From an uncultured Verrucomicrobiae bacterium (GTDB lineage: Bacteria; Verrucomicrobiota; Verrucomicrobiia; Limisphaerales; UBA11358): a DNA stretch of 64,000 nucleotides. Shown one piece after another: positions 1 to 64,000 of this stretch. Below the pieces are notes generated by a model. It saw only the letters and a program-made list of their open reading frames with translations. It made no database searches and had not been told where the DNA came from. Numbering within the stretch: the stretch's first letter is position 1; each line of letters begins with the position of its first letter. The stretch spans positions 9,723 through 73,722 of the forward strand of contig CAVYLE010000008.1 of the NCBI GenBank assembly GCA_963769285.1. The letters are read 5' to 3'. The position numbers and the translations under genes were made by a program.

Positions 1-866
1 GCGATGTTTCCTTCCAGACCTTTGAGGTAGGCGAGGATGAGTTCGGGCAGGTCACGGCTGTAACCGCCTTCGAGCAGGCTGAACAGCGGCACGCCAAGCG
101 TGCGCAGCGACTGGCCGAGCCAGTAAAAATCGTCCACCACCAGTACGCCCTGCACCAGCGGGTCGCGCACGTAGGCGTCGAACCCGGCGGACACGGCGAC
201 CAGGTCGGGCTGGAATTTTTTCAAATCGCCCAGTGCCCGGGCGAGCGCGGCGCGGTATTCCTGGCGCGGCAAGCCCGGCTCGACGGGATAATTGAAACAG
301 TTATTGCCGGCATTCTCGCTGCCGGTGCCGGGATAACATGGAAACAGGTGGATGGAGAAAAACGCGGTGCCGGGCCGGTTGAGCAAAATGGCTTCGGTGC
401 CGTTGCCATGATGCACGTCGAAATCGAAAACCGCGACCCGCTTTGCGCCGGTGGCTGCGGCTTCCAGCACGGCGATGGCGATGTTGTTCAGATAACAAAA
501 GCCCATGGCCCGGTCGCGGGTGGCGTGATGGCCGGGCGGCCGCATCAAACTGAAAACGCTTTCGCCCTTGCGCGCGTCAGCCAGCGCGGTGAGTGCGGCG
601 GCGACAGAGGCGCGGGCGAAACCGGCAATGTTTTCGTAAAACGGCGTGTCGGCATCGAAATCCAACGGCTCGTTCAAGCGCGCAAGATGTTCAGCCGAAT
701 GGACGCGGAGGATTTGCGCGTCGCTCACCCGGCCTGGTTCGGCCCATGCGATGGGTAATTCGGTCTGGTGGCGCAGGAGTTCGAGTGTGGCGAGGATGCG
801 CAGCGGGCGTTCGGGATGGCTGGGACAGGCATAGCCGGCGCAGCGTTCGTCAGTGATGATTTTCAC
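1..866 (-). CDS. histone deacetylase family (HDAC/AcuC-like) deacetylase, 3' end outside window
   Basis: Not in the supplied ORF track because it runs off the left edge. My reverse translation from GTG (864-866) gives VKIITDERCAGY..RPPGHHA..DFDVHHGNGTE..SAGFDAY, the defining HDAC-fold motifs. Confidence 0.85.
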   Translation of the reverse strand, partial: MKIITDERCAGYACPSHPERPLRILATLELLRHQTELPIAWAEPGRVSDAQILRVHSAEHLARLNEPLDFDADTPFYENIAGFARASVAAALTALADARKGESVFSLMRPPGHHATRDRAMGFCYLNNIAIAVLEAAATGAKRVAVFDFDVHHGNGTEAILLNRPGTAFFSIHLFPCYPGTGSENAGNNCFNYPVEPGLPRQEYRAALARALGDLKKFQPDLVAVSAGFDAYVRDPLVQGVLVVDDFYWLGQSLRTLGVPLFSLLEGGYSRDLPELILAYLKGLEGNI

Positions 867-947
867 GTGAAAATTTAACCACGAACCCGTCCTCCGTAGC
901 AACACTGCGGAGGGTGGATGAACACAAAGAAACACGAATTTTGATTT

Positions 948-1008
948 GGTGGGGCGGGATTCCGGGCGAGCCTTTCAAGTTTCGGCTCGCGAGTACGCTC
1001 GCCCCACC
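948..1008. repeat. small element with terminal inverted repeat GGTGGGGCG / CGCCCCACC (family copy 1)
   Basis: ggtggggcgggattccgggcgagcc...cggctcgcgagtacgctcgccccacc. Related copies at 46801-46871 and 51026-51133. Confidence 0.7.
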
Positions 1009-1137
1009 GGTTGACGGGGCGTCACGGGATGGCGTTGCTGTCAAAAATCACCCACTAAAATTTCATCAGGGGACAGCAGATTCGTTTTTGCAATTATGGC
1101 GTGTTCCGCTATGGTGGAGCACATCAAGGATTCAATT

Positions 1138-2166
1138 ATGTATAAAAAATTACTTGCAGTTGCAGCAGCACTGGCAGCGCTGGCTTTTAATGCCGGAGCG
1201 TGGGATTACGAGGAACATCACGCCATCAATGAACTGGCGCTGGCGTCGTTGCCGGCGGATTTCGGCGGGTTCAAGTTGACGCCCGCGTTCAAGAACCGGA
1301 TTGCATTTCTCGCGGGCGAGCCGGATCGCTGGCGGAATGTGGGCGATTTGCCGCTGAAACATTCCAACGGGCCGGACCATTACATTGATTTGGAGGATTT
1401 GAAACTGTACGGCCTGACGCCGGAGACGCTGCCGTTGATGCGTTACGATTTTGTCGCCATCATTGCGCGGGAACGGGCGGCGCACCCGGACAAATTCCCG
1501 CCGATTGATCCGGCCAAGGATGCCGACCACACGCGCGAGTTGAGCGGGTTCCTTCCCTGGGCCATCACGGAAAATTACGAAAAACTGAAGTCCTGTTTCA
1601 GCTACCTGAAAACGTTTCAAAAATACGGCGGCACACCGGAGGAAATCGCCAATGCCGAGGCCAACATCGCCTATGTCATGGGGGTGATGGGACATTTTGT
1701 CGGCGACGGGTCGCAGCCGCTGCACACGACGATGCATTTCAACGGCTGGGCGGGCGACAATCCACACGGTTATACGACCAGCCTGAAATTTCACCAGTGG
1801 ATTGACGGCGGATACTTTTACCAGACCGGCGGCATCAACGTCGGGAAGCTGGTGGGGAAAGTTCATCCCGCCGAGCGCATCAAAAACGCGGGCCAGCCGG
1901 ACGGAATGTTCCGTGACGCCGTGAGCTATATCGTCGAGCAAAACAAACTGGTTGAACCGCTTTATAAGTTGGAAAAGGAAGGCAAGCTCACTGGCGAGGG
2001 GGACAAGGGTTTGGAGGGCCGTGCGCTCCTTGATGGCCAGCTCGTCAAGGCCGGCCAGATGCTGGGCGATATCTGGTACACCGCCTGGCTCGAAGCCCCG
2101 GAGGACCAATATCTCCAAAAGCAATTGCAGGGGCGCCCCGCGGCGAGTTCGGCGGCCGGAAAGTGA
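1138..2166 (+). CDS. secreted S1/P1 nuclease / zinc phospholipase C superfamily protein
   Basis: ORF 1096..2166. The likely start is ATG 1138 (signal peptide MYKKLLAVAAALAALAFNAGA, then W). Motif GHFVGDGSQPLH matches the HxxGDxxQPLH metal site of P1/S1 nucleases. Confidence 0.7.
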   Translation: MYKKLLAVAAALAALAFNAGAWDYEEHHAINELALASLPADFGGFKLTPAFKNRIAFLAGEPDRWRNVGDLPLKHSNGPDHYIDLEDLKLYGLTPETLPLMRYDFVAIIARERAAHPDKFPPIDPAKDADHTRELSGFLPWAITENYEKLKSCFSYLKTFQKYGGTPEEIANAEANIAYVMGVMGHFVGDGSQPLHTTMHFNGWAGDNPHGYTTSLKFHQWIDGGYFYQTGGINVGKLVGKVHPAERIKNAGQPDGMFRDAVSYIVEQNKLVEPLYKLEKEGKLTGEGDKGLEGRALLDGQLVKAGQMLGDIWYTAWLEAPEDQYLQKQLQGRPAASSAAGK

Positions 2167-2225
2167 AGCATCCAACGGAATAAACTTGGATGCGTGCGCA
2201 GCCTGGCGCAAAATAGCTTCGGTTT

Positions 2226-2302
2226 GGGCCCGTAGCTCAGTTGGTTAGAGCAAGCGACTCATAATCGCTGGGTCCTCGGTTCAAGTCCGAGCGGGCCCAC
2301 CA
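2226..2302 (+). tRNA. tRNA with anticodon CAT (Met, or Ile2 read by lysidine)
   Basis: Cloverleaf readable: acceptor GGGCCCG/CGGGCCC, D-arm AGCTCAGTTGGTTAGAGC, anticodon loop CTCATAA, T-arm GGTTCAAGTCC, encoded CCA. The anticodon arm GCGACTCATAATCGC resembles E. coli tRNA-Ile2 from memory. Confidence 0.9.
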
Positions 2303-2332
2303 GCCTTCGCTTTGAGCGCCGCGAAAAGCGAG

Positions 2333-2605
2333 GGTGCCGCGCCGAAGCTGAAAGCGGAGGCGGGCTAAGACCCACACCTGCCAATCACCGCTCAAAGCTT
2401 CGGCTCGGCAAGCCAGCATATCACAGCGGAGATAGTGAAGACTGCCGCGCCATAGCGGTAGCGAAGGCGGGCTATCAGCTTTTAAAACAACTGCGACGCT
2501 CCGAGCTTCCGCGGCAAGCCAGCCCATCACAACGAAAGCTCCTGCTCGCGATGTCTATCGGAGTTCGGGGCTGCCGCGCTGCAACTGAAAGCGGAGGAGG
2601 GCTCC
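2333..2605. repeat. imperfect tandem repeats directly 3' of the tRNA
   Basis: Three copies of tgccgcgc-N-(a)gcgg(a/t)ag-N-gggct alternate with two copies of gcttc(g/c)gc..ggcaagccagc..atcaca. Period is roughly 110-125 bp. Confidence 0.6.
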
Positions 2606-3254
2606 GCGCACAACAAGAATTAATGATTTGTTTCCCGACTGCGAATTGCTCATTGAGCCGAAATCGTACTCAACGGCGAAAAACATGCCAAAATATCTTC
2701 ACCCGTATTTTCAAGATATGTCTATAAATCAACGACTTGCAAAATTCGTTCATGTTTCGGGTGCGCTACGATGTCCCTGTTTCAGTTCGACGTTAGCAAT
2801 GTCCTGAATATGATATGTAATGTCCTTTTTATGTATAAAAACTATGGCCGATTTGTGTTGAAAAAAATGTAGTCAATGGATAAACTGTACTTAACGAATT
2901 AGCAAATATGTTTGCTGGAAAAAGGCGGAATAGTCGGCATTCAGTTGGAATTGGTTTGGGCGAGCAGGACTTTTAAATTGTGAACGTGTAAGCTGTTGCA
3001 CTTCACTATGATGCGAAAGTTCTGGAAGGGATGGCAAGGAAAAAGTGGATGATATTTGATATAAACGGACTGGACACTTTTTGTGCGTGGCCGGATTGCC
3101 GTAATGTTTGATTGCATTACCCTTGCCTGATGGTTTCCGAAAGTAAATGTGAAAATTTTTGTTTATTTGATGAAGTATCGAGCCTCGGTGGCTAAAGCGT
3201 TTAGCCTTGGGGATGGGAGTTCTGTGGCTTGTGCCTGACAAATGGAGATGCTAA

Positions 3255-4331
3255 ATGCTTTCTCAAGAACATCTTACTTTGCGCTTGGTGCGCCTCAAGC
3301 CGTCTGAGAAGTGGATCAATGGGGCGAACGGGCTATCGTTCGTGTTCCCGAAGGAAGGTGGCGGGAAATATGTTTCCACAGAGGTTACACAACGTCTTAC
3401 GCCTGGTGACGTTCTGGTTCTGAAAGGCGAAGGCGGACTTTGTGCCGATGATGGAGGTGAGATGGTTTTCTGGTTCTTTACCGCCCACTTTGAACACCTG
3501 TTCCCTCTGTTTGCCAGTAACGAAATCTGCCTGCTGCAAAACGTGACCGAAGGTTTCAAAGGATTCAAGTCGTATGGAGCCACCAGCCCACTGGCCGGGG
3601 AGTGCCACCGGCTGCTTGCAAAAGTTCCGCCCCAGTTCAACCTCAATCACCGCAGTCAGTTGCTGCGGGTGGTCGCTGCCATCTTAAGCGTGGAATTCAG
3701 CATCGCCCAACCCTCCCGGGTCGGATTCGTTAGTGCCGAGGAACACATGATCCAGGTCTTTGAAAAGTTGCCGGCCAATGAACTCTTGAGTTTGTCGGTC
3801 GGGGAACTGGCGTCCAGGTTTGGTTGCAGCAAGCGCCATCTCAACCGCCTGTTTCATCAGCGCTTTGGCATTTCCGTGGCCGCCTTGAGAATGGAGATGC
3901 GCCTGTTAAAAGCCGCGTCCTTGCTGCGGGATCCTGACACCAAAGTCATAAACGTGGCCGAAAAATGCAAATTCAATCATCTGGGACTCTTCAACACCTG
4001 CTTCAAAAGACGGTTTGGCGCCAGTCCGGGACAGTGGCGGAAGACCTCCGCCCATGCCGAGGGCCAGTCCGTTCGTCCGGTTAATGACAGCTTGGTCTGT
4101 CCTTTGCAATCTCATAGTTTGTGCCCATGGACCGCCAACGCCGATGACTGTCAACCGGCAGAAGGCGAGACGCCCAAAACTCAGAAGGCCGGCCCGGCAA
4201 GACTTGTTATTAGCATGCAGGTTCCGGATGAGCGCGTTGCGCACAAACCGGTGGCAAGTCAGCGAAAGAGCGCCGAAATTGCCGGCCGGCAAAACTTGCC
4301 CCGACCCGGTTCTTTAACCACAAAGAAATGA
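3255..4331 (+). CDS. AraC family transcriptional regulator
   Basis: C-terminal double HTH: LSVGELASRFGCSKRHLNRLFHQRFG...VINVAEKCKFNHLGLFNTCFKRRFGASPGQWRK. Confidence 0.85.
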   Translation: MLSQEHLTLRLVRLKPSEKWINGANGLSFVFPKEGGGKYVSTEVTQRLTPGDVLVLKGEGGLCADDGGEMVFWFFTAHFEHLFPLFASNEICLLQNVTEGFKGFKSYGATSPLAGECHRLLAKVPPQFNLNHRSQLLRVVAAILSVEFSIAQPSRVGFVSAEEHMIQVFEKLPANELLSLSVGELASRFGCSKRHLNRLFHQRFGISVAALRMEMRLLKAASLLRDPDTKVINVAEKCKFNHLGLFNTCFKRRFGASPGQWRKTSAHAEGQSVRPVNDSLVCPLQSHSLCPWTANADDCQPAEGETPKTQKAGPARLVISMQVPDERVAHKPVASQRKSAEIAGRQNLPRPGSLTTKK

Positions 4332-4487
4332 TGTTCTTCATGACATCATCAGCGCACCAGGTCGAAACGGCCGGTTGCGGCAGCTCGGATGGAAACTCCA
4401 TTTCCATTCCTATTGATGGCGGGCTGATCGCGCGGGTCGGAGTTCAGACGGCGCTCTGGTCCAAGGTCGCCACCTGAACCATGCCCT

Positions 4488-5822
4488 ATGCCATCGTCCA
4501 CTTTGTCCAACAAGCCTCGAGCCAGCTGGAGATTGTTTGCCCCCTCTGCGTGTTGTCCGGGCGGTCTGCCGCGTTATGCCTGGTTGACCACCTGGCTGGC
4601 GGCTTTGATGCTTCTGGCCGCCCGGCCGGCTGCGGCGCAGGAAGCCTTGCGAACCTCATTGGCCGGCGATGAGGCGGCAGAGGCCCGGCACCTCCAGCTT
4701 CAATCCCTGCCCGATACCGTCAAGGCGGGTGACTTCAGGCTGCTGGTCACGCCCTCACTGGAACTCAACTGGAATGATAATATAAACCTCACCAAGGACA
4801 ACCCCGAGGCTGATTTTATTCTGCGGCCTTTGGTTGCGCTGAACGCGAGTTATCCCTTCAGCACGTACAACCTGTTGAACCTTTCGGTCGCTGTTGGTTA
4901 CGACAAGTATATCGAGCATGATGAATACAGTCAGTGGCGTTTGGACTCGGGGTCGGAACTTTCGTTCGACGTTTATGTAAAGGATTTCTGGATCAATTTT
5001 CACGACCAGTTCCAATATACTCAAGACCCCGCGCAGGAAGCGGCGGTGGCGGGGACCGGGAGCTACGGAACTTTTGAGAACACGGCGGGACTGTCCGGCA
5101 CGTGGGACCTGGAGGACGTCACGTTGACCCTCGGCTATAACCACCTCAACTCGCTTGCGACTTCCGGCCAGTTCGATTACACCGACCGCGCTTCGGAAAT
5201 GGTCGTTGCGCGGGCAGGTCTGCGGGTGCATCCCAAGCTTACCGTCGGCGTGGAGGGGACGGCTTCGTTCACGACCTACGACCAGGCGGTGCTGAACGAC
5301 TATCAGACCTACAGCGCGGGAATTTATGCAGACTGGCGGCCGGGGCCTTATTTCAGCGTTCAACCTCGTTTTGGCTATACGATTTTTGAATCCAGCCAGA
5401 CCAGCGCTTCCGTTCAAGGCGAGAACCTGTCCTCATGGTACGCCGATTTAACTCTGGCGCATCAAGCCACCGACTTTCTGAGCTATTCGTTGAGCGCCGG
5501 GCACGAAATCAGGGCGGGCGTGGAATCCAGTGCCATTGAAGACACGTACATTCGCCCGAGTGTCAATTGGAACGTGATCAAGGATGTGACCCTGCAAACC
5601 TCGCTCTTTTACGAACATGGTGTCGAAGGCGGCGGACAGTTGGCAGGCTTCCTTGAAGATAATTACGACTGGTACGGAGGCGGGTTGAGTTTATCCTATA
5701 CCCCCATGAAAAAAGTCAGATTAAGCCTGAATTACCGGTTAACTCTGAGGTCTTCCAATGTGCCGTCGCAAGAATACACGCAGAACATGGTTGGGCTGCA
5801 GCTGATGTACATACCCCAATGA
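4488..5822 (+). CDS. putative outer-membrane beta-barrel protein of the EPS export module
   Basis: Signal-peptide-like N-terminus (..LMLLAARPAAAQEA). Alternating hydrophobic beta-strand pattern along the whole length (LSLSYTPMKKVRLSLNYRLTL). Start of the next gene overlaps its stop (ATGA). Confidence 0.55.
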   Translation: MPSSTLSNKPRASWRLFAPSACCPGGLPRYAWLTTWLAALMLLAARPAAAQEALRTSLAGDEAAEARHLQLQSLPDTVKAGDFRLLVTPSLELNWNDNINLTKDNPEADFILRPLVALNASYPFSTYNLLNLSVAVGYDKYIEHDEYSQWRLDSGSELSFDVYVKDFWINFHDQFQYTQDPAQEAAVAGTGSYGTFENTAGLSGTWDLEDVTLTLGYNHLNSLATSGQFDYTDRASEMVVARAGLRVHPKLTVGVEGTASFTTYDQAVLNDYQTYSAGIYADWRPGPYFSVQPRFGYTIFESSQTSASVQGENLSSWYADLTLAHQATDFLSYSLSAGHEIRAGVESSAIEDTYIRPSVNWNVIKDVTLQTSLFYEHGVEGGGQLAGFLEDNYDWYGGGLSLSYTPMKKVRLSLNYRLTLRSSNVPSQEYTQNMVGLQLMYIPQ

Positions 5823-6601
5823 AGATTGCCTGCCCGGACAATTTTAGAACGGTATTCCATGCCAGAAATTGCGGACGGCGCCCGTCGCTGTCCGGTGCGG
5901 CCGTTTTACTCCTCGTTTTGAGCACAATCAGTTTGTTGGCCGGCCAGTCGTTCTTTTCGGACATACTCGTCCCCCCGCCGGCGACGAACGCATCGCCGGG
6001 AAGCCCGGCCACCTTGTTGCCGGCAGCTACGAATGTTTCTCCAGCGGACATTACCAACAGCATGGATGCCCTTGACGACAAACACACGCTGGCCATCGGA
6101 GACCGCCTGAGTTTCCGGATCGTGGAGGACGAAGAAGAACCCAAATCACTGGTGGTCACCGATTCGGGGGACCTGGAAGTTCCCTTCCTTGGGCGATTCC
6201 CCGCCGAGAACCGGACCTGCAAACAGTTGGCCCGGGAACTCAAAGCGGCCCTGGAAAAAGAATATTATTACCAGGCTACCGTGATCATCGCCGTTGACTC
6301 AATGGCCAAAAGCCGCGGCAAGGTGTATCTGGTCGGCCCGGTTCGGATACCGGGACCGCAGGAACTCCCGAGCGACGAAGTCCTTACGCTGAGCAAGGCC
6401 ATCCTCCGCGCCGGGGGCTTCACCGACTTCGCCGACAAGCATAATGTCAAAATCACGCGCCAGGGAAGCGCCGGCGAAGGCAGCAAGGTGACATTGATCG
6501 TGGATGTGGGCCAGATTTTTGACAAGGGTAAAACCGAGAAAGACGTGGCACTGAAGCCCGGCGACCTCATTTACATTCCGGAGCGGATGATTCGCTTCTA
6601 G
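5819..6601 (+). CDS. polysaccharide export protein (Wza/EpsE-like, SLBB domain)
   Basis: GDRLSFRIVEDEE export motif; GKVYLVGPVRIPGPQELP..LTLSKAILRAGGFTDFA and GDLIYIPER are typical of Poly_export/SLBB. Confidence 0.8.
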   Translation: MKIACPDNFRTVFHARNCGRRPSLSGAAVLLLVLSTISLLAGQSFFSDILVPPPATNASPGSPATLLPAATNVSPADITNSMDALDDKHTLAIGDRLSFRIVEDEEEPKSLVVTDSGDLEVPFLGRFPAENRTCKQLARELKAALEKEYYYQATVIIAVDSMAKSRGKVYLVGPVRIPGPQELPSDEVLTLSKAILRAGGFTDFADKHNVKITRQGSAGEGSKVTLIVDVGQIFDKGKTEKDVALKPGDLIYIPERMIRF

Positions 6602-6648
6602 CCCCGCAAGCCACCGATGCAAACGAACCAACAAAAGACTGGCCGCTC

Positions 6649-8781
6649 GTGAACACACCCACACCACCGCCGCCGGAACTGGGCTACGAGTTGATTGACA
6701 CGCCGGAAGACTATTCAGCTCCGGCCCCGACCTTTCACGTCCGAAAGCTCCTCGCTGTTCTGCGCAAGCACTGGTGGGTGCCGGTTCTTACCCTGGTCCT
6801 TTCCCTGGTTGCCGCAATCGGTTACCTGCTTTGGGCTCCCCCCACCTTTGTATCCAAGGCCAGCATGTGGGAAACTGAAAAACTGCGCCTGCCGGAAGGC
6901 GCCATGTTTTCCGAAGATCCGCAGAGCTACCTTGGCACCCAGACGGAATTGATCCGGAGCGGCAGGATGCGGCAGTTGACCCTGGCGCACTTGCAGGCAG
7001 CGGGTACGAATACCGTCCCGCGGGGCAAGGATGGCGAGCCGCTCGAAGTGAAACTCGCGGTCAAGCTGGCTCCCAAGAGTTCAGTGATTGTGGTTGAGGC
7101 CAGCAGTTCCGATCCAGCTTACACCCAGGCCTATCTCGACAGCTTGATGAACGAGTTTCTGGAATACAAAAAGAATGTTCGCAAGGTGGTTTCCGGTGAC
7201 ACGCTCGCCTCCATTTCCGAGCAGGTTCTGCGCCTGGAACGGGATCTGAAAGCCGATCAGGACGCCCTCACGACGTTTGAGCAATCCAACAACCTGGCCA
7301 TCTTGCAGGAAGAAGGCACCGTGGCGGGGGGCTACCTGGCCAGGCTGAAAACTCAACTCTCGGACTACAAGCTGGAATCTCAACTGCTCGAGGCCACCGC
7401 ACTCGAACAGGACATGAACGGGGCCGGGACAACAAACTACGCCGGGTCTCTGGTTGATTCTTTGCGCGAGCAGAATTCTGCTCCGGCGGCGGCCACGGTC
7501 GAGCGCCAGTCGGCCTTCCAACAGGTTGAACTGCTGAAGATCGAGCGCGAGAAACTCAGCAAATACCTGCGGCCCAAACATCCCAAAATCGTCAAGCTCG
7601 ATGCGGACATCGAACGGGGCCAAAAACTGCTCGAACTATACCGCAACCAGAACCGCGGACAACTCGCCACGGCCCGGCAGGCCCTCAAAATGAGGGCCGA
7701 CAGCGTGCAGGCCTCCATCAAGGAATGGGAAGCCAAGGTGGTTGATGCCAATGCCCGCATCGCCGAGGCGGAACACCTCAAACTGAACGTCAATCGCACC
7801 CAAAGCCTGTACGACCGGCTCGTGTTGCTCCTGCAAAATGTGGATATCAGCCGGAACATAGATCAGGCGACCCTCGCCATCCTGGAGTCCGCCTCCCCGG
7901 TTGAGCGTTCCTACAAACAGGAACTTGCCGCGTTGGCCCTGGCAATTCTTGGCGGCCTCGCTTTGGGGGGCGGGATCATCACGTTGATCACCATGCGCGA
8001 CGACCGCTTCACCTCCGTTATCGAAGTGAACGCCACACTGGGAGATGCCGTGGTTGGCTTGCTGCCGGAAGTGACGCAGAAGGACGAAGTCACCATGTCC
8101 CTGCTGGAACTTAACGACCCGCGGTACATGTATGCCGAGTCGTATCGCAGCCTTCGCTCGGCGCTGCTCTTTCTGCCCGTGCAGGGCGAGCGGCCCAAGG
8201 TCCTGCTTATCACCAGCGCCATCCCGAATGAAGGAAAGTCCACCATTGCTGCGAACCTGGCCCGGACCCTGGCCTTGGGCGGCTCACGCGTGCTGCTGGT
8301 GGATGCCGATCTCCGCAAGGGCCGTCTCCATGAAATGATGGGCTTGCAGTGCGAACCGGGCCTGGTCGAATTGCTGCGCCAACCGGACAACCTGGACGGC
8401 ATCATCCAGAGAGACTCCCTGCAGAACTTTGCCTTCCTCTCCCGGGGAAAAGCCCTGGGCCACTCCAGCGACTTGTTCCTGGGCCAGGCATTCGATCAGG
8501 TCCTCGCCCGGATGCGCCAGCAATTCGATTATGTGCTCATAGACAGCAGCCCCGTTTTTGCAGCCGATGACGCCACCACACTGGCGCCGAAGGCGGATGG
8601 CACCCTGTTTGTGGTGCGCGGCAATTTTTCGAGTGCGCGGCAGGTCCGCGAAGCTCTCGAACTGCTTCGCCAGCGGCAGGCAAAAGTGCTGGGCCTGGTT
8701 TTCAACCGGGCGGACACCTCGGCGCGCTCGTATTACTATTACAAATATGCGGACTACCACGAGTCGGCGGAAAAAAGCTGA
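6649..8781 (+). CDS. chain-length determinant / tyrosine autokinase (Wzc/EpsG-like)
   Basis: GTG start; two TM segments flank a long coiled-coil. Walker A SAIPNEGKST, DADLRKG, Walker B YVLIDSSPV, C-terminal Tyr cluster RSYYYYKYADY. Confidence 0.9.
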   Translation: MNTPTPPPPELGYELIDTPEDYSAPAPTFHVRKLLAVLRKHWWVPVLTLVLSLVAAIGYLLWAPPTFVSKASMWETEKLRLPEGAMFSEDPQSYLGTQTELIRSGRMRQLTLAHLQAAGTNTVPRGKDGEPLEVKLAVKLAPKSSVIVVEASSSDPAYTQAYLDSLMNEFLEYKKNVRKVVSGDTLASISEQVLRLERDLKADQDALTTFEQSNNLAILQEEGTVAGGYLARLKTQLSDYKLESQLLEATALEQDMNGAGTTNYAGSLVDSLREQNSAPAAATVERQSAFQQVELLKIEREKLSKYLRPKHPKIVKLDADIERGQKLLELYRNQNRGQLATARQALKMRADSVQASIKEWEAKVVDANARIAEAEHLKLNVNRTQSLYDRLVLLLQNVDISRNIDQATLAILESASPVERSYKQELAALALAILGGLALGGGIITLITMRDDRFTSVIEVNATLGDAVVGLLPEVTQKDEVTMSLLELNDPRYMYAESYRSLRSALLFLPVQGERPKVLLITSAIPNEGKSTIAANLARTLALGGSRVLLVDADLRKGRLHEMMGLQCEPGLVELLRQPDNLDGIIQRDSLQNFAFLSRGKALGHSSDLFLGQAFDQVLARMRQQFDYVLIDSSPVFAADDATTLAPKADGTLFVVRGNFSSARQVREALELLRQRQAKVLGLVFNRADTSARSYYYYKYADYHESAEKS

Positions 8782-9060
8782 AAGCGGAAATGCGGAAAGC
8801 TGAAACCAGTTTCTGCTTTCGTCATTTCTGCTTTTGAAAGCGGGGAATGGTTGCTGTTTCCCCGATTTCTGCGCGGTGTGTGCCAGCAAAACAAACAGGC
8901 CAGTAGATCGTGGGCTTGGCAAAAACGGGCCTGCGAATTGACCGGCACGAAGTGTCGTCGGGGAAAAAGCAGAAAGCTGAAATTTAGAAAGTAGAAACAG
9001 GGAACGCAAAACAGAAAGCGCGAAGCGGGAAGTTGAAACGCTGAAAAACCAAAACTGCTT
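8771..9060. repeat. GAAAGC(A/T)GAAA / TTTCTGCTTTC repeat cluster (intergenic)
   Basis: gctgaaagcggaaatgcggaaagctgaaaccagtttctgctttcgtcatttctgc... and ...aaaagcagaaagctgaaatttagaaagtagaaac. The Wzc stop codon lies inside the first unit. Confidence 0.8.
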
Positions 9061-10347
9061 ATGAAAATCACCATTATCGGACTCGGCTACGTCGGATTGC
9101 CGTTATCGTTGCAATTTGCCCGCAGCGGCGTGACGGTCCTCGGACTGGATGTTGATCCGGCCAAGGTAAAGTTGCTCAACGCCGGACGCAGCTACATCCG
9201 GCACATCGGCTCCGCCGGCGTGCGCGAACAGGTGGCGGCGGAACGGTTCTCCGCCTCGGCGGACTTCGCCCGCGTCCGCGAAGCTGAAGCCGTCATTATT
9301 TGCGTCCCGACCCCGCTCAACAAAAACCGCGAGCCGGATATTTCCTATATCGTGAACACCGGCAAGGCCATCGCACCGTACCTGCGCAAAGGCACGCTGG
9401 TTGTTTTGGAGTCCACCACCTATCCCGGCACCACCGAGGATGAACTGCGCACGGTCCTTGAAGCCGGTTCGGGTTTCAAGGCCGGGGAAAATTTTCATCT
9501 GGCGTTCTCGCCGGAACGCGAAGACCCGGGCAATCCAAACAGCCAGGTGGCGAACATCCCCAAGCTGGTCGGCGGTTACACGCCGGCGTGCCTGAAACGC
9601 GCCGTCGCCCTTTACCGCAAGGCGATAAAAACCGTTGTTCCGATGTCCTCCTGTCGTGCGGCCGAGGCCACGAAGCTGTTGGAGAATATTTTCCGCAGCG
9701 TGAACATCGCGTTGGTGAACGAACTGAAACTGGTTTATGCCGCCATGGGCATTGATGTCTGGGAGGTTATCAACGCCGCAAAGACCAAACCGTTTGGTTA
9801 CATGCCGTTCTACCCCGGCCCCGGCCTGGGCGGGCATTGTATCCCCCTAGACCCGTTCTACCTGACCTGGAAGGCGCGGGAATACGGGCAGCATACGCGC
9901 TTCATCGAACTGGCCGGCGAGATCAATACCGCCATGCCGCGCTATGTCGTGGAGCGCACGGCTGAGGCCCTGAACTCACAACGCAAAGCCATCAATGGCG
10001 TCAGCATCCTCGTGTTGGGTCTGGCCTACAAAGCCAATGTGGATGACATGCGGGAATCGCCCGCCTTCCATCTGCTTGACCTGCTCAAAGCCCGCGGCGC
10101 AAACGTGGCCTATCACGACCCGCATATTCGCGTCATCGGTCCGACCCGCGAGCACGGCCACTGGGCCGGAACCAAATCCACGGGTTGGAACCGGCGGGTC
10201 ATCGGCTCGTTCGACGCGGTCATCATCTGCACGGCGCACCGGGCGGTGAATTACCGCCAGCTGGCGCAATGGGCGCCGTTGATTGTGGACACGCGCAACG
10301 CGATGAAAGGGGTCAAGACGCGGACGGGACAGGTTTGGCAGTCGTGA
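9061..10347 (+). CDS. nucleotide-sugar 6-dehydrogenase (UDP-GlcNAc/ManNAc dehydrogenase family)
   Basis: MKITIIGLGYVGLPLS Rossmann motif and catalytic GGHCIPLDPFYL, as in WbpA/WecC/TviB-type enzymes. Confidence 0.9.
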   Translation: MKITIIGLGYVGLPLSLQFARSGVTVLGLDVDPAKVKLLNAGRSYIRHIGSAGVREQVAAERFSASADFARVREAEAVIICVPTPLNKNREPDISYIVNTGKAIAPYLRKGTLVVLESTTYPGTTEDELRTVLEAGSGFKAGENFHLAFSPEREDPGNPNSQVANIPKLVGGYTPACLKRAVALYRKAIKTVVPMSSCRAAEATKLLENIFRSVNIALVNELKLVYAAMGIDVWEVINAAKTKPFGYMPFYPGPGLGGHCIPLDPFYLTWKAREYGQHTRFIELAGEINTAMPRYVVERTAEALNSQRKAINGVSILVLGLAYKANVDDMRESPAFHLLDLLKARGANVAYHDPHIRVIGPTREHGHWAGTKSTGWNRRVIGSFDAVIICTAHRAVNYRQLAQWAPLIVDTRNAMKGVKTRTGQVWQS

Positions 10348-10349
10348 GG

Positions 10350-10508
10350 CGGGAAAATGCGGAAATGAAAGCGGAAAGTAGAAAGCAGCAAATCAAAAAA
10401 CAGAAATTGGGAAAGTGGAAAGCAGAAATTGGGAAAACTAAAACGCTGAAATGCTGAAATTGAAAATAGAAAGTGGAAAGCAAAAATTGAGAAAGCAGAA
10501 ATTGGGAA
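10350..10508. repeat. GAAAGCAGAAA repeat cluster, purine-strand orientation (left flank of the 4-helix-bundle gene)
   Basis: gaaagtagaaagcagcaaatcaaaaaacagaaattgggaaagtggaaagcagaaattgggaaa... 10381-10415 is the reverse complement (about 85-90 percent) of 10973-11006. Confidence 0.8.
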
Positions 10509-10874
10509 ATGAGCGGGAGACTTACAGAAGAATTTAGAGCGCGAACCAAGTTGTTTGCGGCACAGTCCATACGCCTGTATGTAAAGGTGCCGAAGGATCG
10601 GGAAGAGGTGAGGGTGTGCGGAAAGCAAATGTTGAGGGCTGGTACGTCTGTTGCAGCTCACACTCGCGAAGCGTCTCGCGCCAGGTCAGACGCTGAATTT
10701 ATCTCCAAGCTCGGTGGCAGCCTCCAAGAGGCAGACGAAACCCAAATGTGGCTGGAGTTGCTCCGCGAGGAATGTGGGATCGCCTCGGTTGACACTCTGC
10801 CCATGGAAAAAGAAGCCGATGAACTCATGGCCATCATGACCACGATGATCAACAAGACCAAAGGTAAAAGCTGA
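10509..10874 (+). CDS. four-helix-bundle protein (23S rRNA intervening-sequence protein family)
   Basis: 121 aa. FAAQSIRLYVKVPKDREEVRVCGKQMLRAGTSVAAHTREASRARSDAEFISKLGGSLQEADETQMWLELL is the typical signature of this family. Confidence 0.8.
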   Translation: MSGRLTEEFRARTKLFAAQSIRLYVKVPKDREEVRVCGKQMLRAGTSVAAHTREASRARSDAEFISKLGGSLQEADETQMWLELLREECGIASVDTLPMEKEADELMAIMTTMINKTKGKS

Positions 10875-11035
10875 AAACCAAAGTAGAAAGCAGAAATTGG
10901 GAAAGTTGAAATATATTTCTGCTTTCTACTTTCCCCATTTCTAATTTTGATTTTGTTGATTTCTGCTTTCTATTTTCCAAATTTCTGTTTTGATTTAGCT
11001 GCTTTCCCGATTTCTGTTTTTGCCTTTGTTTAACA
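10875..11035. repeat. GAAAGCAGAAA repeat cluster with a perfect 16-bp hairpin (10882-10897 / 10915-10930)
   Basis: agtagaaagcagaaat-N17-atttctgctttctact, then pyrimidine-strand units. 10980-11014 matches 29565-29599 at 34 of 35 nt. Confidence 0.85.
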
Positions 11036-11123
11036 GAACCGGCACATAAAATGCTTTTTACACTCTTGAATGAACGTAAGACATGCAGTATCAAGGTGTT
11101 GTAACCAGGTGGCGAACGTGATT

Positions 11124-12854
11124 ATGAAGGCGAACGGAGCGATGAGGATACCGGCGATGGCCTGTTTCTGCTTTCTGCTTTCCCAGTTTCTACTTTTGCC
11201 TTCTTTTGCCCGAACGTATGTCACTCCTGCCCAGTATTTGGCCAGCCAGCCAAAACCGCATTTTGCGCCGGAAAACCATCTGCCGCAGTTGACCCGCTGG
11301 GGGTGGTGCCTTTCATCCAATGTGTGCGTTGAGCTGGCGAACAATTGGGGTTACGCCCTGCCGCTGGACAACTATGCCACGCCAACACTTGCTACCAACC
11401 TTGATTCATTCAATCGGTTGATGATTTCGATGGTGTCGAACAACCCGGCCAAATATAAACTCTCGGTGATGATAGACCGGACGCTTCCGAATCCAGTTCC
11501 CGATGGATTTTGGAGCACGAATGCCGCGGGCCTGTTTGTAGATTACTATTCCAATACCTGGTCGCAAAACATTCTCACCAATGGAATATGGCAGGCCAAA
11601 AACACCAATTCGGCTGACTGGAAGGCTTGGCATCCGTGGATGAGTCCTGAAGCCCCTGACAATTATATGGCAACGCGGACGGGATATCAGATGCAGAGCT
11701 TGCGAACGATTCAATCAAACGCCCCCATTGCCATCATCCTAAATGGTGGTGAGTATGACCTTGCTGTTGACGGATGGGGGCAACCTGCTTGGCAGCAAGA
11801 CGTCCGGGTTCAGGCTCAATCTGTGATGACAAACAACTTCGGCGTGAGCAATCCTAATAACACCAACGGAATGTCATGGTGCAGGTATGTATCTCTTAAA
11901 AAAGCTCATCAGCTTGGATTTCTTACCACAGCGATAAAACAGCAATTGCCAAACCGGGAACTTTACATTTTTTATCATACAGATAACGAACTGGGCAGGG
12001 GATACATACCAACTGACCTGCACTGGATGGATTTCTATGCCCAATGGAGTTGGTGGTCTGACTATATGAACACCAATACAGACCTGCCGAGCTTCGAGTT
12101 TTATTATGGAGACACAAGCCAGTGGATTGATGCTACAAATGGTTTTCTTACAAAATATCTTAATCAGGTTGGCCATGACATCTATCTTGGATACAGAACG
12201 AATTACAGTTGGGTTACCGGAGGTTGGAGCACTACCGACACAAACGCCCTTTCAGACATTCCGCGTTACACCGGATTCCTTAAATGTCTCTATACAGGGG
12301 GGATGAATGGAGGCGTTGCGTGTTATTTTTCCCTTCCTACGGGCACAAATAACGGGTTCATTTTTGGCGGGCCGGGATTTGACGCGCCTTTCCCGTCCGA
12401 CTCGCCGCCGCATTGGTTGCAGCAAATCACGGCATTGTCCCAGGTCCACGCGCTGTTTTCCCGTTTGGAAAACTTCACTGACAACAGCGACCTGCTTCCC
12501 GGAACGCAACATCATGTGCTGTCCTGGGATCAACCGGCTTACGAGTTCACCAATACGCTGGCCGATGCAACGGCACGAGTGCTGGCGCGTAAATTGCGCA
12601 CCGACAACCAGTGGTTGATCACGGCGTGGGCTGCCAGCGGGACCAATCGTTATGTGACTGTTAACATACCAGTATTGGGTTCGGTTACCGTTCTTGCCCG
12701 CGATTCAGGAGCCGTCTATCAGGCAACAACAACCAATACGACGCTGATCGATCTGGATGGGATGCATCCCACGGCTCAACTCTTTCCTTGCTATCCCGCC
12801 GCTCAATCCTCTCCTCCCACAAACATGTCGGTGGGTCCTGGTGGTACGAATTAG
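11124..12854 (+). CDS. secreted hypothetical protein
   Basis: ORF 11070..12854. Probable start is ATG 11124 or 11142, followed by signal peptide MACFCFLLSQFLLLPSFA. I recognise no family motif. Confidence 0.5.
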   Translation: MKANGAMRIPAMACFCFLLSQFLLLPSFARTYVTPAQYLASQPKPHFAPENHLPQLTRWGWCLSSNVCVELANNWGYALPLDNYATPTLATNLDSFNRLMISMVSNNPAKYKLSVMIDRTLPNPVPDGFWSTNAAGLFVDYYSNTWSQNILTNGIWQAKNTNSADWKAWHPWMSPEAPDNYMATRTGYQMQSLRTIQSNAPIAIILNGGEYDLAVDGWGQPAWQQDVRVQAQSVMTNNFGVSNPNNTNGMSWCRYVSLKKAHQLGFLTTAIKQQLPNRELYIFYHTDNELGRGYIPTDLHWMDFYAQWSWWSDYMNTNTDLPSFEFYYGDTSQWIDATNGFLTKYLNQVGHDIYLGYRTNYSWVTGGWSTTDTNALSDIPRYTGFLKCLYTGGMNGGVACYFSLPTGTNNGFIFGGPGFDAPFPSDSPPHWLQQITALSQVHALFSRLENFTDNSDLLPGTQHHVLSWDQPAYEFTNTLADATARVLARKLRTDNQWLITAWAASGTNRYVTVNIPVLGSVTVLARDSGAVYQATTTNTTLIDLDGMHPTAQLFPCYPAAQSSPPTNMSVGPGGTN

Positions 12855-12988
12855 GAAAACCCAAAAAGCCGCATCAGTCTGCTCCCGAAATGGCACCGCC
12901 CTCTGATTTCTGCTTTCAACTTTCTAAATTTTAGCTTTAGGATGTCCGTCCTCCGTTGTCCGTCGTCCGTGGTCTGTCCTTCTGCCCC

Positions 12989-14074
12989 ATGCTGAATATC
13001 ATGCACGTTGTCGGGGCGCGGCCCAACTTTCCCAAGGTCGCGCCCATCATGGCCGAGATGGCAAAGCGACCGGACCGGTTCCATCAGGTCTTGGTGCATA
13101 CGGGCCAGCACTACGATTACAACATGTCGCAAGTCTTCTTTGAGCAGCTCGAGATGCCGGCGCCAGACGAGTTCCTCAACGTGGGCTCCGGCTCCCATGC
13201 CACACAGACCGCGGCCGTGATGACAACGTTCGAGCCGGTTGTTCTCAAACACCGACCGGACTGGGTCTTCGTGGTTGGCGACGTGAATTCAACTGTGGCT
13301 TGCGCCTTGGTCTGCTCGAAACTTGGCGTCCGGGTGGCGCACGTGGAATCCGGATTGCGGTCCCGCGACCGAAGCATGCCCGAGGAGATAAACCGTCTGC
13401 TAACCGATCAGATTTCCGACCTGCTGTTTACGCCTTCCAGGGATGGCGACGAGAACCTCATTAAAGAAGGGGTTGATCCGGCAAAGATTCGTTTCGTTGG
13501 GAATGTGATGATTGATACGCTGGTAAGAATGCTGCCGAAAGCCATCAGTCGCTCGATTCTAAGCGACCTCGGGTTGAAGCCGCAAGAGCCCGTGCTGGTG
13601 ACCCTGCACCGGCCCTCGAATGTTGATGATCCCGCCGTCCTGAAGGAAATTCTGCGGGCCTTGGTCGAAATATCGAGGAAGCGGCCAGTTCTTTTTCCGG
13701 TTCACCCCCGAACCCGTGATCGCATCAAGAACCTGAACATCAAACTGCCGGATACAACCTTGCGGCTGATCGAGCCGCTCGGATACCTGGACTTTCTCGC
13801 GGTAATGAACAGTGCACGCTTGGTCATCACCGATTCAGGTGGCGTACAGGAGGAAACAACCTTCCTCGGCGTTCCCTGCCTCACAGCGCGGCCCAACACC
13901 GAGCGTCCGATTACCATCGCCTCTGGAACCAACCAATTGGTTGCCAGCCGCTACGAGGACCTCGTCCAAGCCGTGCAGGAATCATTTGACCACCCGAAGC
14001 TGGCGGCCCGCAGGCCTGAGTTTTGGGACGGTCAGGCAGGTAGTCGCATCGTTGAGGTTATGCTTGATTTATGA
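12989..14074 (+). CDS. wecB: UDP-N-acetylglucosamine 2-epimerase (non-hydrolysing)
   Basis: MLNIMHVVGARPNFPK..HTGQHYDYNMSQVFF..DSGGVQEETTFLGVPCLT. The start is chosen inside ORF 12956..14074. Confidence 0.9.
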   Translation: MLNIMHVVGARPNFPKVAPIMAEMAKRPDRFHQVLVHTGQHYDYNMSQVFFEQLEMPAPDEFLNVGSGSHATQTAAVMTTFEPVVLKHRPDWVFVVGDVNSTVACALVCSKLGVRVAHVESGLRSRDRSMPEEINRLLTDQISDLLFTPSRDGDENLIKEGVDPAKIRFVGNVMIDTLVRMLPKAISRSILSDLGLKPQEPVLVTLHRPSNVDDPAVLKEILRALVEISRKRPVLFPVHPRTRDRIKNLNIKLPDTTLRLIEPLGYLDFLAVMNSARLVITDSGGVQEETTFLGVPCLTARPNTERPITIASGTNQLVASRYEDLVQAVQESFDHPKLAARRPEFWDGQAGSRIVEVMLDL

Positions 14075-16476
14075 GCCGCCTGTCCGAGCCTGCCGTTCCC
14101 TGCGAAAAGCCCCCTCAGGGGCTTGATCCGTCAACTCCGGAGGCAGGATCGGAAAGAGACACCTCTTCGTCACCTGGCCATAGGTCCATCCACAGCGCGT
14201 TCTTGTGGTCCGCTGTTGAACGCCTTGGCCAACAATTCGTACAATTTGGTTTCGCAATTGTTTTGGCGCGGCTGCTTTCGCCTGTGGAGTACGGGTTGAT
14301 GGGGATGCTGACGATCTTTTTTTCGGTGGCCATGTGTTTCTCGGACGTGGGCTTCTGCATGGGACTTGTTCAGCGCAACGAGATTACCAAAGATGACGAG
14401 ACGTCGGTTTTCTATTTTAACATCGTTGCCGGCGCCATGCTGGCACTGTTGCTTTGCGCGATTTCTCCGCTCGTGGCGATGTTCTACCGGCAACCGGTTC
14501 TGAAAATGCTTCTTTGTGTCTCCTCCCTTCAATTCGTGTTCATGTCATTTGGCATTGTTCAGAATGCACTCATGATGCGGGACATGGATTTCAAGACCCG
14601 GGCTTTACTCGGTAACGTAGCTACCATTCTTTCCGGGGGCGTGGGCATCGGCATGGCCTGGAGGGGGTTGGGCGTCTGGAGTCTGGTGGGGCAGATCCTT
14701 TCGCGCCATTTGTTCTTTAACTCGCTGATCTGGGCCGTGCGCCCGTGGCGGCCAAGTGGCCATTTCCGATGGGCCTGCCTCCAGTCTCTCTGGCCGTTCA
14801 GCTCGTGTATGATGGCCACCTACCTGCTGAACACGGTTTTTGACAATGTGTATTCCGTCATCATCGGCCGTTTATACCAGCCGGCGGTTTTAGGACAATT
14901 CACTCGCGCATCCGGCCTGGCGCAGCTCCCCGGCGGGACGGCAACCGACGTCATCACCAACGTGACGCTCCCGGCCTTCTCCCGGATGCAGAACGACACC
15001 GCCCGCCTCAAGTTTCAGTTCCGCAAGACCATCCGAACACTGGGGGCCTTCTATTTCCCCCTGATGATAGGACTGGCCGCCGTGGCCGGACCGCTGGTCC
15101 GGTGCCTGCTGACCGAGAAGTGGATGGGCTGTGTGCCCTACCTGCAGATTCTCTGCTTCTCGGGGATCGTTTATCCTCTCCAAGCGATGCATCGCAATGT
15201 GCTTACCGCTCTGGGGCGAAGCGATTTGGTCTTCCGCTCGGAGATGATCAAGAAGGTGATTGCTGTCATCACGGTCGCTACCACGATCTGGTTTGGCGTT
15301 ACGGCCTTGGTTTGGGGGATTCTGGCGTTATCGATCCTCAGTTATGTGGTGACGGGGCATTATACGCGGAAGCTCCTTGGATATGGATGGACCGAGCAGG
15401 GGCGGGACACACTGCCCATCCTCGCGCTCGCCCTGGCGATGGGCCTGACAGTCTGGGCGGTGGGAGGAGCGGCGGGCTTGGGAAACGGCTGGCTTGTCTT
15501 AGGTCTGCAGATCTTCGCGGGTGTCGTGTTATACGGCATCTTCGCCATAGCCGGACGCAGGAGCATTTACGCCGATGCATTCGAAACAGGCGGACATTTA
15601 TTTCGCAAGATCTTTCCGCTCGCTGTTTCCCAGGTGGAAATTGCCGGATGCAATATGCACAAGGGCCTGATTTTCGATCTGGGCATGAACAACGGTGACG
15701 ATACGGCTTACTATCTAAGATCTGGCTACAAAGTCGTTGGTGTTGAAGCCAACAAAGCATTGGCCGAACAATGCGAAAAGCGATTTGCCCGTGAAATATC
15801 GGAATCTCAACTGACAATTCTTAATATCGGTATTGGTGCTTGCGAGGGCACCTTAGACTTCTGGATATGTGACGACAACTCATTTTGGAGTTCTTTTGAT
15901 AGAAACCTCGCCACATCAAAAGGCTTTAAAGCTCACGCCCAAAAAGTGGAGGTAAAACCAGTTTCGTATCTCATTAAGAAGTACGGGGTTCCGTACTTTC
16001 TAAAAATTGATATTGAAGGCCAGGAACATGCCTGTTTGAGAAACTTGGGGCCCAAGTTGCCGGAGTATCTTTGCATGGAAGCCTACTCGGAAGATGATTT
16101 GGTATTACTCGCGGAGGTTGGATATAAACGCTTCAGGTGCATAAGTCAGTACTATTTCCTTCCCATACAAGTTGAGCCTTGCGAAGAAGCGGTGAAACTT
16201 GCGCTGGCGTTGAATCCAAAAAGTTCAGGGGCAGGCAGAATGTCAAGCCGCCTGAGGTTAAGATTTCTGAGATCCCGCCTTCGAAAACGGAATGGTTGGT
16301 CATTTCAACTTGGCTCATCTGGCCCGATGCCTCAAGAAAGCCGGGGGCGCTGGATGAACTATGATGAGATGATGCACGCCTACCGCAAGGTAAAGGCTGA
16401 AGCAGATCAAAACTTGTATCAGGGAATTCATCAACAAGGCAACGTTCTGTGGATTGATTTCCATGCCACACTTTAA
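14071..16476 (+). CDS. Wzx-type polysaccharide flippase fused to a C-terminal FkbM-family methyltransferase
   Basis: One uninterrupted 801-aa frame. About 480 aa of multi-TM MOP/Wzx-like sequence, then IFDLGMNNGDDTAYYLRSGYKVVGVEAN...GACEGTLDFW (FkbM SAM-methyltransferase motifs). ATGA overlap with wecB. Confidence 0.75.
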   Translation: MSRLSEPAVPCEKPPQGLDPSTPEAGSERDTSSSPGHRSIHSAFLWSAVERLGQQFVQFGFAIVLARLLSPVEYGLMGMLTIFFSVAMCFSDVGFCMGLVQRNEITKDDETSVFYFNIVAGAMLALLLCAISPLVAMFYRQPVLKMLLCVSSLQFVFMSFGIVQNALMMRDMDFKTRALLGNVATILSGGVGIGMAWRGLGVWSLVGQILSRHLFFNSLIWAVRPWRPSGHFRWACLQSLWPFSSCMMATYLLNTVFDNVYSVIIGRLYQPAVLGQFTRASGLAQLPGGTATDVITNVTLPAFSRMQNDTARLKFQFRKTIRTLGAFYFPLMIGLAAVAGPLVRCLLTEKWMGCVPYLQILCFSGIVYPLQAMHRNVLTALGRSDLVFRSEMIKKVIAVITVATTIWFGVTALVWGILALSILSYVVTGHYTRKLLGYGWTEQGRDTLPILALALAMGLTVWAVGGAAGLGNGWLVLGLQIFAGVVLYGIFAIAGRRSIYADAFETGGHLFRKIFPLAVSQVEIAGCNMHKGLIFDLGMNNGDDTAYYLRSGYKVVGVEANKALAEQCEKRFAREISESQLTILNIGIGACEGTLDFWICDDNSFWSSFDRNLATSKGFKAHAQKVEVKPVSYLIKKYGVPYFLKIDIEGQEHACLRNLGPKLPEYLCMEAYSEDDLVLLAEVGYKRFRCISQYYFLPIQVEPCEEAVKLALALNPKSSGAGRMSSRLRLRFLRSRLRKRNGWSFQLGSSGPMPQESRGRWMNYDEMMHAYRKVKAEADQNLYQGIHQQGNVLWIDFHATL

Positions 16477-16554
16477 TTCGATCGCCCTCCCCAAAGGCAG
16501 ACGAGCAGCCGCCCGGTTGGTTTCGTGCCGGGGTGACTAAACCCAGGACCAGAG

Positions 16555-17187
16555 ATGATAAAAACAGCAATGGACCGAGCGTACTACCTTGAAGCAGACC
16601 GTATCGCTTTGGGCCGGCAGCGGAATCCTTGCTTCACCCGGCAATGGCTTGCGGGGATGCTTTTTGCCGACGATCTCTGGAATTTTCAAATCGCGCTGCG
16701 CCGGCTGGAATACTTGCACAACCAGAAACAGAGGCTGTGGGTCCGCATACGCAAAGTTTTTGCATATCGCAGGTATCTTCGGCTCTCCCGGAGGTTGGGC
16801 TACACGATTCCGATCAATGTCTTCGGCCCAGGGTTGTCCATCGCCCACGTTGGAACGATCGTGGTAAACACCGGCGCCCGGGTGGGGGCCAATTGCCGGC
16901 TTCACGTTTGCGTGAACATCGGCACGGAGGCGGGGCACTATGATAAGGCGCCGAAGCTTGGAGATAATGTCTATATCGGGCCGGGAGCGAAGATTTTTGG
17001 GGAGATTGAAATCGCGGATGGCTGTGCGATCGGGGCCAATGCCGTGGTCAACAAGTCTTTTCTGGAACCCGGCTCGCTCATCGCCGGCGTGCCGGCAAGC
17101 AAGATCGGCGAGATTGATACCGGAAAAATCCTGGTGAAAGCAACGGACATTCTGGCAGCGCAGGGTTGGAAGTGCGGGGCGGGATAA
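16555..17187 (+). CDS. hexapeptide-repeat (serine acetyltransferase-like) O-acetyltransferase
   Basis: Left-handed beta-helix repeats: VGANCRLHVCVNIGTEAG..LGDNVYIGPGAKIFGEIEIADGCAIGANAVV. Confidence 0.8.
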   Translation: MIKTAMDRAYYLEADRIALGRQRNPCFTRQWLAGMLFADDLWNFQIALRRLEYLHNQKQRLWVRIRKVFAYRRYLRLSRRLGYTIPINVFGPGLSIAHVGTIVVNTGARVGANCRLHVCVNIGTEAGHYDKAPKLGDNVYIGPGAKIFGEIEIADGCAIGANAVVNKSFLEPGSLIAGVPASKIGEIDTGKILVKATDILAAQGWKCGAG

Positions 17188-18348
17188 TGGCACCTGCCAA
17201 TCATTCAACCCCGTTAATTTACCTGACCGTCAACGATGGCCCCTCGGGCGTTTACACCGGACAGGTCATTGACGTGGTCCGGTTGCTGCGGGAGGACTGC
17301 AAGGCACCTGCGAGGCTGGTGGCACTGGTCCCCCTGGTGCTTTTCCGAAAACATCGCAGGACGATCAAATCGCAGATGTCCGACGCGATTGTGATTCCAA
17401 TGGTTCCAAAGCTGCGGAACTGGAGGTTTAATTTAGCCCAGTTAGTGCTTGTTTTCGGCGCGTTGAGACGCGGCTCCGTCATCGCCCGCAATCCGCTGGC
17501 CGCGAACCTGGCTCTGACTTGCAGGAGTCTGGGATTGGTGAAACGGGTCTGTTACGACGGACGCGGTGCGGTGGCCGCCGAATTGGCTGAGTACTCACCG
17601 GGAAATCCCCTGGAGCGCTCAATGCCAGGAATTGAAGGCCGTGCGGTTTGCGAATCCGATTTTCGTATCGCCGTCTCCAGCAAACTGGTTGCGCACTGGG
17701 AGGAGAAATACGGCTACGCAGCTGGCAAACATGTCGTCATTCCCTGCTCCTATTCGGGGCATTTTGAGGAGTTGGACCTTGCCGCAGCCAGAGGCCGGCG
17801 TCGCGACTTGGGCTTTCTCGACGAGGACATTGTCCTTGTTTTTGCGGGAGGAACCTCCGGTTGGCAATCAGCACAATTGTTTGCCGACACCGTGTCAGCG
17901 TTCCTGGCAAAATCTCTCGCGCACAAATTAATCTGTCTCTCACAGGACCGGGGGGTGGAGCGGTTGCTGGCGCAGTTTCCGAATCAAGTCCGGCAGTTTT
18001 GGCTGGAGCCCAAGCAGGTTCCCGCGGACCATGGCGGCGGGCGACTACGGACTGCTGCTTCGGGAACCGACCATCACCAATCGCGTGGCGGCACCCGTTA
18101 AATTCGCCGAATACCTGGCCTGCGGGCTGCCGGTGATTTGTTCCGACTGCATTGGTGATTGTCCGGAGTTTTTGAAGATGCACAAGGCGGGCTTCGTCGT
18201 GGATGGAAACGCAAATGAACCTTTAGCCCTTCCTCCTGTTGCGATGGCAGAAAAGCTCCGAATTCGCGCGCTTGCCGAAAGTTGGTATAGCAAGCGGTCG
18301 GAGAGGATTAAAGCAGGATACTCCACGGTAGTAGAGCAGCTTTGCTGA
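17187..18348 (+). pseudogene. GT-B (GT4-like) glycosyltransferase split by a frameshift near 18015-18030
   Basis: ORF 17166..18101 carries the N-domain. ORF 18031..18348 (+1 frame) carries the conserved C-terminal part AAGDYGLLLREPTITNRVAAPVKFAEYLACGLPVI. Removing one nt near cccgcgg restores ..LEPKQVPRTMAAGDYGLLLRE. Confidence 0.6.
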
Positions 18349-18349
18349 C

Positions 18350-19270
18350 ATGGAGCCGACCTTTGTAACATGTGCGTGCAATAAGGACATCCACTACGCG
18401 AAAGCGCTGGTCGGAAGCATCCGTTATTTCTATCCGGACGCAAAAGTCATTGCGATCCTGGACGAGGATGTCAGCCGGCGGGACACGCAACAACTCGCGC
18501 GACGGGGTGTGAGGGCGATTCCGGTGCATGACCTCATCCGCGGGCACAAGTTGTATCTAACCGGCTTGCTGAACAAGTTCAACGTGCTTTTCCTGCCCGG
18601 TTTGGAGGAGGCACTCTTCTGCGATGCGGATTCCGTTCTCGTAGGCCCCGTGTTGGAGATGATTGAACGGAGCAAAGACTTCGTGTCCCTGAATGGAGCA
18701 AAAATTGACTTAAAGAATCCCAGGGAGCGTGCATCCTTCGATAAATGGGCAATCGATCTTGAGGGCATCGCCAAGCTCGATCCCGACTTTCAACATGACG
18801 GTTTTGTCCATTTCTTTCAGAGCAGCCACTTTTTCATAAAACCCAAGGTGTTCCCGGTGGATGAGCTGATGCGCAATCTGGAGCATCTTTCATTACAGCA
18901 TGGCGGCAAGACGATCTTCCGGGCCGGGGACCAGGGGTTTTGGAACTACGTTGTTAACAAGCAATACGTTCCAGCGGGCCGCTTTGCCCTAAACCACGTG
19001 ACGCTGCCAGCGAACGAAGACCCACAAAACCATCCTGAGCTAAGGGGCGATGTAGTCTGTGCGAAGAAGCAATCGCGGTGGGGATTTGTGCATTACATTG
19101 GCTTCTCCCGAAGGTACCGGCTCTCCGGACACAATTTTGGGGATCTGCTGGTCTTCTTTACTCGTCAGTATTACGGCGGGTGGACATTTGAGTATTGGAT
19201 GGACGAATTTTTGCGCGGCTGGCGTACAGCCCTGCGCGTGATACGGCGCAAGTTCTCCCCGCAGCGTTAA
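18350..19270 (+). CDS. putative GT-A-fold glycosyltransferase (DxD motif)
   Basis: FVTCACNKDIHYAKALVGSIRYFYP..FCDADSVLVGP. Resembles GT8-like nucleotide-diphospho-sugar transferases. Family not certain. Confidence 0.5.
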   Translation: MEPTFVTCACNKDIHYAKALVGSIRYFYPDAKVIAILDEDVSRRDTQQLARRGVRAIPVHDLIRGHKLYLTGLLNKFNVLFLPGLEEALFCDADSVLVGPVLEMIERSKDFVSLNGAKIDLKNPRERASFDKWAIDLEGIAKLDPDFQHDGFVHFFQSSHFFIKPKVFPVDELMRNLEHLSLQHGGKTIFRAGDQGFWNYVVNKQYVPAGRFALNHVTLPANEDPQNHPELRGDVVCAKKQSRWGFVHYIGFSRRYRLSGHNFGDLLVFFTRQYYGGWTFEYWMDEFLRGWRTALRVIRRKFSPQR

Positions 19271-19312
19271 GTGTTCAATGTTGAATGTTGGTTGTTGGAT
19301 GTTGATTCGCCC

Positions 19313-20485
19313 ATGCACCTCGTTCTTTTGACCAACGGCTTGTTTCCCTGGGCGGTGGGAGGAATGCAAAAGCATTCCACCAATCTCATCCGGGAATGGG
19401 CGCTTATAGGTGTTGATCTGGACGTCTATTTCACTCAGGCGCCCGGTTACCCGGCCGTTGAGGAGATTCAAAAGGCGCTTGTGCCCAACCAGGCGGCGGG
19501 ACGCGTCCGCTTCTTTGCCTGTGCGTCATCCTGGCTGCCCTACTTTCCTCTGCATCACTATGCCGATTGCTATGTCGAGTCCTGCCGGATGGCCAAGCAG
19601 TTGATGCGGGAATCGCCCCAAGCGGAGTTCATCTATGCGCAGGGGCTCACCGGATGGAAATTGCTCCGCATGAAACAAAATGGGGTGCAACTGCCACCCA
19701 TCGGGGTGAACCTGCATGGGATGGAGGCGTTGCAGGATTTCAAAGGTGGAATAAAAGAGCGCCTGCTGAAATGGGTGGGCGGTCCCATCGAGCGATGGCT
19801 TCTCCGCCACGCCGATGTTGCGCTCTCGCTTGGGGGAAGACTGGACGAAACCATCCGCAGCGCCGCCCCCCGGGCAGCGATCCTGCACTCGGGTAACGGC
19901 ATTCAGCGCGAATGGCTATGCGACCACGTTGAGATACACAACGGCGCCAGACGATTTGTGTTCGTAGGCCGTTACTCGCATCGGAAGGGATTGCATGTCC
20001 TTTACGAAGCCATTCAGCGCCTGTCGCCCGATCTGAAATTCGAGTTTCATCTGGTCGGCGACATCCCGGAGGCGAACCAGTGCAAGGATGGTCGCCTGAC
20101 CTATCACGGGCCGATCGTGAACGAAACAGCCATGAAATCCCTCCTGCGCCAGATGGATGTTCTGGTCTGTCCCAGTCTGGCGGAAGGCGTTCCGACCGTC
20201 GTGTTGGAAGGAATGGCCAGCGGATTGGCAATTATTGCCACGGACGTGGGGGCAACCAAGGAATTGGTGGATGAGTCAAATGGATGGTTGATTCCAGCAG
20301 GTGACGCTGCAACGTTGACCCGCGCTATACTCAGTGCCACCGCTCAGGACGATGGCGGGTTGCGAAAGCTCAGGCAGCGAAGCGTGGAAAAGGTCAATCC
20401 TCATTTATGGTCAAGTGTTGCTGTTGAGACGGTGGACGGGATTGGACGATACCTCGGGCAGGGAAAGAAGGGCTGTGTTTATTGA
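19313..20485 (+). CDS. glycosyltransferase family 4
   Basis: MHLVLLTNGLFPWAVGGMQKH..; C-terminal PSLAEGVPTVVLEGMASGLAIIATDVGATKELV. Start chosen inside ORF 19271..20485. Confidence 0.85.
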   Translation: MHLVLLTNGLFPWAVGGMQKHSTNLIREWALIGVDLDVYFTQAPGYPAVEEIQKALVPNQAAGRVRFFACASSWLPYFPLHHYADCYVESCRMAKQLMRESPQAEFIYAQGLTGWKLLRMKQNGVQLPPIGVNLHGMEALQDFKGGIKERLLKWVGGPIERWLLRHADVALSLGGRLDETIRSAAPRAAILHSGNGIQREWLCDHVEIHNGARRFVFVGRYSHRKGLHVLYEAIQRLSPDLKFEFHLVGDIPEANQCKDGRLTYHGPIVNETAMKSLLRQMDVLVCPSLAEGVPTVVLEGMASGLAIIATDVGATKELVDESNGWLIPAGDAATLTRAILSATAQDDGGLRKLRQRSVEKVNPHLWSSVAVETVDGIGRYLGQGKKGCVY

Positions 20486-20494
20486 TTTTTCGGT

Positions 20495-21784
20495 ATGAGC
20501 GAGAGGCGCGAATTGATGATGGAAGGAAGTATAGTTCCGCGGGTGGCGGTGGCGCAGATTGGGTCACGCAAGGACTATCAGGTCCCTGTTGCTCTTGCGA
20601 TGAAGGGTATGCTGCACCGCTTCCATACAGATTTCTACATTCATGGTGCCTGGCGCGCATTTGTGCGCGCAGAAGCCTGCGTGTGGAACTTGAAGGCGCT
20701 GAGGCGTGCTGCCGGGCGGCAACACCCTGAAATTCCACCGCAAAAAGTCGTGACATATCCATCGTATGCACTGGCTTATTGGTGGAGCCTTCGCCAGGCC
20801 AAATCACCCGGAGCTTGCAGCGTCGCTTATATGGTCGGAGGCCGCCGCTTTTGCCAGCATGTCGTCCGGCATGGTCTCGGCACGTGCAACGCAGTATATG
20901 CCTTTTCCTCCGCTGCAAAAGAGTTGTTCGAGGATGCGAAATTGAAAGGCAAAGTGTGCATTCTTGACCACGAGACGGCTCCATGGCTTTTCGAACAGAA
21001 TCTTGTGCTCGAGCAGGAGCGCCGATATCCGAAGTGGACAACGCCACGCGATTTCGATGAGTCGTTTGCTCTCTATGCCGAAAGGCAAAGGCAGGAGTGT
21101 GCGCTGGCCGATGTCATCATCTGTCCCTCAACCTTTGCCCAAAGGGCAGTCATCGCTGCAGGGGCCAGTCCCGAGAAGACAATGGTGCTGCCGATGGGCG
21201 CATCGAGCCGCTTTCAAACAGATGTCGCGGATAAGAAGTATCGAGGGTCTTTGAAAATTCTCTTTGTGGGAAACGATTGGGTTCGAAAAGGCCTCGCTGA
21301 CCTTGTTGCAGCCGTGCGCACTCTTCCCCCAGGGACTGTTACGGCGAGAGCCGTCGGTGATTTCCACATGTCGGACGCTCCAGCGGATGACATCGGACAA
21401 ACGGTCAAGTTGCTCGGGTCCGTTCCCCGCCTGGAGGTGCCGGCACAATTCCAGTGGGCCGATGTCTTTGTGTTGCCGACCGTCAGTGACACTTTTGGCC
21501 TGGTGATTCTTGAGGCAATGGCGGCGGGTGTTCCCGTTATTACGACGACGAACAGCGCTGGGCCGGACATCATCCGTGAAGGCGTGGATGGCTTTGTGGT
21601 GCCGATTCACAGCCCTGAGACCATCGCAGCCAGGCTGAACACATTGTCAGCCAGGCCGGACTTGTTGAGAGCGATGTCACAGAACGCCAGGCAGCGGGCA
21701 GCTGAGTTCTCAACGGAACGTTACGCCACGGACTTGACGTTGGCCGTCCAACGATCCATTCAAAGGAACGACCGGCCCCTTTGA
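20495..21784 (+). CDS. glycosyltransferase family 4
   Basis: LKILFVGNDWVRKG..VFVLPTVSDTFGLVILEAMAAGVPVITTTNSAGPDIIREGVDGFVVP. Confidence 0.85.
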   Translation: MSERRELMMEGSIVPRVAVAQIGSRKDYQVPVALAMKGMLHRFHTDFYIHGAWRAFVRAEACVWNLKALRRAAGRQHPEIPPQKVVTYPSYALAYWWSLRQAKSPGACSVAYMVGGRRFCQHVVRHGLGTCNAVYAFSSAAKELFEDAKLKGKVCILDHETAPWLFEQNLVLEQERRYPKWTTPRDFDESFALYAERQRQECALADVIICPSTFAQRAVIAAGASPEKTMVLPMGASSRFQTDVADKKYRGSLKILFVGNDWVRKGLADLVAAVRTLPPGTVTARAVGDFHMSDAPADDIGQTVKLLGSVPRLEVPAQFQWADVFVLPTVSDTFGLVILEAMAAGVPVITTTNSAGPDIIREGVDGFVVPIHSPETIAARLNTLSARPDLLRAMSQNARQRAAEFSTERYATDLTLAVQRSIQRNDRPL

Positions 21785-21796
21785 CAGCGCGTATGA

Positions 21797-21943
21797 ACCG
21801 AGTGTAAACCGAGTTGCTTGGGTTGCCGAATCAATGTCAAGGTTGGCAATCATGCCCTGCTAGCTGCCGGCTCTATTGTTACGAAAGACCTTGTACCGTA
21901 TAGGATTTACCAAGGTAATACGGCCGCGCCAATCAAGAAGTGA
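21797..21943 (+). pseudogene. relic 3' fragment of a hexapeptide acetyltransferase gene
   Basis: Short frame with no start codon. It translates ..GCRINVKVGNHALLAAGSIVTKDLVPYRIYQGNTAAPIKK*, a typical C-terminus of LbH sugar O-acetyltransferases. Confidence 0.45.
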
Positions 21944-21973
21944 ATCATAAATGCGCAAGGCTGAAAACGAGAA

Positions 21974-23152
21974 TTGGGAAAGCGGGAATCGTTTTATGGC
22001 TCCAATTTTTGTATTGAGTTGAAACATCGTCTTGCACATCTGGATCTGCTTCGTGGCGTGGCGGCGTTGCTGGTATGCGCCGGACATCTGCGGGCTTTTT
22101 TGATGGTAGATTTTGGTGAGACCAAATTGCACGGGCTGGGCGAATGCATCTTTTATTTCTCCACCGGACTTGGGCATCAAGCGGTAATCATTTTCTTTGT
22201 GTTGAGTGGCTACTTTGTGGGCGGCAGCGTGGCAGGCGCATATCAAATGGGCAAATGGTCATGGCTTCAGTATGCAATTCGACGGCTCAGCAGGCTTTGG
22301 ATTGTTCTTCTTCCTGCGTTAATATTGACTTTGATTTGGGATATGGTGGGACGAAATCTGGCCGGGGCGGGGTATAATGGCGCTTTTTATGAATTGTATT
22401 CGTCCGGCCCATCCGTCCAAGCTCCTGTGGATTTGCAACCGGTAACATTCTTTGGCAACGCTTTGTTTTTACAGACGATCCTCGTGCCTCATTTTGGCAC
22501 CAATGGTCCACTTTGGAGTTTGGCCAACGAGTTTTGGTATTACCTGCTGTTCCCTCTCTTTTGGGGCGTATTCAAGAGCGGGAGGCTTTTGCGCAGTATC
22601 ATCTCCGCCTCGTTGGCTGTTACCATCATTATTTGGCTGCCTCACGGAATTTTATGGGGCGGCGTGATATGGCTGTTTGGCTATGGCGCTTATTTGGCCG
22701 GGCAATACACGGTTTCGCGGCGCATTTGTGGCCATCCTTTCTGGCTTGTTTTAACAGGAGCGTTGGCGGCTGCATCGCTCGTTGCGAGTAAAAGCACTTC
22801 GCCACTCGGTTCAAATTTGGCAATTGGCGGCGCGTTTGCATTATTTGTCGCTGGTTTGGCCACTCGCAATTCCGCGCCTCATGCCTATGCAAGTCTGGCA
22901 GCGGGAATGGGAGAAACTTCTTACAGCCTTTATCTCACCCATTTTCCATTTCTGGCGTTCATATTTTTCACCTTGTTCAAGGGCGAACAATTTCAACCAG
23001 ACCTTGGGGGTTTTATGCGATTCTTTGGGGTTTTGTTGATCGTGCTGGTTTATGTGATGGTCGTTTGGTGGTGCTTTGAGAGAAACACGGATCGTATCCG
23101 AAAGCGACTCGAAACGATTTTATGTCTGCGTTCCCAAAGTTCGGTTTCTTGA
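21974..23152 (+). CDS. membrane acyltransferase family 3 (O-acetyltransferase, OafA-like)
   Basis: HRLAHLDLLRGVAALLVCAGHL.. followed by about 10 TM segments. Start uncertain: TTG 21974 or a downstream TTG before KHRLAHLD. Confidence 0.85.
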   Translation: MGKRESFYGSNFCIELKHRLAHLDLLRGVAALLVCAGHLRAFLMVDFGETKLHGLGECIFYFSTGLGHQAVIIFFVLSGYFVGGSVAGAYQMGKWSWLQYAIRRLSRLWIVLLPALILTLIWDMVGRNLAGAGYNGAFYELYSSGPSVQAPVDLQPVTFFGNALFLQTILVPHFGTNGPLWSLANEFWYYLLFPLFWGVFKSGRLLRSIISASLAVTIIIWLPHGILWGGVIWLFGYGAYLAGQYTVSRRICGHPFWLVLTGALAAASLVASKSTSPLGSNLAIGGAFALFVAGLATRNSAPHAYASLAAGMGETSYSLYLTHFPFLAFIFFTLFKGEQFQPDLGGFMRFFGVLLIVLVYVMVVWWCFERNTDRIRKRLETILCLRSQSSVS

Positions 23153-23403
23153 TTATTCTGTCCGCTTCAATGAAAGGCCTTCTTTGGTTCAAGATTGTCT
23201 TCGGGTTGGTGGCTTATGTGCTGCCTCCCAAACAGCACCCCGTTTTCTGCCTGATCTCATCCTTTGGTGCGGTATTCCTTGTGAGTTGGCTGAGCCTGGT
23301 CTGCTTTGAAACACGCTTTCTCACACTCAAACTTTTCTTCTCTTACGACAAACCTCCGGCCAATGGGCAAGTCAAGGGCGAGACAGCCGTTTCTGGCAGA
23401 TGA
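23122..23403 (+). CDS. possible small membrane protein (weak call)
   Basis: 93-aa ORF with two hydrophobic segments. It bridges the two neighbouring genes with overlaps. No family recognised. Confidence 0.25.
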   Translation: MSAFPKFGFLIILSASMKGLLWFKIVFGLVAYVLPPKQHPVFCLISSFGAVFLVSWLSLVCFETRFLTLKLFFSYDKPPANGQVKGETAVSGR

Positions 23404-24599
23404 CACCTATCTCAACAGGTGCGGTTTCACCTCGACTCGCGGCGGTCGAGGACGTGAAAAGAATTGCCTGGGTTGTCCATTCTCCGACACCGTACAAAGC
23501 ACCGTTCTTCAGGATGCTGACGGCGCAACCGGCGGTGGATGTGCATTACTTCTTCCTCTACTGGGATGATCCACAACGAGCCTGGAACCAGGAGACAATG
23601 CCGGGAGTCAAATACAAGGTGCTGCCCGGGACTTCGTTCCGGAAACGGCCCGGAGATAGTGAACTTGTTCATTTCGGCCCGGCGGTCGTCGGAGAATTGC
23701 GAAAAGGACATTTTGACCTGGTTGTAATATGCGGCTACAGCCATCCAACACTCTTGTTCGCGTTGTTCTATTGCCTGGTCACCGGCACGCCGTTCGTTTT
23801 GCAGGGAGAGAGCCACGTCGTGCAGCAGCGGCATCCGCTGAAGAAGGCCCTGAAGCGCGGTCTGCTTTTTCCGCTGCTGCGTCGTGCCAGGGCGGCGTTC
23901 GCCACCGGCAGGAAGGCGGCGGATTATTGGGTTGACGTCGGAATTCCCCGGGAGCGGGTGTTTACCCTTTCGAACACGCCGGACATGGATTTCTTCCTTA
24001 AGGAATCGGCGTTGGGAACAGGCCGGCGCGAAGCAATCAGAAAATCCCTGGGACTGTCGAGCCGTCGCGCCGGCATCTTCGTGGGGCGTTTTGTGGAGGT
24101 AAAAGGTGTGGAGATTGTCCTCGAAGCGATGGCGGGCCTTCCTTCCGACAAACAGCCGCAACTGCTGCTGGTGGGTGACGGGCCGCTGAAGTCCAGCTAC
24201 GAGAAAATCATTCAACGCCACAATCTGCCGGTGCGGTTTATTGGTTTCCAGCAGAAGAACCAGCTTCCGGAACTGTACGCGGCTGCGGATTTCTTCATCC
24301 TGCCGTCATTAAGTGAGCCTTGGGGCGTGGTGGTCAACGAGGCGATGGCTTGCGGGCTTCCCCTCCTGCTCTCGGACCAGGTGGGCGCGGCTTACGATTT
24401 ATTGGAGGAGGGACGCAACGGCTTCATGGTGCCAGCCGGAGACGCCGCCGCATGGCGCAAAGCGCTGGCCGCGATGATGGAACTCACTGACGCGGAGTTG
24501 AATCGCATGGGCGCCGCCTCTCGCGAAATGGTGCGCCCGTGGAACCACGAGGCGAACGTCAGGAACGTGCTGGAGTGTGTAAACCAAGTCTTCATGTGA
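23400..24599 (+). CDS. glycosyltransferase family 4
   Basis: FFILPSLSEPWGVVVNEAMACGLPLLLSDQVGAAYDLLEEGRNGFMVP. Confidence 0.85.
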   Translation: MTPISTGAVSPRLAAVEDVKRIAWVVHSPTPYKAPFFRMLTAQPAVDVHYFFLYWDDPQRAWNQETMPGVKYKVLPGTSFRKRPGDSELVHFGPAVVGELRKGHFDLVVICGYSHPTLLFALFYCLVTGTPFVLQGESHVVQQRHPLKKALKRGLLFPLLRRARAAFATGRKAADYWVDVGIPRERVFTLSNTPDMDFFLKESALGTGRREAIRKSLGLSSRRAGIFVGRFVEVKGVEIVLEAMAGLPSDKQPQLLLVGDGPLKSSYEKIIQRHNLPVRFIGFQQKNQLPELYAAADFFILPSLSEPWGVVVNEAMACGLPLLLSDQVGAAYDLLEEGRNGFMVPAGDAAAWRKALAAMMELTDAELNRMGAASREMVRPWNHEANVRNVLECVNQVFM

Positions 24600-26056
24600 A
24601 CTACATCCTCGGCATCTTATTTCTCGTCGGCGCTGGCGCCTGGGGCTACCGGCGTCATCGCCACGAACGCGATTGGATCAAGCCAGTCCTCGTGTGTCTG
24701 CTCTGCACCTGGTGGCTTGCTTCGGTAATGTGTCCATTCTTTAAGGACATTCGGAACCCGGTTTACCTGGCGCTGGCGGTCTTGTCGTTTGCGTGGAGTC
24801 GAAGTGACCGGTCGCCGAATCAGGCGCTTCTCTTCCATCCGGCTCTGCTCTCCTTTCTCGCGTTGATAGTAGTCTCCACGTTATGGGCGGTTAACCAAAA
24901 GGACGTTGCGCTGCGAGCCTTCGGGTTGTTGCTGGCGTTCGTGTTTATTTGGAATCTGCTGCGCACGACGGATTTGACCCGCATCGCAGCCTGGCTGGCG
25001 GATGGGCTTCTTTATGCCAGCTATGCGACAATCGTGCTCATCGCCGTGGGCAGGAGCACGTCCGAACCCGTAGCAGTCGGGGATAGGTTTAATTTGTCGG
25101 ATGATCTACAGGCTACCGGCACGGCCGCGCTGTGTCTGTGGGCCTTGGTGCGATTATTTGCCGAGGGTATGAGTCAGAAGGGAAAACGGCGGATACTCCA
25201 CTTTATCCTGGCGGCTGTGACTCTCGCGGCCATGATACGTACGGGCACGCGAGGAACGTTGATCCAACTGGCAATCGTGTTGCCCTTGCTGGCCTCGATA
25301 CGTCTCCCCATGAAAAACGTGGCGAGCCTGGCCATGCGTTACCTGTTGCTTGCCATCGTAATGTTGGCTGCTGGGGTGGCGATATGGACCCCGCTTGGCG
25401 AGGAGAGTAAATCTTCATACATGGCATCGTTCCGCATTGACAAGAATGAAGGGGTTCTGGACACCAGAAGTATTGTCTGGATGCCGGCGATGGAAAAAGC
25501 GAAAGAGAGACCTTGGTTGGGACGGGGGTTTGGATCGAGTTCATTCTTTGGGCTTACGGATGAAGAATACAAAGAGTTTGACTCCAGGACTATGGCATTG
25601 CGGACAACCGTTCACAGTCAATATCTGGAGGTATTCTACGAATTTGGTGTTCTGGGTTTTCTGGTGTTCGTCTGGTTGCTGGTCGCTCTGCTCCAGAATG
25701 TTACTCGCATCTATTCCTATAGCGGGCCACAAGCATGGGTGTGGCGCATCCTGGCCATCTACGTGATCGTTGGCGTGGTCGAAGGCATGACACACGGAGG
25801 ACAAATCACCACGGGTGAGTTGAACCTGCTTCAGAGGTGGATTATCTGTTGCTGTGTGCTCGCCTTCCCTCTGGTCTTGTCTGCATCGAAGCACCGGTTC
25901 GCCGGGCCGCGCCTTGCAGGTCGAATGAGAGCAAGCCGAGGAAAACAGGTCCGGATCCTACAACCGGCGCAACCAGCGCTGGCAAAGGTAAAAGCGTCCG
26001 CGCGGGCAGGACGGATGTGGTCCAAGCCCTCCCCATTTCAGCGCATGCGCCTTTAG
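24596..26056 (+). CDS. O-antigen polymerase/ligase family (Wzy-like) membrane protein
   Basis: Multi-TM protein with the Wzy_C-like loop IRTGTRGTLIQLAIVLPLL. GTG 24596 overlaps the upstream stop (GTGA). The track ORF starts at GTG 24539. Confidence 0.75.
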   Translation: MNYILGILFLVGAGAWGYRRHRHERDWIKPVLVCLLCTWWLASVMCPFFKDIRNPVYLALAVLSFAWSRSDRSPNQALLFHPALLSFLALIVVSTLWAVNQKDVALRAFGLLLAFVFIWNLLRTTDLTRIAAWLADGLLYASYATIVLIAVGRSTSEPVAVGDRFNLSDDLQATGTAALCLWALVRLFAEGMSQKGKRRILHFILAAVTLAAMIRTGTRGTLIQLAIVLPLLASIRLPMKNVASLAMRYLLLAIVMLAAGVAIWTPLGEESKSSYMASFRIDKNEGVLDTRSIVWMPAMEKAKERPWLGRGFGSSSFFGLTDEEYKEFDSRTMALRTTVHSQYLEVFYEFGVLGFLVFVWLLVALLQNVTRIYSYSGPQAWVWRILAIYVIVGVVEGMTHGGQITTGELNLLQRWIICCCVLAFPLVLSASKHRFAGPRLAGRMRASRGKQVRILQPAQPALAKVKASARAGRMWSKPSPFQRMRL

Positions 26057-26086
26057 TCCGGATTTTTCACACACTGCTCCAGTTAG

Positions 26087-26247
26087 CAGCCTGTTAAAGA
26101 AGCAGGAGACGACGTAAGGAGTCTCTAACTTGGCCTTCAAAAACCAAGAGAATCTGAGACTCGTCACCGGTCTTCGCGCCAAATGCTACGACCCGGCAGG
26201 CCTCGTTTCCTACAAAGGAAGAGATTTTAAACGGACTGTTAACTGTT
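26087..26247. repeat. TIR-bounded structured element (family copy C), directly 3' of the Wzy-like gene
   Basis: cagcctgttaaagaagcaggagacgacgtaaggagtctc...gagactc...ttttaaacggactgttaac. Related to 35035-35152 and 50608-50724. Confidence 0.6.
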
Positions 26248-26408
26248 TTTTGGGTTCGGAAAGCAAATAGATCAGCTAGGCCGAATCAGATTGTGCTCCA
26301 CAACCGCCGTCACTTTTGCTATAAAGCGACAGACTGGCGGCAAGCCGGTGTCAGATTGACTTGTCAGCGGTGAATCGCGAAGCAAACGATACAAGCGAAT
26401 ATCAGAGA

Positions 26409-27092
26409 ATGGACAACCTCATAAAGAAACCGATCAAGCCGCAGGCCTCAAGCAGACGGTTTGTCCTGTGGGCAGCGCTGGCACTGGTGCTGGCCGGGCT
26501 GGGCAGTGTCAAGGCCGACACGATCTCTTACTACGCGACCGCCGGTGCTGGCGACCTCGAACTCCTGGTGCCGCAGTTTGATCCGGCACTGGGCCAGCTC
26601 ACGGACGTCAGCATCCAGTTTAGCATCAGCGTGGGCAACCAGTTTCTTGTGTACAACAACACGTCAGACGATACCCCGTTCACCATTTCCGCTTCAGCCA
26701 TAGGGAGCATGAGCGCGGGCATTTTAGGCGCCTCCGGGGAGCAGACGCAAAACTTCGACGGGTTTGCAGCCGCCAACGTTTATACGGTGGTGAATGGCGG
26801 CATCACTGTTTCGGGCAGTGCCGACACCTCGCTGGCCGCAGACCTGGCCACCTTCACGGGTACTGACATGGTGTATGGCGGAGGCGGGGGCAGCCGCGGC
26901 ACGGTTTCCATAGTTCCTTCAAGCCTGGATATCAATGTAATATATTCTGGTTTTGGGGGGGGCTACGGGGTAATGACATATACCTACAATCCAGTGCCGG
27001 AACCGCGCGCCCTGACACTGCTGGTCGGAGGTTTGCCGCTGCTGAGTCTGCGCTGCAAGCGAGAATCGCACCCCTTTTCGCCGACTACGTAG
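26409..27092 (+). CDS. PEP-CTERM sorting-domain protein (class 2 tail)
   Basis: ATG 26409 inside ORF 26361..27092. Signal peptide ..FVLWAALALVLAGLGSVKA. C-terminus PVPEPRALTLLVGGLPLLSLRCKR. Confidence 0.8.
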   Translation: MDNLIKKPIKPQASSRRFVLWAALALVLAGLGSVKADTISYYATAGAGDLELLVPQFDPALGQLTDVSIQFSISVGNQFLVYNNTSDDTPFTISASAIGSMSAGILGASGEQTQNFDGFAAANVYTVVNGGITVSGSADTSLAADLATFTGTDMVYGGGGGSRGTVSIVPSSLDINVIYSGFGGGYGVMTYTYNPVPEPRALTLLVGGLPLLSLRCKRESHPFSPTT

Positions 27093-27193
27093 TCCGGCAA
27101 AATCCCCGTGAACGCCGAAGCAGAAAACCGCTCATAAGAAGCCGTGCCGGCGATGTGGTCGGGATGCATCAAGACGCCACTACCATTCAAATA

Positions 27194-28423
27194 ATGAAGG
27201 CAAAGCCGATTATCCTGCTGCCGGTAAGATACTTTCTTCCAGCCTTCAAAGCCGGCGGGCCGGTTCGCACCCTGAAAGCGATGGCGGAACATTTAAGTGC
27301 GAGGTACGAGTTCAAGATCCTGGCCCTGGACCGTGATCTGGGCGAGCGTTCCCCTTTTCCTTCGATCCGGAAGAACGAATGGAACCAGGTTGGCCTGGCG
27401 AAGGTCCGTTATTTTCCGCCCGGCCTGATGCTTCCATTCTGTCTGGTAAGGACACTACGAAAGACTGAATTCAACATTCTTTATCTCAATAGTTTTTTTG
27501 ATCCGATGTTTACCCTGGTGCCGCTCCTGGCCCGGCGGTTGGGGTTGCTACCGGGCAAACCGGTCATTGTTGCTCCCCGGGGCGAACTTTCCCCCGGGGC
27601 ATTGGCTCAAAAACGACTGAAGAAGCTCATTTTTTTGAAGATGGCCCCGTTCCTGGGGCTTTACCGGAATGCCATCCTGCACGCCAGCACGGACCTCGAA
27701 AAAGGCGAAATCCAAATGGCATTGGGGTGCCAGCAAGGGGATTTAGCGGGCATGCCGAAGGGACGGGTTGCGCGTGACCTGGCGTCGGTTGACAAACTAC
27801 AGATCCGTGTTGCGCGTGACATGTCTTCCGCCAGGCTTTCTGAGGTTAACTCGCGGAAGACCAAGGCGCCCGGCAAGTTAAATGCCGTTTTCATTTCCCG
27901 AATATCGCCCAAAAAGAACCTTATGGCTGCGATTGAAATGCTGAGCAGAGTCAGGGGGGATGTGTCACTCCACATCTATGGGCCAATCAACGATTCCGGC
28001 TACTGGCAAAAGTGCCAGCCAGCCATCAAGCAGTGTGGCGATTCAGTGCGCGTCGAGTACAAAGGTGCTCTGGCGCACGAGGAGGTGCCGGACACGCTCG
28101 CACGTTACGATGCCTTCGTGTTTCCAACCTTGGGAGAAAACTTCGGCCATGTCATCTTGGAATCCATGCTGGCCGGATGCCCCGTGGTGACGAGCGACCA
28201 GACCCCCTGGCGGGACCTGGCTGCGAAACATGCGGGATGGGACCTGCCGCTCCAGGCGCCGGATCGGTTTGTCGAGGTCCTGCAAGCGCTGGCGGATATG
28301 GGCGAGGAAACGCATCGCCCCTGGCGTGAGGGAGCAAAAGCGCTCGGCATGGCAACCCTGAACGACGAGCGGGTGTTCAGCGACAATGAGAAGCTATTTG
28401 CTGATTTACCCGGCGGTTCATGA
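27194..28423 (+). CDS. glycosyltransferase family 4
   Basis: MKAKPIILLPVRYFLPAFKAGGPVRT..; FVFPTLGENFGHVILESMLAGCPVVTSDQTPWRDL. Confidence 0.8.
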   Translation: MKAKPIILLPVRYFLPAFKAGGPVRTLKAMAEHLSARYEFKILALDRDLGERSPFPSIRKNEWNQVGLAKVRYFPPGLMLPFCLVRTLRKTEFNILYLNSFFDPMFTLVPLLARRLGLLPGKPVIVAPRGELSPGALAQKRLKKLIFLKMAPFLGLYRNAILHASTDLEKGEIQMALGCQQGDLAGMPKGRVARDLASVDKLQIRVARDMSSARLSEVNSRKTKAPGKLNAVFISRISPKKNLMAAIEMLSRVRGDVSLHIYGPINDSGYWQKCQPAIKQCGDSVRVEYKGALAHEEVPDTLARYDAFVFPTLGENFGHVILESMLAGCPVVTSDQTPWRDLAAKHAGWDLPLQAPDRFVEVLQALADMGEETHRPWREGAKALGMATLNDERVFSDNEKLFADLPGGS

Positions 28424-28471
28424 CGCATTGCTCGAAATTCAGCCTGGCACCATAACACAATATAAAATGCT

Positions 28472-29491
28472 ATGTTCAAGGATAAGACACTATTGATTAC
28501 CGGAGGAACCGGCAGTTTCGGAAATGCCGTGCTGCGCCGCTTCCTCAAAACCAACGTTCGTCAGATACGCATTTTTTCGCGGGACGAGAAAAAGCAGGAT
28601 GACATGCGGCACGAGTACAAGAACCCCAAGCTCAAGTTTTACATCGGCGACGTGCGCAATATCGACAGCATCCGGGAAGCGATGGCCGGGGTGGATTTCG
28701 TCTTCCACGCGGCCGCGCTGAAGCAGGTGCCCTCCTGCGAGTTTTATCCCATGGAAGCTGTGCGCACCAATGTCATCGGCGCGGACAATGTCCTGCACGC
28801 GGCCATTGAGGCGAAGGTGAAGCGGCTCGTCATATTGAGCACGGATAAGGCGGCCTATCCCATCAATGCCATGGGAATGTCCAAGGCCTTGATGGAAAAA
28901 ATCATGGTGGCCCGGTCCCGGCTTGCGGCCGAAGCGGGGCTGATCTTTTGTGGCACCCGGTACGGGAATGTGATGGCCTCGCGCGGTTCGGTCATACCGC
29001 TCTTCATCCAGCAGATTGAGGCGGGCGTGCCACTGACGGTGACAGACCCCAACATGACCCGGTTTATGATGTCATTGGATGATGCAGTGGGGTTGGTAAT
29101 ATTTGCATTCAAAAACGCCCGGCCCGGTGACCTCTTTGTTCAGAAGGCCCCGGCCGCAACTCTCGCCACCCTGGCCGAAGCCCTGAAACGTCTGCTCAAG
29201 GCGGAGAATCCGGTCAAGGCCATCGGCACCCGCCACGGCGAGAAGTCGCATGAAACTTTGCTGACCCGGGAAGAAAAGGCCCGGGCCCAGGATCTGGGCG
29301 ACTACTTCCGCGTCTCCTCCGACAACCGGGATCTTAATTACAACCTTTATTTCACCGAGGGCCAGCCCGGCGTGGAGAAGCTGGAGGACTACAATTCATC
29401 AAACACGCGCCAGCTCGAGGTAACGGGCATGATGGAATTGTTGCTCAAACTCCCGGAACTGCGCGAGGCGATGGCACGAAGGGGAATTTAA
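28472..29491 (+). CDS. fnlA: UDP-GlcNAc 4,6-dehydratase/5-epimerase (CapE/FnlA/WbjB type)
   Basis: MFKDKTLLITGGTGSFGNAVLRRFL..IRIFSRDEKKQDDMRHEYKNPKLKFYIGDVR..GTRYGNVMASRGSVIPLF. Near-collinear with S. aureus CapE as I recall it. Confidence 0.9.
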   Translation: MFKDKTLLITGGTGSFGNAVLRRFLKTNVRQIRIFSRDEKKQDDMRHEYKNPKLKFYIGDVRNIDSIREAMAGVDFVFHAAALKQVPSCEFYPMEAVRTNVIGADNVLHAAIEAKVKRLVILSTDKAAYPINAMGMSKALMEKIMVARSRLAAEAGLIFCGTRYGNVMASRGSVIPLFIQQIEAGVPLTVTDPNMTRFMMSLDDAVGLVIFAFKNARPGDLFVQKAPAATLATLAEALKRLLKAENPVKAIGTRHGEKSHETLLTREEKARAQDLGDYFRVSSDNRDLNYNLYFTEGQPGVEKLEDYNSSNTRQLEVTGMMELLLKLPELREAMARRGI

Positions 29492-29494
29492 GAC

Positions 29495-29607
29495 AAAGCA
29501 GAAAGCAGAAACTGCAAAAGTAGAAAGCTGAAAGCTGAAATGAATTTCTATTTTCTGCTTTCCCAATTTCTGTTTTGATTTAGCTGCTTTCCCAATTTCA
29601 GCTTTAC
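29495..29607. repeat. GAAAGCAGAAA repeat, imperfect long hairpin between fnlA and fnlB
   Basis: Purine arm aaagcagaaagcagaaactgcaaaagtagaaagctgaaagctgaaa, then pyrimidine arm tttctattttctgctttcccaatttctgttttgatttagctgctttcccaatttcagcttt. Confidence 0.8.
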
Positions 29608-29610
29608 AAC

Positions 29611-30747
29611 ATGATTGTTCTGGTAACAGGCAGCGCCGGTTTTGTAGGCAAACACCTGATGGAAGCCCTTGGCCGCCGTCCAGGCGTTCAGGCCATCGGC
29701 TACGACCTCGGCAGCATTCCCGCCGTGCTGGAAGAGGGGTTGGCGAGGGCGGATGTGGTCTTTCATCTGGCGGGGGTCAACCGTCCTCAAAACCCCGATG
29801 AGTTTCGCACCGGCAACGCCGGCGTTACAGAGGCCCTTTGCTCCCGACTCCAAGCTCTTGGCCGCAAGCCCCTGGTCGTGTTTGCGTCCTCCATCCAGGC
29901 CGCGCTCAACAATCCCTACGGGTTGAGCAAACGGCAGGCGGAGGACGCCCTGGCGCAATGGGCGAAGAGCACAGGGGCAAGCGTGGTGATCTTCCGCCTG
30001 CGGAATGTCTTTGGCAAATGGTGCCGGCCCAACTACAATTCCGTCACCGCGACCTTCTGCCACAATATCGCGCATGATATGCCGATTGAAATTTCCGATC
30101 CCAATCGCGAGCTGGAGTTGGTCTATATTGACGACGTGGTGGCTGGTTTCCTGGCCGTGCTCGATCAGCCTCCCAGGGCTGGCGCCTGCGAGAATCGCGA
30201 AATTCCGAAATTTCACAAAACCAGCCTCGGCACGCTGGCGGCGCAAATCCAATCGTTCCGCGAATCGCGGAAATCATTGTTGCTTCCCGCCTTTGATGAT
30301 GAACTTACCAGGCGTCTTTATGCCACGTACCTGAGCTATCTGGACGGCCCCGACTTTGCCTATCACCTGGATCAGAAGACCGATCCGCGCGGCAGCCTGG
30401 CGGAGTTTGTCAAATCTCCGGGCGCCGGTCAGATTTTCGTTTCCCGCACCTTTCCCGGCATCACCCGGGGCAACCACTATCATCACACCAAAACGGAAAA
30501 GTTTCTGGTGGTCGAGGGGGAGGCCGTCATCCGCCTTCGCCAAATCAACCGCGCGGAGGTGATCGAGCACCGCGTTTCCGGGCGGGAGTTCAAGGTGGTG
30601 GACATTCCGCCCGGCTACACCCATTCCATCGAGAATATTGGCGGTACTGAGATGGTGGTGCTATTCTGGGCCAGTGAAATCTTTGACCCGGCAACACCGG
30701 ACACCTGTTTCAAAGAAGTCTTGAACTTGAAGAATAAAGTCGAATGA
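29611..30747 (+). CDS. fnlB: CapF/FnlB/WbjC-type bifunctional reductase (SDR plus cupin)
   Basis: VTGSAGFVGKHL..NLFGKWCRPNYNSV-like segment (NVFGKWCRPNYNSVTATFCHNIA). C-terminal cupin GITRGNHYHHTKTEKFLVVEGEAVIR..MFDP-like ending. Confidence 0.85.
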   Translation: MIVLVTGSAGFVGKHLMEALGRRPGVQAIGYDLGSIPAVLEEGLARADVVFHLAGVNRPQNPDEFRTGNAGVTEALCSRLQALGRKPLVVFASSIQAALNNPYGLSKRQAEDALAQWAKSTGASVVIFRLRNVFGKWCRPNYNSVTATFCHNIAHDMPIEISDPNRELELVYIDDVVAGFLAVLDQPPRAGACENREIPKFHKTSLGTLAAQIQSFRESRKSLLLPAFDDELTRRLYATYLSYLDGPDFAYHLDQKTDPRGSLAEFVKSPGAGQIFVSRTFPGITRGNHYHHTKTEKFLVVEGEAVIRLRQINRAEVIEHRVSGREFKVVDIPPGYTHSIENIGGTEMVVLFWASEIFDPATPDTCFKEVLNLKNKVE

Positions 30748-30775
30748 CCTGGGTTTCCAGGCAAACTTTAACCAT

Positions 30776-31981
30776 ATGAGCCATTTCATTTCCAACGCCT
30801 TGCCCCCCGCTCCCAATTCGCCGCTCCCGGCTCCGAAATTGAAAGTCATGACCGTCCTCGGCACCCGCCCGGAAATTATCCGTTTGGCCGCCGTGATTAA
30901 AGCGCTTGAACAACACACAAACCATGTGCTCGTGCATACCGGGCAGAATTATGATCATGAGCTCAACCAGGTGTTTTTCGACGATCTGGGCGTGAGCAAA
31001 CCGAATTATTTTCTCAAGGTGGACACGTCCTCCCTTGGCCGCACGCTCGGCGAGCTGCTCATCCGCATCGAAGAGGTGATTCTAAAGGAGAAGCCGGATG
31101 CTTTCCTGGTGCTGGGCGATACCAATAGCGCTGTGTCGCTGATCATGGCCAGACGGATGAAGATTCCAACCTATCACATGGAGGCGGGCAATCGTTCCTT
31201 CAACCCGAATGTGCCGGAAGAAACCAACCGCAAGCTGGCGGATCACCTGGCCGATTTCAATCTGGTTTATACCGAGCATGCCCGCCGCCACTTGCTGAGT
31301 GAAGGACTGCACCATCGCTTCGTGTATCTCACAGGCTCTCCGATGCGCGAGGTGCTGATGAGCCGGCTTAAGCAGATTGCCGCGTCGGACATTTTGCAAA
31401 AGCTTCACCTTAAAAAGGGAAAGTATTTCATTGTCAGCGCGCACCGGGAAGAGAATGTGGACAACCGCGGAAATTTGGAGCGGGTGGTGCGCTGCCTGGA
31501 ACGCCTCCGCGACACCTACGGATACCCGGTGGTGGTTTCGACGCATCCCCGGACACGCAACCGGCTGGAGAAGGCAGGTCTGACGGTGGCGGGGCGTGAC
31601 ATTCGTTTTCTCAAGCCCTTCGGTTTTCTGGATTACAACAAACTGCAGATGAACGCCTTTTGTGCGGTTTCCGACAGCGGAACGATCAGCGAGGAATCGG
31701 CCATCCTCGACTTCCCGGCCGTCACCCTCCGCAACTCTCTGGAGCGGCCAGAGGCCCTGGATGCCGGTTCCATTGTGCTGACAGGGCTGGATCCGGACAC
31801 CCTCATTTCTGCCATCAAGATCGCCGTTCAGGAACGGACATCATTTCCCAAACGAGAGATCCCGGAAGAATACAAGGTGGAGAACACCTCGCTTCGGGTT
31901 GTCAAACTGATCGTGGGCACCGCCAAACTGGCCCATCGCTGGCTCAACCTGGAAACGTTCAGCCGCTACGACTGGCGCTAA
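30776..31981 (+). CDS. fnlC: UDP-2-acetamido-2,6-dideoxy-L-talose/UDP-GlcNAc 2-epimerase (CapG/FnlC type)
   Basis: LKVMTVLGTRPEIIRLAAVI..HTGQNYDHELNQVFF..SDSGTISEESAIL. An alternative start is ATG 30848. Confidence 0.85.
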   Translation: MSHFISNALPPAPNSPLPAPKLKVMTVLGTRPEIIRLAAVIKALEQHTNHVLVHTGQNYDHELNQVFFDDLGVSKPNYFLKVDTSSLGRTLGELLIRIEEVILKEKPDAFLVLGDTNSAVSLIMARRMKIPTYHMEAGNRSFNPNVPEETNRKLADHLADFNLVYTEHARRHLLSEGLHHRFVYLTGSPMREVLMSRLKQIAASDILQKLHLKKGKYFIVSAHREENVDNRGNLERVVRCLERLRDTYGYPVVVSTHPRTRNRLEKAGLTVAGRDIRFLKPFGFLDYNKLQMNAFCAVSDSGTISEESAILDFPAVTLRNSLERPEALDAGSIVLTGLDPDTLISAIKIAVQERTSFPKREIPEEYKVENTSLRVVKLIVGTAKLAHRWLNLETFSRYDWR

Positions 31982-32017
31982 AAACAGGCGCGGGCTGCAA
32001 AGGACAGGTCCTTGTAA

Positions 32018-33295
32018 ATGGCAAACATTTTAATCCTGGTCCAGGTCTTTCCGCCGGATAATGTGGCAACCGCACAACTGTACGGGGACCTGGCTTTGGA
32101 TTTGTCCGCACTAGGCAATCGAGTAACGGTCCTAACCACCTCGCCGCATTACAGTCTGGATCCCGATGCAAAGGCATGGCTCCCGAAGACATCCGGATTC
32201 AGGATCCCATTTCACACAACCAATCATGCCGGAATTAGAGTTTGCCGGACATGGATGCCGAAGAAGCGACGCAACGTACTTTATCGGATCGCTTGTTGGG
32301 GCTGGTTTCATTTCGCGAGCACCCTGGCCGGCTTGATGGTGCGCGCACGTCCTGACGTTATCCTCTGCCCCTCGCCACCGCCTACCATAGCAATTAGCGC
32401 CTATCTGCTAGGAAAATATCACCGAATCCCATTTGTCTATAATGCCCAGGAGCTTTATCCCGACGTAGCCATCAATCTCGGTGCCGTGCGCAATAAATTC
32501 CTGATTCGAGGATTGTGTGCGCTGGAAAGATTCACTTACGCCAAGGCGGCGGCAATTACTGTGATTTCCCGGCGCATGCAGATGCGGATCCTGGAAAAGG
32601 GCGTTCCAGAAGGAAAGGTCGTCCTGATACCGAATTTCGCGGATACCGAGTCGTTTCGACCGCTGCCGAGAGACAACGATTTTAGCCGGCATCAGGGTCT
32701 GTCAGACAAGTTCGTCGTGAGCTATGCGGGAAATATGGGGAAACCACAACATCTCGATGTTCTGCTCCGAGCCGCCGTCCGGCTGAAACAGGAGCCGCAA
32801 ATCCAGTTCCTGTTCATTGGCGATGGCGCTGAGCGAGCGACTTTGCTTGAGCTGGCCCAAAGCAGGAACCTTTCGAACGTGTGCTTTCTGCCATACCAGT
32901 CCTACTCGCTGATGAACGAAATTTACGCCGCCTCTGATGTCTCGTATGTGCCGCAGGCTGCCGGGACCAGCAGCGACGGCGTGCCGTCCAAGGTTTACCG
33001 CATCATGGCCTGCGGGAGGCCCGTCCTGGCAGCTACTGACTCCGGCTCCGATCTCGCCAGGCTGGTTGTAGATTCGTCGGGAGGCACTGTGGTCGGGGCC
33101 ACCAGCGATGAGGAGGTCACGGAGGCAATCCTTGGGGCTTTCCGGAACCGCGGCGAATGGTCGGGCAGAGGCGAACGGGCACGGGACTATATTGTAAGCA
33201 ATTATAACCGGTCAAGAATCACCCGGAAATACCATGATCTGCTCAATCATGTAGCGGATGAAAAGCGTAAACGTAGCGCAGCCCTGCAATCTTGA
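32018..33295 (+). CDS. wbuB: WbuB-like GT4 glycosyltransferase (typically L-FucNAc transferase)
   Basis: MANILILVQVFPPDNVATAQLYGDLALDLSALGNRVTVLTTSPHY. It follows the fnlABC genes, as in other L-FucNAc loci. Confidence 0.8.
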   Translation: MANILILVQVFPPDNVATAQLYGDLALDLSALGNRVTVLTTSPHYSLDPDAKAWLPKTSGFRIPFHTTNHAGIRVCRTWMPKKRRNVLYRIACWGWFHFASTLAGLMVRARPDVILCPSPPPTIAISAYLLGKYHRIPFVYNAQELYPDVAINLGAVRNKFLIRGLCALERFTYAKAAAITVISRRMQMRILEKGVPEGKVVLIPNFADTESFRPLPRDNDFSRHQGLSDKFVVSYAGNMGKPQHLDVLLRAAVRLKQEPQIQFLFIGDGAERATLLELAQSRNLSNVCFLPYQSYSLMNEIYAASDVSYVPQAAGTSSDGVPSKVYRIMACGRPVLAATDSGSDLARLVVDSSGGTVVGATSDEEVTEAILGAFRNRGEWSGRGERARDYIVSNYNRSRITRKYHDLLNHVADEKRKRSAALQS

Positions 33296-33307
33296 ATCTC
33301 ACCTGAA

Positions 33308-35065
33308 ATGAAAACGAACCAGCCAGAGTCTGCTGTTAATTCCTCTTCTGCAGCTTCCAGTCCTGCAACCAGGCCAGATGGGGTTTCCGTCTCTCGCAAT
33401 CTTAAATCGCCAATGAAGTGGCTCTTACTTTTTCTGCCGTTTGGGTACCTTTGGTTTCATCTGGTCAATAACCTGCGTCTCGAGTGGACGACCAATCCGC
33501 AGTATGCCTTTGGCTGTCTGGTTCCTTTGCTTTGCCTCGGCCTGCTCATCCGGCGATGGCTGGCAGTAAAGGACGGTGAGGAAAAGCAGACAGCAGAAAC
33601 CAGAAAGCAGAAATTTACGGACCACGGACTCGAGAGGGGGAAGGAGAAAGCAGAAAGTAGTAAGCAGAAAGCAGTAATCCTTTCATTCGCGCTGTTGGCT
33701 TTCCTGTACTTGCCAACGCGTTTGATTGAGGCCGCAACGCCGGAATGGCGGCCTATCCAGTGGCTGCTTGGAATCGAAGCCATCGGGCTGACTCTCTGTG
33801 CCATTGATCTGGGCAAGGGGCGAGGCTGGTTGCGGCAACTGGCGTTTCCCATTCTTTTCTTTTTCGTGGCCATACCCTGGCCCTCGCCCATTGAAACGCC
33901 GATCATCCAGGCTCTGACCCGGATGAGTGCCTCGATTGTGATCGAGGTGCTGGGCTGGCTGGGAATTCCCGCGATGGCGCATGGCAATGTGATTGAGGTC
34001 GCCACCGGGATGGTCGGAATTGACGAAGCGTGCAGCGGCATTCGATCATTTCAAAGCAGTCTCATGATCTCCCTGTTTTTTGGCGAATTCTATGCCTTGA
34101 ACCGTTCCCGCCGTTGGTTGCTGATTCCAGCAGGGTTTGTTTTCTCCATGACTTTCAACGTTTGCCGCATGTCGCTGCTGACGGTAGTCGCCGCGAGAAA
34201 GGGTATTCCCGCCATCGAGGAATACCACGATCCGACCGGAATCACGATTGCGATACTTTGCACGCTGGGACTCTGGGGGCTGGCGCTTTTGTTGAGGAGG
34301 CAGCCCGGTGAAGTGCGGGCCAGCGCCCAACCCTCAACCCTCAACTCCTCGCTCGCGATTTATCGGAGTCAACTCTCAACTTCCAACTCCCAACCCTCAA
34401 CTCTCAACCGCTTGGCCTTCGGTCTTATCGTCTGGCTGGTCTTGGTCGAAGCCGGCATCGAGTTGTGGTATCGCCATCTGGAGTCGCAGCTTAAACCCGG
34501 TCCGAACTGGTCGTTGAACTTTCCCCAGGACAACACCACGTTGCAAGACATGCCGATACCCGCCGATACGCGGTACCTGCTGCGCTTCGATGAAGGCAAG
34601 CAAGTCGCCTGGACGGAGGCCGACGGAACACGCTGGCAGGTTTTCTACTCCAGTTGGCTGCCGGGCCGGGTGGCGGGGTATCTCGCCAAAAGGCATACTC
34701 CGGAGATTTGTCTTACGGCAGCCGGTATAAAACTCCTTTCCGGCCCGGAATTAACCATGATGAATGTCCACGGTGTGGAATTGCCCGTGCGAAGCTACGT
34801 GTTCGAAACGGCGGGTGGCCCGATCAACGTCTTCCATTGCCGATGGGAAGCCGGAGTGGATGAAAGCGCTTACGTGCAGCATGAATCAGCACGCTTCAAT
34901 CTCATACGCGGGATATGGGCCGGCCGGGGTAACAAGGGCCAAAAGGTTCTGGAAATCATCATCTCCGGCATGGACGATCCTGCACAGGCAAGGGCGGCGT
35001 TGGTGCGCCAACTGGAAAAAATGATCACCGTTAGCAGTCCGTTAAAGAAGCAGGAGCCGACGTGA
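33308..35065 (+). CDS. exosortase fused to an EpsI-family domain
   Basis: Exosortase core IDEACSGIRSFQSSLMISLFF and FNVCRMSLL within about 8 TM segments. C-terminal EpsI-like part ..WQVFYSSWLPGRVAGYLAKRHTPEICLTAAGIKL. Two low-complexity inserts (see findings). Confidence 0.85.
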   Translation: MKTNQPESAVNSSSAASSPATRPDGVSVSRNLKSPMKWLLLFLPFGYLWFHLVNNLRLEWTTNPQYAFGCLVPLLCLGLLIRRWLAVKDGEEKQTAETRKQKFTDHGLERGKEKAESSKQKAVILSFALLAFLYLPTRLIEAATPEWRPIQWLLGIEAIGLTLCAIDLGKGRGWLRQLAFPILFFFVAIPWPSPIETPIIQALTRMSASIVIEVLGWLGIPAMAHGNVIEVATGMVGIDEACSGIRSFQSSLMISLFFGEFYALNRSRRWLLIPAGFVFSMTFNVCRMSLLTVVAARKGIPAIEEYHDPTGITIAILCTLGLWGLALLLRRQPGEVRASAQPSTLNSSLAIYRSQLSTSNSQPSTLNRLAFGLIVWLVLVEAGIELWYRHLESQLKPGPNWSLNFPQDNTTLQDMPIPADTRYLLRFDEGKQVAWTEADGTRWQVFYSSWLPGRVAGYLAKRHTPEICLTAAGIKLLSGPELTMMNVHGVELPVRSYVFETAGGPINVFHCRWEAGVDESAYVQHESARFNLIRGIWAGRGNKGQKVLEIIISGMDDPAQARAALVRQLEKMITVSSPLKKQEPT

Positions 35066-35152
35066 GGCTCTAAACGAATGATTGTTTCCAGGAAAATTTG
35101 AGCCTCGTTACCTCGGCTGCTACGAAAGAAGACGTTTTTCAACGGGCTGTTA
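35035..35152. repeat. TIR-bounded structured element (family copy A) overlapping the exosortase stop codon
   Basis: cagtccgttaaagaag...GAGGCTC-N29-GAGCCTC...gacgtttttcaacgggctg. About 90 percent identical to the reverse complement of 50608-50724. Confidence 0.8.
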
Positions 35153-35300
35153 GGAGTCGTTGACGGAAATGAACGCGCGGTTTTGCTTAAAAACAGTAAT
35201 GCTTGGTAATTTTTGGCAGCGTCCGGTAACGTTACGAGGCAGGGTCGGGAATGGCTGGAATTCCAGGAGACTCTGACCTCTGGCATTTGATTTCTGACAT

Positions 35301-37199
35301 ATGTTCGGCGATTTCGACAAGTATATTGCGATTTTTTTAACGGCATTCGTGGTGTCCTATCTCATCACCCCGTTTGTCCGGGCGGCGGCTTGCCGCTTCG
35401 GCATCATGGATTTGCCGAACGAACGGCGGCCGCACAAATATCCCACCGCCCGCGGCGGGGGGCTGGCGGTGGTGTTGGGAGTTTATGCCGCATGTCTCCT
35501 GGCGCTGACTTTCCCTGCGGGCACACGGCCCGGTGGCTTTGACCTGCACTGGTGGTTGAGTTTTCTTCCTTCTTCGCTGATCTTGCTGGCCGTTGGGCTG
35601 ATGGATGATATCCGCGGATTGGGAGCCTGGAAGAAGCTGGCGGGGCAGGCTGTCGCCGCGTTGTTGATCTGCCTTTCCGGGACCCATTTCGGCAAGTTGT
35701 TCGGCTACGATCTGCCCCCGTTTCTGGATGCCATCATGGTGGTGGTCTGGATCGTGGCCGTGATTAACGCCTACAATCTGATTGACGGACTTGACGGGCT
35801 GGCCTCGGGGCTGGCCATCATCTCGGCCACCGGCTTGTGCGGAATTCTTGTTCTCGGAAACCTGCCCGGAGTGATCCTGGTGCTCGTCGCCCTGATCGGC
35901 GCCTGCCTGGCCTTTCTGCGTTACAATTTCCATCCCGCAACCATTTTTCTCGGCGATACCGGCAGCATGTTCATCGGGTTGGTCCTGGGAGTGGTTTCCT
36001 TGCAGACGTTCACCAAGAACACCTTCTTCCTTTCCATGACCATTCCATTGCTGGTCCTGGGAGTGCCAATCTATGATGCACTGCTGGCCATCTGGCGCAG
36101 ATCCGTGCGGCGCTTCGTAAATGATCACAAACCGGGCGGGGCGGCGGAGCGCCCCGGGATTATGACGGCGGACCTGGAACATTTGCACCACCGGCTGCTC
36201 AAGTCCGGCCTGAGCACGCGCCGGGTGGCCACGATCCTGTGCGGCACGAACGCAGCGCTCGTTGCGTTCGGCCTGTTGCTGACCTCCTTCCAATCCCATG
36301 CGTCGGGGATTTTTCTCCTGGCCTTGCTGGCGGCTGCTTACGTGCTTCTGCGCCACATGGCGGTTATCGAGTTGCGCGAAACGGGCCGGGTCCTGTTGAC
36401 CGGCTTGCGCCGTCCGACTCATGCCCTGCTTAAATCCCTGGCTTACCCGGTCTGGGACATGTTTTGCCAGGCCGGGGCACTGGCGATCGCGATGCGACTG
36501 TTCGAGTCTCCCGGCACAGGTTTTTGGCATTCGTGGTTCCTCGATCTGCCGGTTTGGGTGACGCCTACGTTCTCGCTGCTCGCGATCTCGCGCACTTACC
36601 TGACCGTCTGGACCCGCGCGCGAGTTCTTGACGTGGTAATGTTGCTCTTGACGCTTCAGGCCGGCCTGGTTGTCAGCCTGGGCATCGCGCTGCTCATTGA
36701 TCCGTCCAACATGACCAATTCACTGCTGCGGGTGCTGGTGATCGGGGCGCTCGGACATTCGGCCATCATCGGCGTGCGCGTGTTCTATCGGTGCATTGAA
36801 GAAATCGTCCTCTTCTTGAAGTCGAAAATTGATCCGAACGCGGACATGGAACGGGTGGCGCTTTACGGGGCCGGTGGGCGTTGCCAGCTTTTTCTCAAAG
36901 AGCGCGGCTTTAACAATTCATCAAGCTACGACGGGCGCGTAATTGTTGGGCTGCTCGACGACGAACCATCCCTGCATTCCCAATGGGTCTATGGTTACCT
37001 CGTGCTGGGGGGAATAAAGGATTTGCCGCATCTCATCGAGCGTCATCGCATCACCGGGATCATCATCACCGCCGCCCTGCCGACGGCGGTGCGAGCGGCC
37101 GTTCAAGAGCTGGTGCTCAAACACGGTCTGCACTTGAGCGAATGGTGCTTCGGCGAACGGAAGCTGGACGGCCAGGTTCTCCAGCAACCGTCCAAATAA
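35301..37199 (+). CDS. polyprenyl-phosphate HexNAc-1-phosphate transferase (WecA/MraY family) with a long C-terminal extension
   Basis: NAYNLIDGLDGLASG and FLGDTGSMFIG motifs. C-terminal ..ALYGAGGRCQLFLKERG..VIVGLLDDEPSLH..GIKDLPHLIERHRITGIIIT resembles the Rossmann-like module of WbaP/PglF-type proteins. Confidence 0.85.
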   Translation: MFGDFDKYIAIFLTAFVVSYLITPFVRAAACRFGIMDLPNERRPHKYPTARGGGLAVVLGVYAACLLALTFPAGTRPGGFDLHWWLSFLPSSLILLAVGLMDDIRGLGAWKKLAGQAVAALLICLSGTHFGKLFGYDLPPFLDAIMVVVWIVAVINAYNLIDGLDGLASGLAIISATGLCGILVLGNLPGVILVLVALIGACLAFLRYNFHPATIFLGDTGSMFIGLVLGVVSLQTFTKNTFFLSMTIPLLVLGVPIYDALLAIWRRSVRRFVNDHKPGGAAERPGIMTADLEHLHHRLLKSGLSTRRVATILCGTNAALVAFGLLLTSFQSHASGIFLLALLAAAYVLLRHMAVIELRETGRVLLTGLRRPTHALLKSLAYPVWDMFCQAGALAIAMRLFESPGTGFWHSWFLDLPVWVTPTFSLLAISRTYLTVWTRARVLDVVMLLLTLQAGLVVSLGIALLIDPSNMTNSLLRVLVIGALGHSAIIGVRVFYRCIEEIVLFLKSKIDPNADMERVALYGAGGRCQLFLKERGFNNSSSYDGRVIVGLLDDEPSLHSQWVYGYLVLGGIKDLPHLIERHRITGIIITAALPTAVRAAVQELVLKHGLHLSEWCFGERKLDGQVLQQPSK

Positions 37200-37241
37200 T
37201 CATTCCCAATCACACATCAAAGTAGTATACATCATAATAAT

Positions 37242-38906
37242 ATGCGTAAGCTGATAATAATTTTCTTGTGCTGCACAGTGGCCTTGCTGGCGGGGTACGC
37301 CGGTTATCGCGGCTACAAAGTCTGGAAACAGAATCGTATGATGAACCTCGCGCACACCTTCGCTGCCAGGGGGGACAGCCGAAATGTGTTGCTCTGCGTG
37401 CAGCAGGTCTTGCGCTCCAATCCCCGGCATCTGGAAGCCTCCCGGATGATGGCCGCGTTGCTGGAGGCCGGCCGCTCGCCCAGCGCTCTGCTTTGGCGCA
37501 GCCGCGTGGTCGAACTCAATCCGCGCTCGCTGGATGACCGGCTGGCCCTGGCCCAGAGCGCCATGGTGTTCCGCGATTACATGGACGCCACCAATGCTCT
37601 GGAGGGAGTGGACCCGGCCGGCAGGAAAACCGCCGCCTACCAGAATATTGCCGGCGCCGTGGCCGCCGCCGCCAATCAGCGTGCGGAAGCCGAGGCGCAC
37701 TTTCTTGAAGCCGCCCGGCTTGAGCCGACCAACCCGGTTCCGCAATTGAACCTGGCGGTCGTGCGCCTCCACGGCACCAATGCGTCAGCCATGGCCGAAG
37801 CACGTACCACGCTCATGAGCATTTCTTCATCCAGCCCCGCCTTGCGCTGCCAGGCCTTGCGCGAACTCGTGGTGGACGCCATGGGCTCCAGGCAGACGAA
37901 TACGGCTTTGGCTTTGTCCAAGGAATTGGTGCAGCAGACCAACTCGACTTTCAGCGACCGGCTCTTGCGGCTGGACGTGCTGAAAGGAAGCCAAAATGCC
38001 GAATTCAAACCCGCGCTGGCCGCCTTTCAGCGCGAGGCCGGGACGAACACGGCAAAGATTTATGAACTGAGCATTTGGCAAATGACCAGGATTGGCTCTA
38101 AAGACACATTGGTCTGGCTGCAGAGCCTGCCCAGGAACCTGCAGACAAACCAACCGGTGGAACTGTTGGCTGCCGAGTGCCATACGTTGCTGGGGGATTG
38201 GCGCGGGCTGAATGGCGCCCTCACAAATCAGAACTGGGGCGAATTGGAGTTCGTCCGCCACGCGTTCCAGACTCGCGCCCTGCGCGGGCAGGACTTGAGT
38301 GGCGCGGCGACAGCGGAGTGGGAACTGGCATTGAAAACCGCCAACGGCCAGAAGGCGAGTTTGGTAATGTTACTCCGGCTGGCGGCGCAATGGGGCTGGC
38401 AGAGCGATGCCGAGAAACTACTCTGGACCATCGTTAACCAGTATCCCGGCGAGCAATGGGCCTTCCGCGCGTTGACCCAGGCGTTGTATGCCGGCGGCCG
38501 AACGCGGCCCTTGATGATGCTTTTCAGCCAGCAGGTGAAAAGGTCTCCGTCAGATCTTGGAGCCAGGAACAATCTGGCCATGACCGCGCTTCTCCTCGAC
38601 GCGCAGGAACTGAAACCGCACGAGTTGGCGCGTGAAGTGTACGGGAAGGCGCCCACCAACTCGGCCTACGTTTCCACCTGCGCGTTTTCCCTCCACCTGC
38701 AAAAGAAAGACGCCGAGGCGCTCAAGGTGATCGAGCAGCTCAAACCGCAGGAGCTTCAGAACCCTTCAATCGCGGGTTACTACGGCCTGATTCTGAAGGC
38801 GACGGGCAATGCCGCCAAAGCGAAGACCTACCTCGAACTTGCTTTCAAAGCCCCGTTGCTGCCGGAAGAGCGGAAGCTCTTTGACCAGGCAAAGGCCGGA
38901 ATGTAG
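37242..38906 (+). CDS. membrane-anchored TPR-repeat protein
   Basis: N-terminal TM MRKLIIIFLCCTVALLAGYAGY, then repeated Ala/Leu-rich TPR-like helices to the C-terminus. Last gene of the plus-strand EPS block. Confidence 0.7.
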   Translation: MRKLIIIFLCCTVALLAGYAGYRGYKVWKQNRMMNLAHTFAARGDSRNVLLCVQQVLRSNPRHLEASRMMAALLEAGRSPSALLWRSRVVELNPRSLDDRLALAQSAMVFRDYMDATNALEGVDPAGRKTAAYQNIAGAVAAAANQRAEAEAHFLEAARLEPTNPVPQLNLAVVRLHGTNASAMAEARTTLMSISSSSPALRCQALRELVVDAMGSRQTNTALALSKELVQQTNSTFSDRLLRLDVLKGSQNAEFKPALAAFQREAGTNTAKIYELSIWQMTRIGSKDTLVWLQSLPRNLQTNQPVELLAAECHTLLGDWRGLNGALTNQNWGELEFVRHAFQTRALRGQDLSGAATAEWELALKTANGQKASLVMLLRLAAQWGWQSDAEKLLWTIVNQYPGEQWAFRALTQALYAGGRTRPLMMLFSQQVKRSPSDLGARNNLAMTALLLDAQELKPHELAREVYGKAPTNSAYVSTCAFSLHLQKKDAEALKVIEQLKPQELQNPSIAGYYGLILKATGNAAKAKTYLELAFKAPLLPEERKLFDQAKAGM

Positions 38907-38997
38907 CACAGGCGTCCCCGCCTGCGGGTTACCCGGGCGGTCCCGCCCGGTGCTCGTACTTGTTAGGGAAATAGACAGAAGATTGATCAACACATAA

Positions 38998-39037
38998 GCC
39001 CTGAGCCCTGCTGGTGCTCAGGGCTTTTAGCTTTTTT
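38998..39037 (+). terminator. rho-independent terminator after the TPR gene
   Basis: GCCCTGAGC-cctgctggt-GCTCAGGGC followed by TTTTAGCTTTTTT. Confidence 0.65.
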
Positions 39038-39102
39038 AGTGGATAAAGGACGCTTTTTCCCTGTCGTTGTCGTCCTCGTTGGTCCCAAAGGCGGAATTCA
39101 GG

Positions 39103-42100
39103 TCATTCCGTCAAGTTAGCCGGAGTATAAACCGAGCGGTAGAATCGCTGACTGAAATGGCTCGCATTGGCATCCACAAACGTAAACGGAGCGGTATTGG
39201 TCTGTACCGGAACCCAATTAACCATGTTGGTGGATGCTTGAACTACATATTGATACCCGGGCACGCCCTCAACAATCAAAGCGTACTGGCCGCCAGCGTG
39301 GGCCGCTGACACCAGGGTGGCCGCCGCCGTATCATAAACGGTCAACAAGGCGGTGCTGCTGTTTGAGCCGTTCGAGTCGGACACCGTCACCGAGTAGGCA
39401 CCGGATTGATTGACGGTTACGTTATTCAGCGTCAACACCGAACCGACGGACGCAGGCAGGTTGGTGCCATTGTATTTCCATTGGTATTTCAAAGTGCCAC
39501 TGCCGCTGGCTCCAATCGTGAAAGTGCTGGTCTGGCCAATCACGGCCACCTGATTGGTCAATTGGCTGCCGAGCGTGGGACAAAGGCTGCTGGTTCTGGC
39601 CGTTGTGGTTCTGGTCGTTGTGGTTCTGGCCGTTGTGGTTCTGGCCGGTGCGGTTCTGGTCGGTGCGGTTCTGGTCGGTGCGGTTCCGCCGATATTCACG
39701 GTGAAGGTTCGGGTAACGATGTTATTGCTGTTTCCTCCGTCTTTGACAGTAACGGTGATGGTGGCCGTTCCGGTCTTGTTAACCACTGGCGTGAAGGTAA
39801 GAATCCCCGTGGTGTTCGCGCTGGTGTAAACGACCGTCGGATTGGGAATCAAACCCGTGTTGCTGGAAACTGCGGTGACAGTCAGAGTCTGATTTTCATT
39901 GGTGGCGCCGGAGCTGATGCCGGATAAACTGACCGTTTGCCGGCCGGCGTTTTTACCTATGGTGAGGTTGGTGATGGCGTTCAACGTCGGCGGCTGGTTC
40001 ACGGCGTTGACCGTGACCATAAAGGTTCGGGTGACAATGTTGTTGGTTGCTCCACCATCGTTGACGGTGACGGTGATGGTGGCGGTCCCATTGCCATTGG
40101 CCACCGGCGTGAAGGTCAGGGAACCGGTGCTGTTGGCGCTGGTGTAAACGACCGTCGGATTGGGAATCAAACCCGTGTTGCTGGAAGTGGCAGTGACGGT
40201 GAGGGTCTGGCTTTCATTGGTGGCGCCGGAGCTGATGCCGGATAAACTGACCGTTTGCCGGCCGGCGTTTTTACCTATGGTGAGGTTGGTGATGGCGTTC
40301 AACGTCGGCGGCTGGTTCACGGCGTTGACCGTGACCATAAAGGTTCGGGTGACAATGTTGTTGGTTGCTCCACCATCGTTGACGGTGACGGTGATGGTGG
40401 CGGTTCCGTTGCCATTGGCCACCGGCGTGAAGGTCAGGGAACCGGTGCTGTTGGCGCTGGTGTAAACGACCGTCGGATTGGGAATCAAACCCGTGTTGCT
40501 GGAAACTGCGGTGACAGTCAGAGTCTGATTTTCGTTGGCCGCGCCGGAACCGATGCCGGACAAACCGACCGTTTGCAGACCGGCGTTTTCGTTGATGGCC
40601 AGGTTGCCGATGGCGTTCAACGTCGGCGGCTGGTTTGCTCCGTTGACCGTGACCGTAAAGGTTCGGGTGACGATGTTGTTGCTCGTGCCGCCGTCGTTGA
40701 CGGTGACGGTGATGGTGGCGGTTCCGTTGCCATTGGCCACCGGCGTGAAGGTCAGGGAACCGGTGCTGTTGGCGCTGGTGTAAATGACCGTCGGATTGGG
40801 AATCAAACCCGTGTTGCTGGAAACTGCGGTGACAGTCAGAGTCTGATTTTCGTTGGCCGCGCCGGAACCGATGCCGGATAAACCGACCGTTTGCAGACCG
40901 GCATTTTCGTTGATGGCCAGGTTGCCGATGGCGTTCAACGTCGGCGGCTGGTTTGCTCCGTTGACCGTGACCGTAAAGGTTCGGGTGACGATGTTGTTGC
41001 TCGTGCCGCCGTCGTTGACGGTGACGGTGATGGTGGCGGTTCCGTTGCCATTGGCCACCGGCGTGAAGGTCAGGGAACCGGTGCTGTTGGCGCTGGTGTA
41101 AACGACCGTCGGATTGGGAATCAAACCCGTGTTGCTGGAAACTGCGGTGACAGTCAGAGTCTGATTTTCGTTGGCCGCGCCGGAACCGATGCCGGACAAA
41201 CCGACCGTTTGCAGACCGGCGTTTTCGTTGATGGCCAGGTTGCCGATGGCGTTCAACGTCGGCGTCTGGTTCACGGCGTTGACCGTGACCGTAAAGGTTT
41301 GGGTGACAATGTTGTTGCTCGTGCCGCCGTCGTTGACGGTGACGGTGATGGTGGCGGTTCCGTTGCCATTGACCGCCGGCGTGAAGGTTAGAGAACCGGT
41401 GCTGTTGGCGCTGGTGTAAACGACCGTCGGATTGGGAATCAAACCCGTGTTGCTGGAAACTGCGGTGACAGTCAGAGTCTGATTTTCATTGGTGGCGCCG
41501 GAACCGATGCCGGATAAACTGACCGTTTGCAGACCGGCGTTTTCATTGATGGTCAGGTTGCCGATGGCGTTCAACGTCGGCGTCTGGTTCACGGCGTTGA
41601 CCGTGACCGTAAAGGTTTGGGTGACAATGTTGTTGCTCGTGCCGCCGTCGTTGACGGTGACGGTGATGGTGGCGGTTCCGTTGCCATTGACCGCCGGCGT
41701 GAAGGTTAGAGAACCGGTGCTGTTGGCGCTGGTGTAAATGACCGTCGGATTGGGAATCAAACCCGCGTTGCTGGAAGTGGCAGTGACGGTGAGGGTCTGG
41801 CTTTCATTGGGCGCGCCGGAACCGATGCCGGACAAACCGACCGTTTGCAGACCGGCGTTTTCGTTGATGGCCAGGTTGCTGATGGCGTTCAACGTCGGCG
41901 GCTGGTTTGCTCCGTTGACCGTGACCGTAAAGGTTCGGGTGACGATGTTGTTGCTCGTGCCGCCGTCGTTGACGGTGACGGTGATGGTGGCGGTCCCATT
42001 GCCATTGGCCACCGGCGTGAAGGTCAGGGAACCGGTGCTGTTGGCGCTGGTGTAAATGACCGTCGGATTGGGAATCAAACCCGCGTTGCTGGAAGTGGCA

Positions 42101-42576
42101 GTGACGGTGAGGGTCTGGCTTTCATTGGGCGCGCCGGAACCGATGCCGGATAAATTGACCGTTTGCAGACCGGCATTTTCGTTGATGGCCAGGCTGTTGA
42201 TCGCATTCAATGTCGGCGGCTGATTCGCAATCGGATTCGTGGGAACCAAGTAGGACACCTCGCTTGAGAACGGACTTTCCATGCCCGAAGCAGCATACGT
42301 TGTCGCCGCAAAATAGTAGGTGGTTCCCTCGACCAGGCCGGAAATGGTTGCATTGGTTGCATTACCAGCACAAATCTCGTTGGTGTAGGCGCCGCTGGCT
42401 CCTCCGTAATATACATTGTAACCCGCGACGATTGGATCAGTGCTTGTATCCCACGCCAAGGTTACACTTTCGGTTGCGAGGGCTGAAAACTGCATGACTG
42501 CAAACAAGGCGCTGAAGAGAAAAGAACTCCCAATGGCACGTCTTGACCGAATAAACACTTCTCCTTGGTACATCAC
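39103..42576 (-). CDS. giant secreted repeat protein: FN3 domain, 8 x 106-aa Ig/cadherin-like repeats, Thr/Arg linker, Ig-like domain, C-terminal QRFYR domain
   Basis: 1157-aa ORF. Signal peptide. VTLAWD..GYNVYYG..GLVEGTTYYFA (FN3). Eight units NQPPTLNAI.NL.INENAGLQTV.LSGIGSGA.NE.QTLTVTA.SSN.GLIPNPTV.YTSANSTGSLTFTP..NGNGTATITVTVNDGG.SNNIVT.TFTVTVN. Confidence 0.85.
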   Translation of the reverse strand: MMYQGEVFIRSRRAIGSSFLFSALFAVMQFSALATESVTLAWDTSTDPIVAGYNVYYGGASGAYTNEICAGNATNATISGLVEGTTYYFAATTYAASGMESPFSSEVSYLVPTNPIANQPPTLNAINSLAINENAGLQTVNLSGIGSGAPNESQTLTVTATSSNAGLIPNPTVIYTSANSTGSLTFTPVANGNGTATITVTVNDGGTSNNIVTRTFTVTVNGANQPPTLNAISNLAINENAGLQTVGLSGIGSGAPNESQTLTVTATSSNAGLIPNPTVIYTSANSTGSLTFTPAVNGNGTATITVTVNDGGTSNNIVTQTFTVTVNAVNQTPTLNAIGNLTINENAGLQTVSLSGIGSGATNENQTLTVTAVSSNTGLIPNPTVVYTSANSTGSLTFTPAVNGNGTATITVTVNDGGTSNNIVTQTFTVTVNAVNQTPTLNAIGNLAINENAGLQTVGLSGIGSGAANENQTLTVTAVSSNTGLIPNPTVVYTSANSTGSLTFTPVANGNGTATITVTVNDGGTSNNIVTRTFTVTVNGANQPPTLNAIGNLAINENAGLQTVGLSGIGSGAANENQTLTVTAVSSNTGLIPNPTVIYTSANSTGSLTFTPVANGNGTATITVTVNDGGTSNNIVTRTFTVTVNGANQPPTLNAIGNLAINENAGLQTVGLSGIGSGAANENQTLTVTAVSSNTGLIPNPTVVYTSANSTGSLTFTPVANGNGTATITVTVNDGGATNNIVTRTFMVTVNAVNQPPTLNAITNLTIGKNAGRQTVSLSGISSGATNESQTLTVTATSSNTGLIPNPTVVYTSANSTGSLTFTPVANGNGTATITVTVNDGGATNNIVTRTFMVTVNAVNQPPTLNAITNLTIGKNAGRQTVSLSGISSGATNENQTLTVTAVSSNTGLIPNPTVVYTSANTTGILTFTPVVNKTGTATITVTVKDGGNSNNIVTRTFTVNIGGTAPTRTAPTRTAPARTTTARTTTTRTTTARTSSLCPTLGSQLTNQVAVIGQTSTFTIGASGSGTLKYQWKYNGTNLPASVGSVLTLNNVTVNQSGAYSVTVSDSNGSNSSTALLTVYDTAAATLVSAAHAGGQYALIVEGVPGYQYVVQASTNMVNWVPVQTNTAPFTFVDANASHFSQRFYRSVYTPANLTE
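39592..39690 (-). repeat. 15-bp coding microsatellite (about 6.5 copies) encoding (A/T)(P/T)(T/A)RT
   Basis: ggttctgg(c/t)cg(t/g)tg(t/c) iterated. Protein: TAPTRTAPTRTAPARTTTARTTTTRTTTART. Confidence 0.85.
39691..42225 (-). repeat. eight tandem 318-bp coding repeats, several near-identical
   Basis: Antisense shadow ORFs at 40535 and 40853 give identical 82-aa translations, and the same holds for other 318-bp offsets (39899, 41171, 41489). Confidence 0.9.
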
Positions 42577-42937
42577 AGTGGTTCACTATGCATAAGGCTT
42601 GCCAACCTGCCGGCGGTCACGCGTAAAATTTTTGGAAACGGGTGACAAACTTTGGGACAAGGGGAACTCCTGAATTGATACAGAAACCAATGCTTTCAGC
42701 GCGGAAGTTAAATATTAGCAATTATATTTTTAGCCGCCATGGCTTAATTATTAGCGGTATTCCGGTTCCGGTTCCGATGAACAAATCTTCAAGACAGAGG
42801 TTGTCTTGAAAAAGAGCAGTGATAAATGCAAGTCACACGAGCCGGCTGGATGCAAGGCGCATCCGATTGCGCCCCAATCGGGAACGGACTGGGCAGCGCG
42901 AACGCCGCATCCAAAGCGGCGGAGCAACGCCGCACTC

Positions 42938-42972
42938 CAAAAGCAATCAGGCCGGTCGTGAAGACCGGCCTG
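42938..42972 (-). terminator. conserved terminator hairpin after PEP-CTERM gene 1
   Basis: caggccggtc-gtgaa-gaccggcctg, followed on the minus strand by ATTGCTTTTGG. The same hairpin is at 44284-44308 and 47100-47124. Confidence 0.7.
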
Positions 42973-43013
42973 AACGCTAGAGAAGGCTCTTAAAAATCCG
43001 ACTTGATCAATTG

Positions 43014-43715
43014 TTACGCCATTTGTCGCTTGCGCAAGATCCGCAGCGTGCTCGCGCCAAACGGCAGCAGCAGCAACGCGCCCGCGATCATCGTCGTAGG
43101 CTCGGGAACGGGGAATATGGTGATCGAATCGATGTTTGCGCTCGCGGGGATAGTGGCGGTGCCGTTATTCCAATCGCCGATCTCGACAGCGGTCTCATAG
43201 ACCGTCATCTGCCCAAACGTAGTAGTTCCGTATGCGGTGCTGTCAAGCGTTGACAGGGTAACACCCCAGTACGTGTCCGAGGTGAGAGGACTCGTAGCGT
43301 AATCATAAAACACATGGATTTGGGAAGAACCGTTCAGATCCGGTCCGCCCATGCTGATGACCCCGATGTAACCACCGCCGGGCGCATACAGATAGGTAAG
43401 CCAGTAAGGTTGAGCCCCATTTGGCCCGCTCGAACTGAGAAGATCGTAACTCGCGCTGAAAGAGTTTAAAGTTCCCAGTGAAGGAAGCCCAACGTTAGCA
43501 GCCTTGACAAAGACTGCCGGGGCACCGCCATTGAGACCGGAGTCGGTGGTGTAAAGTTGCGCCACGTCCGGTGTCCCGGCGACATATTGCGCGACACCAC
43601 CATTACCAGAGTATTTCAAGCCGCTAAGATCGGTGCCCGAAATGGTGATCAACGCGCTGGCGCTCATTGCGGCGGCCAAACTGATCGTGAATAATGCTAT
43701 TTGTAGTTTTTTCAT
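43014..43715 (-). CDS. PEP-CTERM sorting-domain protein (class 1 tail)
   Basis: ATG 43715 inside ORF 43014..43778. MKKLQIALFTISLAAAMSASA signal. C-terminus VPEPTTMIAGALLLLPFGASTLRILRKRQMA. Confidence 0.85.
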   Translation of the reverse strand: MKKLQIALFTISLAAAMSASALITISGTDLSGLKYSGNGGVAQYVAGTPDVAQLYTTDSGLNGGAPAVFVKAANVGLPSLGTLNSFSASYDLLSSSGPNGAQPYWLTYLYAPGGGYIGVISMGGPDLNGSSQIHVFYDYATSPLTSDTYWGVTLSTLDSTAYGTTTFGQMTVYETAVEIGDWNNGTATIPASANIDSITIFPVPEPTTMIAGALLLLPFGASTLRILRKRQMA

Positions 43716-43855
43716 GTTTTCTTTTTTATTTTTGGACCGCTGCGGAAAGCGACTTCTGGCTTGACGTCCAAGCCACAACTCATTCTTTCACGCGAGTGGG
43801 TATGGTTTCTTCAAACTGACTAATCTCTGCCCATTGTGCAGAACGCATTGAATTT

Positions 43856-43894
43856 ATCTATACGTTTTTGGGACATCATTAGTCACTTTTCGGA
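43856..43894. promoter_or_regulatory. conserved promoter/operator module, copy 1
   Basis: atctat-N7-tgggacatcattagtcacttttcgga. About 140-180 nt upstream of ATG 43715. Confidence 0.6.
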
Positions 43895-44273
43895 TATAGA
43901 TTCTGAGCGGCCCGGACTTCCCTGCGTTGCTTGAAAAGGACATGCGGGACTTGGTCACAAATTTAAAACTGCCCAGTGAAGTCGCAAACCGAAGAACTTC
44001 ACGGGCCTCGGCCCATGAAGCAGGCAGCCCACTTTCACAGGCCAAGGCAAGCGGACCCGCCTACGTCCAACTTCGGCGCGGCAAGAAGCTGAAATTACAA
44101 AATCAAAAGCTGAAACCGGAGTGCCGGGAGGGCGGAGGCCAGCGGAGAAAAAACTGAAATTGTGAAAGCTGAAATCTGAAATCAGAGACGAGTGGGTCTT
44201 TCAGCTTTCAAGTTTCAGCATTTTCCAACCGGGCACGTCAGTGCCGCGGAACTTGTGCGCAGTGGTCAAGTCC

Positions 44274-44308
44274 GGAAAGGAATCAGGCCGGTCGTGAAGA
44301 CCGGCCTG
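44274..44308 (-). terminator. conserved terminator hairpin after PEP-CTERM gene 2
   Basis: caggccggtc-gtgaa-gaccggcctg, identical to 42948-42972. About 40 nt beyond the stop codon. Confidence 0.65.
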
Positions 44309-44349
44309 ATCGCTAAAGAAGGCTCTTAAAAATCCGACTTGATCAATTG

Positions 44350-45168
44350 TTACGCCATTTGTCGCTTGCGCAAGATCCGCAGCGTGCTCGCCCCAAATGG
44401 CAGCAGTAGCAACGCACCCGCGATCATCGTCGTGGGTTCGGGAACAGGCACAGGTACGGCGTCCACCTTGACGAGCATATCCTGATAGTCAACGTCCCCG
44501 CCTTGCAACGCAAGATCTTCCCATCCCAAAAGGTACTCACCCGGATCCCATGACTCAGTTGTCGAGCCGGAAGCTGCCCAGCTGCCGAGGCCAGAGGCGC
44601 TCAGATTTAACGTACGATCCACAGCGGTTTGCAAAGTTACCATGTGATCGTCACCACCATTTTTGTTCTGTTGAGAATACCATGTCGGGCCACCCGCTGT
44701 TTGAAGGTAAAACCCGAAGGCGCTTCCAACATAGAGGCTCTGATTATTCACGGTGGCCGTGCCACCTGAGAATGTCACGGTCTCCGTGGATACGCCGGAA
44801 GCAGAACCCGTAAACACCTGGAGCATTTGACCGTTATTCAGGTTATAAATCCCGAATGAATTGATACCGGCATTCCCGGCAATCTCCAGCAGCAACGCGG
44901 TAGAAGCCGTCCCACTGCCGAGGATGCCCGGGACCGTCCACGTCTGATCCGTAACCGGGCTGTTGTAATCCGCGACCCGGTTCGCTGCGGCATTGACGTC
45001 GTAGGAAGAGTCGTTCAGCAAAGTCTGCATGACGGTAGCCAAAGTGCCCGGAGGATTCCCGTCCCAACTGCCCGAGGTGGCCACCGTCGTAAGGGCTGCT
45101 TGTGCACACAATGTCGCGCCGGCCAAACCCAAGGCTGATATTGCCAATTGAAATTTCAGCATTTTCAT
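44350..45168 (-). CDS. PEP-CTERM sorting-domain protein with a DUF4114-like segment
   Basis: MKMLKFQLAISALGLAGATLCAQA signal; GGDVDYQDMLVKVDAV; C-terminus VPEPTTMIAGALLLLPFGASTLRILRKRQMA. Confidence 0.85.
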   Translation of the reverse strand: MKMLKFQLAISALGLAGATLCAQAALTTVATSGSWDGNPPGTLATVMQTLLNDSSYDVNAAANRVADYNSPVTDQTWTVPGILGSGTASTALLLEIAGNAGINSFGIYNLNNGQMLQVFTGSASGVSTETVTFSGGTATVNNQSLYVGSAFGFYLQTAGGPTWYSQQNKNGGDDHMVTLQTAVDRTLNLSASGLGSWAASGSTTESWDPGEYLLGWEDLALQGGDVDYQDMLVKVDAVPVPVPEPTTMIAGALLLLPFGASTLRILRKRQMA

Positions 45169-45320
45169 ATTTTCCTTTTGATTTTTGTTTTATTGTGACC
45201 CTCGTGAAAAACGACTTCTGGCTTGACGTCTTAGCCAGAATTCATTCCTTCACGCGATCGGTCTAATTCTCTGCAAACTGAGTTTGTACACTGGCCATCG
45301 TCCACGAATAATGGAATTAC

Positions 45321-45360
45321 ATCTATCCCATTTTGGGACTTCTTTATTCACAATTGGGCC
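45321..45360. promoter_or_regulatory. conserved promoter/operator module, copy 2
   Basis: atctat-N7-tgggacttctttattcacaattgggcc. About 155-190 nt upstream of ATG 45168 and about 340 nt upstream of the divergent DUF4184-like gene. Confidence 0.6.
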
Positions 45361-45695
45361 ATGCATTCTGAGCGGCCCGGACTTCCCTGCATTGCTTGAA
45401 AGGGACATGCTTTGATCACTTTTGGGACGTGGGCCAAAATGAAAAGCTGAAATCGGGAAAGCAGAAAGCAGAAATCACAATGCAATCAAAAGCTGGGGGT
45501 ACGGGGAAGAGGTGGAAAGCGGGGGAAAGGCTGAAGGCTGAAAGCCGCGCAAAAGGCTTCGCCTCACGCGGTGGGGGAATATCCAACATCCAATAACAGA
45601 TGCCGAAGGGTGGAAGGCTGAAGTCAAAGGTCCGTGGTCTGCAACTCAAATCGGGCTGGTCGTTTCACAGTTTTGCCGCCAATTTCGATCCGTCA

Positions 45696-46157
45696 ATGCC
45701 TTTTCCACTGGCTCACCCAGCAGCGATCCTGCCGTTGCGGCGTTATTGCCCGCGGTATCTCAGTTTTCCTGCGCTCATCATCGGCAGCCTCAGCCCGGAT
45801 GTGGGCTATTTCTTCGGGCACTTTCGTCTCGGAGAGTTCTCCCACCGGCTGCTCCCGGGCAGTTTCGGGTTCTGCCTGCCGGTGGGCCTGGTGCTGGTGC
45901 TGGTGTTTTATATCGCCCGGTTGCCAGTGGTTGGCATCCTGCTTTCCAGCGACCGGCGGGCGTTCCTGCCGCTTTGCCAGCGACCGGCCGGCTCTCCGTT
46001 TCTGATCGTCAGCCCGATCCTCTTTATTGCTCTGGCCAGTCGCGGCGCGCATCAGTTGATTGGGATTGTTCCCGCCGGGATCATTACCGTCCTGCTGCTG
46101 ATTGGATTTCTCCTGGCTACCGGAAAACTCTTCAGCCGGATTCGGGGCCTGACATGA
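45696..46157 (+). CDS. DUF4184-like membrane protein
   Basis: ATG 45696 inside ORF 45600..46157. MPFPLAHPAAILPLRRY..LSFPALIIGSLSPDVGYFFGH resembles the DUF4184 N-terminus as I recall it. Shorter than typical members. Confidence 0.5.
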   Translation: MPFPLAHPAAILPLRRYCPRYLSFPALIIGSLSPDVGYFFGHFRLGEFSHRLLPGSFGFCLPVGLVLVLVFYIARLPVVGILLSSDRRAFLPLCQRPAGSPFLIVSPILFIALASRGAHQLIGIVPAGIITVLLLIGFLLATGKLFSRIRGLT

Positions 46158-46186
46158 AGGTCTTTCAGCCTTCAGCATTTTCCCCC

Positions 46187-46711
46187 TCAGGTGAGCTCGA
46201 GCAGGTCGGCGTCGAGCTTGACGGCTGCCGCCTGACCGATGAAGTCGAGGCGCAGCAACACGGTGGTCCGACCGTAACGATGTTCGACCCAACCCTCAAC
46301 ACCGCGCAGCGGGCCGGCTTTGATGCGCACGCGCATACCCTCGCCGATGGACGGGGCCAGACGCACTTCCAAATCCGTTTCCAAGGCCAGGAGAATATCT
46401 TCCAACTGCCGGCGAAGCGTTTCCTGATCGAACACGTCGAGGAGATTGGCGACATGGCCGTTTTGGCGGACAGCATCCTTCTGTCCGGGTTCAAGTTGAA
46501 GAAAGACATACCCGGGGAAGAGCGGCTTCTGGAACACGACCGTCTTGCCGCGATATTTATGCGCGGACTGGTAGCAAGGGAGCGTAGCGGCGATGCCGTG
46601 TCGCCGGCAGTGCTCGACCAGCTTTTTCTCCCGTCGCGGTCTGGTATGGGCCACGAACCAACGCAGTTCTGACACGGGGCGAAGAATTCGGGAGAAATTC
46701 CACGATGTCAA
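46187..46711 (-). CDS. NusG-family paralog (RfaH/UpxY-like specialised antiterminator)
   Basis: NGN domain WFVAHTRPRREKKLVEHCRRHGI..PLFPGYVFLQL and KOW motif GMRVRIKAGPLRGVEGWVE. The track start is TTG 46711; GTG 46678 is an alternative. Confidence 0.8.
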   Translation of the reverse strand: MTSWNFSRILRPVSELRWFVAHTRPRREKKLVEHCRRHGIAATLPCYQSAHKYRGKTVVFQKPLFPGYVFLQLEPGQKDAVRQNGHVANLLDVFDQETLRRQLEDILLALETDLEVRLAPSIGEGMRVRIKAGPLRGVEGWVEHRYGRTTVLLRLDFIGQAAAVKLDADLLELT

Positions 46712-46800
46712 TCCGAAGTTGCGAAGTTGCGAAGTTGCGCGTTCGTGCCGCGGCGGCAGCGGTGGCGCATCCGCGGGGCGTGTTGCCCAAATCTGAATCG

Positions 46801-46871
46801 GGTGGGGCGAGCATCCTCGCGAGCCGGGATTTCATACAAAACAAGCGGCTCGTCAGTAGCCTCGCCCCACC
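46801..46871. repeat. GGTGGGGCGAG...CTCGCCCCACC element (family copy 2)
   Basis: ggtggggcgagcatcctcgcgagccgg...cggctcgtcagtagcctcgccccacc. Its arms reappear in inverted order in 51026-51133. Confidence 0.7.
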
Positions 46872-47088
46872 AAAAAGTCCCGGAAATGATCAGGGTAGCA
46901 TGCCCCGCGCACTGCCCCCGAACGTAACAAGATTGGAGCGCGGCTGTCTCCGATTTATCGGGGCAGCCGAAGCATGTTGAAAAGCGCTACGGCCCCAAGT
47001 GCATTCCAACAGGCTGGTTTTGCGAAGCTGCTGCGGCTGGTCCCGACAAAGCGGGACACAACCGCGCTCCGGTGGCCATGTGCCGCCC

Positions 47089-47124
47089 TAAAAAAGAATC
47101 AGGCCGGTCGTGAAGACCGGCCTG
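47089..47124 (-). terminator. conserved terminator hairpin after the two-gene PEP-CTERM operon
   Basis: caggccggtc-gtgaa-gaccggcctg, followed on the minus strand by ATTCTTTTTTAG. Confidence 0.75.
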
Positions 47125-47165
47125 AGCAGTAAACAGTGATTCTAGACTCCGACTTGGTCCAGCTT

Positions 47166-47864
47166 TTATGCTGTGCGGTTCTTGCGCAGAATCCGCAGCG
47201 TGCTTGCCCCAAAAGGCAGCAGCAGCAACGCGCCGGCAATCATTGTGGTAACCTCAGGAATTTGTTCGAACGATTGTTCAATTTGAGAAACAGTAACGAA
47301 ACCGCCATTGACGATACCAAAACCAATGTCTTTGGTTATAATCAGCGTTTGTTGAGGAGGAATGATTGACAAAATGTCACCTGCCTCTGCAAAAGGATCG
47401 CTAAGGTCAGTCGCGCTCAGAGCGCTGTGACCGATGGCCGTCACACTCCCTGGAACGTAAGCATTTTCGACAATCGAAAGGTATGCTCCCCCCGCTGGCT
47501 GTGCACTGCCCGTATAACTTTGGTCAATCGCAATGATTTTCCCGGGGTTCGCTGTTACGGTGTAGCCGAGCAAAAGATCCGCAGTAGCCGGCCCGCCACT
47601 TACGAGGCTGATATTTCCTCCCCACGTGAGGGTATAATAATCAGGAGTCACTTCCGTCGCTGTAACTAAAATATTGGCGGCACTAAACGTAGTCAAGCCA
47701 CTCTCGTTGTAGGAGAACCCGCTAAACGTTTTATCGCCAATGCTCAGACTCGCGCCATTCGCAAGGTTAGCCAACGTATCCGTAACAAAACTCGCTTGAG
47801 CTGTTTGTATCATCGCGGCCATGGCTATCACACTAGCCATAGCAATTAGATTTTTTCGTATCAT
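47166..47864 (-). CDS. PEP-CTERM-type protein with a variant PEV motif (paralog of 47922..48611)
   Basis: MIRKNLIAMASVIAMAAMIQTAQA signal. C-terminus IPEVTTMIAGALLLLPFGASTLRILRKNRTA. Body alignable to the upstream paralog. Confidence 0.8.
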   Translation of the reverse strand: MIRKNLIAMASVIAMAAMIQTAQASFVTDTLANLANGASLSIGDKTFSGFSYNESGLTTFSAANILVTATEVTPDYYTLTWGGNISLVSGGPATADLLLGYTVTANPGKIIAIDQSYTGSAQPAGGAYLSIVENAYVPGSVTAIGHSALSATDLSDPFAEAGDILSIIPPQQTLIITKDIGFGIVNGGFVTVSQIEQSFEQIPEVTTMIAGALLLLPFGASTLRILRKNRTA

Positions 47865-47921
47865 ATTTACCTTTCTGTTTACTGATATTCGCTGTTTTTA
47901 TTTTTTCCCGTTGTATAACTT

Positions 47922-48611
47922 TTACGCCGTGCGGTTCTTGCGCAAAATGCGCAGCGTGCTCGCCCCAAACGGCAGCAGCAGCAACGCGCCCGCGATCATC
48001 GTCGTAGGCTCAGGAACCACCTGATGGAACGATTGTGTGACCTGAGAAATAGTAATATAACCCCCGTTTGGAGAAGTCACACCAAAGGCAATGTCTTTGG
48101 TTACATAGAGAACACTCTCCGGAGGAATGATATCGAGAAGATCGGATGCTTCTGCTGGTGGATCGCTCATGTCGCCGACCTGAAGGTGGCTGAATCCGGC
48201 CACCCTCCCGCCAAAAGCTCCAACGGCCGCTGTTTCGTCAACTGCGATCAATCCATTGATGGCACTGCCTGTATAAGCCTGGTCAATCTTATTAATCACC
48301 CCACCATTCGCGGTCACAATATAGTTAAGTACCAAGTCAGCAGTACCAACACCACCAGAAACATAAGATATGTTACCTGACCAAGTAAGATAATCAATCC
48401 CGCCACTTTCAGTCGCTGTGACAATAATTTTGTTGGGATCAAAGGAAGTCAAACCACTGGGGAGATAACTGAAGCCGCTGAAGGTTTTATCGTCAATGGT
48501 GAGAGTCCCACCGGCAGCAAGCTGAGCCAACGTAATGCTCGCTTGAACTGTTGGTATCATCGCCACCATGGTAGTCACGGCGAAGATGACAATTAATCTG
48601 TTTCGTATCAT
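47922..48611 (-). CDS. PEP-CTERM sorting-domain protein (class 1 tail)
   Basis: MIRNRLIVIFAVTTMVAMIPTVQA signal. C-terminus VPEPTTMIAGALLLLPFGASTLRILRKNRTA. Only 57 bp and no hairpin before the next gene. Confidence 0.85.
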   Translation of the reverse strand: MIRNRLIVIFAVTTMVAMIPTVQASITLAQLAAGGTLTIDDKTFSGFSYLPSGLTSFDPNKIIVTATESGGIDYLTWSGNISYVSGGVGTADLVLNYIVTANGGVINKIDQAYTGSAINGLIAVDETAAVGAFGGRVAGFSHLQVGDMSDPPAEASDLLDIIPPESVLYVTKDIAFGVTSPNGGYITISQVTQSFHQVVPEPTTMIAGALLLLPFGASTLRILRKNRTA

Positions 48612-48722
48612 ACGTGTCCCTTACTGACTTACCGTTTTTCCCGTCGTGTGTTTTACGCTGTTAAAATTTCCGGCCTAACTCTTGGTTTATTTTTGATATT
48701 TTTACGCCTTTTCTCTCTGATA

Positions 48723-48762
48723 GTCTATCGCATTTCGGGACATCTTTGCTCACAAATAGGAC
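48723..48762. promoter_or_regulatory. conserved promoter/operator module, copy 3
   Basis: gtctat-N7-cgggacatctttgctcacaaataggac. About 110-150 nt upstream of ATG 48611. Confidence 0.6.
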
Positions 48763-49075
48763 ATTGAGGACATGGACTCTGAGCGGCCCGGACTTTGCTA
48801 AGTTGCATGAAACGGACACACTTTATCACTTTTAGGACATAAGCCCAAATTAAAGCTGAAATCAGGGCCCAGTGAAGTGGTTGAAGACATCACGGGCCTC
48901 GGCCAATGAAGTAGGCAGCCTACTTCACTGGCCAAGGAAAGCAGACCCGCCTGCGTCCAACTTCGGCGCGGCAAGAAGCAGAAATCACAATGAAATCAAA
49001 AGCTGGCAGGACGGGAAAGAGGCGGAGAGCGTGCTGTGTGCGCTGACTGAGCCTTATGACAAATCATTCCAGTCA

Positions 49076-49106
49076 ATTTTGGGACTTTCGTATTCACAAA
49101 CAGGAC
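49076..49106. promoter_or_regulatory. conserved box, copy 4 (flanking hexamer degenerate)
   Basis: attttgggactttcgtattcacaaacaggac. About 130 nt upstream of the plus-strand Gloeo_Verruco gene, in the same absolute orientation as the other copies. Confidence 0.5.
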
Positions 49107-49236
49107 AAAAGACTCGAATAACCTTGCAATTTTGAGCTTCGGTGGCACTATCGCCATGTTTCTAACATTAGAAGGTTTGAAGTACGACGTCCCGGCCCCC
49201 CCAAAGGGTGCTCAAACGCCAAAACGAGAGATTCAA

Positions 49237-50607
49237 ATGATCAAATCGCCCCGAATTCTTATAGTTGGCATCGCTGCCGTGTGGCTGATTCTCCCACGCG
49301 TGGAGGCTGGTGTTTCCCTCACCCCCCTGGTCTCCTTCGGTGGCAGCAACGGCGCCAACCCCGTCGCGGGCTTGGTGCAGGGCAAAGATGGCAATTTTTA
49401 TGGCACAACCACCGTAGGCGGCGCGAACGGCTTTGGTTCGCTGTTCCAATTGACTCTCCCGGGCACGCTCGCCACGTTGATTTCGTTCGATAGAACCAAC
49501 AACGGCGCCAATCCCGGCGCTGCGCTGGTGCAGGGCAGTGACGACGCCTTCTATGGCACGACCGACAATGGCGGCGCGAACGATTACGGCACAATATTCA
49601 AAGTCACGACCAATGGCACGCTGACCACGCTGGTTTCTTTTAATGCCACCAATGGTTCCCAGCCGCACGCGTCCTTGGTGCAGGGCCAGGACGGCAAATT
49701 CTACGGCACGACAGAAACCGGTGGCGCCAACCAGGAGGGCACGGGGTTTCAAATGCTCCCAAATGGGACGCTCACTTCACTCGTCTCGTTCGGTGACAAC
49801 GGCTACAGTCCGCACGCCGGCCTGGTGCAAGCTGCCGATGGCAATTTCTATGGCACCGCATACCTGGGCGGCACGAGCGGCCTTGGCGCGATTTTCCGGA
49901 TCACGACCAACGGCGCGCTCACCATGCTCTACTCCTTCACCGGCGGCAGTGATGGCGCGAAACCTTATGCCGGGCTGACGCAAGGCGCCGATGGCAAGTT
50001 GTATGGCACTACATACTCCGGTGGCGCCAATGGTTATGGCACCGTTTTTAAGATGACCACCAACGGCACACTCACCCCGCTGGCGTCTTTCGGCGGCACG
50101 AATGGCACCCACCCGCAAGCGGCCCTGCTGCTGGCCAGCGATGGCAATTTCTACGGCACGACCAAAAGCGGCGGCGCGTACACGAACGAATCCGTCTCCG
50201 GAGACGGCACGGCATTTAAGCTGACAACCAATGGCACGCTCACGACGTTGATCTCCTTCGATGGGACCAACGGTGCCAATCCACAAGGCGGGCTGGTGCA
50301 GGGTGCCGATGGCAATTTATATGGCACGACTGCCAATGGTGGCGCGAGCGGCGATGGGACCATTTTCCGGCTGGCGTTCCCACCACTGCCGAGTTTTCTT
50401 GCGGTGGAGGAAACGGGCGCCACACTTGCGTTGACCTGGAGCGCGACGACGGGGGAAACTTATCAGATGCTGTACAAGACCAATCTGAATCAGATCAACT
50501 GGAACAATCTCGGCTCGACCATCATCGCGACCAATGCATCCATGACGACGCTCGATGCCACAGGCCCGGACCAGCAACGGTTTTATCGGATCGAGCTGCT
50601 GCACTAA
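49237..50607 (+). CDS. Gloeo_Verruco (GloVer) repeat protein with a C-terminal QRFYR domain
   Basis: ATG 49237 inside ORF 49132..50607. Signal MIKSPRILIVGIAAVWLILPRVEA. Seven units G.NGANP.AGLVQG.DGNFYGTT..GGANG.GT.F..T.NGTLT.L.SF. No PEP-CTERM tail. Confidence 0.85.
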   Translation: MIKSPRILIVGIAAVWLILPRVEAGVSLTPLVSFGGSNGANPVAGLVQGKDGNFYGTTTVGGANGFGSLFQLTLPGTLATLISFDRTNNGANPGAALVQGSDDAFYGTTDNGGANDYGTIFKVTTNGTLTTLVSFNATNGSQPHASLVQGQDGKFYGTTETGGANQEGTGFQMLPNGTLTSLVSFGDNGYSPHAGLVQAADGNFYGTAYLGGTSGLGAIFRITTNGALTMLYSFTGGSDGAKPYAGLTQGADGKLYGTTYSGGANGYGTVFKMTTNGTLTPLASFGGTNGTHPQAALLLASDGNFYGTTKSGGAYTNESVSGDGTAFKLTTNGTLTTLISFDGTNGANPQGGLVQGADGNLYGTTANGGASGDGTIFRLAFPPLPSFLAVEETGATLALTWSATTGETYQMLYKTNLNQINWNNLGSTIIATNASMTTLDATGPDQQRFYRIELLH

Positions 50608-50724
50608 CAGCCCGTTGAAAAACGTCTTCTCTCGCAGCAGCCGAGGTAACGAGGCTCAAATTTCCTTGGAAACAACCATTCATTCAGAGCCGCCTCACGT
50701 CGGCTGTACTTCTTTAACGGGCTG
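50608..50724. repeat. TIR-bounded structured element (family copy B, inverted) directly after the GloVer stop codon
   Basis: cagcccgttgaaaaacgtc...gaggctcaaatttccttggaaac...cttctttaacgggctg. Confidence 0.8.
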
Positions 50725-50839
50725 TTAAGCCTGGACATTTCACTGTCTTTGTAACTGCCGACGTGAGGCGGAGTTGCAGGGGGTGAACCCGGTTGGGTGG
50801 GACACGTCAGTCGAGTTTGTCTCAAAATAATTTCTGGTC

Positions 50840-50912
50840 GGAGGGGCGAGTTACACGAGCCCCATTTTCAGCGGCATTCTATGAGTCAGGGGCTCGTGTA
50901 ACTCGCCCCTCC
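50840..50912. repeat. perfect 24-bp inverted repeat (hairpin) with a 25-nt loop
   Basis: ggaggggcgagttacacgagcccc-N25-ggggctcgtgtaactcgcccctcc. Confidence 0.85.
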
Positions 50913-51025
50913 GATGTCCCGTCCTCTGCGCACCGCGACTGTCAACCGCCGCGTTCTGGTTTTTCCTGATGGCGCTCCCGGAGTGACGTGGCCCCACCTG
51001 GTAGTGGGTTAGTTTGAGCTAAATT

Positions 51026-51133
51026 GGTGGGGCGAGGCTACTGACGAGCCGATTTTGATAGCAGATCCCATCAGTTCCGGCTCGCGAGGATCAGCCTTCG
51101 CCAAGCTACGGCGCGACAGGCGCTCGCCCCACC
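51026..51133. repeat. GGTGGGGCGAG...CTCGCCCCACC element (family copy 3)
   Basis: ggtggggcgaggctactgacgagccg...ccggctcgcgaggatc...cgctcgccccacc. Confidence 0.7.
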
Positions 51134-51221
51134 AAAGTAGTCCACTACTCCTACCGTTGTCGGTTCGTGGGCAAGAGGTATGGGTTTCGAAAACTCGAGG
51201 AATGCAAATGGTCGAACTGCC

Positions 51222-51256
51222 GCAAAAAAATCAGGCCGGCGTTTAAAGCCGGCCTG
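51222..51256 (-). terminator. terminator hairpin after PEP-CTERM gene 5
   Basis: caggccggc-gtttaaa-gccggcctg, followed on the minus strand by ATTTTTTTGCG. Confidence 0.75.
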
Positions 51257-51295
51257 AAGCAACTGAAGCCTGTGAAAAAACCGGGCTGGTCAACT

Positions 51296-52015
51296 TTATG
51301 CCGCGCGATTCCTGCGCAAGATCCGCAGCGTGCTCGCCCCAAACGGCAGCAGCAGCAACGCACCCGCGATCATCGTCGTAGGCTCAGGAACAATAGCCAA
51401 CTGGTCCTGATTGAGTTCATAAGTTTGGCCACTTGGATTCTGGACGTCTGTGTAGTATGCCCCGTTGAAGAGGTTCAGGGCGATCACACCATACGCTCCA
51501 AGGGAATCATTGAAGACGGTCGTGTCGTTCTTGCCTGTCCCAGTTTTAGCAAGGTTATAGTAGTAGGTTCCATCAACACCATTCATAGTGCTCAGTTGGG
51601 CAAAGGTTATTTCATTCTCAAGATACCAAATAGCGTTCTGAACTTGACCCGCTTGTGAAGCGGTCAATGTCCCCAACCCTCCATTCCGGAATTGGCTGTA
51701 AAGATAGGCTGTGCCAATCGAAATATTGTCCATCGGGAGACCCGTGTTCGGATCGATCGCGTCCACACCTGCACCGCCGGCCACAGCACCGGTATTCATT
51801 TTATACTGGTACGTATTCCCTGGGCCAAACTCCTCCTGGTACTCGATGCAGAACGTCTGGAATGTGCCGAGGCCCGTAGTCGCAGCCGTGAACTCACCGC
51901 CGTTACCCCAGGAATAGGCACCCTGAGTCAGGGTAACCGATCCATCGAAACTGGCATACAAGTTGGTTGCGAAGAGAACGCCTGCAATCCCGATTAACGT
52001 AGATAACTTTTTCAT
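51296..52015 (-). CDS. PEP-CTERM sorting-domain protein (class 1 tail)
   Basis: ATG 52015 inside ORF 51296..52081. MKKLSTLIGIAGVLFATNLYA signal. C-terminus VPEPTTMIAGALLLLPFGASTLRILRRNRAA. Confidence 0.85.
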   Translation of the reverse strand: MKKLSTLIGIAGVLFATNLYASFDGSVTLTQGAYSWGNGGEFTAATTGLGTFQTFCIEYQEEFGPGNTYQYKMNTGAVAGGAGVDAIDPNTGLPMDNISIGTAYLYSQFRNGGLGTLTASQAGQVQNAIWYLENEITFAQLSTMNGVDGTYYYNLAKTGTGKNDTTVFNDSLGAYGVIALNLFNGAYYTDVQNPSGQTYELNQDQLAIVPEPTTMIAGALLLLPFGASTLRILRRNRAA

Positions 52016-52116
52016 ATTTTTCTTCTGTTTGATTATTCGCTCGCGCGATGGATTTATAAATTCCAATTCTTTCCGTCTCAAATGTCTTTTCTTTTATATA
52101 CGTTAATCTCGAGCGC

Positions 52117-52157
52117 GTCAATGCCAAAATGGGACATCTTTGTACACTTTTGAGACA
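52117..52157. promoter_or_regulatory. conserved promoter/operator module, copy 5
   Basis: gtcaat-N7-tgggacatctttgtacacttttgagac. About 100-140 nt upstream of ATG 52015. Confidence 0.6.
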
Positions 52158-52212
52158 TGCGGGACATTTGCGACGGGCACCAGTCGCTGCGGTCGGATTA
52201 AAGGGAAGCTGA

Positions 52213-52341
52213 ACGGATTCAAGAGAGCAGAACTTGAAGTGCTATAACGCCCTGATTCGTTACGCAGTCTGCCGGGTGGAAAACTGCGCCGCGCAAGCCG
52301 GCACCGTCCGCTACCTGAAGGCAAAACCTGGAGGTCAGTAA
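52213..52341 (+). pseudogene. relic 3' fragment of a LuxR-type regulator gene
   Basis: 52228-52290 (cagaacttgaagtgctataacgccctgattcgttacgcagtctgc) aligns with the 3' end of the intact regulator (ctgcacttgaagtgcttgaacgcgctgattcgctacgcggtctgc, about 53320-53365). Translation: QNLKCYNALIRYAVC versus LHLKCLNALIRYAVC. Confidence 0.55.
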
Positions 52342-52707
52342 ATTGCCGTCGCCCAAGTCTCAACTGCTCGAACAAGGAATGCAAAATTGACTTTTGACAA
52401 GCCAACCATAACAAATTAAAATGGTGTAAGTTATAAACCGGCTGAAGGTTGGGAGGGCCGGATTACTGTTGCAGGATGTCAAGAGCTACGGAAGCACAAG
52501 CTTCGTCCATCGGGAAACGGACCGCTCATGCTGTCCGCAGCGAATCGGGCGACGGTAAGCTGATTAAATGTTTGGCTGCTGGAAGACGAGCGCGAGTGAA
52601 GTCAAAGCAATTTCCGATTGGGGGATCCCGTCACCTGTGGATGCCATGCAGAGTGCCAAGAATGTAGCTGAAATGAGACGTTCGCTGAAAGCTTGTGAAA
52701 AAACGCT

Positions 52708-53388
52708 ATGGTTGAAACTTTAAAAGGTAAATCCCCATCACCACAAACGATTTTCATCGTGGAGGATCACCCGGTCTTTCGCGAAGGTTTGGCGCAGCTT
52801 GTAAAAGCCGAGCAGGATTTGACTGTATCCGGGCAGGCGGGTGACGCCGCCCAGGCCATCCCGGCCATCGCCCGTCTAAAACCGGATCTGGTGTTGGTGG
52901 ATATCACTCTACCTGGAAAAAGCGGACTGGAATTGATCAAAGAACTTCGGTCCCAAAACAGCCGGATCAAGCTGCTGGTTGTCTCCATGCACGATGAGGC
53001 GCTTTACGCCGACAGGGTCCTGCGAGCCGGCGGTGACGGCTACATCATGAAACAGGAAGATCCGCAGGAGATCATCCGCGCCATTCGGGATGTTCTTGGC
53101 GGACACACCTATGTCAGTGAACAGGTGATGGCAGGCAGATCAACGATTTCCCAGGAGCGCCGCTCCAAGGCGAAAACCCGGCCGCTTGAAAAGCTCACGG
53201 ACTCAGAGATCGAAATCCTGGCATTGCTTGGCCAGGGCAAAGGCAACCTGGAAATCGCCCAACAACTCCACTTAAGTGATGCAACCGTCTCCACTCACTG
53301 CACACAGATCCAAAAAAAGCTGCACTTGAAGTGCTTGAACGCGCTGATTCGCTACGCGGTCTGCTGGGCGGAAACAGGCCCTTCGTAA
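52708..53388 (+). CDS. NarL/LuxR-family response regulator (REC plus HTH)
   Basis: IFIVEDHPVFREGL..DLVLVDITLPGKSGLELI..; LTDSEIEILALLGQGKGNLEIAQQLHLSDATVSTH. Confidence 0.9.
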   Translation: MVETLKGKSPSPQTIFIVEDHPVFREGLAQLVKAEQDLTVSGQAGDAAQAIPAIARLKPDLVLVDITLPGKSGLELIKELRSQNSRIKLLVVSMHDEALYADRVLRAGGDGYIMKQEDPQEIIRAIRDVLGGHTYVSEQVMAGRSTISQERRSKAKTRPLEKLTDSEIEILALLGQGKGNLEIAQQLHLSDATVSTHCTQIQKKLHLKCLNALIRYAVCWAETGPS

Positions 53389-53433
53389 GCCGGGCCTTTC
53401 CGCTCGCGACGTAAAGCCCGTTGCGAATCCACA

Positions 53434-56400
53434 TCAGCCAGCCCCTCCACACGGCACACGCACAGTGATGGTTGTGCCTTGCTTGGGCGCGGATTCCACC
53501 GTGCAGGTTCCGCCCAAAAACTCAGCCCGTTCGCGCATATTTGTGAGGCCGATTCCACGCCGTTTCCCCTTGCCAGCCTTGCCTCGCTTGGAATCAAATC
53601 CCCGCCCATCGTCCTGGATTTTCAAGACGATGGAATTGCCGTGGAATGCGATCCGGAGCCGGACCTCCCTGGCGTGGGCATGTTTTTCGATATTATTGAC
53701 AGCCTCCTGCATGATGCGAAAGAGATTCAGTTCAAGCGCCGGGGCCAGGCGTTGGTCAATACGTGCGATGCTGTATTTCACCTTCAACTTTGTCCGCGAC
53801 CGCAGCTCCTCGCAGAAATTGCGGGAGGCGGCGGCCAACCCGAACTCATCCAGGTCACTGGGGCGGAGGTTGTGTGCGATGCGGCGGTTTTCCTCCAGCG
53901 CCTGAACGAGCAGCCGGCTGCAGCGCGCGAGGATTTCCCTGGCCGCGGGGTTTAGCGACACCTCACCGGCTTCCACCTTGCGGAGCCTCATTTTTGCAGA
54001 AGCAATGAGTTGGTTGACTCCGTCATGCAATTCGCGCGCCACGCGCAAACGCTCCGCTTCCTGCGCCTCGATGATGCGCAGAGGCAAAAGCCGCAGCTCT
54101 TCTTCGACTCGTTTGCGTTCAGTAATATCGCTGGCTACACCAATGAGTCCAATAGTTCTGCCTTCGTTGTTCTTGATGGCAGAAGTGCTGAGTGAAATCG
54201 GGAATTCAGTTCCATCTTTTCTGTGGTTCAGGAGTTCGCCCTGCCAGGAGCCCCCGAGAGTCTGCCGGAAAATGTGCTCGCAAAGCCCGGGCGGATTCTT
54301 CGGCGACTGAAGAAAATCCGGGTTCCTTCCCAAGACTTCCTCCTGGCGATAGCCGTAGGCTTTAACGAAACTCTGATTGACAAAGGTGAAACGGTTTTCG
54401 CTGTCGGTAATACAAATGAGATCCCGGGCGCTTTGAACCGCGTAGGCCAGCAACCGAATTTGTTCCTCCGCCCGCTTGCGCTCGGTGATGTCTTGCGCCA
54501 CTCCCACTAATCCAATAAGGCGGCCATCCGGATTCACGATTTTGGAAGTGCTCAGAAAGACCGGGAATTCCGTCCCGTCTTTCCGGCGGTCCAACACCTC
54601 GCCGCGCCAGCCGTCAAGGCGGGTTTGCTCCAGAATCTCTGATAACAGCGTCGGTGGATTGTTCGGAGAAAAGAGTATGTCCGGGGTTTTTCCCAAAATC
54701 TCCGCCTCCGTATAACCGTAGGCCTGCCAAAAGGCGCGGTTCACAAATGTGAACCGATCCTCCAGGTCCGTGATGCAAATCATTTCGGCCGTGCTTTCGA
54801 CAGCGTGAGCCAGCATCGCCACCTGCGCTTCTGCGCGCTTGCGCTCGGTGATGTCCTGGATGGTCCCCTCGAAATATTGAACGGCACCGCTGGCATCATA
54901 AACGACGTGCGCGTTCAAGCTGACCGAGATTATGCTGCCGTCTTTGCGGTAATTTTCCTCTTCAAATCCTCGAATCGTCCCTTGTTCCAGCAGCAAACGT
55001 TTCATTTCCGCCCGTTTTTCGAGTGAGACATAAATCTGCCGGCCGACATCGGCCACGCTGGACATCATTTCCTGGGGCGACTGGTACCCGAACATCCGGG
55101 CCAATGCCGGGTTGGCGATGAGGATACGGCCTTCCGGCGTCGTCCGAAAGATTCCTTCGGTTGCGTTCTCGAAGATACTGCGGTACCGGGCCTCCGCATT
55201 CCGCAACGCATCCTCCGTTTCCTTGCGCCGGGTAATGTCGCGCATGAAAGCGAACACGCAGGGCTCCCGCAATTGGAGAAACGTCGCGATGACTTCCACC
55301 TCGATGATCCGTCCATCTTTGCAGCGGTGGCGGGTCTCGAAACGGTCGCTCCCGGATTGGGTAATGCGTTGTGCGTGTTGGACGACCAGTTCCGGAGAAG
55401 GCTCGTTGACCTCCACATCGCTGGTGTGCATGGAAAGCAATTCCTGGCGGGAATAACCGCTCATGCGGCAGTATGCCTCGTTCACGTCCACGATATTCCC
55501 TTCAAGATCCAGCATCCAGAAACCCTCCATCGCGGCGCCAATGATTTTTTGGCTCAATTCCTCGTGTTCCTTGAGCGCCTCCTCGGTTCGCTTCTGCCTG
55601 GTGAGATCGGTATTGATGCACACCACGCTCGCGGACTGATCCTTCTCCCCAGGCACCAATGTCCACCGGCTGTAAACGATGAGCGGCTGGCGGGCCTTGG
55701 TCAATATATGCAACTCGCCATCCCATTCGCCGGCTTGCATCAGTTTCTCCTGCGCTTCGGCAAATGTCGCAGCGTCCTCAAAAAATAAATCCGTGGTGCG
55801 GCGTTCCCGGACTTCGTTCGCAGTCCAACCCAAAATCCGCTCGGCCCCTTTATTGAAATAATGAATGCGCCCTTCCAGGTCGTGGATGATGATCGCATCG
55901 TGTGCTTGATCGAGAATATGCAACAGTTCCCGGATCCTGGCTTCGGCCTGCTGCCGCGCAGTAATGTCACGCATCACAACGACGATCCCGCGGGATTGGC
56001 TGTCCGCGCCGGTTGACACGGCGGCACTTAATTCCACCGGGAAACGGCTGCCATTTTTCCTGAGCATCGTGTACTCAGCGTTTCTCATGACGCCGGTTTC
56101 GAGCATGATGGTTGTGCCCGCCTTCATGCGCTCATGCTCCTCTGGCGGCGTCAAGTCGAAGGCGCTTTTCCACAGCAATTCCCCCGGGCCCGCATAACCG
56201 AGCATTTCCACGGCCTGCTGGTTGGCCATAGTCAGCCGGCCTCGGAGGTTGATCATGCCAACGGCGTCAGGCAGGATTTCAACCAACCGCCGATAATGTT
56301 GTTCGCTGGCCCGCAATGCGGCGGTGGTGTCGCGGAGACGCACGATCGTTCGAATGCGCGCCAGGAATTCATCCGGGTTCACTGGTTTGACCATGTAGTC

Positions 56401-56709
56401 ATCGGCGCCTGTTTTCGCGGCATCGACCTTGTCGGCGGCGCTGGTCGCCATTCCGGAAACCAGAACGACAAAAATGTCCAATAATGCCGCGTCGGCCTTG
56501 ATTTGCCTGCAGATGTCAATCCCGTTCAGGTCCGGCAGCCTTACGTCCAGCAGCACCAGATCCGGCCGCCTTTCGCGCGTCATCTGGAGACACTGCTGCC
56601 CGTTCGACGCCTCCCAAACTTCGTAACCTGCACGGCGCAGAATCATTGAAAAAACTTCAAGGATGTCGGGTTCATCATCCACAACGAGAATGCGGGTCGC
56701 TCTATTCAT
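53434..56709 (-). CDS. hybrid sensor kinase: N-terminal REC, six PAS domains, HisKA_3, HATPase
   Basis: ATG 56709 inside ORF 53434..56763. ILVVDDEPDILE..LVLLDVRLPDLNG. Six PAS units, each ending in D(I/L)T.(R/Q)(K/Q) (DITARQ, DLTRQK, DITRRK, DITERK x3). H-box ELHDGVNQLIA. GIGLTNMRERAEFLGG. Confidence 0.9.
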   Translation of the reverse strand: MNRATRILVVDDEPDILEVFSMILRRAGYEVWEASNGQQCLQMTRERRPDLVLLDVRLPDLNGIDICRQIKADAALLDIFVVLVSGMATSAADKVDAAKTGADDYMVKPVNPDEFLARIRTIVRLRDTTAALRASEQHYRRLVEILPDAVGMINLRGRLTMANQQAVEMLGYAGPGELLWKSAFDLTPPEEHERMKAGTTIMLETGVMRNAEYTMLRKNGSRFPVELSAAVSTGADSQSRGIVVVMRDITARQQAEARIRELLHILDQAHDAIIIHDLEGRIHYFNKGAERILGWTANEVRERRTTDLFFEDAATFAEAQEKLMQAGEWDGELHILTKARQPLIVYSRWTLVPGEKDQSASVVCINTDLTRQKRTEEALKEHEELSQKIIGAAMEGFWMLDLEGNIVDVNEAYCRMSGYSRQELLSMHTSDVEVNEPSPELVVQHAQRITQSGSDRFETRHRCKDGRIIEVEVIATFLQLREPCVFAFMRDITRRKETEDALRNAEARYRSIFENATEGIFRTTPEGRILIANPALARMFGYQSPQEMMSSVADVGRQIYVSLEKRAEMKRLLLEQGTIRGFEEENYRKDGSIISVSLNAHVVYDASGAVQYFEGTIQDITERKRAEAQVAMLAHAVESTAEMICITDLEDRFTFVNRAFWQAYGYTEAEILGKTPDILFSPNNPPTLLSEILEQTRLDGWRGEVLDRRKDGTEFPVFLSTSKIVNPDGRLIGLVGVAQDITERKRAEEQIRLLAYAVQSARDLICITDSENRFTFVNQSFVKAYGYRQEEVLGRNPDFLQSPKNPPGLCEHIFRQTLGGSWQGELLNHRKDGTEFPISLSTSAIKNNEGRTIGLIGVASDITERKRVEEELRLLPLRIIEAQEAERLRVARELHDGVNQLIASAKMRLRKVEAGEVSLNPAAREILARCSRLLVQALEENRRIAHNLRPSDLDEFGLAAASRNFCEELRSRTKLKVKYSIARIDQRLAPALELNLFRIMQEAVNNIEKHAHAREVRLRIAFHGNSIVLKIQDDGRGFDSKRGKAGKGKRRGIGLTNMRERAEFLGGTCTVESAPKQGTTITVRVPCGGAG

Positions 56710-56848
56710 GGGGTGACACTTGCTTGGTTCACAAACCACAGACCATATAGCTGGCTGCCTCAAAAAGGCAAATGCTGAAATGAACTACGAGCCCGAAGCG
56801 GGAGTATTTGCGCCGGGCCGCGCGCGCGACAGGTTTATTCCGCCAACC

Positions 56849-58615
56849 TCAGTCCATATCCAGGTCTTCAATTTCCAAAAAACCGTGCAACTGGCGGATG
56901 CGCGTGGGATGGCGCATTTTGCGGAGCGCCTTGGCCTCGATCTGCCGGATACGCTCGCGCGTGACGCGGAATTGCTGCCCGACTTCCTCGAGCGTGCGCG
57001 CACAACCATCGCCCAAGCCAAAACGCAGTTCCAGCACCTTCCGTTCGCGCTCGGTCAGACTGCACAACACGTCGCCGAGTTTGTCCTTGAGCAGGCTGAA
57101 ACTGGTGATGTCAAAGGGATTGTCGGCGGCCTTGTCCTCGATGAAATCGCCGAAGTTGGTGTCATCGGTGTCGCCAACCGGTGATTGCAGTGAAATGGGC
57201 TGTTGCGCCATTTTCAAAACGGCGCGCACGCGGTCCACGGGAATTTGTATCTCGTCGGCGATTTCCTCGGGCGTCGGTTCGCGGCCATAGTCCTGTATCA
57301 GGCGTTTTTGGGTGCGCATGAGCTTGTTGATGATTTCGATCATGTGCACCGGGATGCGAATGGTCCGCGCCTGATCGGCGATGCTGCGGGTGATGGCCTG
57401 CCGGATCCACCAGGTGGCGTAGGTGGAAAATTTGTAGCCGCGGCGGTATTCAAATTTCTCGACGGCCTTCATCAAACCCATGTTGCCCTCCTGGATCAGG
57501 TCGAGAAACGACAGGCCGCGGTTCGTGTATTTTTTGGCGATGGAAATGACGAGACGCAGGTTGGCCTCGACCATTTCGGTTTTGGCCTGGAGCGCCAGGG
57601 TGGAAAATTCGCGCAGGCGGTCAAAGGTTACCAGATAATCCGAATGCGGCATCCGGACAAATTCCTCGAGCGCCTTGATTTTTTGCCGTTCGGCTTCGAC
57701 CAGATGCCGCTGGGCGGTGGATTCGCGCTGCGCCTCGGCGTCGGACAGCGCGCGCAGGCTGTATTGCAATTTATCGTGAATGTTTTCGGCCACGAGGGCC
57801 ATTTCATCAATCACTTTATGCTTGCAGCAGAATTTGGGGAACACCCTTTGCAGTTTTTGATCCAGCCGTTTGAATGCCGCCAGCGCGCGATTTTGTTTGG
57901 ACTTGTTGTTATGCGCGTTCTGCCACGCGGTGTATTTCTCATCCACTTCCCGGTCAATTTCCTGAATCTGCCCGACCAGCCGGCGCAGCACGCGCAAATG
58001 CGCGTTGTGATTGTCCACCTTCTTGTCGAGAATGACGCGGTCAAACCGTTCCCGCGGCGGCTCGACCAGGAGTTTTTCCGCCAGTGCGATGTGTTCCTTG
58101 CCGGCGAAACCAAGGCTGTAAATGATTTTGCGGACTTCGTTTTCGGCGGCTTCGATGCGTTTGGAAATTTCGACTTCCTGTTCGCGCGTCAGCAGCGCCA
58201 CCTGTCCCATCTGCTTGAGATACATCCGCACCGGGTCATCCAGAATGTCCAGCCGCGTGGCGTTTTCTTCTTCGGTTCCAGGGGTTTTGACGCGGTCCAC
58301 CTCCGCTTGATCCACGATTTCGATGTCGAGACTGCGAAGTTTGGTGAAAATTTGATCCAACTTTTCCGGTTCAATCGCGCTTTCCGGCAGCGCTTCGCTG
58401 ATGTCATTGTAGGTCAGACGCCCCTGTTCCTGTGCGAGGCGGACGAGTTCCTTGATTTTTTCCGAAAATTCCGCATCGGAATCAGTTTGTGGCGAGCCGT
58501 TATGCAACAGAGGCGTAGCGGAATGGAAAGCCTGGTCAGTGAACACCGCGCCATTGAGCCTTCCTTTCTTCGGGAACAAATCCGCCTCGGATTTCCAAAC
58601 CTTCGATTTTGACAT
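56849..58615 (-). CDS. rpoD: primary RNA polymerase sigma factor
   Basis: [86 protein letters not shown]. Confidence 0.95.
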
Positions 58616-58738
58616 ACGCGTTCAACACTTCCGGTTCATCGCCGAAAGCAAAAACAATATGGAACGGCCGGTCGAACTCGTCAAGCGGGGAAGTGCTTTT
58701 TTTGCAACCGCGACTGAAAAATTGCGGCGGCAAATTTT

Positions 58739-60136
58739 TTATATGTCGAAAGCGGTGTAAATTTCGTGTTTTTTGAGACGTTCCAGAATCATTTCCACCG
58801 TGCGGCCAATCGCGCCGAGATTTTCATGAACGACCCGTTGCGCATTGCGCCCCAACTCCGCGCGGCGGTTTTCATCGGCAAGCAATCCGGCAATGGCGCC
58901 TTCCAATGCTTCCGGGCCGCGTACTTGAATCGCGCCTTTCTGCGCGACAAAACTCCGCGTGATGTCGGCGAAGTTTTGCATGTTTGGCCCCAAAACCATC
59001 GCCTTGCCCAGCGCCCCCGGCTCAATTGGATTTTGCCCGCCGACGGCGGTGAGACTCTTGCCGACGAACACCACCGTCGCGTTTTGGTAAAAAAATCGCA
59101 ATTCGCCGGTGGTGTTGACCAGCAGGCAATCCACCTCGCCTTCGGGAAGTTGCGTGTTCGTGATAATGTCATTGCGGTAAATAAATTTCACGCCGCGCTC
59201 CTGCAACTGCCGTCCGACCTCCCGGGCGCGCTCGAAATGCCGCGGCACGAGCACGAGAAACAGTTTGGGAAACCGCGCCCGCAACCGTTGCGCAATCTCC
59301 GCCAGAAGAATTTCCTCGCCCGCGTGCGTGCTGCCGCCAATTAAAATCGGCGCGTCCGGCGGCACACCGATTTGCCGCAGCAACATCGGCACGTCGAGGG
59401 TGTGGCGTTCATCCAGTTTGGCCGCGTCGAATTTCAAGTTGCCCACGATGCGGATGGCTTCCGGCCGGCAGCCGACTTCCCGCAGGCGCCCGGCGTCGGT
59501 TTCATTTTGCGCGCCGACGCCGGCAAACGAAGCGAAGATCGGCCGGAATAGAAATCCAAATTGTTTATAGCCCCGATACGAGCGGTCGGACAGCCGGGCG
59601 TTGGCCAGAAAAAATGGGATGCCGAGCTTGCAGGCGCGCCAGATAAAATTGGGCCAGATTTCCGCCTCGACGAGCACGATGGCTATCGGGTTGATGACGG
59701 ACAACGCGCGGGTGACGTATTTCCGCCGGTCAATCGGATAGTAAATTTTGCTGATGTGTGTGGGCAATCGGCTGCGCAATTCAGCCATGCCGGTTGTCGT
59801 GGTAGTGGACACCACGATTTTGATGTTGGGCACTTGTGGTTCGAGCGCGTGGATGAGCTGTGTGCACAAATTGACTTCACCGACGCTGACGGCGTGAATC
59901 CAAATGACATGGCGGTTGGTGAGCACTTGTTTGAGGCCTGCGCTGTAATGTCCGAAGCGCTCGCGAAAACCGGGGAGCCAGTTGCCACGCCGCCGCATCC
60001 GCATGAAGTAATACGGCGAAAACAGCACGAAACAAATCGTGAACAGGATGTTATATAGTATGCGCACCCGAAGTCCCCAATCCTGACGGGCATACTTTCC
60101 TGAAAAAAGCCGCCGGGCGCAAAGAAAATGTTTCAA
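58739..60136 (-). CDS. waaA: 3-deoxy-D-manno-octulosonic acid (Kdo) transferase
   Basis: ILYNILFTICFVLFSPYYF..IWIHAVSVGEVNL.. with a GT30 layout. The track start is TTG 60136; GTG 60067 is plausible. Confidence 0.85.
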   Translation of the reverse strand: MKHFLCARRLFSGKYARQDWGLRVRILYNILFTICFVLFSPYYFMRMRRRGNWLPGFRERFGHYSAGLKQVLTNRHVIWIHAVSVGEVNLCTQLIHALEPQVPNIKIVVSTTTTTGMAELRSRLPTHISKIYYPIDRRKYVTRALSVINPIAIVLVEAEIWPNFIWRACKLGIPFFLANARLSDRSYRGYKQFGFLFRPIFASFAGVGAQNETDAGRLREVGCRPEAIRIVGNLKFDAAKLDERHTLDVPMLLRQIGVPPDAPILIGGSTHAGEEILLAEIAQRLRARFPKLFLVLVPRHFERAREVGRQLQERGVKFIYRNDIITNTQLPEGEVDCLLVNTTGELRFFYQNATVVFVGKSLTAVGGQNPIEPGALGKAMVLGPNMQNFADITRSFVAQKGAIQVRGPEALEGAIAGLLADENRRAELGRNAQRVVHENLGAIGRTVEMILERLKKHEIYTAFDI

Positions 60137-60148
60137 AATGGCAACTTA

Positions 60149-61417
60149 TCAGCCGCGAAAGAAAATCAGCCAGATGGCCAGCAGCATCGGCAACAGAAAG
60201 GGCAGCGTGAATTTCAAAACGAATCCGGGAAACGTTGGCATTCGGATTCGCTGCTGGTCGGCAACGGCTTTGACCATGAAGTTCGGCCCGTTGCCGATGT
60301 AAGTGGCCGCGCCGAAAAACACCGCGCCGATGCTGATGGCCAGCAGGTTCAAGGCGTGCTGGTTCAGCAGTTCGCCAACGTCCCTGGCGCCGATCACGCC
60401 GAAAAGCGCGTTAAGAAAACCGAGATAGGTTGGCGCGTTGTCAAGCACGGCGGACAACGCGCCCGCGCTCCAGAAAAACCCCCCGGGCGCGGGGTTATGG
60501 CCAAGCCATTTGCCCGCGTTTTGACCAAGCCAGTCGAGCGCGGGCATCATCGTCGCAAAAATTCCGGCGAACAAAATAGCGACTTCCTGAATCGGATGAA
60601 AGTTGAAATCGTTCGCCGCGTGAATGGATTTCGGGGATGTGAAATAGGAAGCAATGGCCGCAGCAACCATGAGCGCTTCGCGCACAAAAACCGGCCGGGT
60701 CACAAAAACCGCGCCGAGAATGACGGCGAGGAAAAACAAATTCGGCAGTCCGTCGAGCCGCCACGTTTCAGGCGCGGTATCCTGCTCCCGCACTTTGCGT
60801 GGCGCCCGGGTGAAATTGATCCGGTCCACGACGTAAAACATCGCGAGCAGAATTCCAACGCCCGTCGCCCACATCGGCCAGCAATTTTTTGCGACCCACC
60901 AAAACGGCACGCCCTGCAAGTAGCCGAGAAACAACGGCGGATCGCCGATGGGCGTCAGACAGCCGCCGACGTTGGCCACGATGAAGATGAAGAAGACGAT
61001 ATGATACGCCGTGACGCGATATTGGTTCATTCGAATCCACGGGCGAATCAGCAGCATAGCCGCGCCGGTGGTGTTTAAAAAATTGGCGGTAATTGCACCC
61101 AAGAACAAAAAAATGACGTTGGCCGACGGCGTGGCTTCGCCTTTGACGCGGATGTGAATGCCACCGGAAACGACAAAGAGCGAACCGATGAACACGATGA
61201 AACTGATGTATTCGTGCGCGGTGTGCCCCACGCGCGCCGCGGCCTGCAAACCCAGGAAATAATAGCCGAGCGTGATTGCGCCGAGGCCGAGCGCCACTTT
61301 GGGGTAATGCCGCAACCACCATTTGGCCGCCAGCAACGGCGCCAGCGCCATCGCGCCCAGCAACAGCGCGAACGGCAAAATCATCCACGGGTTTGGCGCA
61401 ATGACTTCGTGGCTCAT
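60149..61417 (-). CDS. ArsB/NhaD-superfamily ion transporter (sodium:proton antiporter-like)
   Basis: 422 aa with 10-12 predicted TM segments. MILPFALLLGAMALAPLL..; family assigned by overall resemblance only. Confidence 0.6.
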   Translation of the reverse strand: MSHEVIAPNPWMILPFALLLGAMALAPLLAAKWWLRHYPKVALGLGAITLGYYFLGLQAAARVGHTAHEYISFIVFIGSLFVVSGGIHIRVKGEATPSANVIFLFLGAITANFLNTTGAAMLLIRPWIRMNQYRVTAYHIVFFIFIVANVGGCLTPIGDPPLFLGYLQGVPFWWVAKNCWPMWATGVGILLAMFYVVDRINFTRAPRKVREQDTAPETWRLDGLPNLFFLAVILGAVFVTRPVFVREALMVAAAIASYFTSPKSIHAANDFNFHPIQEVAILFAGIFATMMPALDWLGQNAGKWLGHNPAPGGFFWSAGALSAVLDNAPTYLGFLNALFGVIGARDVGELLNQHALNLLAISIGAVFFGAATYIGNGPNFMVKAVADQQRIRMPTFPGFVLKFTLPFLLPMLLAIWLIFFRG

Positions 61418-61576
61418 GCCTCAAAAGACTGCTTGGGCGCATGAAGGCGGGTCAAATAGAAACGCCGGGAATTATTATTATAAATTTACATTGATATTGT
61501 TCCGTAGCTTATTAAGAATTTCTGCCGGTAAAAGTTAAAGTTTAAAAAACAAAAGATCCGTCATTGAATTAACGAC

Positions 61577-62560
61577 ATGAAAACATCCGGATTCAAATTG
61601 GTTCATTTGGCCGCATTTGCGGTTGGAATGTCTCTGCCACTGGCCTTGCCGCAAAATGCATCGGCGACGGAAAACGTCCCGCACGCGGCGTTTGCGGAAT
61701 GGGCGGATTTGCCCGCGCCCGGTCAGTTGATCGCCGGTTTTCTTTACGACGAATCGGAGGCGTATCACATTTGGGCGAACGGCGGACAGCGCTACAATGT
61801 TGACACTCTGGTAAACGGAGAGCACTACGGCATTGATGTCAACCAGGGTTACTTCACATTTCAATACGGCATCGCCAAAAAATGGGCGGTGGATTTGAAT
61901 GTCGGCGCGACCACCGTGGGCTGGCGCACTTTTTCAAACGACGGCACACCGGGCACAATCCGGAAAACGACGGGTTTGATGGATATCGCGTTTGGCGTGC
62001 GTTACCAGATTTTTGACGAGAACGACACGAATTTGCCGTCGTGGATCCCGACGTTGACCTTCCGCGCCGGCGCGGTGCTGCCGGGCAGTTACACTCAGAA
62101 TCTGCCGTTTGCCCCCGGCGTTCGCTCAGCGGCTATTGAGCCGGAATTTCTGGCAAAAAAACATTTCGGCTGGCCGGGTTTCGGCGCCTATGGCGACGCG
62201 TTGTATCGTTGGAACCGCACGACCGGAAACGACCAGGCCATTTTTGCATTCGGATTATTCCAGCAAATCAAAGGCTGGGAACTGGACGCAGGATATCGGC
62301 ATTTGCAAACCGTCAACGGCACCGGCCTCTGGTATGATCCCGGAACCCAGACGCTTTCCACCAGCGACGGCTCGAACGCTTTTTCCGGGTTGCGCGAAAA
62401 CAATGACTCCGTCGAGGCCGGTTTCAGCTACACGACCTCCAAACGGCACATCAAGTATGCGTTTTACACCCGCACCGTTTTCGACGGCAACAACAGCGAC
62501 CAGAAATTCTGGATTGGCGGCGGCATCGAAATGCCTTTCCAGCTTTTCAAGCGCGATTGA
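61577..62560 (+). CDS. putative outer-membrane beta-barrel protein
   Basis: Signal peptide MKTSGFKLVHLAAFAVGMSLPLALPQNASA. Aromatic-rich alternating strands. Near-C-terminal ..GGGIEMPFQLF. Confidence 0.45.
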   Translation: MKTSGFKLVHLAAFAVGMSLPLALPQNASATENVPHAAFAEWADLPAPGQLIAGFLYDESEAYHIWANGGQRYNVDTLVNGEHYGIDVNQGYFTFQYGIAKKWAVDLNVGATTVGWRTFSNDGTPGTIRKTTGLMDIAFGVRYQIFDENDTNLPSWIPTLTFRAGAVLPGSYTQNLPFAPGVRSAAIEPEFLAKKHFGWPGFGAYGDALYRWNRTTGNDQAIFAFGLFQQIKGWELDAGYRHLQTVNGTGLWYDPGTQTLSTSDGSNAFSGLRENNDSVEAGFSYTTSKRHIKYAFYTRTVFDGNNSDQKFWIGGGIEMPFQLFKRD

Positions 62561-62635
62561 ACCCTGTTCGTTCGCGTGGCTGACGCGAGTCAAATTTACT
62601 TGTTCCCCGCCGGCTGATTTGTTCAATTGCCGCCC

Positions 62636-64000
62636 ATGAGGCAACCATCCGCCGCGCCGCTGCCCATCCAGCCCCGACTTTTCCAGCGGCATTGGACCTG
62701 GTGGTTCATGGTGGCGGTGCTGGTGTTGGTCGCCGTCGCCCGGCTTCGTTTGCTGAATTTTCCGCTTGAACGTGACGAAGGCGAATACGCCTATGCCGGC
62801 CAGCTCATGCTGCAGGGTATCCCGCCCTACCAACTCGCCTACAACATGAAGTTTCCCGGCACGTATGCGGCTTACGCGGTCATGATGGCGTTGTTTGGCC
62901 AGACTCCGGCGGGCATTCATTTTGGCGTGCTGTGCCTGACAACGCTGACGGCGCTGATGCTTTTCTGGCTGGGCAAACAAATTCTCGACGGGACGGCCGG
63001 GATGGCCGCCGCCACCTCCTATGCCGTGATGGCTGCCAGCCCGGCGATGCTGGGACTGGCCGGGCACGCCACGCATTTCGCCGCGTTCTTTGCCACCGCC
63101 GGCTTGTGCGTGATGTGGAAGGCGCGGCAGAACGGCGGCTGGCTGATGGGGTTCACCGCCGGTTTGCTGTTCGGGGTTGGCATTTTAATGAAACAACATG
63201 TCGCGTTCATTGGTTTGTGGGCGGTGATGGCCTTCGCCATAGATCGGTTCTCCCAGACTTCATTGTCAGCAGTCAAACGGCTCGGGTCGGTGGCAGTGAT
63301 GGGTGCTGGGCTGGGGCTGCCGTTTGGTCTGTGTTGTTTGATCCTCTGGCACGCGGGCGTTTTTGAAAAATTTTGGTTTTGGACGATTGCATACGCCCGG
63401 CAGTACGGATCGATCGTCCCGATTGACCAGGCACCGCGATTGTTTTGGGAACGCCTTTGCCACCTGGCCGGTGCGGATCCGTTGTTATGGTTGGTGGCCG
63501 TCACCGGCCTGGGTCTGGTCTGGTTCGATGGCCGGTTGCGGCCGGCGCGGCTCTGGCTTCTGGGATTCTGTCTGATGTCGGCGTTGACCGTCGTTCCCGG
63601 GTTTTTTTTCCGGAAGCACTACTTTCTTTTGACCCTGCCGGCGGCGGCGTTGCTCGCCGGTTGCGCAGTGAGTGGGGTGCGCTGGCTTTGGCGCCAGCGG
63701 GCAGGAAACTCCAGACCTGGCGACTGGCCCGTCTGGTGCTTCGCGCTGCTGGTGCTGGCAACGATCATGGCCAGGAGCGATATCTGGTTTGTAAAGACGC
63801 CCGTGCAAATTGCGCGCGCTCTGTATGGGAACGACCCGCTGCCGGAATCGGAGATCATTGCCAAATACATCCACGACAACTCGACGCCGGACACACGCGT
63901 GGCCGTGCTCGGCTCGGAACCGGAAATTTATTTTCTCGCCCGCCGGCACTCGGCCACCGGCTACATTTACACTTACGGTTTGTTGGAGGAGCAGCCGTTT
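62636..64000 (+). CDS. membrane glycosyltransferase (ArnT/PMT, GT39/GT83-like), 3' end outside window
   Basis: Not in the ORF track because it runs off the right edge. My translation from ATG 62636: MRQPSAAPLP..LNFPLERDEGEYAYAGQLMLQGIPPY.., then many TM segments. Open to position 64000. Confidence 0.6.
   Translation, partial: MRQPSAAPLPIQPRLFQRHWTWWFMVAVLVLVAVARLRLLNFPLERDEGEYAYAGQLMLQGIPPYQLAYNMKFPGTYAAYAVMMALFGQTPAGIHFGVLCLTTLTALMLFWLGKQILDGTAGMAAATSYAVMAASPAMLGLAGHATHFAAFFATAGLCVMWKARQNGGWLMGFTAGLLFGVGILMKQHVAFIGLWAVMAFAIDRFSQTSLSAVKRLGSVAVMGAGLGLPFGLCCLILWHAGVFEKFWFWTIAYARQYGSIVPIDQAPRLFWERLCHLAGADPLLWLVAVTGLGLVWFDGRLRPARLWLLGFCLMSALTVVPGFFFRKHYFLLTLPAAALLAGCAVSGVRWLWRQRAGNSRPGDWPVWCFALLVLATIMARSDIWFVKTPVQIARALYGNDPLPESEIIAKYIHDNSTPDTRVAVLGSEPEIYFLARRHSATGYIYTYGLLEEQPF

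Follow-up and report, generated by a model that had tools for sequence, protein, structure and literature searches.

A 39-nt box upstream of PEP-CTERM genes in uncultured Verrucomicrobiota, a likely factor-dependent promoter module

In a 64,000-nt stretch of DNA from an uncultured Verrucomicrobiae bacterium (the window), genes for short secreted proteins with PEP-CTERM tails are preceded by closely similar sequences, which raises the question of whether these are promoters, binding sites for a regulator or remnants of duplication. The original prediction described five copies of a promoter/operator module of about 40 bp. All five are present at the places claimed, in minus orientation, as judged by a core pattern and by an independent position matrix trained solely on instances outside the source genome. 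The core pattern, with up to three mismatches, gave 12 matches against 2.8 expected, and the top five are the reported copies; the matrix scored the five boxes at 21.6–53.3 bits (the best shuffled window reached 10.5) and passed nothing else in the 64 kb. The gene-strand consensus spans 39 nt (GTCCCAAWWGTGAMTAAAGATGTCCCAnnATGGGATAGA), and its ATAGA end lies 141, 153, 112, and 102 nt from the start codon in the four full boxes. The boxes, with their additional units and predicted promoter elements, are:

43857–43895, minus strand: box 1, ATCCGAAAAGTGACTAATGATGTCCCAAAAACGTATAGA, 37.4 bits, upstream of a PEP-CTERM gene (43014–43715); predicted −35 TAGATA (43855–43860) and −10 CACAAT (43833–43838), placed from the −10 positional signal described below.
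45322–45360, minus strand: box 2, GGCCCAATTGTGAATAAAGAAGTCCCAAAATGGGATAGA, 53.3 bits, upstream of a DUF4114/PEP-CTERM gene (44350–45168); predicted −35 TAGATG (45320–45325) and −10 GACGAT (45297–45302).
45403–45428, minus strand: GATAGA-less distal unit, GTCCCAAAAGTGATCAAAGCATGTCC, belonging to the promoter of box 2 and located 68 bp ahead of its proximal unit.
48724–48762, minus strand: box 3, GTCCTATTTGTGAGCAAAGATGTCCCGAAATGCGATAGA, 44.3 bits, fitting the strict pattern, upstream of a two-gene PEP-CTERM operon (47922–48611 and 47166–47864); predicted −35 TAGACT (48722–48727) and −10 TAAAAAT (48698–48704).
48813–48838, minus strand: distal unit, GTCCTAAAAGTGATAAAGTGTGTCCG, 17.6 bits, belonging to the promoter of box 3 and located 76 bp ahead of its proximal unit.
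49081–49106, minus strand: copy 4, a 26-nt unit without GATAGA, GTCCTGTTTGTGAATACGAAAGTCCC, then AAAATTGACT.
52118–52156, minus strand: box 5, GTCTCAAAAGTGTACAAAGATGTCCCATTTTGGCATTGA, 28.2 bits, upstream of a PEP-CTERM gene (51296–52015) and divergent from a response-regulator gene; predicted −35 TTGACG (52116–52121) and −10 TATATAAA (52093–52100).

The five tailed secreted proteins are all encoded on the minus strand at the gene coordinates above. Their tails cover the whole TIGR02595 model (1–24 of 24) and score 15.1 and 13.4 bits, below its cut-off of 16, and PF07589 is found on many homologues of the regulated proteins; an exosortase is encoded at 33308–35065. A scan found a terminator-like hairpin after three of the four PEP-CTERM transcription units. 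The claim that every transcription unit of the cluster has the module holds for these units (4/4) but not for a NusG-like gene (46187–46711) or the giant repeat gene, which have no box, and a supposed weaker look-alike at 42629–42658 has a negative matrix score and is no box. Readout on the plus strand toward a "DUF4184-like" gene finds no support, as the 308-aa ORF is mostly an antisense shadow of the conserved NusG-like gene.

The same box also stands before PEP-CTERM genes of numerous uncultured Verrucomicrobiota from soil and peat. A strict 19-base pattern (38 bits) has 33 matches in 596 Gb of genomes against 4.3 expected, and all but three chance-like ones are in Verrucomicrobiota or attributable to them; a metagenome scan with the strict core found at least 120 loci. 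All host genomes are uncultured MAGs. Among the matches listed there are 135 unique strict instances, from which 25 at contig ends were dropped; a further 13 were excluded because they looked like chance matches (seven loci) or had no long ORF downstream, leaving about 97 that are assessable. In at least 81 of these the downstream ORF, which begins roughly 50–210 nt from the box, encodes a secreted protein with a PEP-CTERM-type tail, and variant tails are found at about 10 more. The typical tail is a near-threshold PEP-CTERM type (...VPEPTTMIAGALLLLPFGASTLRILRK...). Counted from the genes, 144 of 189 tail-bearing ORFs across all loci are preceded by a unit at no more than 400 nt, and another 26 lie in an operon behind one (170/189 in total).

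In other genomes, more than 100 instances all have the same orientation to the gene downstream, and the expected direction, toward the minus-strand PEP-CTERM genes, is thereby upheld. In a relative with 79% protein identity (L001), GTCC, GTGA, GTCCC, and GATAGA are retained while the N7 spacer is altered (AAAATGG vs. GGGGCGG), and the box survives in genomes whose proteins are merely 50–60% identical, with spacers and flanks diverged. Since a tail-bearing secreted protein lies downstream in at least 81 of about 97 instances, the box is a regulon-specific cis element, neither a dispersed repeat nor an RNA; its description as a shared transcriptional control module is supported. A dispersed repeat or MITE was considered and rejected: a 4.6-Mb contig contains two strict copies, both in one cluster, and orientation toward the gene is constant.

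The length of about 40 bp applies to the box itself, but in three promoters the shared module is longer, comprising distal units and a common stretch, AAGTCCGGGCCGCTCAGA, which lies between distal and proximal sites and is identical across the three window promoters. In other loci, 6 of 114 boxes have an extra unit 67–78 bp upstream. Copy 4 lies 132 nt ahead of the GloVer start codon (49238) and is directed away from the GloVer gene. It had been suspected to be a relic, but six other genomes (L001, L007, L019, L032, L135, and L137) have a GATAGA-less unit in the same position and orientation beside this gene. The GTCC..GTGA..GTCCC unit occurs alone, without ATAGA, at distal and GloVer-adjacent sites, so that copy 4 is not a relic.

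The positions of −10-like hexamers suggest how the box is read. In 32 of the 76 non-redundant instances, a hexamer with A2, T6, and 4/6 or more matches to TATAAT lies at an offset of 17–21 from GATAGA, whereas the background is 7.9% (statistical P ~4e-16). These hexamers cluster 19±1 nt after GATAGA, where positions +20 to +23 are 55–74% A; 44 of the 76 have no hexamer with at least 4/6 matches, and 26 have none with A2, T6, and at least 3/6 at offsets 17–21. The ATAGA position tolerates ATTGA/TTGAC (e.g., TTGACG at copy 5), and NAT(A/T)GA is present in 36 of 78 units found without requiring GATAGA. The loci were fetched on condition of GATAGA, so that its conservation is partly imposed; it exceeds that of a typical −35, and the surplus has to be ascribed to a second half-site of the factor. 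ATGTCCC stands at motif positions 1 and 22, forming direct repeats of bipartite half-sites that recur about every 21 bp, and the AT preceding GTCCC is 91–95% conserved. Taken together, the −10 peak, the tolerance of ATTGA and the solitary unit give the box the appearance of a factor site combined, on its downstream side, with a weak −35: with the −10-like hexamer downstream, T(A/T)GAnn becomes the −35 and the ATGTCCC repeats fall between about −70 and −45, a usual place for activators. Statistically, then, −35/−10 hexamers at canonical spacing (TAGAnn or TTGACG at −35) lie directly downstream of the site. The window also contains a near-consensus σ70 promoter (TTGACA-17-TAAAAT, 52394–52422) and the gene for RpoD, its sole sigma gene.

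We consider it likely that, in certain Verrucomicrobiota, the box acts as a factor-dependent promoter module specific to one regulon, made up of a factor site, a weak −35 and a downstream −10, and probably serving activation. The upstream 26 nt, with two direct ATGTCCC repeats 21 bp apart and GTGA between them, would be the putative site of a dedicated transcription factor. The last box bases, T(A/T)GA, and the next two would form a weak σ70-type −35, followed 17±1 nt beyond by a tAAAAt-like −10; with this placement the factor site would touch the −35. Transcription would start about 31 nt after GATAGA, giving leaders of roughly 70–120 nt in the window, and the factor most likely recruits RNA polymerase. 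The co-activated genes would be the short genes for PEP-CTERM-tailed secreted proteins, which would be exosortase substrates, and a CheY-like gene.

The original prediction favored a different layout, with GTGA and ATAGAT, 18 nt apart, as the −35/−10 pair. This assignment is probably wrong, given the pile-up of −10-like hexamers 18–20 nt downstream, the tolerance of ATTGA and the occurrence of the unit without ATAGA. It is unlikely that the box forms by itself the whole promoter of an alternative sigma factor (−35 GTGAnn, −10 (G)ATAGA(T), the conserved spacer perhaps an operator), even though GTGA–GATAGA spacing is rigid in all instances, a TGG resembling an extended −10 often precedes GATAGA, and the element is TATAAA or TATAGA in variants upstream of AraC-type genes. 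GATAGA lacks the final T that −10 elements of the σ70 family normally need; further downstream, at the canonical distance, another −10-like hexamer is enriched; and no sigma or anti-sigma gene was found among the recurrent neighbors of the boxes, with only RpoD in the window.

Rather improbable is a repressor acting at the same DNA site, so that the box would be an operator that keeps the PEP-CTERM genes silent in the absence of a signal. Because the site adjoins the predicted −35, occlusion is geometrically possible, and relatives of the box 2 promoter have a TTCCAT-N5-ATGGAA dyad between their predicted −35 and −10 elements, which makes negative control of some members plausible. The −35 is weak, however, the site is mostly upstream of it and extra units lie 67–78 bp further upstream; a weak −35 with an upstream site and additional distal units is, partly by inference, typical of activated promoters.

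It is very doubtful that the 39-nt box, rather than being an ordinary activator site, is by itself all that some undescribed initiation system, devoted to the exosortase substrates of Verrucomicrobiota, recognizes; the −10-like signal downstream of it would then be secondary. Such a system might consist of a holoenzyme or an accessory factor with direct readout of GTGA/GTCCC/GATAGA, and perhaps work with the conserved NusG-like paralogue. Highly improbable is a box that is transcribed and acts in the leader, whether as an ops-like recruitment or pause site for this paralogue or as a structured RNA. The UpxY/RfaH-like gene (46187–46711) is kept beside boxes in 13 loci, and box-to-start-codon distances are long, but pairing at the only possible hairpin equals the expectation from column frequencies, Rfam gives no match at gathering score or at E ≤1, no promoter signal recurs upstream of the box, and the −10 signal lies downstream, which implies that the box is not transcribed. 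The pattern of cross-genome conservation already contradicts a functionless similarity left behind by recent duplication of genes or by a dispersed repeat. Although the window promoters share flanks, a roughly 140-bp repeated element and identical terminators, copy 5 has just the box in common with the others, the box outlasts the divergence of spacers and flanks in distant relatives, and each genome has few strict copies, all of which point toward a gene.

The proposed module is a Verrucomicrobial, non-σ54 counterpart of the proteobacterial PEP-CTERM box. In Proteobacteria the upstream site combines an enhancer (motif 1) with a σ54 −24/−12 element (motif 2) and goes with PrsK/PrsR/PrsT; among the species discussed, only Proteobacteria share those motifs (Haft et al., 2006, PMC1569441). 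Both systems place one DNA signature ahead of most PEP-CTERM genes, in mostly single-gene units with long non-coding upstream regions, and in both there is a link to a two-component system as well as to an exosortase/polysaccharide locus. Unlike the proteobacterial site, the Verrucomicrobial sequence is unrelated to those motifs, its promoter looks σ70-type, and the linked regulators are of the NarL and AraC types rather than a σ54 enhancer-binding protein. The −24/−12 pattern TGGCAC-N5-TTGCW, with up to two mismatches, has 35 matches against 41.7 expected, none in gene orientation between box and gene. No PrsR-like protein was found among 30 window proteins scanned or the recurrent neighbors, and a TPR protein (37242–38906) matches PrsT weakly (61 bits, cut-off 312).

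The genes that bear on the identity of the factor are:

52708–53388, plus strand: NarL/LuxR-type response regulator, candidate box-binding protein.
53434–56763, minus strand: hybrid sensor kinase with a receiver domain, six PAS domains, HisKA_3 and HATPase, presumed partner of the NarL-type regulator.
3255–4331, plus strand: AraC-family regulator, first gene of the polysaccharide/exosortase locus, candidate box-binding protein.
2801–2839, plus strand: variant box, GTCCTGAATATGATATGTAATGTCCTTTTTATGTATAAA, weak (6.3 bits), ~415 nt upstream of the AraC-family gene.

The adjacent PAS-kinase/NarL-type pair is our tentative first candidate. The LuxR-type regulator had already been proposed for binding tests, and it is a sensible choice; its orthologues adjoin boxes in nine box-anchored loci and in two of three regulator-anchored loci; synteny with the sensor kinase is kept in L001, L019, L032, L151, and L153. 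Activators of the NarL/LuxR family bind sites that overlap the −35, such as the lux box, NarL heptamers and the DosR box. Comparable features here are the divergent regulator and kinase beside the box in many loci and an imperfect inverted repeat, GTCCC-N5-GGGAT, centered near −42 in the proposed geometry. The dominant symmetry of the box is direct rather than inverted, however, and conservation at the two free G positions of the second arm reaches just ~71–72% of box instances. The recognition helix of the NarL-type regulator is unlike that of DosR, a NarL-family protein that reads GGGAC.

The AraC-type protein is almost as likely to be the factor as the NarL-type pair, and some other protein is a lesser possibility. 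Promoters activated by AraC/XylS-type proteins, such as araBAD I1-I2 and Pm of XylS, resemble the present ones in having bipartite half-sites of ~15–17 bp as direct repeats with a 21-bp period and a proximal repeat that reaches a weak −35; in sequence, the half-sites are unrelated to known AraC or XylS sites. The AraC-type gene lies 40 kb from the boxes in the window but bears its own variant box, which would bring this gene, at the head of the polysaccharide/exosortase locus, into the same regulon, of which it is a probable member. The same variant box is found upstream of AraC orthologues in six loci (L154, L155, L156, L073, L009, and L015), and in L015 three tandem 21-bp repeats of the unit precede the gene.

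The boxes (39-nt elements before PEP-CTERM genes) and their 26-nt upstream part (hereafter the unit), which can occur without the terminal GATAGA, are found in the window among the following features:

3255-4331 (+), AraC-family gene
33308-35065, exosortase gene of a 28-kb polysaccharide locus that also encodes a PrsT-like TPR protein
43857-43895 (-), box 1, ATAGA end 141 nt from the start codon
45322-45360 (-), box 2, 153 nt from the start codon
45600-46157 (+), truncated DUF4184 gene, 185 aa, matching profile positions 1-80 of 229 and no more
46187-46711 (-), UpxY/RfaH-like NusG paralogue (E 5.5e-21), within the PEP-CTERM cluster
48724-48762 (-), box 3, 112 nt from the start codon
49081-49106 (-), copy 4, a unit without GATAGA, near the GloVer gene
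52118-52156 (-), box 5, 102 nt from the start codon
52708-53388 (+), NarL-type response regulator
53434-56763 (-), six-PAS hybrid kinase

The window also holds genes for a GloVer-repeat protein and RpoD. All five copies of the original prediction are present where they were placed and share the same absolute (minus) orientation. When up to three mismatches are allowed, the core pattern matches the window 12 times against 2.8 expected, the top five being these copies, and a matrix made from the instances of other genomes alone recovers exactly the same five from the 64 kb, scoring 21.6-53.3 bits in its 39-nt version (top score of shuffled windows, 10.5); a supposed weaker look-alike at 42629-42658 has negative matrix scores. 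The gene-strand layout is GTCC(C)-N4-GTGA-N8-GTCCC-N7-GATAGA, and the consensus of 116 unique instances is GTCCCAAWWGTGAMTAAAGATGTCCCAnnATGGGATAGA. Because the AT ahead of the second GTCCC is conserved in 91-95% of box instances, the core of the box is an ATGTCCC direct repeat with a 21-bp period.

Downstream of the four full boxes are four transcription units with five minus-strand genes in all; the secreted products of these genes (229-272 aa) have the common tail ...VPEPTTMIAGALLLLPFGASTLRILRK..., which scores 15.1 and 13.4 bits against the whole PEP-CTERM model, slightly below the 16-bit cut-off. A terminator scan finds a terminator-like hairpin at the end of three of the four units. A hairpin TCAGGCCGG...CCGGCCTGA follows every unit (42947-42973, 47099-47125 and 51231-51257 from the terminator scan, 44283-44309 from its repeat family alone), with the same sequence at three sites and slight divergence at 51231-51257. 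Inside the polysaccharide operon, a gene without a box (26361-27092, +) encodes a choice-of-anchor E protein whose PEP-CTERM-like tail is divergent.

The box is shared with other genomes, from which loci were fetched (L001 and similar handles). L001, a syntenic metagenome contig with 79% protein identity, retains GTCC/GTGA/GTCCC/GATAGA before its PEP-CTERM units and leaves the N7 spacer free. In 596 Gb of species-representative genomes, a strict 19-base pattern matches 33 times (4.3 expected), three of the matches being chance-like and the rest lying in Verrucomicrobiota MAGs or contigs of the same gene content; a metagenome scan yields at least 120 loci, with JGI metagenome records forming the majority of listed contigs. 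Among 135 unique strict instances, 25 lie at contig ends and 13 were excluded (chance-like, seven loci, or without a long downstream ORF); a same-strand downstream ORF with a PEP-CTERM-type tail follows 81 of the approximately 97 assessable instances, and about 10 more have variant tails. Seen from the gene side, 170 of 189 tail-bearing ORFs have a unit no more than 400 nt upstream or stand behind one in an operon, in a sample that is biased because most loci were retrieved via a box. A 4.6-Mb contig (CAWDIX010000002.1) contains two strict copies only, both in one cluster. This scarcity, together with the gene association, excludes the dispersed repeat that the original prediction had named as an outcome against it, and settles the orientation of the box. 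L004, another Verrucomicrobiae MAG, encodes a 57%-identical homologue with no box within 20 kb; the box thus tracks lineage or regulon, not protein family.

GTGA and ATAGAT had been proposed as the -35 and -10 elements. Hexamers resembling a -10 element (A at position 2, T at position 6 and at least four of six matches to TATAAT) cluster 18-20 nt past GATAGA, occurring at offsets 17-21 in 32 of 76 non-redundant instances against a background of 7.9% (P ~4e-16), and A makes up 55-74% of bases at +20 to +23 after GATAGA. Statistically, these positions point to a predicted geometry in which T(A/T)GAnn serves as the -35 hexamer, with a 17±1 spacer to the -10; the -35 position is TTGACG in copy 5, and ATTGA variants recur in other loci. 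The predicted elements in the window are:

Box 1 promoter, predicted -35 TAGATA, spacer 16, predicted -10 CACAAT
Box 2 promoter, predicted -35 TAGATG, spacer 17, predicted -10 GACGAT
Box 3 promoter, predicted -35 TAGACT, spacer 17, predicted -10 TAAAAAT
Box 5 promoter, predicted -35 TTGACG, spacer 15-17, predicted -10 TATATAAA

Under this geometry the factor unit would lie at about -70 to -45 and transcription would start ~31 nt past GATAGA. Box-to-start distances of 15-49 nt would contradict such a start; all are spurious N-terminal ORF extensions, and the contradiction therefore falls away. The box promoters are missing from the list of a generic sigma-70 scanner because TAGAnn is below its threshold; consensus-like sigma-70 promoters are in use in this genome, one of them (TTGACA-17-TAAAAT, 52394-52422) lying ahead of the regulator gene. 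A sigma-54 promoter pattern is neither enriched nor correctly placed in the window; its one-mismatch match TGGTACGTCTGTTGCA (10640-10655, +), intergenic before the polysaccharide-locus gene at 11070, could be due to chance, given the lack of overall enrichment. Relatives of the box 2 promoter (L013, L022, L007, and L019) have a TTCCAT-N5-ATGGAA inverted repeat that spans the predicted -35/-10 spacer, is degenerate in the window at 45303-45319, and may be an additional, putative operator.

The 26-nt unit, found without GATAGA in several settings, is a predicted autonomous site. Second units of this kind lie 68 and 76 bp upstream in promoters 2 and 3, respectively, promoter 1 has a degenerate one upstream, and promoters 1, 2, and 3 all have the same sequence, AAGTCCGGGCCGCTCAGA, between their distal and proximal sites; across loci, a distal unit accompanies only 16 of 114 boxes (67-78 bp upstream in six) and was rejected as a general feature. 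Copy 4 is not a relic, one of the possibilities raised in the original prediction: a unit without GATAGA occupies the equivalent inverted position next to GloVer genes in L001, L007, L019, L032, L135, and L137. In L015, three tandem 21-bp repeats of the unit stand upstream of an AraC gene. As for a structured RNA, the only hairpin possible in the box (TCCCA/TGGGA) has no pairing covariation and was rejected, and the box matches no Rfam family.

The genes that recur beside boxes encode the NarL-type regulator and its kinase, the NusG paralogue, GloVer proteins, DUF4184, an AraC-family protein, and a CheY-like single-domain regulator. One genome has the kinase, regulator, CheY-like, and AraC genes and the polysaccharide locus in a contiguous stretch. 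The CheY-like gene is preceded by a full box in L155 and L015, where the box is predicted to drive it. Of three NarL-type regulator orthologues sampled independently of the box, two have a divergent box 292-295 nt upstream and the third lies 2.4 kb from a box. AraC orthologues are invariably the first gene of a polysaccharide/exosortase locus, and a same-strand variant box lies 90-600 nt upstream of all three sampled, as well as in the window (2801-2839), L073, L009, and L015; the regulon thus links exosortase substrates to the head of that locus. Gene-anchored sampling does not separate the NarL-type from the AraC-type candidate, both being linked to boxes. Adjacency favours the NarL-type regulator as the candidate binding protein. 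Bipartite direct repeats with a 21-bp period and a proximal repeat reaching the -35 element are the classical AraC/XylS layout, and the box, in its predicted geometry, is like such sites in these respects. The recognition helix of the NarL-type regulator, SDATVSTHCTQI, lacks the residues that contact bases in DosR, and a DosR-like reading of GGGAC was rejected for that reason. A TATAGA-type box in L152 (13099-13124, -) stands before a gene for signal peptidase I (Peptidase_S26), close to an orthologue of the regulator; the regulon may thereby extend to a non-PEP-CTERM gene.

Bacteria of soil, sediment, and biofilms widely carry PEP-CTERM/exosortase systems, whose regulation is, to our knowledge, understood for the sigma-54/PrsR type in Proteobacteria only. 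The proteobacterial upstream site combines an enhancer motif with a sigma-54 -24/-12 motif and is associated with PrsK/PrsR/PrsT; among the species discussed there, these motifs were common to Proteobacteria only (Haft et al., 2006; PMC1569441). A full-text literature search yielded no account of a verrucomicrobial counterpart. The box has an equal role to that site, from which it differs in its unrelated sequence, predicted sigma-70-type core, and other linked regulators. Dedicated factor sites ahead of gene families are familiar, so the box is useful more than surprising: it offers a sequence-level handle on uncultured Verrucomicrobiota of peat and soil, points to the secreted proteins that are predicted to be co-expressed as exosortase substrates, ties these to the AraC-type gene heading the polysaccharide locus and to a PAS-rich sensor kinase, and names two regulator candidates and precise bases for mutation.

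The NusG paralogue is 75-97% identical across 13 box-containing loci and may plausibly act on the 28-kb polysaccharide operon. A 308-aa 'DUF4184-like' ORF of the original prediction (45746-46672, +) is mostly the antisense shadow of this gene, which is 93, 78, 81, and 75% identical to relatives versus 84, 54, 49, and 47% for the antisense frame. Three tandem copies of CGAAGTTG (46714-46739) lie directly upstream of the start of the NusG paralogue. A ~400-nt non-coding leader (2840-3254, +) separates the variant box from the AraC start codon; it is well conserved in L154 and L155, missing in L139 and L146, and without a match in Rfam, and may be a leader RNA or a further control region. Two box promoters are preceded by a ~140-bp repeated element (43996-44100 and 48887-48990), which includes CGTCCAACTTCGGCGCGGCAAG as well as a GTGAAGT...ACTTCAC hairpin and adjoins boxes in seven other loci. 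Arrays of 7-8-nt repeats, reading GCTGAAA on the plus strand and TTTCAGC/TTTTAGC on the gene strand, are found upstream of boxes in the window (44150-44219 and 45457-45542) and in L021 and L023, from a distant MAG (SPRUCE 402). The predicted 5' UTRs (minus-strand leaders) contain conserved hairpins at 43757-43777, 45218-45238, and ~45273-45287: one of GGCTTGGACGTCAAGCC type close to the start codons of genes 1 and 2, which L001 has as well, and one of GCAAACTCAGTTTGC type where the mRNA family of gene 2 is predicted to begin.

Follow-up and report, generated by a model that had tools for sequence, protein, structure and literature searches.

The window, by which we mean the whole stretch of 64,000 nt that was analysed, contains five minus-strand genes (A to E; Table 1), which encode secreted proteins with a C-terminal PEP-CTERM sorting signal (..VPEPTTMIAGALLLLPFGASTLRILRK..) and which adjoin a large EPS locus with an exosortase gene (33308-35065; PF09721). 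The PEP-CTERM genes are cassettes with gene-converted 3' ends that share 94% identity over 173 nt. Two types of transcriptional regulators are encoded in the same window, one of the AraC/XylS family and one of the NarL/FixJ family, the latter together with a partner histidine kinase containing an N-terminal receiver domain and multiple PAS domains.

Table 1. Positions of the genes, core modules, upstream extensions and single boxes in the window.
Feature	Position	Strand	Remark
AraC/XylS-family regulator	3255-4331	+	HTH_18/AraC domain confirmed, ~residues 165-268; head of EPS/exosortase locus
Variant box pair AATGTCCT-N13-AATGTCCT	2760..2840	+	one more ATGTCCC upstream; ~430 bp ahead of AraC-family gene
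PEP-CTERM gene A	43014-43718	-
PEP-CTERM gene B	44350-45168	-
PEP-CTERM gene C	47922-48611	-	operon with D
PEP-CTERM gene D	47166-47864	-	operon with C
PEP-CTERM gene E	51296-52015	-
NarL/FixJ-family response regulator	52708-53388	+
Histidine kinase, N-terminal receiver and multiple PAS domains	53434-56763	-	partner of NarL-type regulator
Copy 1, inferred -10 CACAAT	43833-43838	-
Copy 1, core module	43856..43897	-	P2 ATATCCGAAAAGTGA, P1 ATGTCCCAAAAACG, -35-like ATAGAT; PWM scan
Copy 1, extension	43898..43957	-	upstream of gene A
Copy 1, P3 (invariant 18-mer)	43902-43919	-
Copy 1, P4 GTCCTTTTCAAGCAAC	43926-43941	-
Copy 1, P5 remnant GGGAC	43947-43951	-	right half of P5 lost by 13-nt deletion
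Copy 2, core module (P2 + P1 + ATAGAT)	45321..45362	-	model match E=1.5e-14
Copy 2, extension	45363..45432	-	upstream of gene B
Copy 2, P3	45367-45384	-
Copy 2, P4 box	45402-45406	-
Copy 2, P5 GTCCCAAAAGTGA	45416-45428	-
Copy 3, core module	48723..48764	-	PWM and model scan
Copy 3, extension	48765..48842	-	upstream of operon C/D
Copy 3, P3	48778-48795	-
Copy 3, P4 box	48814	-
Copy 3, P5	48826-48838	-
Weak degenerate two-box module	49067..49108	-	17 bits; ~300 bp upstream of copy 3, beside GloVer-repeat gene start
E core module, without extension	52117..52158	-	upstream of gene E; divergent from NarL-type regulator gene

Tandem boxes upstream of the PEP-CTERM genes

Repeated GGAC boxes are found on the plus strand upstream of genes A, B and C (copies 1, 2 and 3), corresponding to GTCC on the gene strand, where they form ATGTCCC-N4-GTGA units. 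The box positions given in the original prediction, which was made without database searches, were confirmed by reading of the sequence and by a script: GGAC is located at 43871, 43914, 43938 and 43947 in copy 1 (with a degenerate GGAT at 43892), at 45336, 45379, 45403 and 45425 in copy 2 (with a degenerate GGGC at 45356-59), and at 48738, 48759, 48768, 48774, 48790, 48814 and 48835 in copy 3. As no GTCC occurs on the plus strand in any of the three copies, all boxes have one orientation. The 4-7 boxes observed per copy compare with 0.8, 1.0 and 1.5 expected from dinucleotide shuffles of copies 1, 2 and 3, and the probabilities of reaching at least the observed count are 0.001, 0.003 and <0.0002, respectively.

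From an alignment of the upstream regions, five units were numbered from the gene outward. P1 (ATGTCCC-N5-GGGAT) runs into the sequence AT(A/T)GA(C/T), P2 (ATGTCCC-N4-GTGA(A/T)) lies 21 bp upstream of P1, P3 (AAGTCCGGGCCGCTCAGAAT) 22 bp upstream of P2 (31 bp in copy 3), P4 (ATGTCCCTTTCAAGCAAC) 24 bp upstream of P3, and P5 ((A/C)GTCCCAAAAGTGA) 21-22 bp upstream of P4. P2 and P1 constitute the core module, the units of which comprise 15-17 bp and are arranged head-to-tail with a 21-bp period, leaving a 6-bp linker between 15-bp units; the internal spacer is one nucleotide longer in P1 (N5) than in P2 (N4). P3 to P5 constitute an upstream extension, which is present before genes A, B and C. The CAC-N5-GGAC unit that had been proposed to recur in the array was recovered in the form TCAC-N5-GG(A/G)AC. 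P3 and P4 match the consensus unit in GTCC(C) only, and their conserved right halves, GGGCCGCTCAGA and TTTCAAGCAAC, are not accounted for; the best-conserved ~40 nt (TTTCAAGCAAC..AGGGAAGTCCGGGCCGCTCAGAAT) are likewise not explained by the GGAC boxes alone.

The conserved block described for the three copies is real, as the 18-mer TCTGAGCGGCCCGGACTT is identical at 18/18 positions in all of them, with 0.07 matches expected per window. In the 5.37-Mb assembly it occurs three times, each time upstream of a PEP-CTERM gene; elsewhere in this assembly it does not form part of any related sequence, the near-matches being unrelated coding sequence and due to chance. The upstream regions of copies 1-3 are paralogous, with 83% and 61% identity over 90 nt, and therefore do not represent three independent observations; independent support is provided by other genomes.

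Including the degenerate GGAT and GGGC, the boxes follow each other at distances of 21-22-24-(9 or 22) bp and, in copy 3, of 21-31-24-21 bp, a 9-bp insertion in this copy bringing two additional boxes (48768 and 48774). A spacing of neighbouring boxes of about two helical turns, 21-24 bp, is thereby borne out. The further claim that all boxes lie on the same face of the DNA over about 100 bp depends on the helical repeat: measured from P1, the boxes are positioned at -21 (P2), -43 (P3), -67 (P4) and -88/-89 bp (P5), so that P4 and P5 are displaced from the phase of P1 by 0.4-0.5 turn if one turn takes 10.5 bp, while at ~11 bp per turn, the in vivo helical repeat obtained from AraC looping experiments, all boxes fall within 0.1 turn of P1. 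A same-face arrangement over 100 bp is possible only if one turn takes about 11 bp.

Directly adjoining the array on its upstream side are low-copy dispersed repeats, namely GCTGAAA runs and a CGCCGAAGTTGGACG element. An invertible promoter was considered and rejected, as the flanks show no conserved inverted repeats and the orientation does not vary between species, and an IHF site in TTTCAAGCAA was rejected by eye for lack of fit to the consensus.

The core module and its promoter in related genomes

A blastn search with the block against 40 relatives returned G022 as the sole match, which made motif and profile searches necessary. Pattern scans of all species genomes detected the core module in a dozen MAGs of Verrucomicrobiota/Limisphaerales recovered from peat, palsa and soil, and R1, a model based solely on the sequences of 28 distinct modules, has matches in 45 of the 151 genomes of the genus, frequently with several clustered copies per genome; the core is thus a genus-wide promoter element. 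In the examples that were read, core modules precede PEP-CTERM genes or genes starting with signal peptides. The distance between P2 and P1 is 21 bp in 28/28 modules, the two asymmetric direct-repeat units being ATGTCCC-N4-GTGA and ATGTCCC-N5-GGGA, and most of these modules consist of two boxes only, with unrelated sequence upstream. P1 is palindromic in many species (TCCCA-N3-TGGGA), including a matched variant in L086 (TCCCG-N3-CGGGA), whereas P2 to P5 form no palindromes and keep only the left half (GTCCC).

The distance between P1 and an invariant AT.GA is constant. In the E-type copy and in a sixth module copy on contig C5, which also precedes a PEP-CTERM gene, AT.GA takes the form TTGACG, and TATAAA follows at a distance of 17 nt; the copy 1 equivalents of these hexamers are TAGATA and CACAAT. 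None of these module-linked sites is called by a strict promoter scan. They look like weak sigma-70-type promoters, as expected for activator-dependent ones, with a predicted transcription start 30-40 nt downstream of AT(A/T)GA. A sigma-54 promoter is ruled out, since the pattern TGGCAC-N5-TTGC, with up to two mismatches allowed, has no match on the gene strand within ~390 nt upstream of genes A-C; across the window, 35 matches to this pattern were counted, compared with 42 expected.

Candidate regulators of the array

With somewhat better than even confidence we read the block as the upstream part of a multi-site activator operator, which would be recognised by the AraC-family regulator of the locus. 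Each promoter contains a two-unit core, the proximal unit of which ends at the -35-like AT(A/T)GA(C/T) of a putative weak sigma-70-type promoter. A transcription factor would occupy the boxes cooperatively and, in the manner of a class II-like activator, contact RNA polymerase from the proximal site, presumably activating rather than repressing transcription, and the additional boxes P3-P5 may increase occupancy or sensitivity at some of the PEP-CTERM genes. The most likely factor would be the AraC/XylS-family protein, which is encoded in the same exosortase/EPS locus and carries variant boxes upstream of its own gene. These variant boxes are kept in four species, the present one included, with the pair in G045 and, in a region that is only 76-81% identical overall, one box in G041 and in G042. 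Furthermore, the single module of G022 lies directly upstream of the AraC ortholog, and in G140 and G047 (G079 in the searches of 151 genomes) a module is located within ~0.5 kb of the AraC ortholog in divergent orientation.

The arrangement resembles known operators of the AraC/XylS family. XylS at Pm and AraC at araI1-I2 bind 15-bp units that are separated by a 6-bp linker and recur every 21 bp, with the -35 element directly next to the proximal unit. Class II-type operators of this kind and the modules described here share asymmetric direct repeats of 15-17 bp with a 21-bp period, a proximal unit at a weak (here putative) -35, an AraC-family gene in the same locus and related boxes upstream of that gene. 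They differ in that the present array comprises five units rather than two, that P1 is often palindromic, and that the internal spacing of P1 and P2 is unequal by 1 nt. To our knowledge, the TGTCCC...GTGA motif is not that of any characterised AraC/XylS-family member.

Across the 151 genomes, 36 contain both the module and an AraC ortholog, nine the module only, 12 the AraC ortholog only and 94 neither, giving an odds ratio of ~31 that ignores phylogeny and MAG incompleteness. For the ortholog of the NarL-type response regulator, the corresponding numbers are 32, 13, 14 and 92, with an odds ratio of ~16 that is subject to the same two simplifications. The genes for both regulators are often only 2-5 kb apart, and the two co-occurrence profiles are therefore not independent. 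The AraC-type gene fits the phylogenetic profile somewhat better than the NarL-type gene, and both are strongly associated with the module. The nine module-bearing genomes without an AraC ortholog in the assembly, among them G054 (95% complete) and G086 (90%), argue against the AraC-type reading, as do the strong association of the response regulator, the frequent P1 palindrome, the 1-nt difference between P1 and P2 and the match of P3 and P4 to the consensus unit in GTCC(C) only.

Alternatively, the array could be read by the NarL/FixJ-family response regulator under the control of the multi-PAS kinase, phosphorylated dimers binding every ~22 bp and oligomerising as far as the -35, in the way known for BvgA at the fha and ptx promoters. 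We consider this unlikely as an explanation of the block, although several observations speak for it. In this genome the regulator gene is divergent from the E module and ~550 bp away from it, and in six further genomes (G018, G010, G023, G045, G042 and G048) the ortholog (55-89% identity) has a module at 150-350 bp on its upstream side, again divergent, so that the two are adjacent in seven genomes altogether; co-occurrence in 32 genomes and the palindromic P1 with its matched variant in L086 point in the same direction. The closest solved relatives of the response regulator are NarL and DevR/DosR, and the DosR box holds GGGAC/GTCCC half-sites. BvgA arrays at Bordetella fha and ptx contain sites every ~22 bp from far upstream to the -35, which are filled cooperatively, and the 21-24-bp spacing is that of a BvgA dimer footprint. 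The present locus is similar to these arrays in its ~22-bp iteration and in having a NarL-family gene with a complex sensor kinase beside the target promoter, and to the DevR/DosR 'Dev box' in the half-site containing GTCCC. In contrast to BvgA and DosR sites, however, P2-P5 are no inverted repeats, only the GTCCC left half being conserved, and two near-complete genomes with the boxes lack the regulator. G052, the SPRUCE 514 MAG (96% complete, 7 contigs), carries the full array and an AraC protein with 82% identity and contains no match to the NarL-type regulator even at E <= 1e-45, and G022 (93% complete) has a consensus module without a response regulator ortholog. Moreover, the NarL-type gene is less strongly associated with the module than the AraC-type gene, and the recognition-helix residues of its product differ from those of NarL, which we take to be K188, V189 and K192 in our own alignment, so that no specificity can be deduced from them.

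The most telling genomes, G052 and G022 on one side and G054 and G086 on the other, point slightly toward the AraC-type protein. The asymmetric 21-bp direct repeats with the proximal unit at the -35 favour a reader of the AraC/XylS type, while the frequent palindrome in P1 favours a dimeric reader of the NarL type, since a dimeric HTH protein fits a palindrome better than an AraC monomer with two HTH motifs. Taken as a question about the binding protein only, an AraC-type binder is our tentative choice at slightly less than an even chance, a NarL-type binder appears doubtful, and another or additional factor seems a little more doubtful again.

Origin of the extension and alternative readings

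The complete five-box array with spacings of 21/22-24-22-21 bp is found in four other sequences, the MAGs SPRUCE 514 (L053) and SPRUCE 288 (L060) and the contigs L149 and L155. The spacing is thus conserved in relatives, in part merely by shared descent, and the block is no dispersed repeat, so that the original prediction holds on both points that sequence comparison could have turned against it. GTCC is unchanged in every P3-P5 box of the complete arrays, in which the spacers vary, and the P3 18-mer is identical in seven distinct sequences, the neighbouring spacers of which differ at ~1/4 to 1/3 of positions. A truncated form with only P3 and the right half of P4 is present in SPRUCE 672. 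In L092 the block is recognisable and all three upstream GTCC boxes are mutated, and in G022 and L157 unrelated sequence has taken the place of all that lies upstream of (GGC)CGCTCAGAAT. The extension is consequently dispensable, and CGCTCAGAAT, being kept where the remaining extension is replaced, behaves as a part of the core. Within a single promoter lineage, the extension is an optional addition. P5-P4 and P2-P1 are identical at 27/30 nt up to the second GTCCC, and P5-P4 scores 23 bits against the core matrix; P5-P4 looks like a duplicate of P2-P1, and a tandem duplication of this two-box module is the probable origin of the five-box array.

In an alternative view, the extension is functionless, a relic of a core-module tandem duplication within a promoter cassette that moves among PEP-CTERM genes through recombination or gene conversion, so that its phasing would simply mirror the 21-bp period of the duplicated unit. 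The similarity of P5-P4 to P2-P1, the restriction of the extension to only ~5 genomes or contigs, its truncated, degenerate or replaced forms, the half-deleted P5 of copy 1 and the cassette structure of the genes with their gene-converted 3' ends are all compatible with it. It is opposed by the P3 18-mer, which is invariant despite diverged spacers, by the intact GTCC in all P3-P5 boxes of the complete arrays and by copy 3, which gained its two boxes through an insertion of about one helical turn. The last three observations argue for selection on the extension, whereas its dispensability in G022 and L157, the half-deletion of P5 in copy 1 and the decay in L092 argue against selection, and the L092 mutations and the replacements speak against the operator reading. 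We regard a mere relic as rather improbable.

A further explanation, to which we give slightly less weight than to the relic, treats the conserved P4-P3 stretch (TTTCAAGCAAC-N8-AAGTCCGGGCCGCTCAGAAT) as the site of a second regulator or as a second, upstream activator-dependent promoter. This stretch is the best conserved in the alignment and is unlike the right half of the unit, CGCTCAGAAT persists in G022 and L157, and CAGAAT, counted from P4, occupies the same positions 39-44 from the A of ATGTCC as does the putative -10 CACAAT of copy 1, counted from P1. A second promoter would, however, lack a -35-like hexamer at the right distance, no transcript contigs begin there, and promoter spacers are normally not conserved; TCAGAATCC-like motifs (CTGAAATCG, CTGAAGTCA) precede P2 in unrelated modules, and this part of the stretch may belong to the P2 site.

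Transcription was assessed in contigs of close relatives from four peat and permafrost metatranscriptomes, which show presence and not absence of transcripts. The PEP-CTERM tail (43029-43111) is covered at a depth of up to ~8,500, summed over many organisms, and contigs also cover parts of the coding body and a conserved leader hairpin (43742-43795) and thin out in the bin 43793-43839. Over the array region 43840-44027 the contig depth is 0 in all four metatranscriptomes, a value that contigs cannot turn into proof of absence, and over copy 2 contigs are again found in the leader, with no more than traces in the array. This depth pattern would be expected of a non-transcribed operator and not of an abundant small RNA. 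Copy 1 is closely preceded, on its upstream side, by a terminator-like hairpin (44021-43996, minus strand). A small RNA transcribed divergently, which the original prediction offered as an alternative, or a structured 5' element would be in keeping with the conservation of the block and the intergenic position of copies 2 and 3 divergent from a plus-strand gene. Either is hardly credible, given that folding of copies 1-3 on both strands gives energies like those of shuffles (z-scores -0.7 to +1.3) with folds that disagree between copies, that no convincing plus-strand promoter was found for the block, that the depth over the block is 0 or very low in metatranscriptomes holding the leader and tail of the gene family, and that the block has no Rfam match, the only one in the window being a tRNA; an RNA element was rejected for lack of an Rfam match and of a fold.

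On balance, the transcription-factor reading appears to be the best supported, and small-RNA and dispersed-repeat readings lack support. The proposal of an array for an oligomerising regulator stands as far as same-strand repeats of a core element with conserved spacing upstream of predicted promoters are concerned; the same-face arrangement is a possibility, the extension is limited to one promoter sub-lineage, and the ~40-nt conserved stretch reaches beyond the GGAC boxes. Most likely, the array is a new regulon element before PEP-CTERM genes and in kind an ordinary activator operator, and the extension would be its lineage-specific, probably duplication-derived upstream part, added to a genus-wide two-box activator site.

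Control of PEP-CTERM and exosortase systems has been studied mainly in Proteobacteria, where it is sigma-54-dependent, and a literature search on this control yielded nothing for Verrucomicrobia. For Aquincola, RpoN-dependent control of PEP-CTERM genes of the PrsK/PrsR type is reported (PMC9850573). Both systems share a dedicated cis element before exosortase substrates and a link to the EPS/exosortase locus. The present modules differ by having no -24/-12 element, a sigma-70-type appearance and AraC- and NarL-type candidates in place of a sigma-54 enhancer-binding protein. It is conceivable, and we put this forward with reserve, that an uncultured genus of peat-soil Limisphaerales employs a dedicated sigma-70 'PEP-CTERM box' for its exosortase substrates, in which an autoregulated AraC-family activator, encoded at the head of the exosortase/EPS locus, reads tandem TGTCCC-N4-GTGA units. 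This activator possibly acts downstream of the multi-PAS kinase and the NarL-type regulator, and duplication of the two-box module, giving five-box arrays, would adjust the strength of promoters. If true, the genus would control these genes by a solution of its own, independent of PrsK/PrsR-RpoN in Proteobacteria. As PEP-CTERM tails are covered very deeply in the peat and permafrost metatranscriptomes, the switch behind these genes bears on the way in which abundant soil bacteria build their cell surface and aggregates. The analysis yields a defined motif, two named candidate regulators and a naturally occurring set of promoters that carry two, three or five boxes.

AraC orthologs of relatives

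In a related genome (G022), a truncated PEP-CTERM open reading frame, putatively driven by a module of the type preceding gene B, continues directly into an ortholog of the AraC/XylS-family regulator; the open frame has 399 aa vs 358 aa for the AraC protein in the window's genome. This arrangement looks like a recombination that placed the AraC regulator under its own target promoter. In three other species the AraC orthologs, which share 78–82% identity in alignments spanning the full 358 aa, carry one in-frame TGA each; this could reflect an earlier true stop with a low-complexity tail that is still alignable, a pseudogene, or read-through.

Features in the window and in relatives (G, genomes; L, sequences from relatives; C, contigs)
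Feature	Position	Strand	Remarks
B-type module and its leader hairpin, shortened PEP-CTERM ORF, AraC ortholog	L022 1105-1520 (G022:C7)		In this order
AraC orthologs with one in-frame TGA	G041/G052:C1:390394-391479; G042/G053:C8:124978-126063; G134:C16:40092-41174
Conserved leader hairpin (GTGGCTTGGACGTCAAGCCAG)	43742-43795; 45205-45258		Genes A and B
PEP-CTERM tail	43029-43111
GCTGAAA/GCAGAAA-type short repeats	45440-45477; similar runs 44090-44220, 48850-48870		Directly upstream of arrays
Terminator-like hairpin (GCTTCATGGGCCGAGGCCCGTGAAGT, then T-rich tail)	43996-44021; 48887-48925	- (first site)	Upstream of copies 1 and 3
Weak two-box module (TTGTCCTGTTTGTGAATACGAAAGTCCC)	49067-49108	-	~300 bp upstream of copy 3 array
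Apparent second copy of response regulator C-terminus, remnant (KCYNALIRYAVC)	52221-52312	+	76% nucleotide identity to 53313-53404

Transcribed parts of the PEP-CTERM genes

The leader hairpin of genes A and B is kept in several MAGs along with the B-type promoter, and metatranscriptome contigs show that it is transcribed in relatives. The PEP-CTERM tail, conserved in nucleotides, is among the most abundant family sequences in peat and permafrost metatranscriptomes, with a contig depth, summed over many organisms, of up to ~8,500 in metatranscriptome X3.

Surroundings of the arrays and of gene E

The short repeats reach a very high depth (~3,000) in the wetland metatranscriptome X8, in which their flanks are heterogeneous, and related repeats are therefore transcribed in many organisms. 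At both sites the terminator-like hairpin is part of a repeated element, and the adjoining CGCCGAAGTTGGACG element is present in ~7 copies in the genome; the hairpin may shield the promoters of copies 1 and 3 from read-through. The weak module has no own gene downstream and adjoins the start of a plus-strand GloVer-repeat gene. Between the gene E promoter and the intact NarL/FixJ-family response regulator gene lies what appears to be a decayed duplicate of the C-terminus of this regulator.
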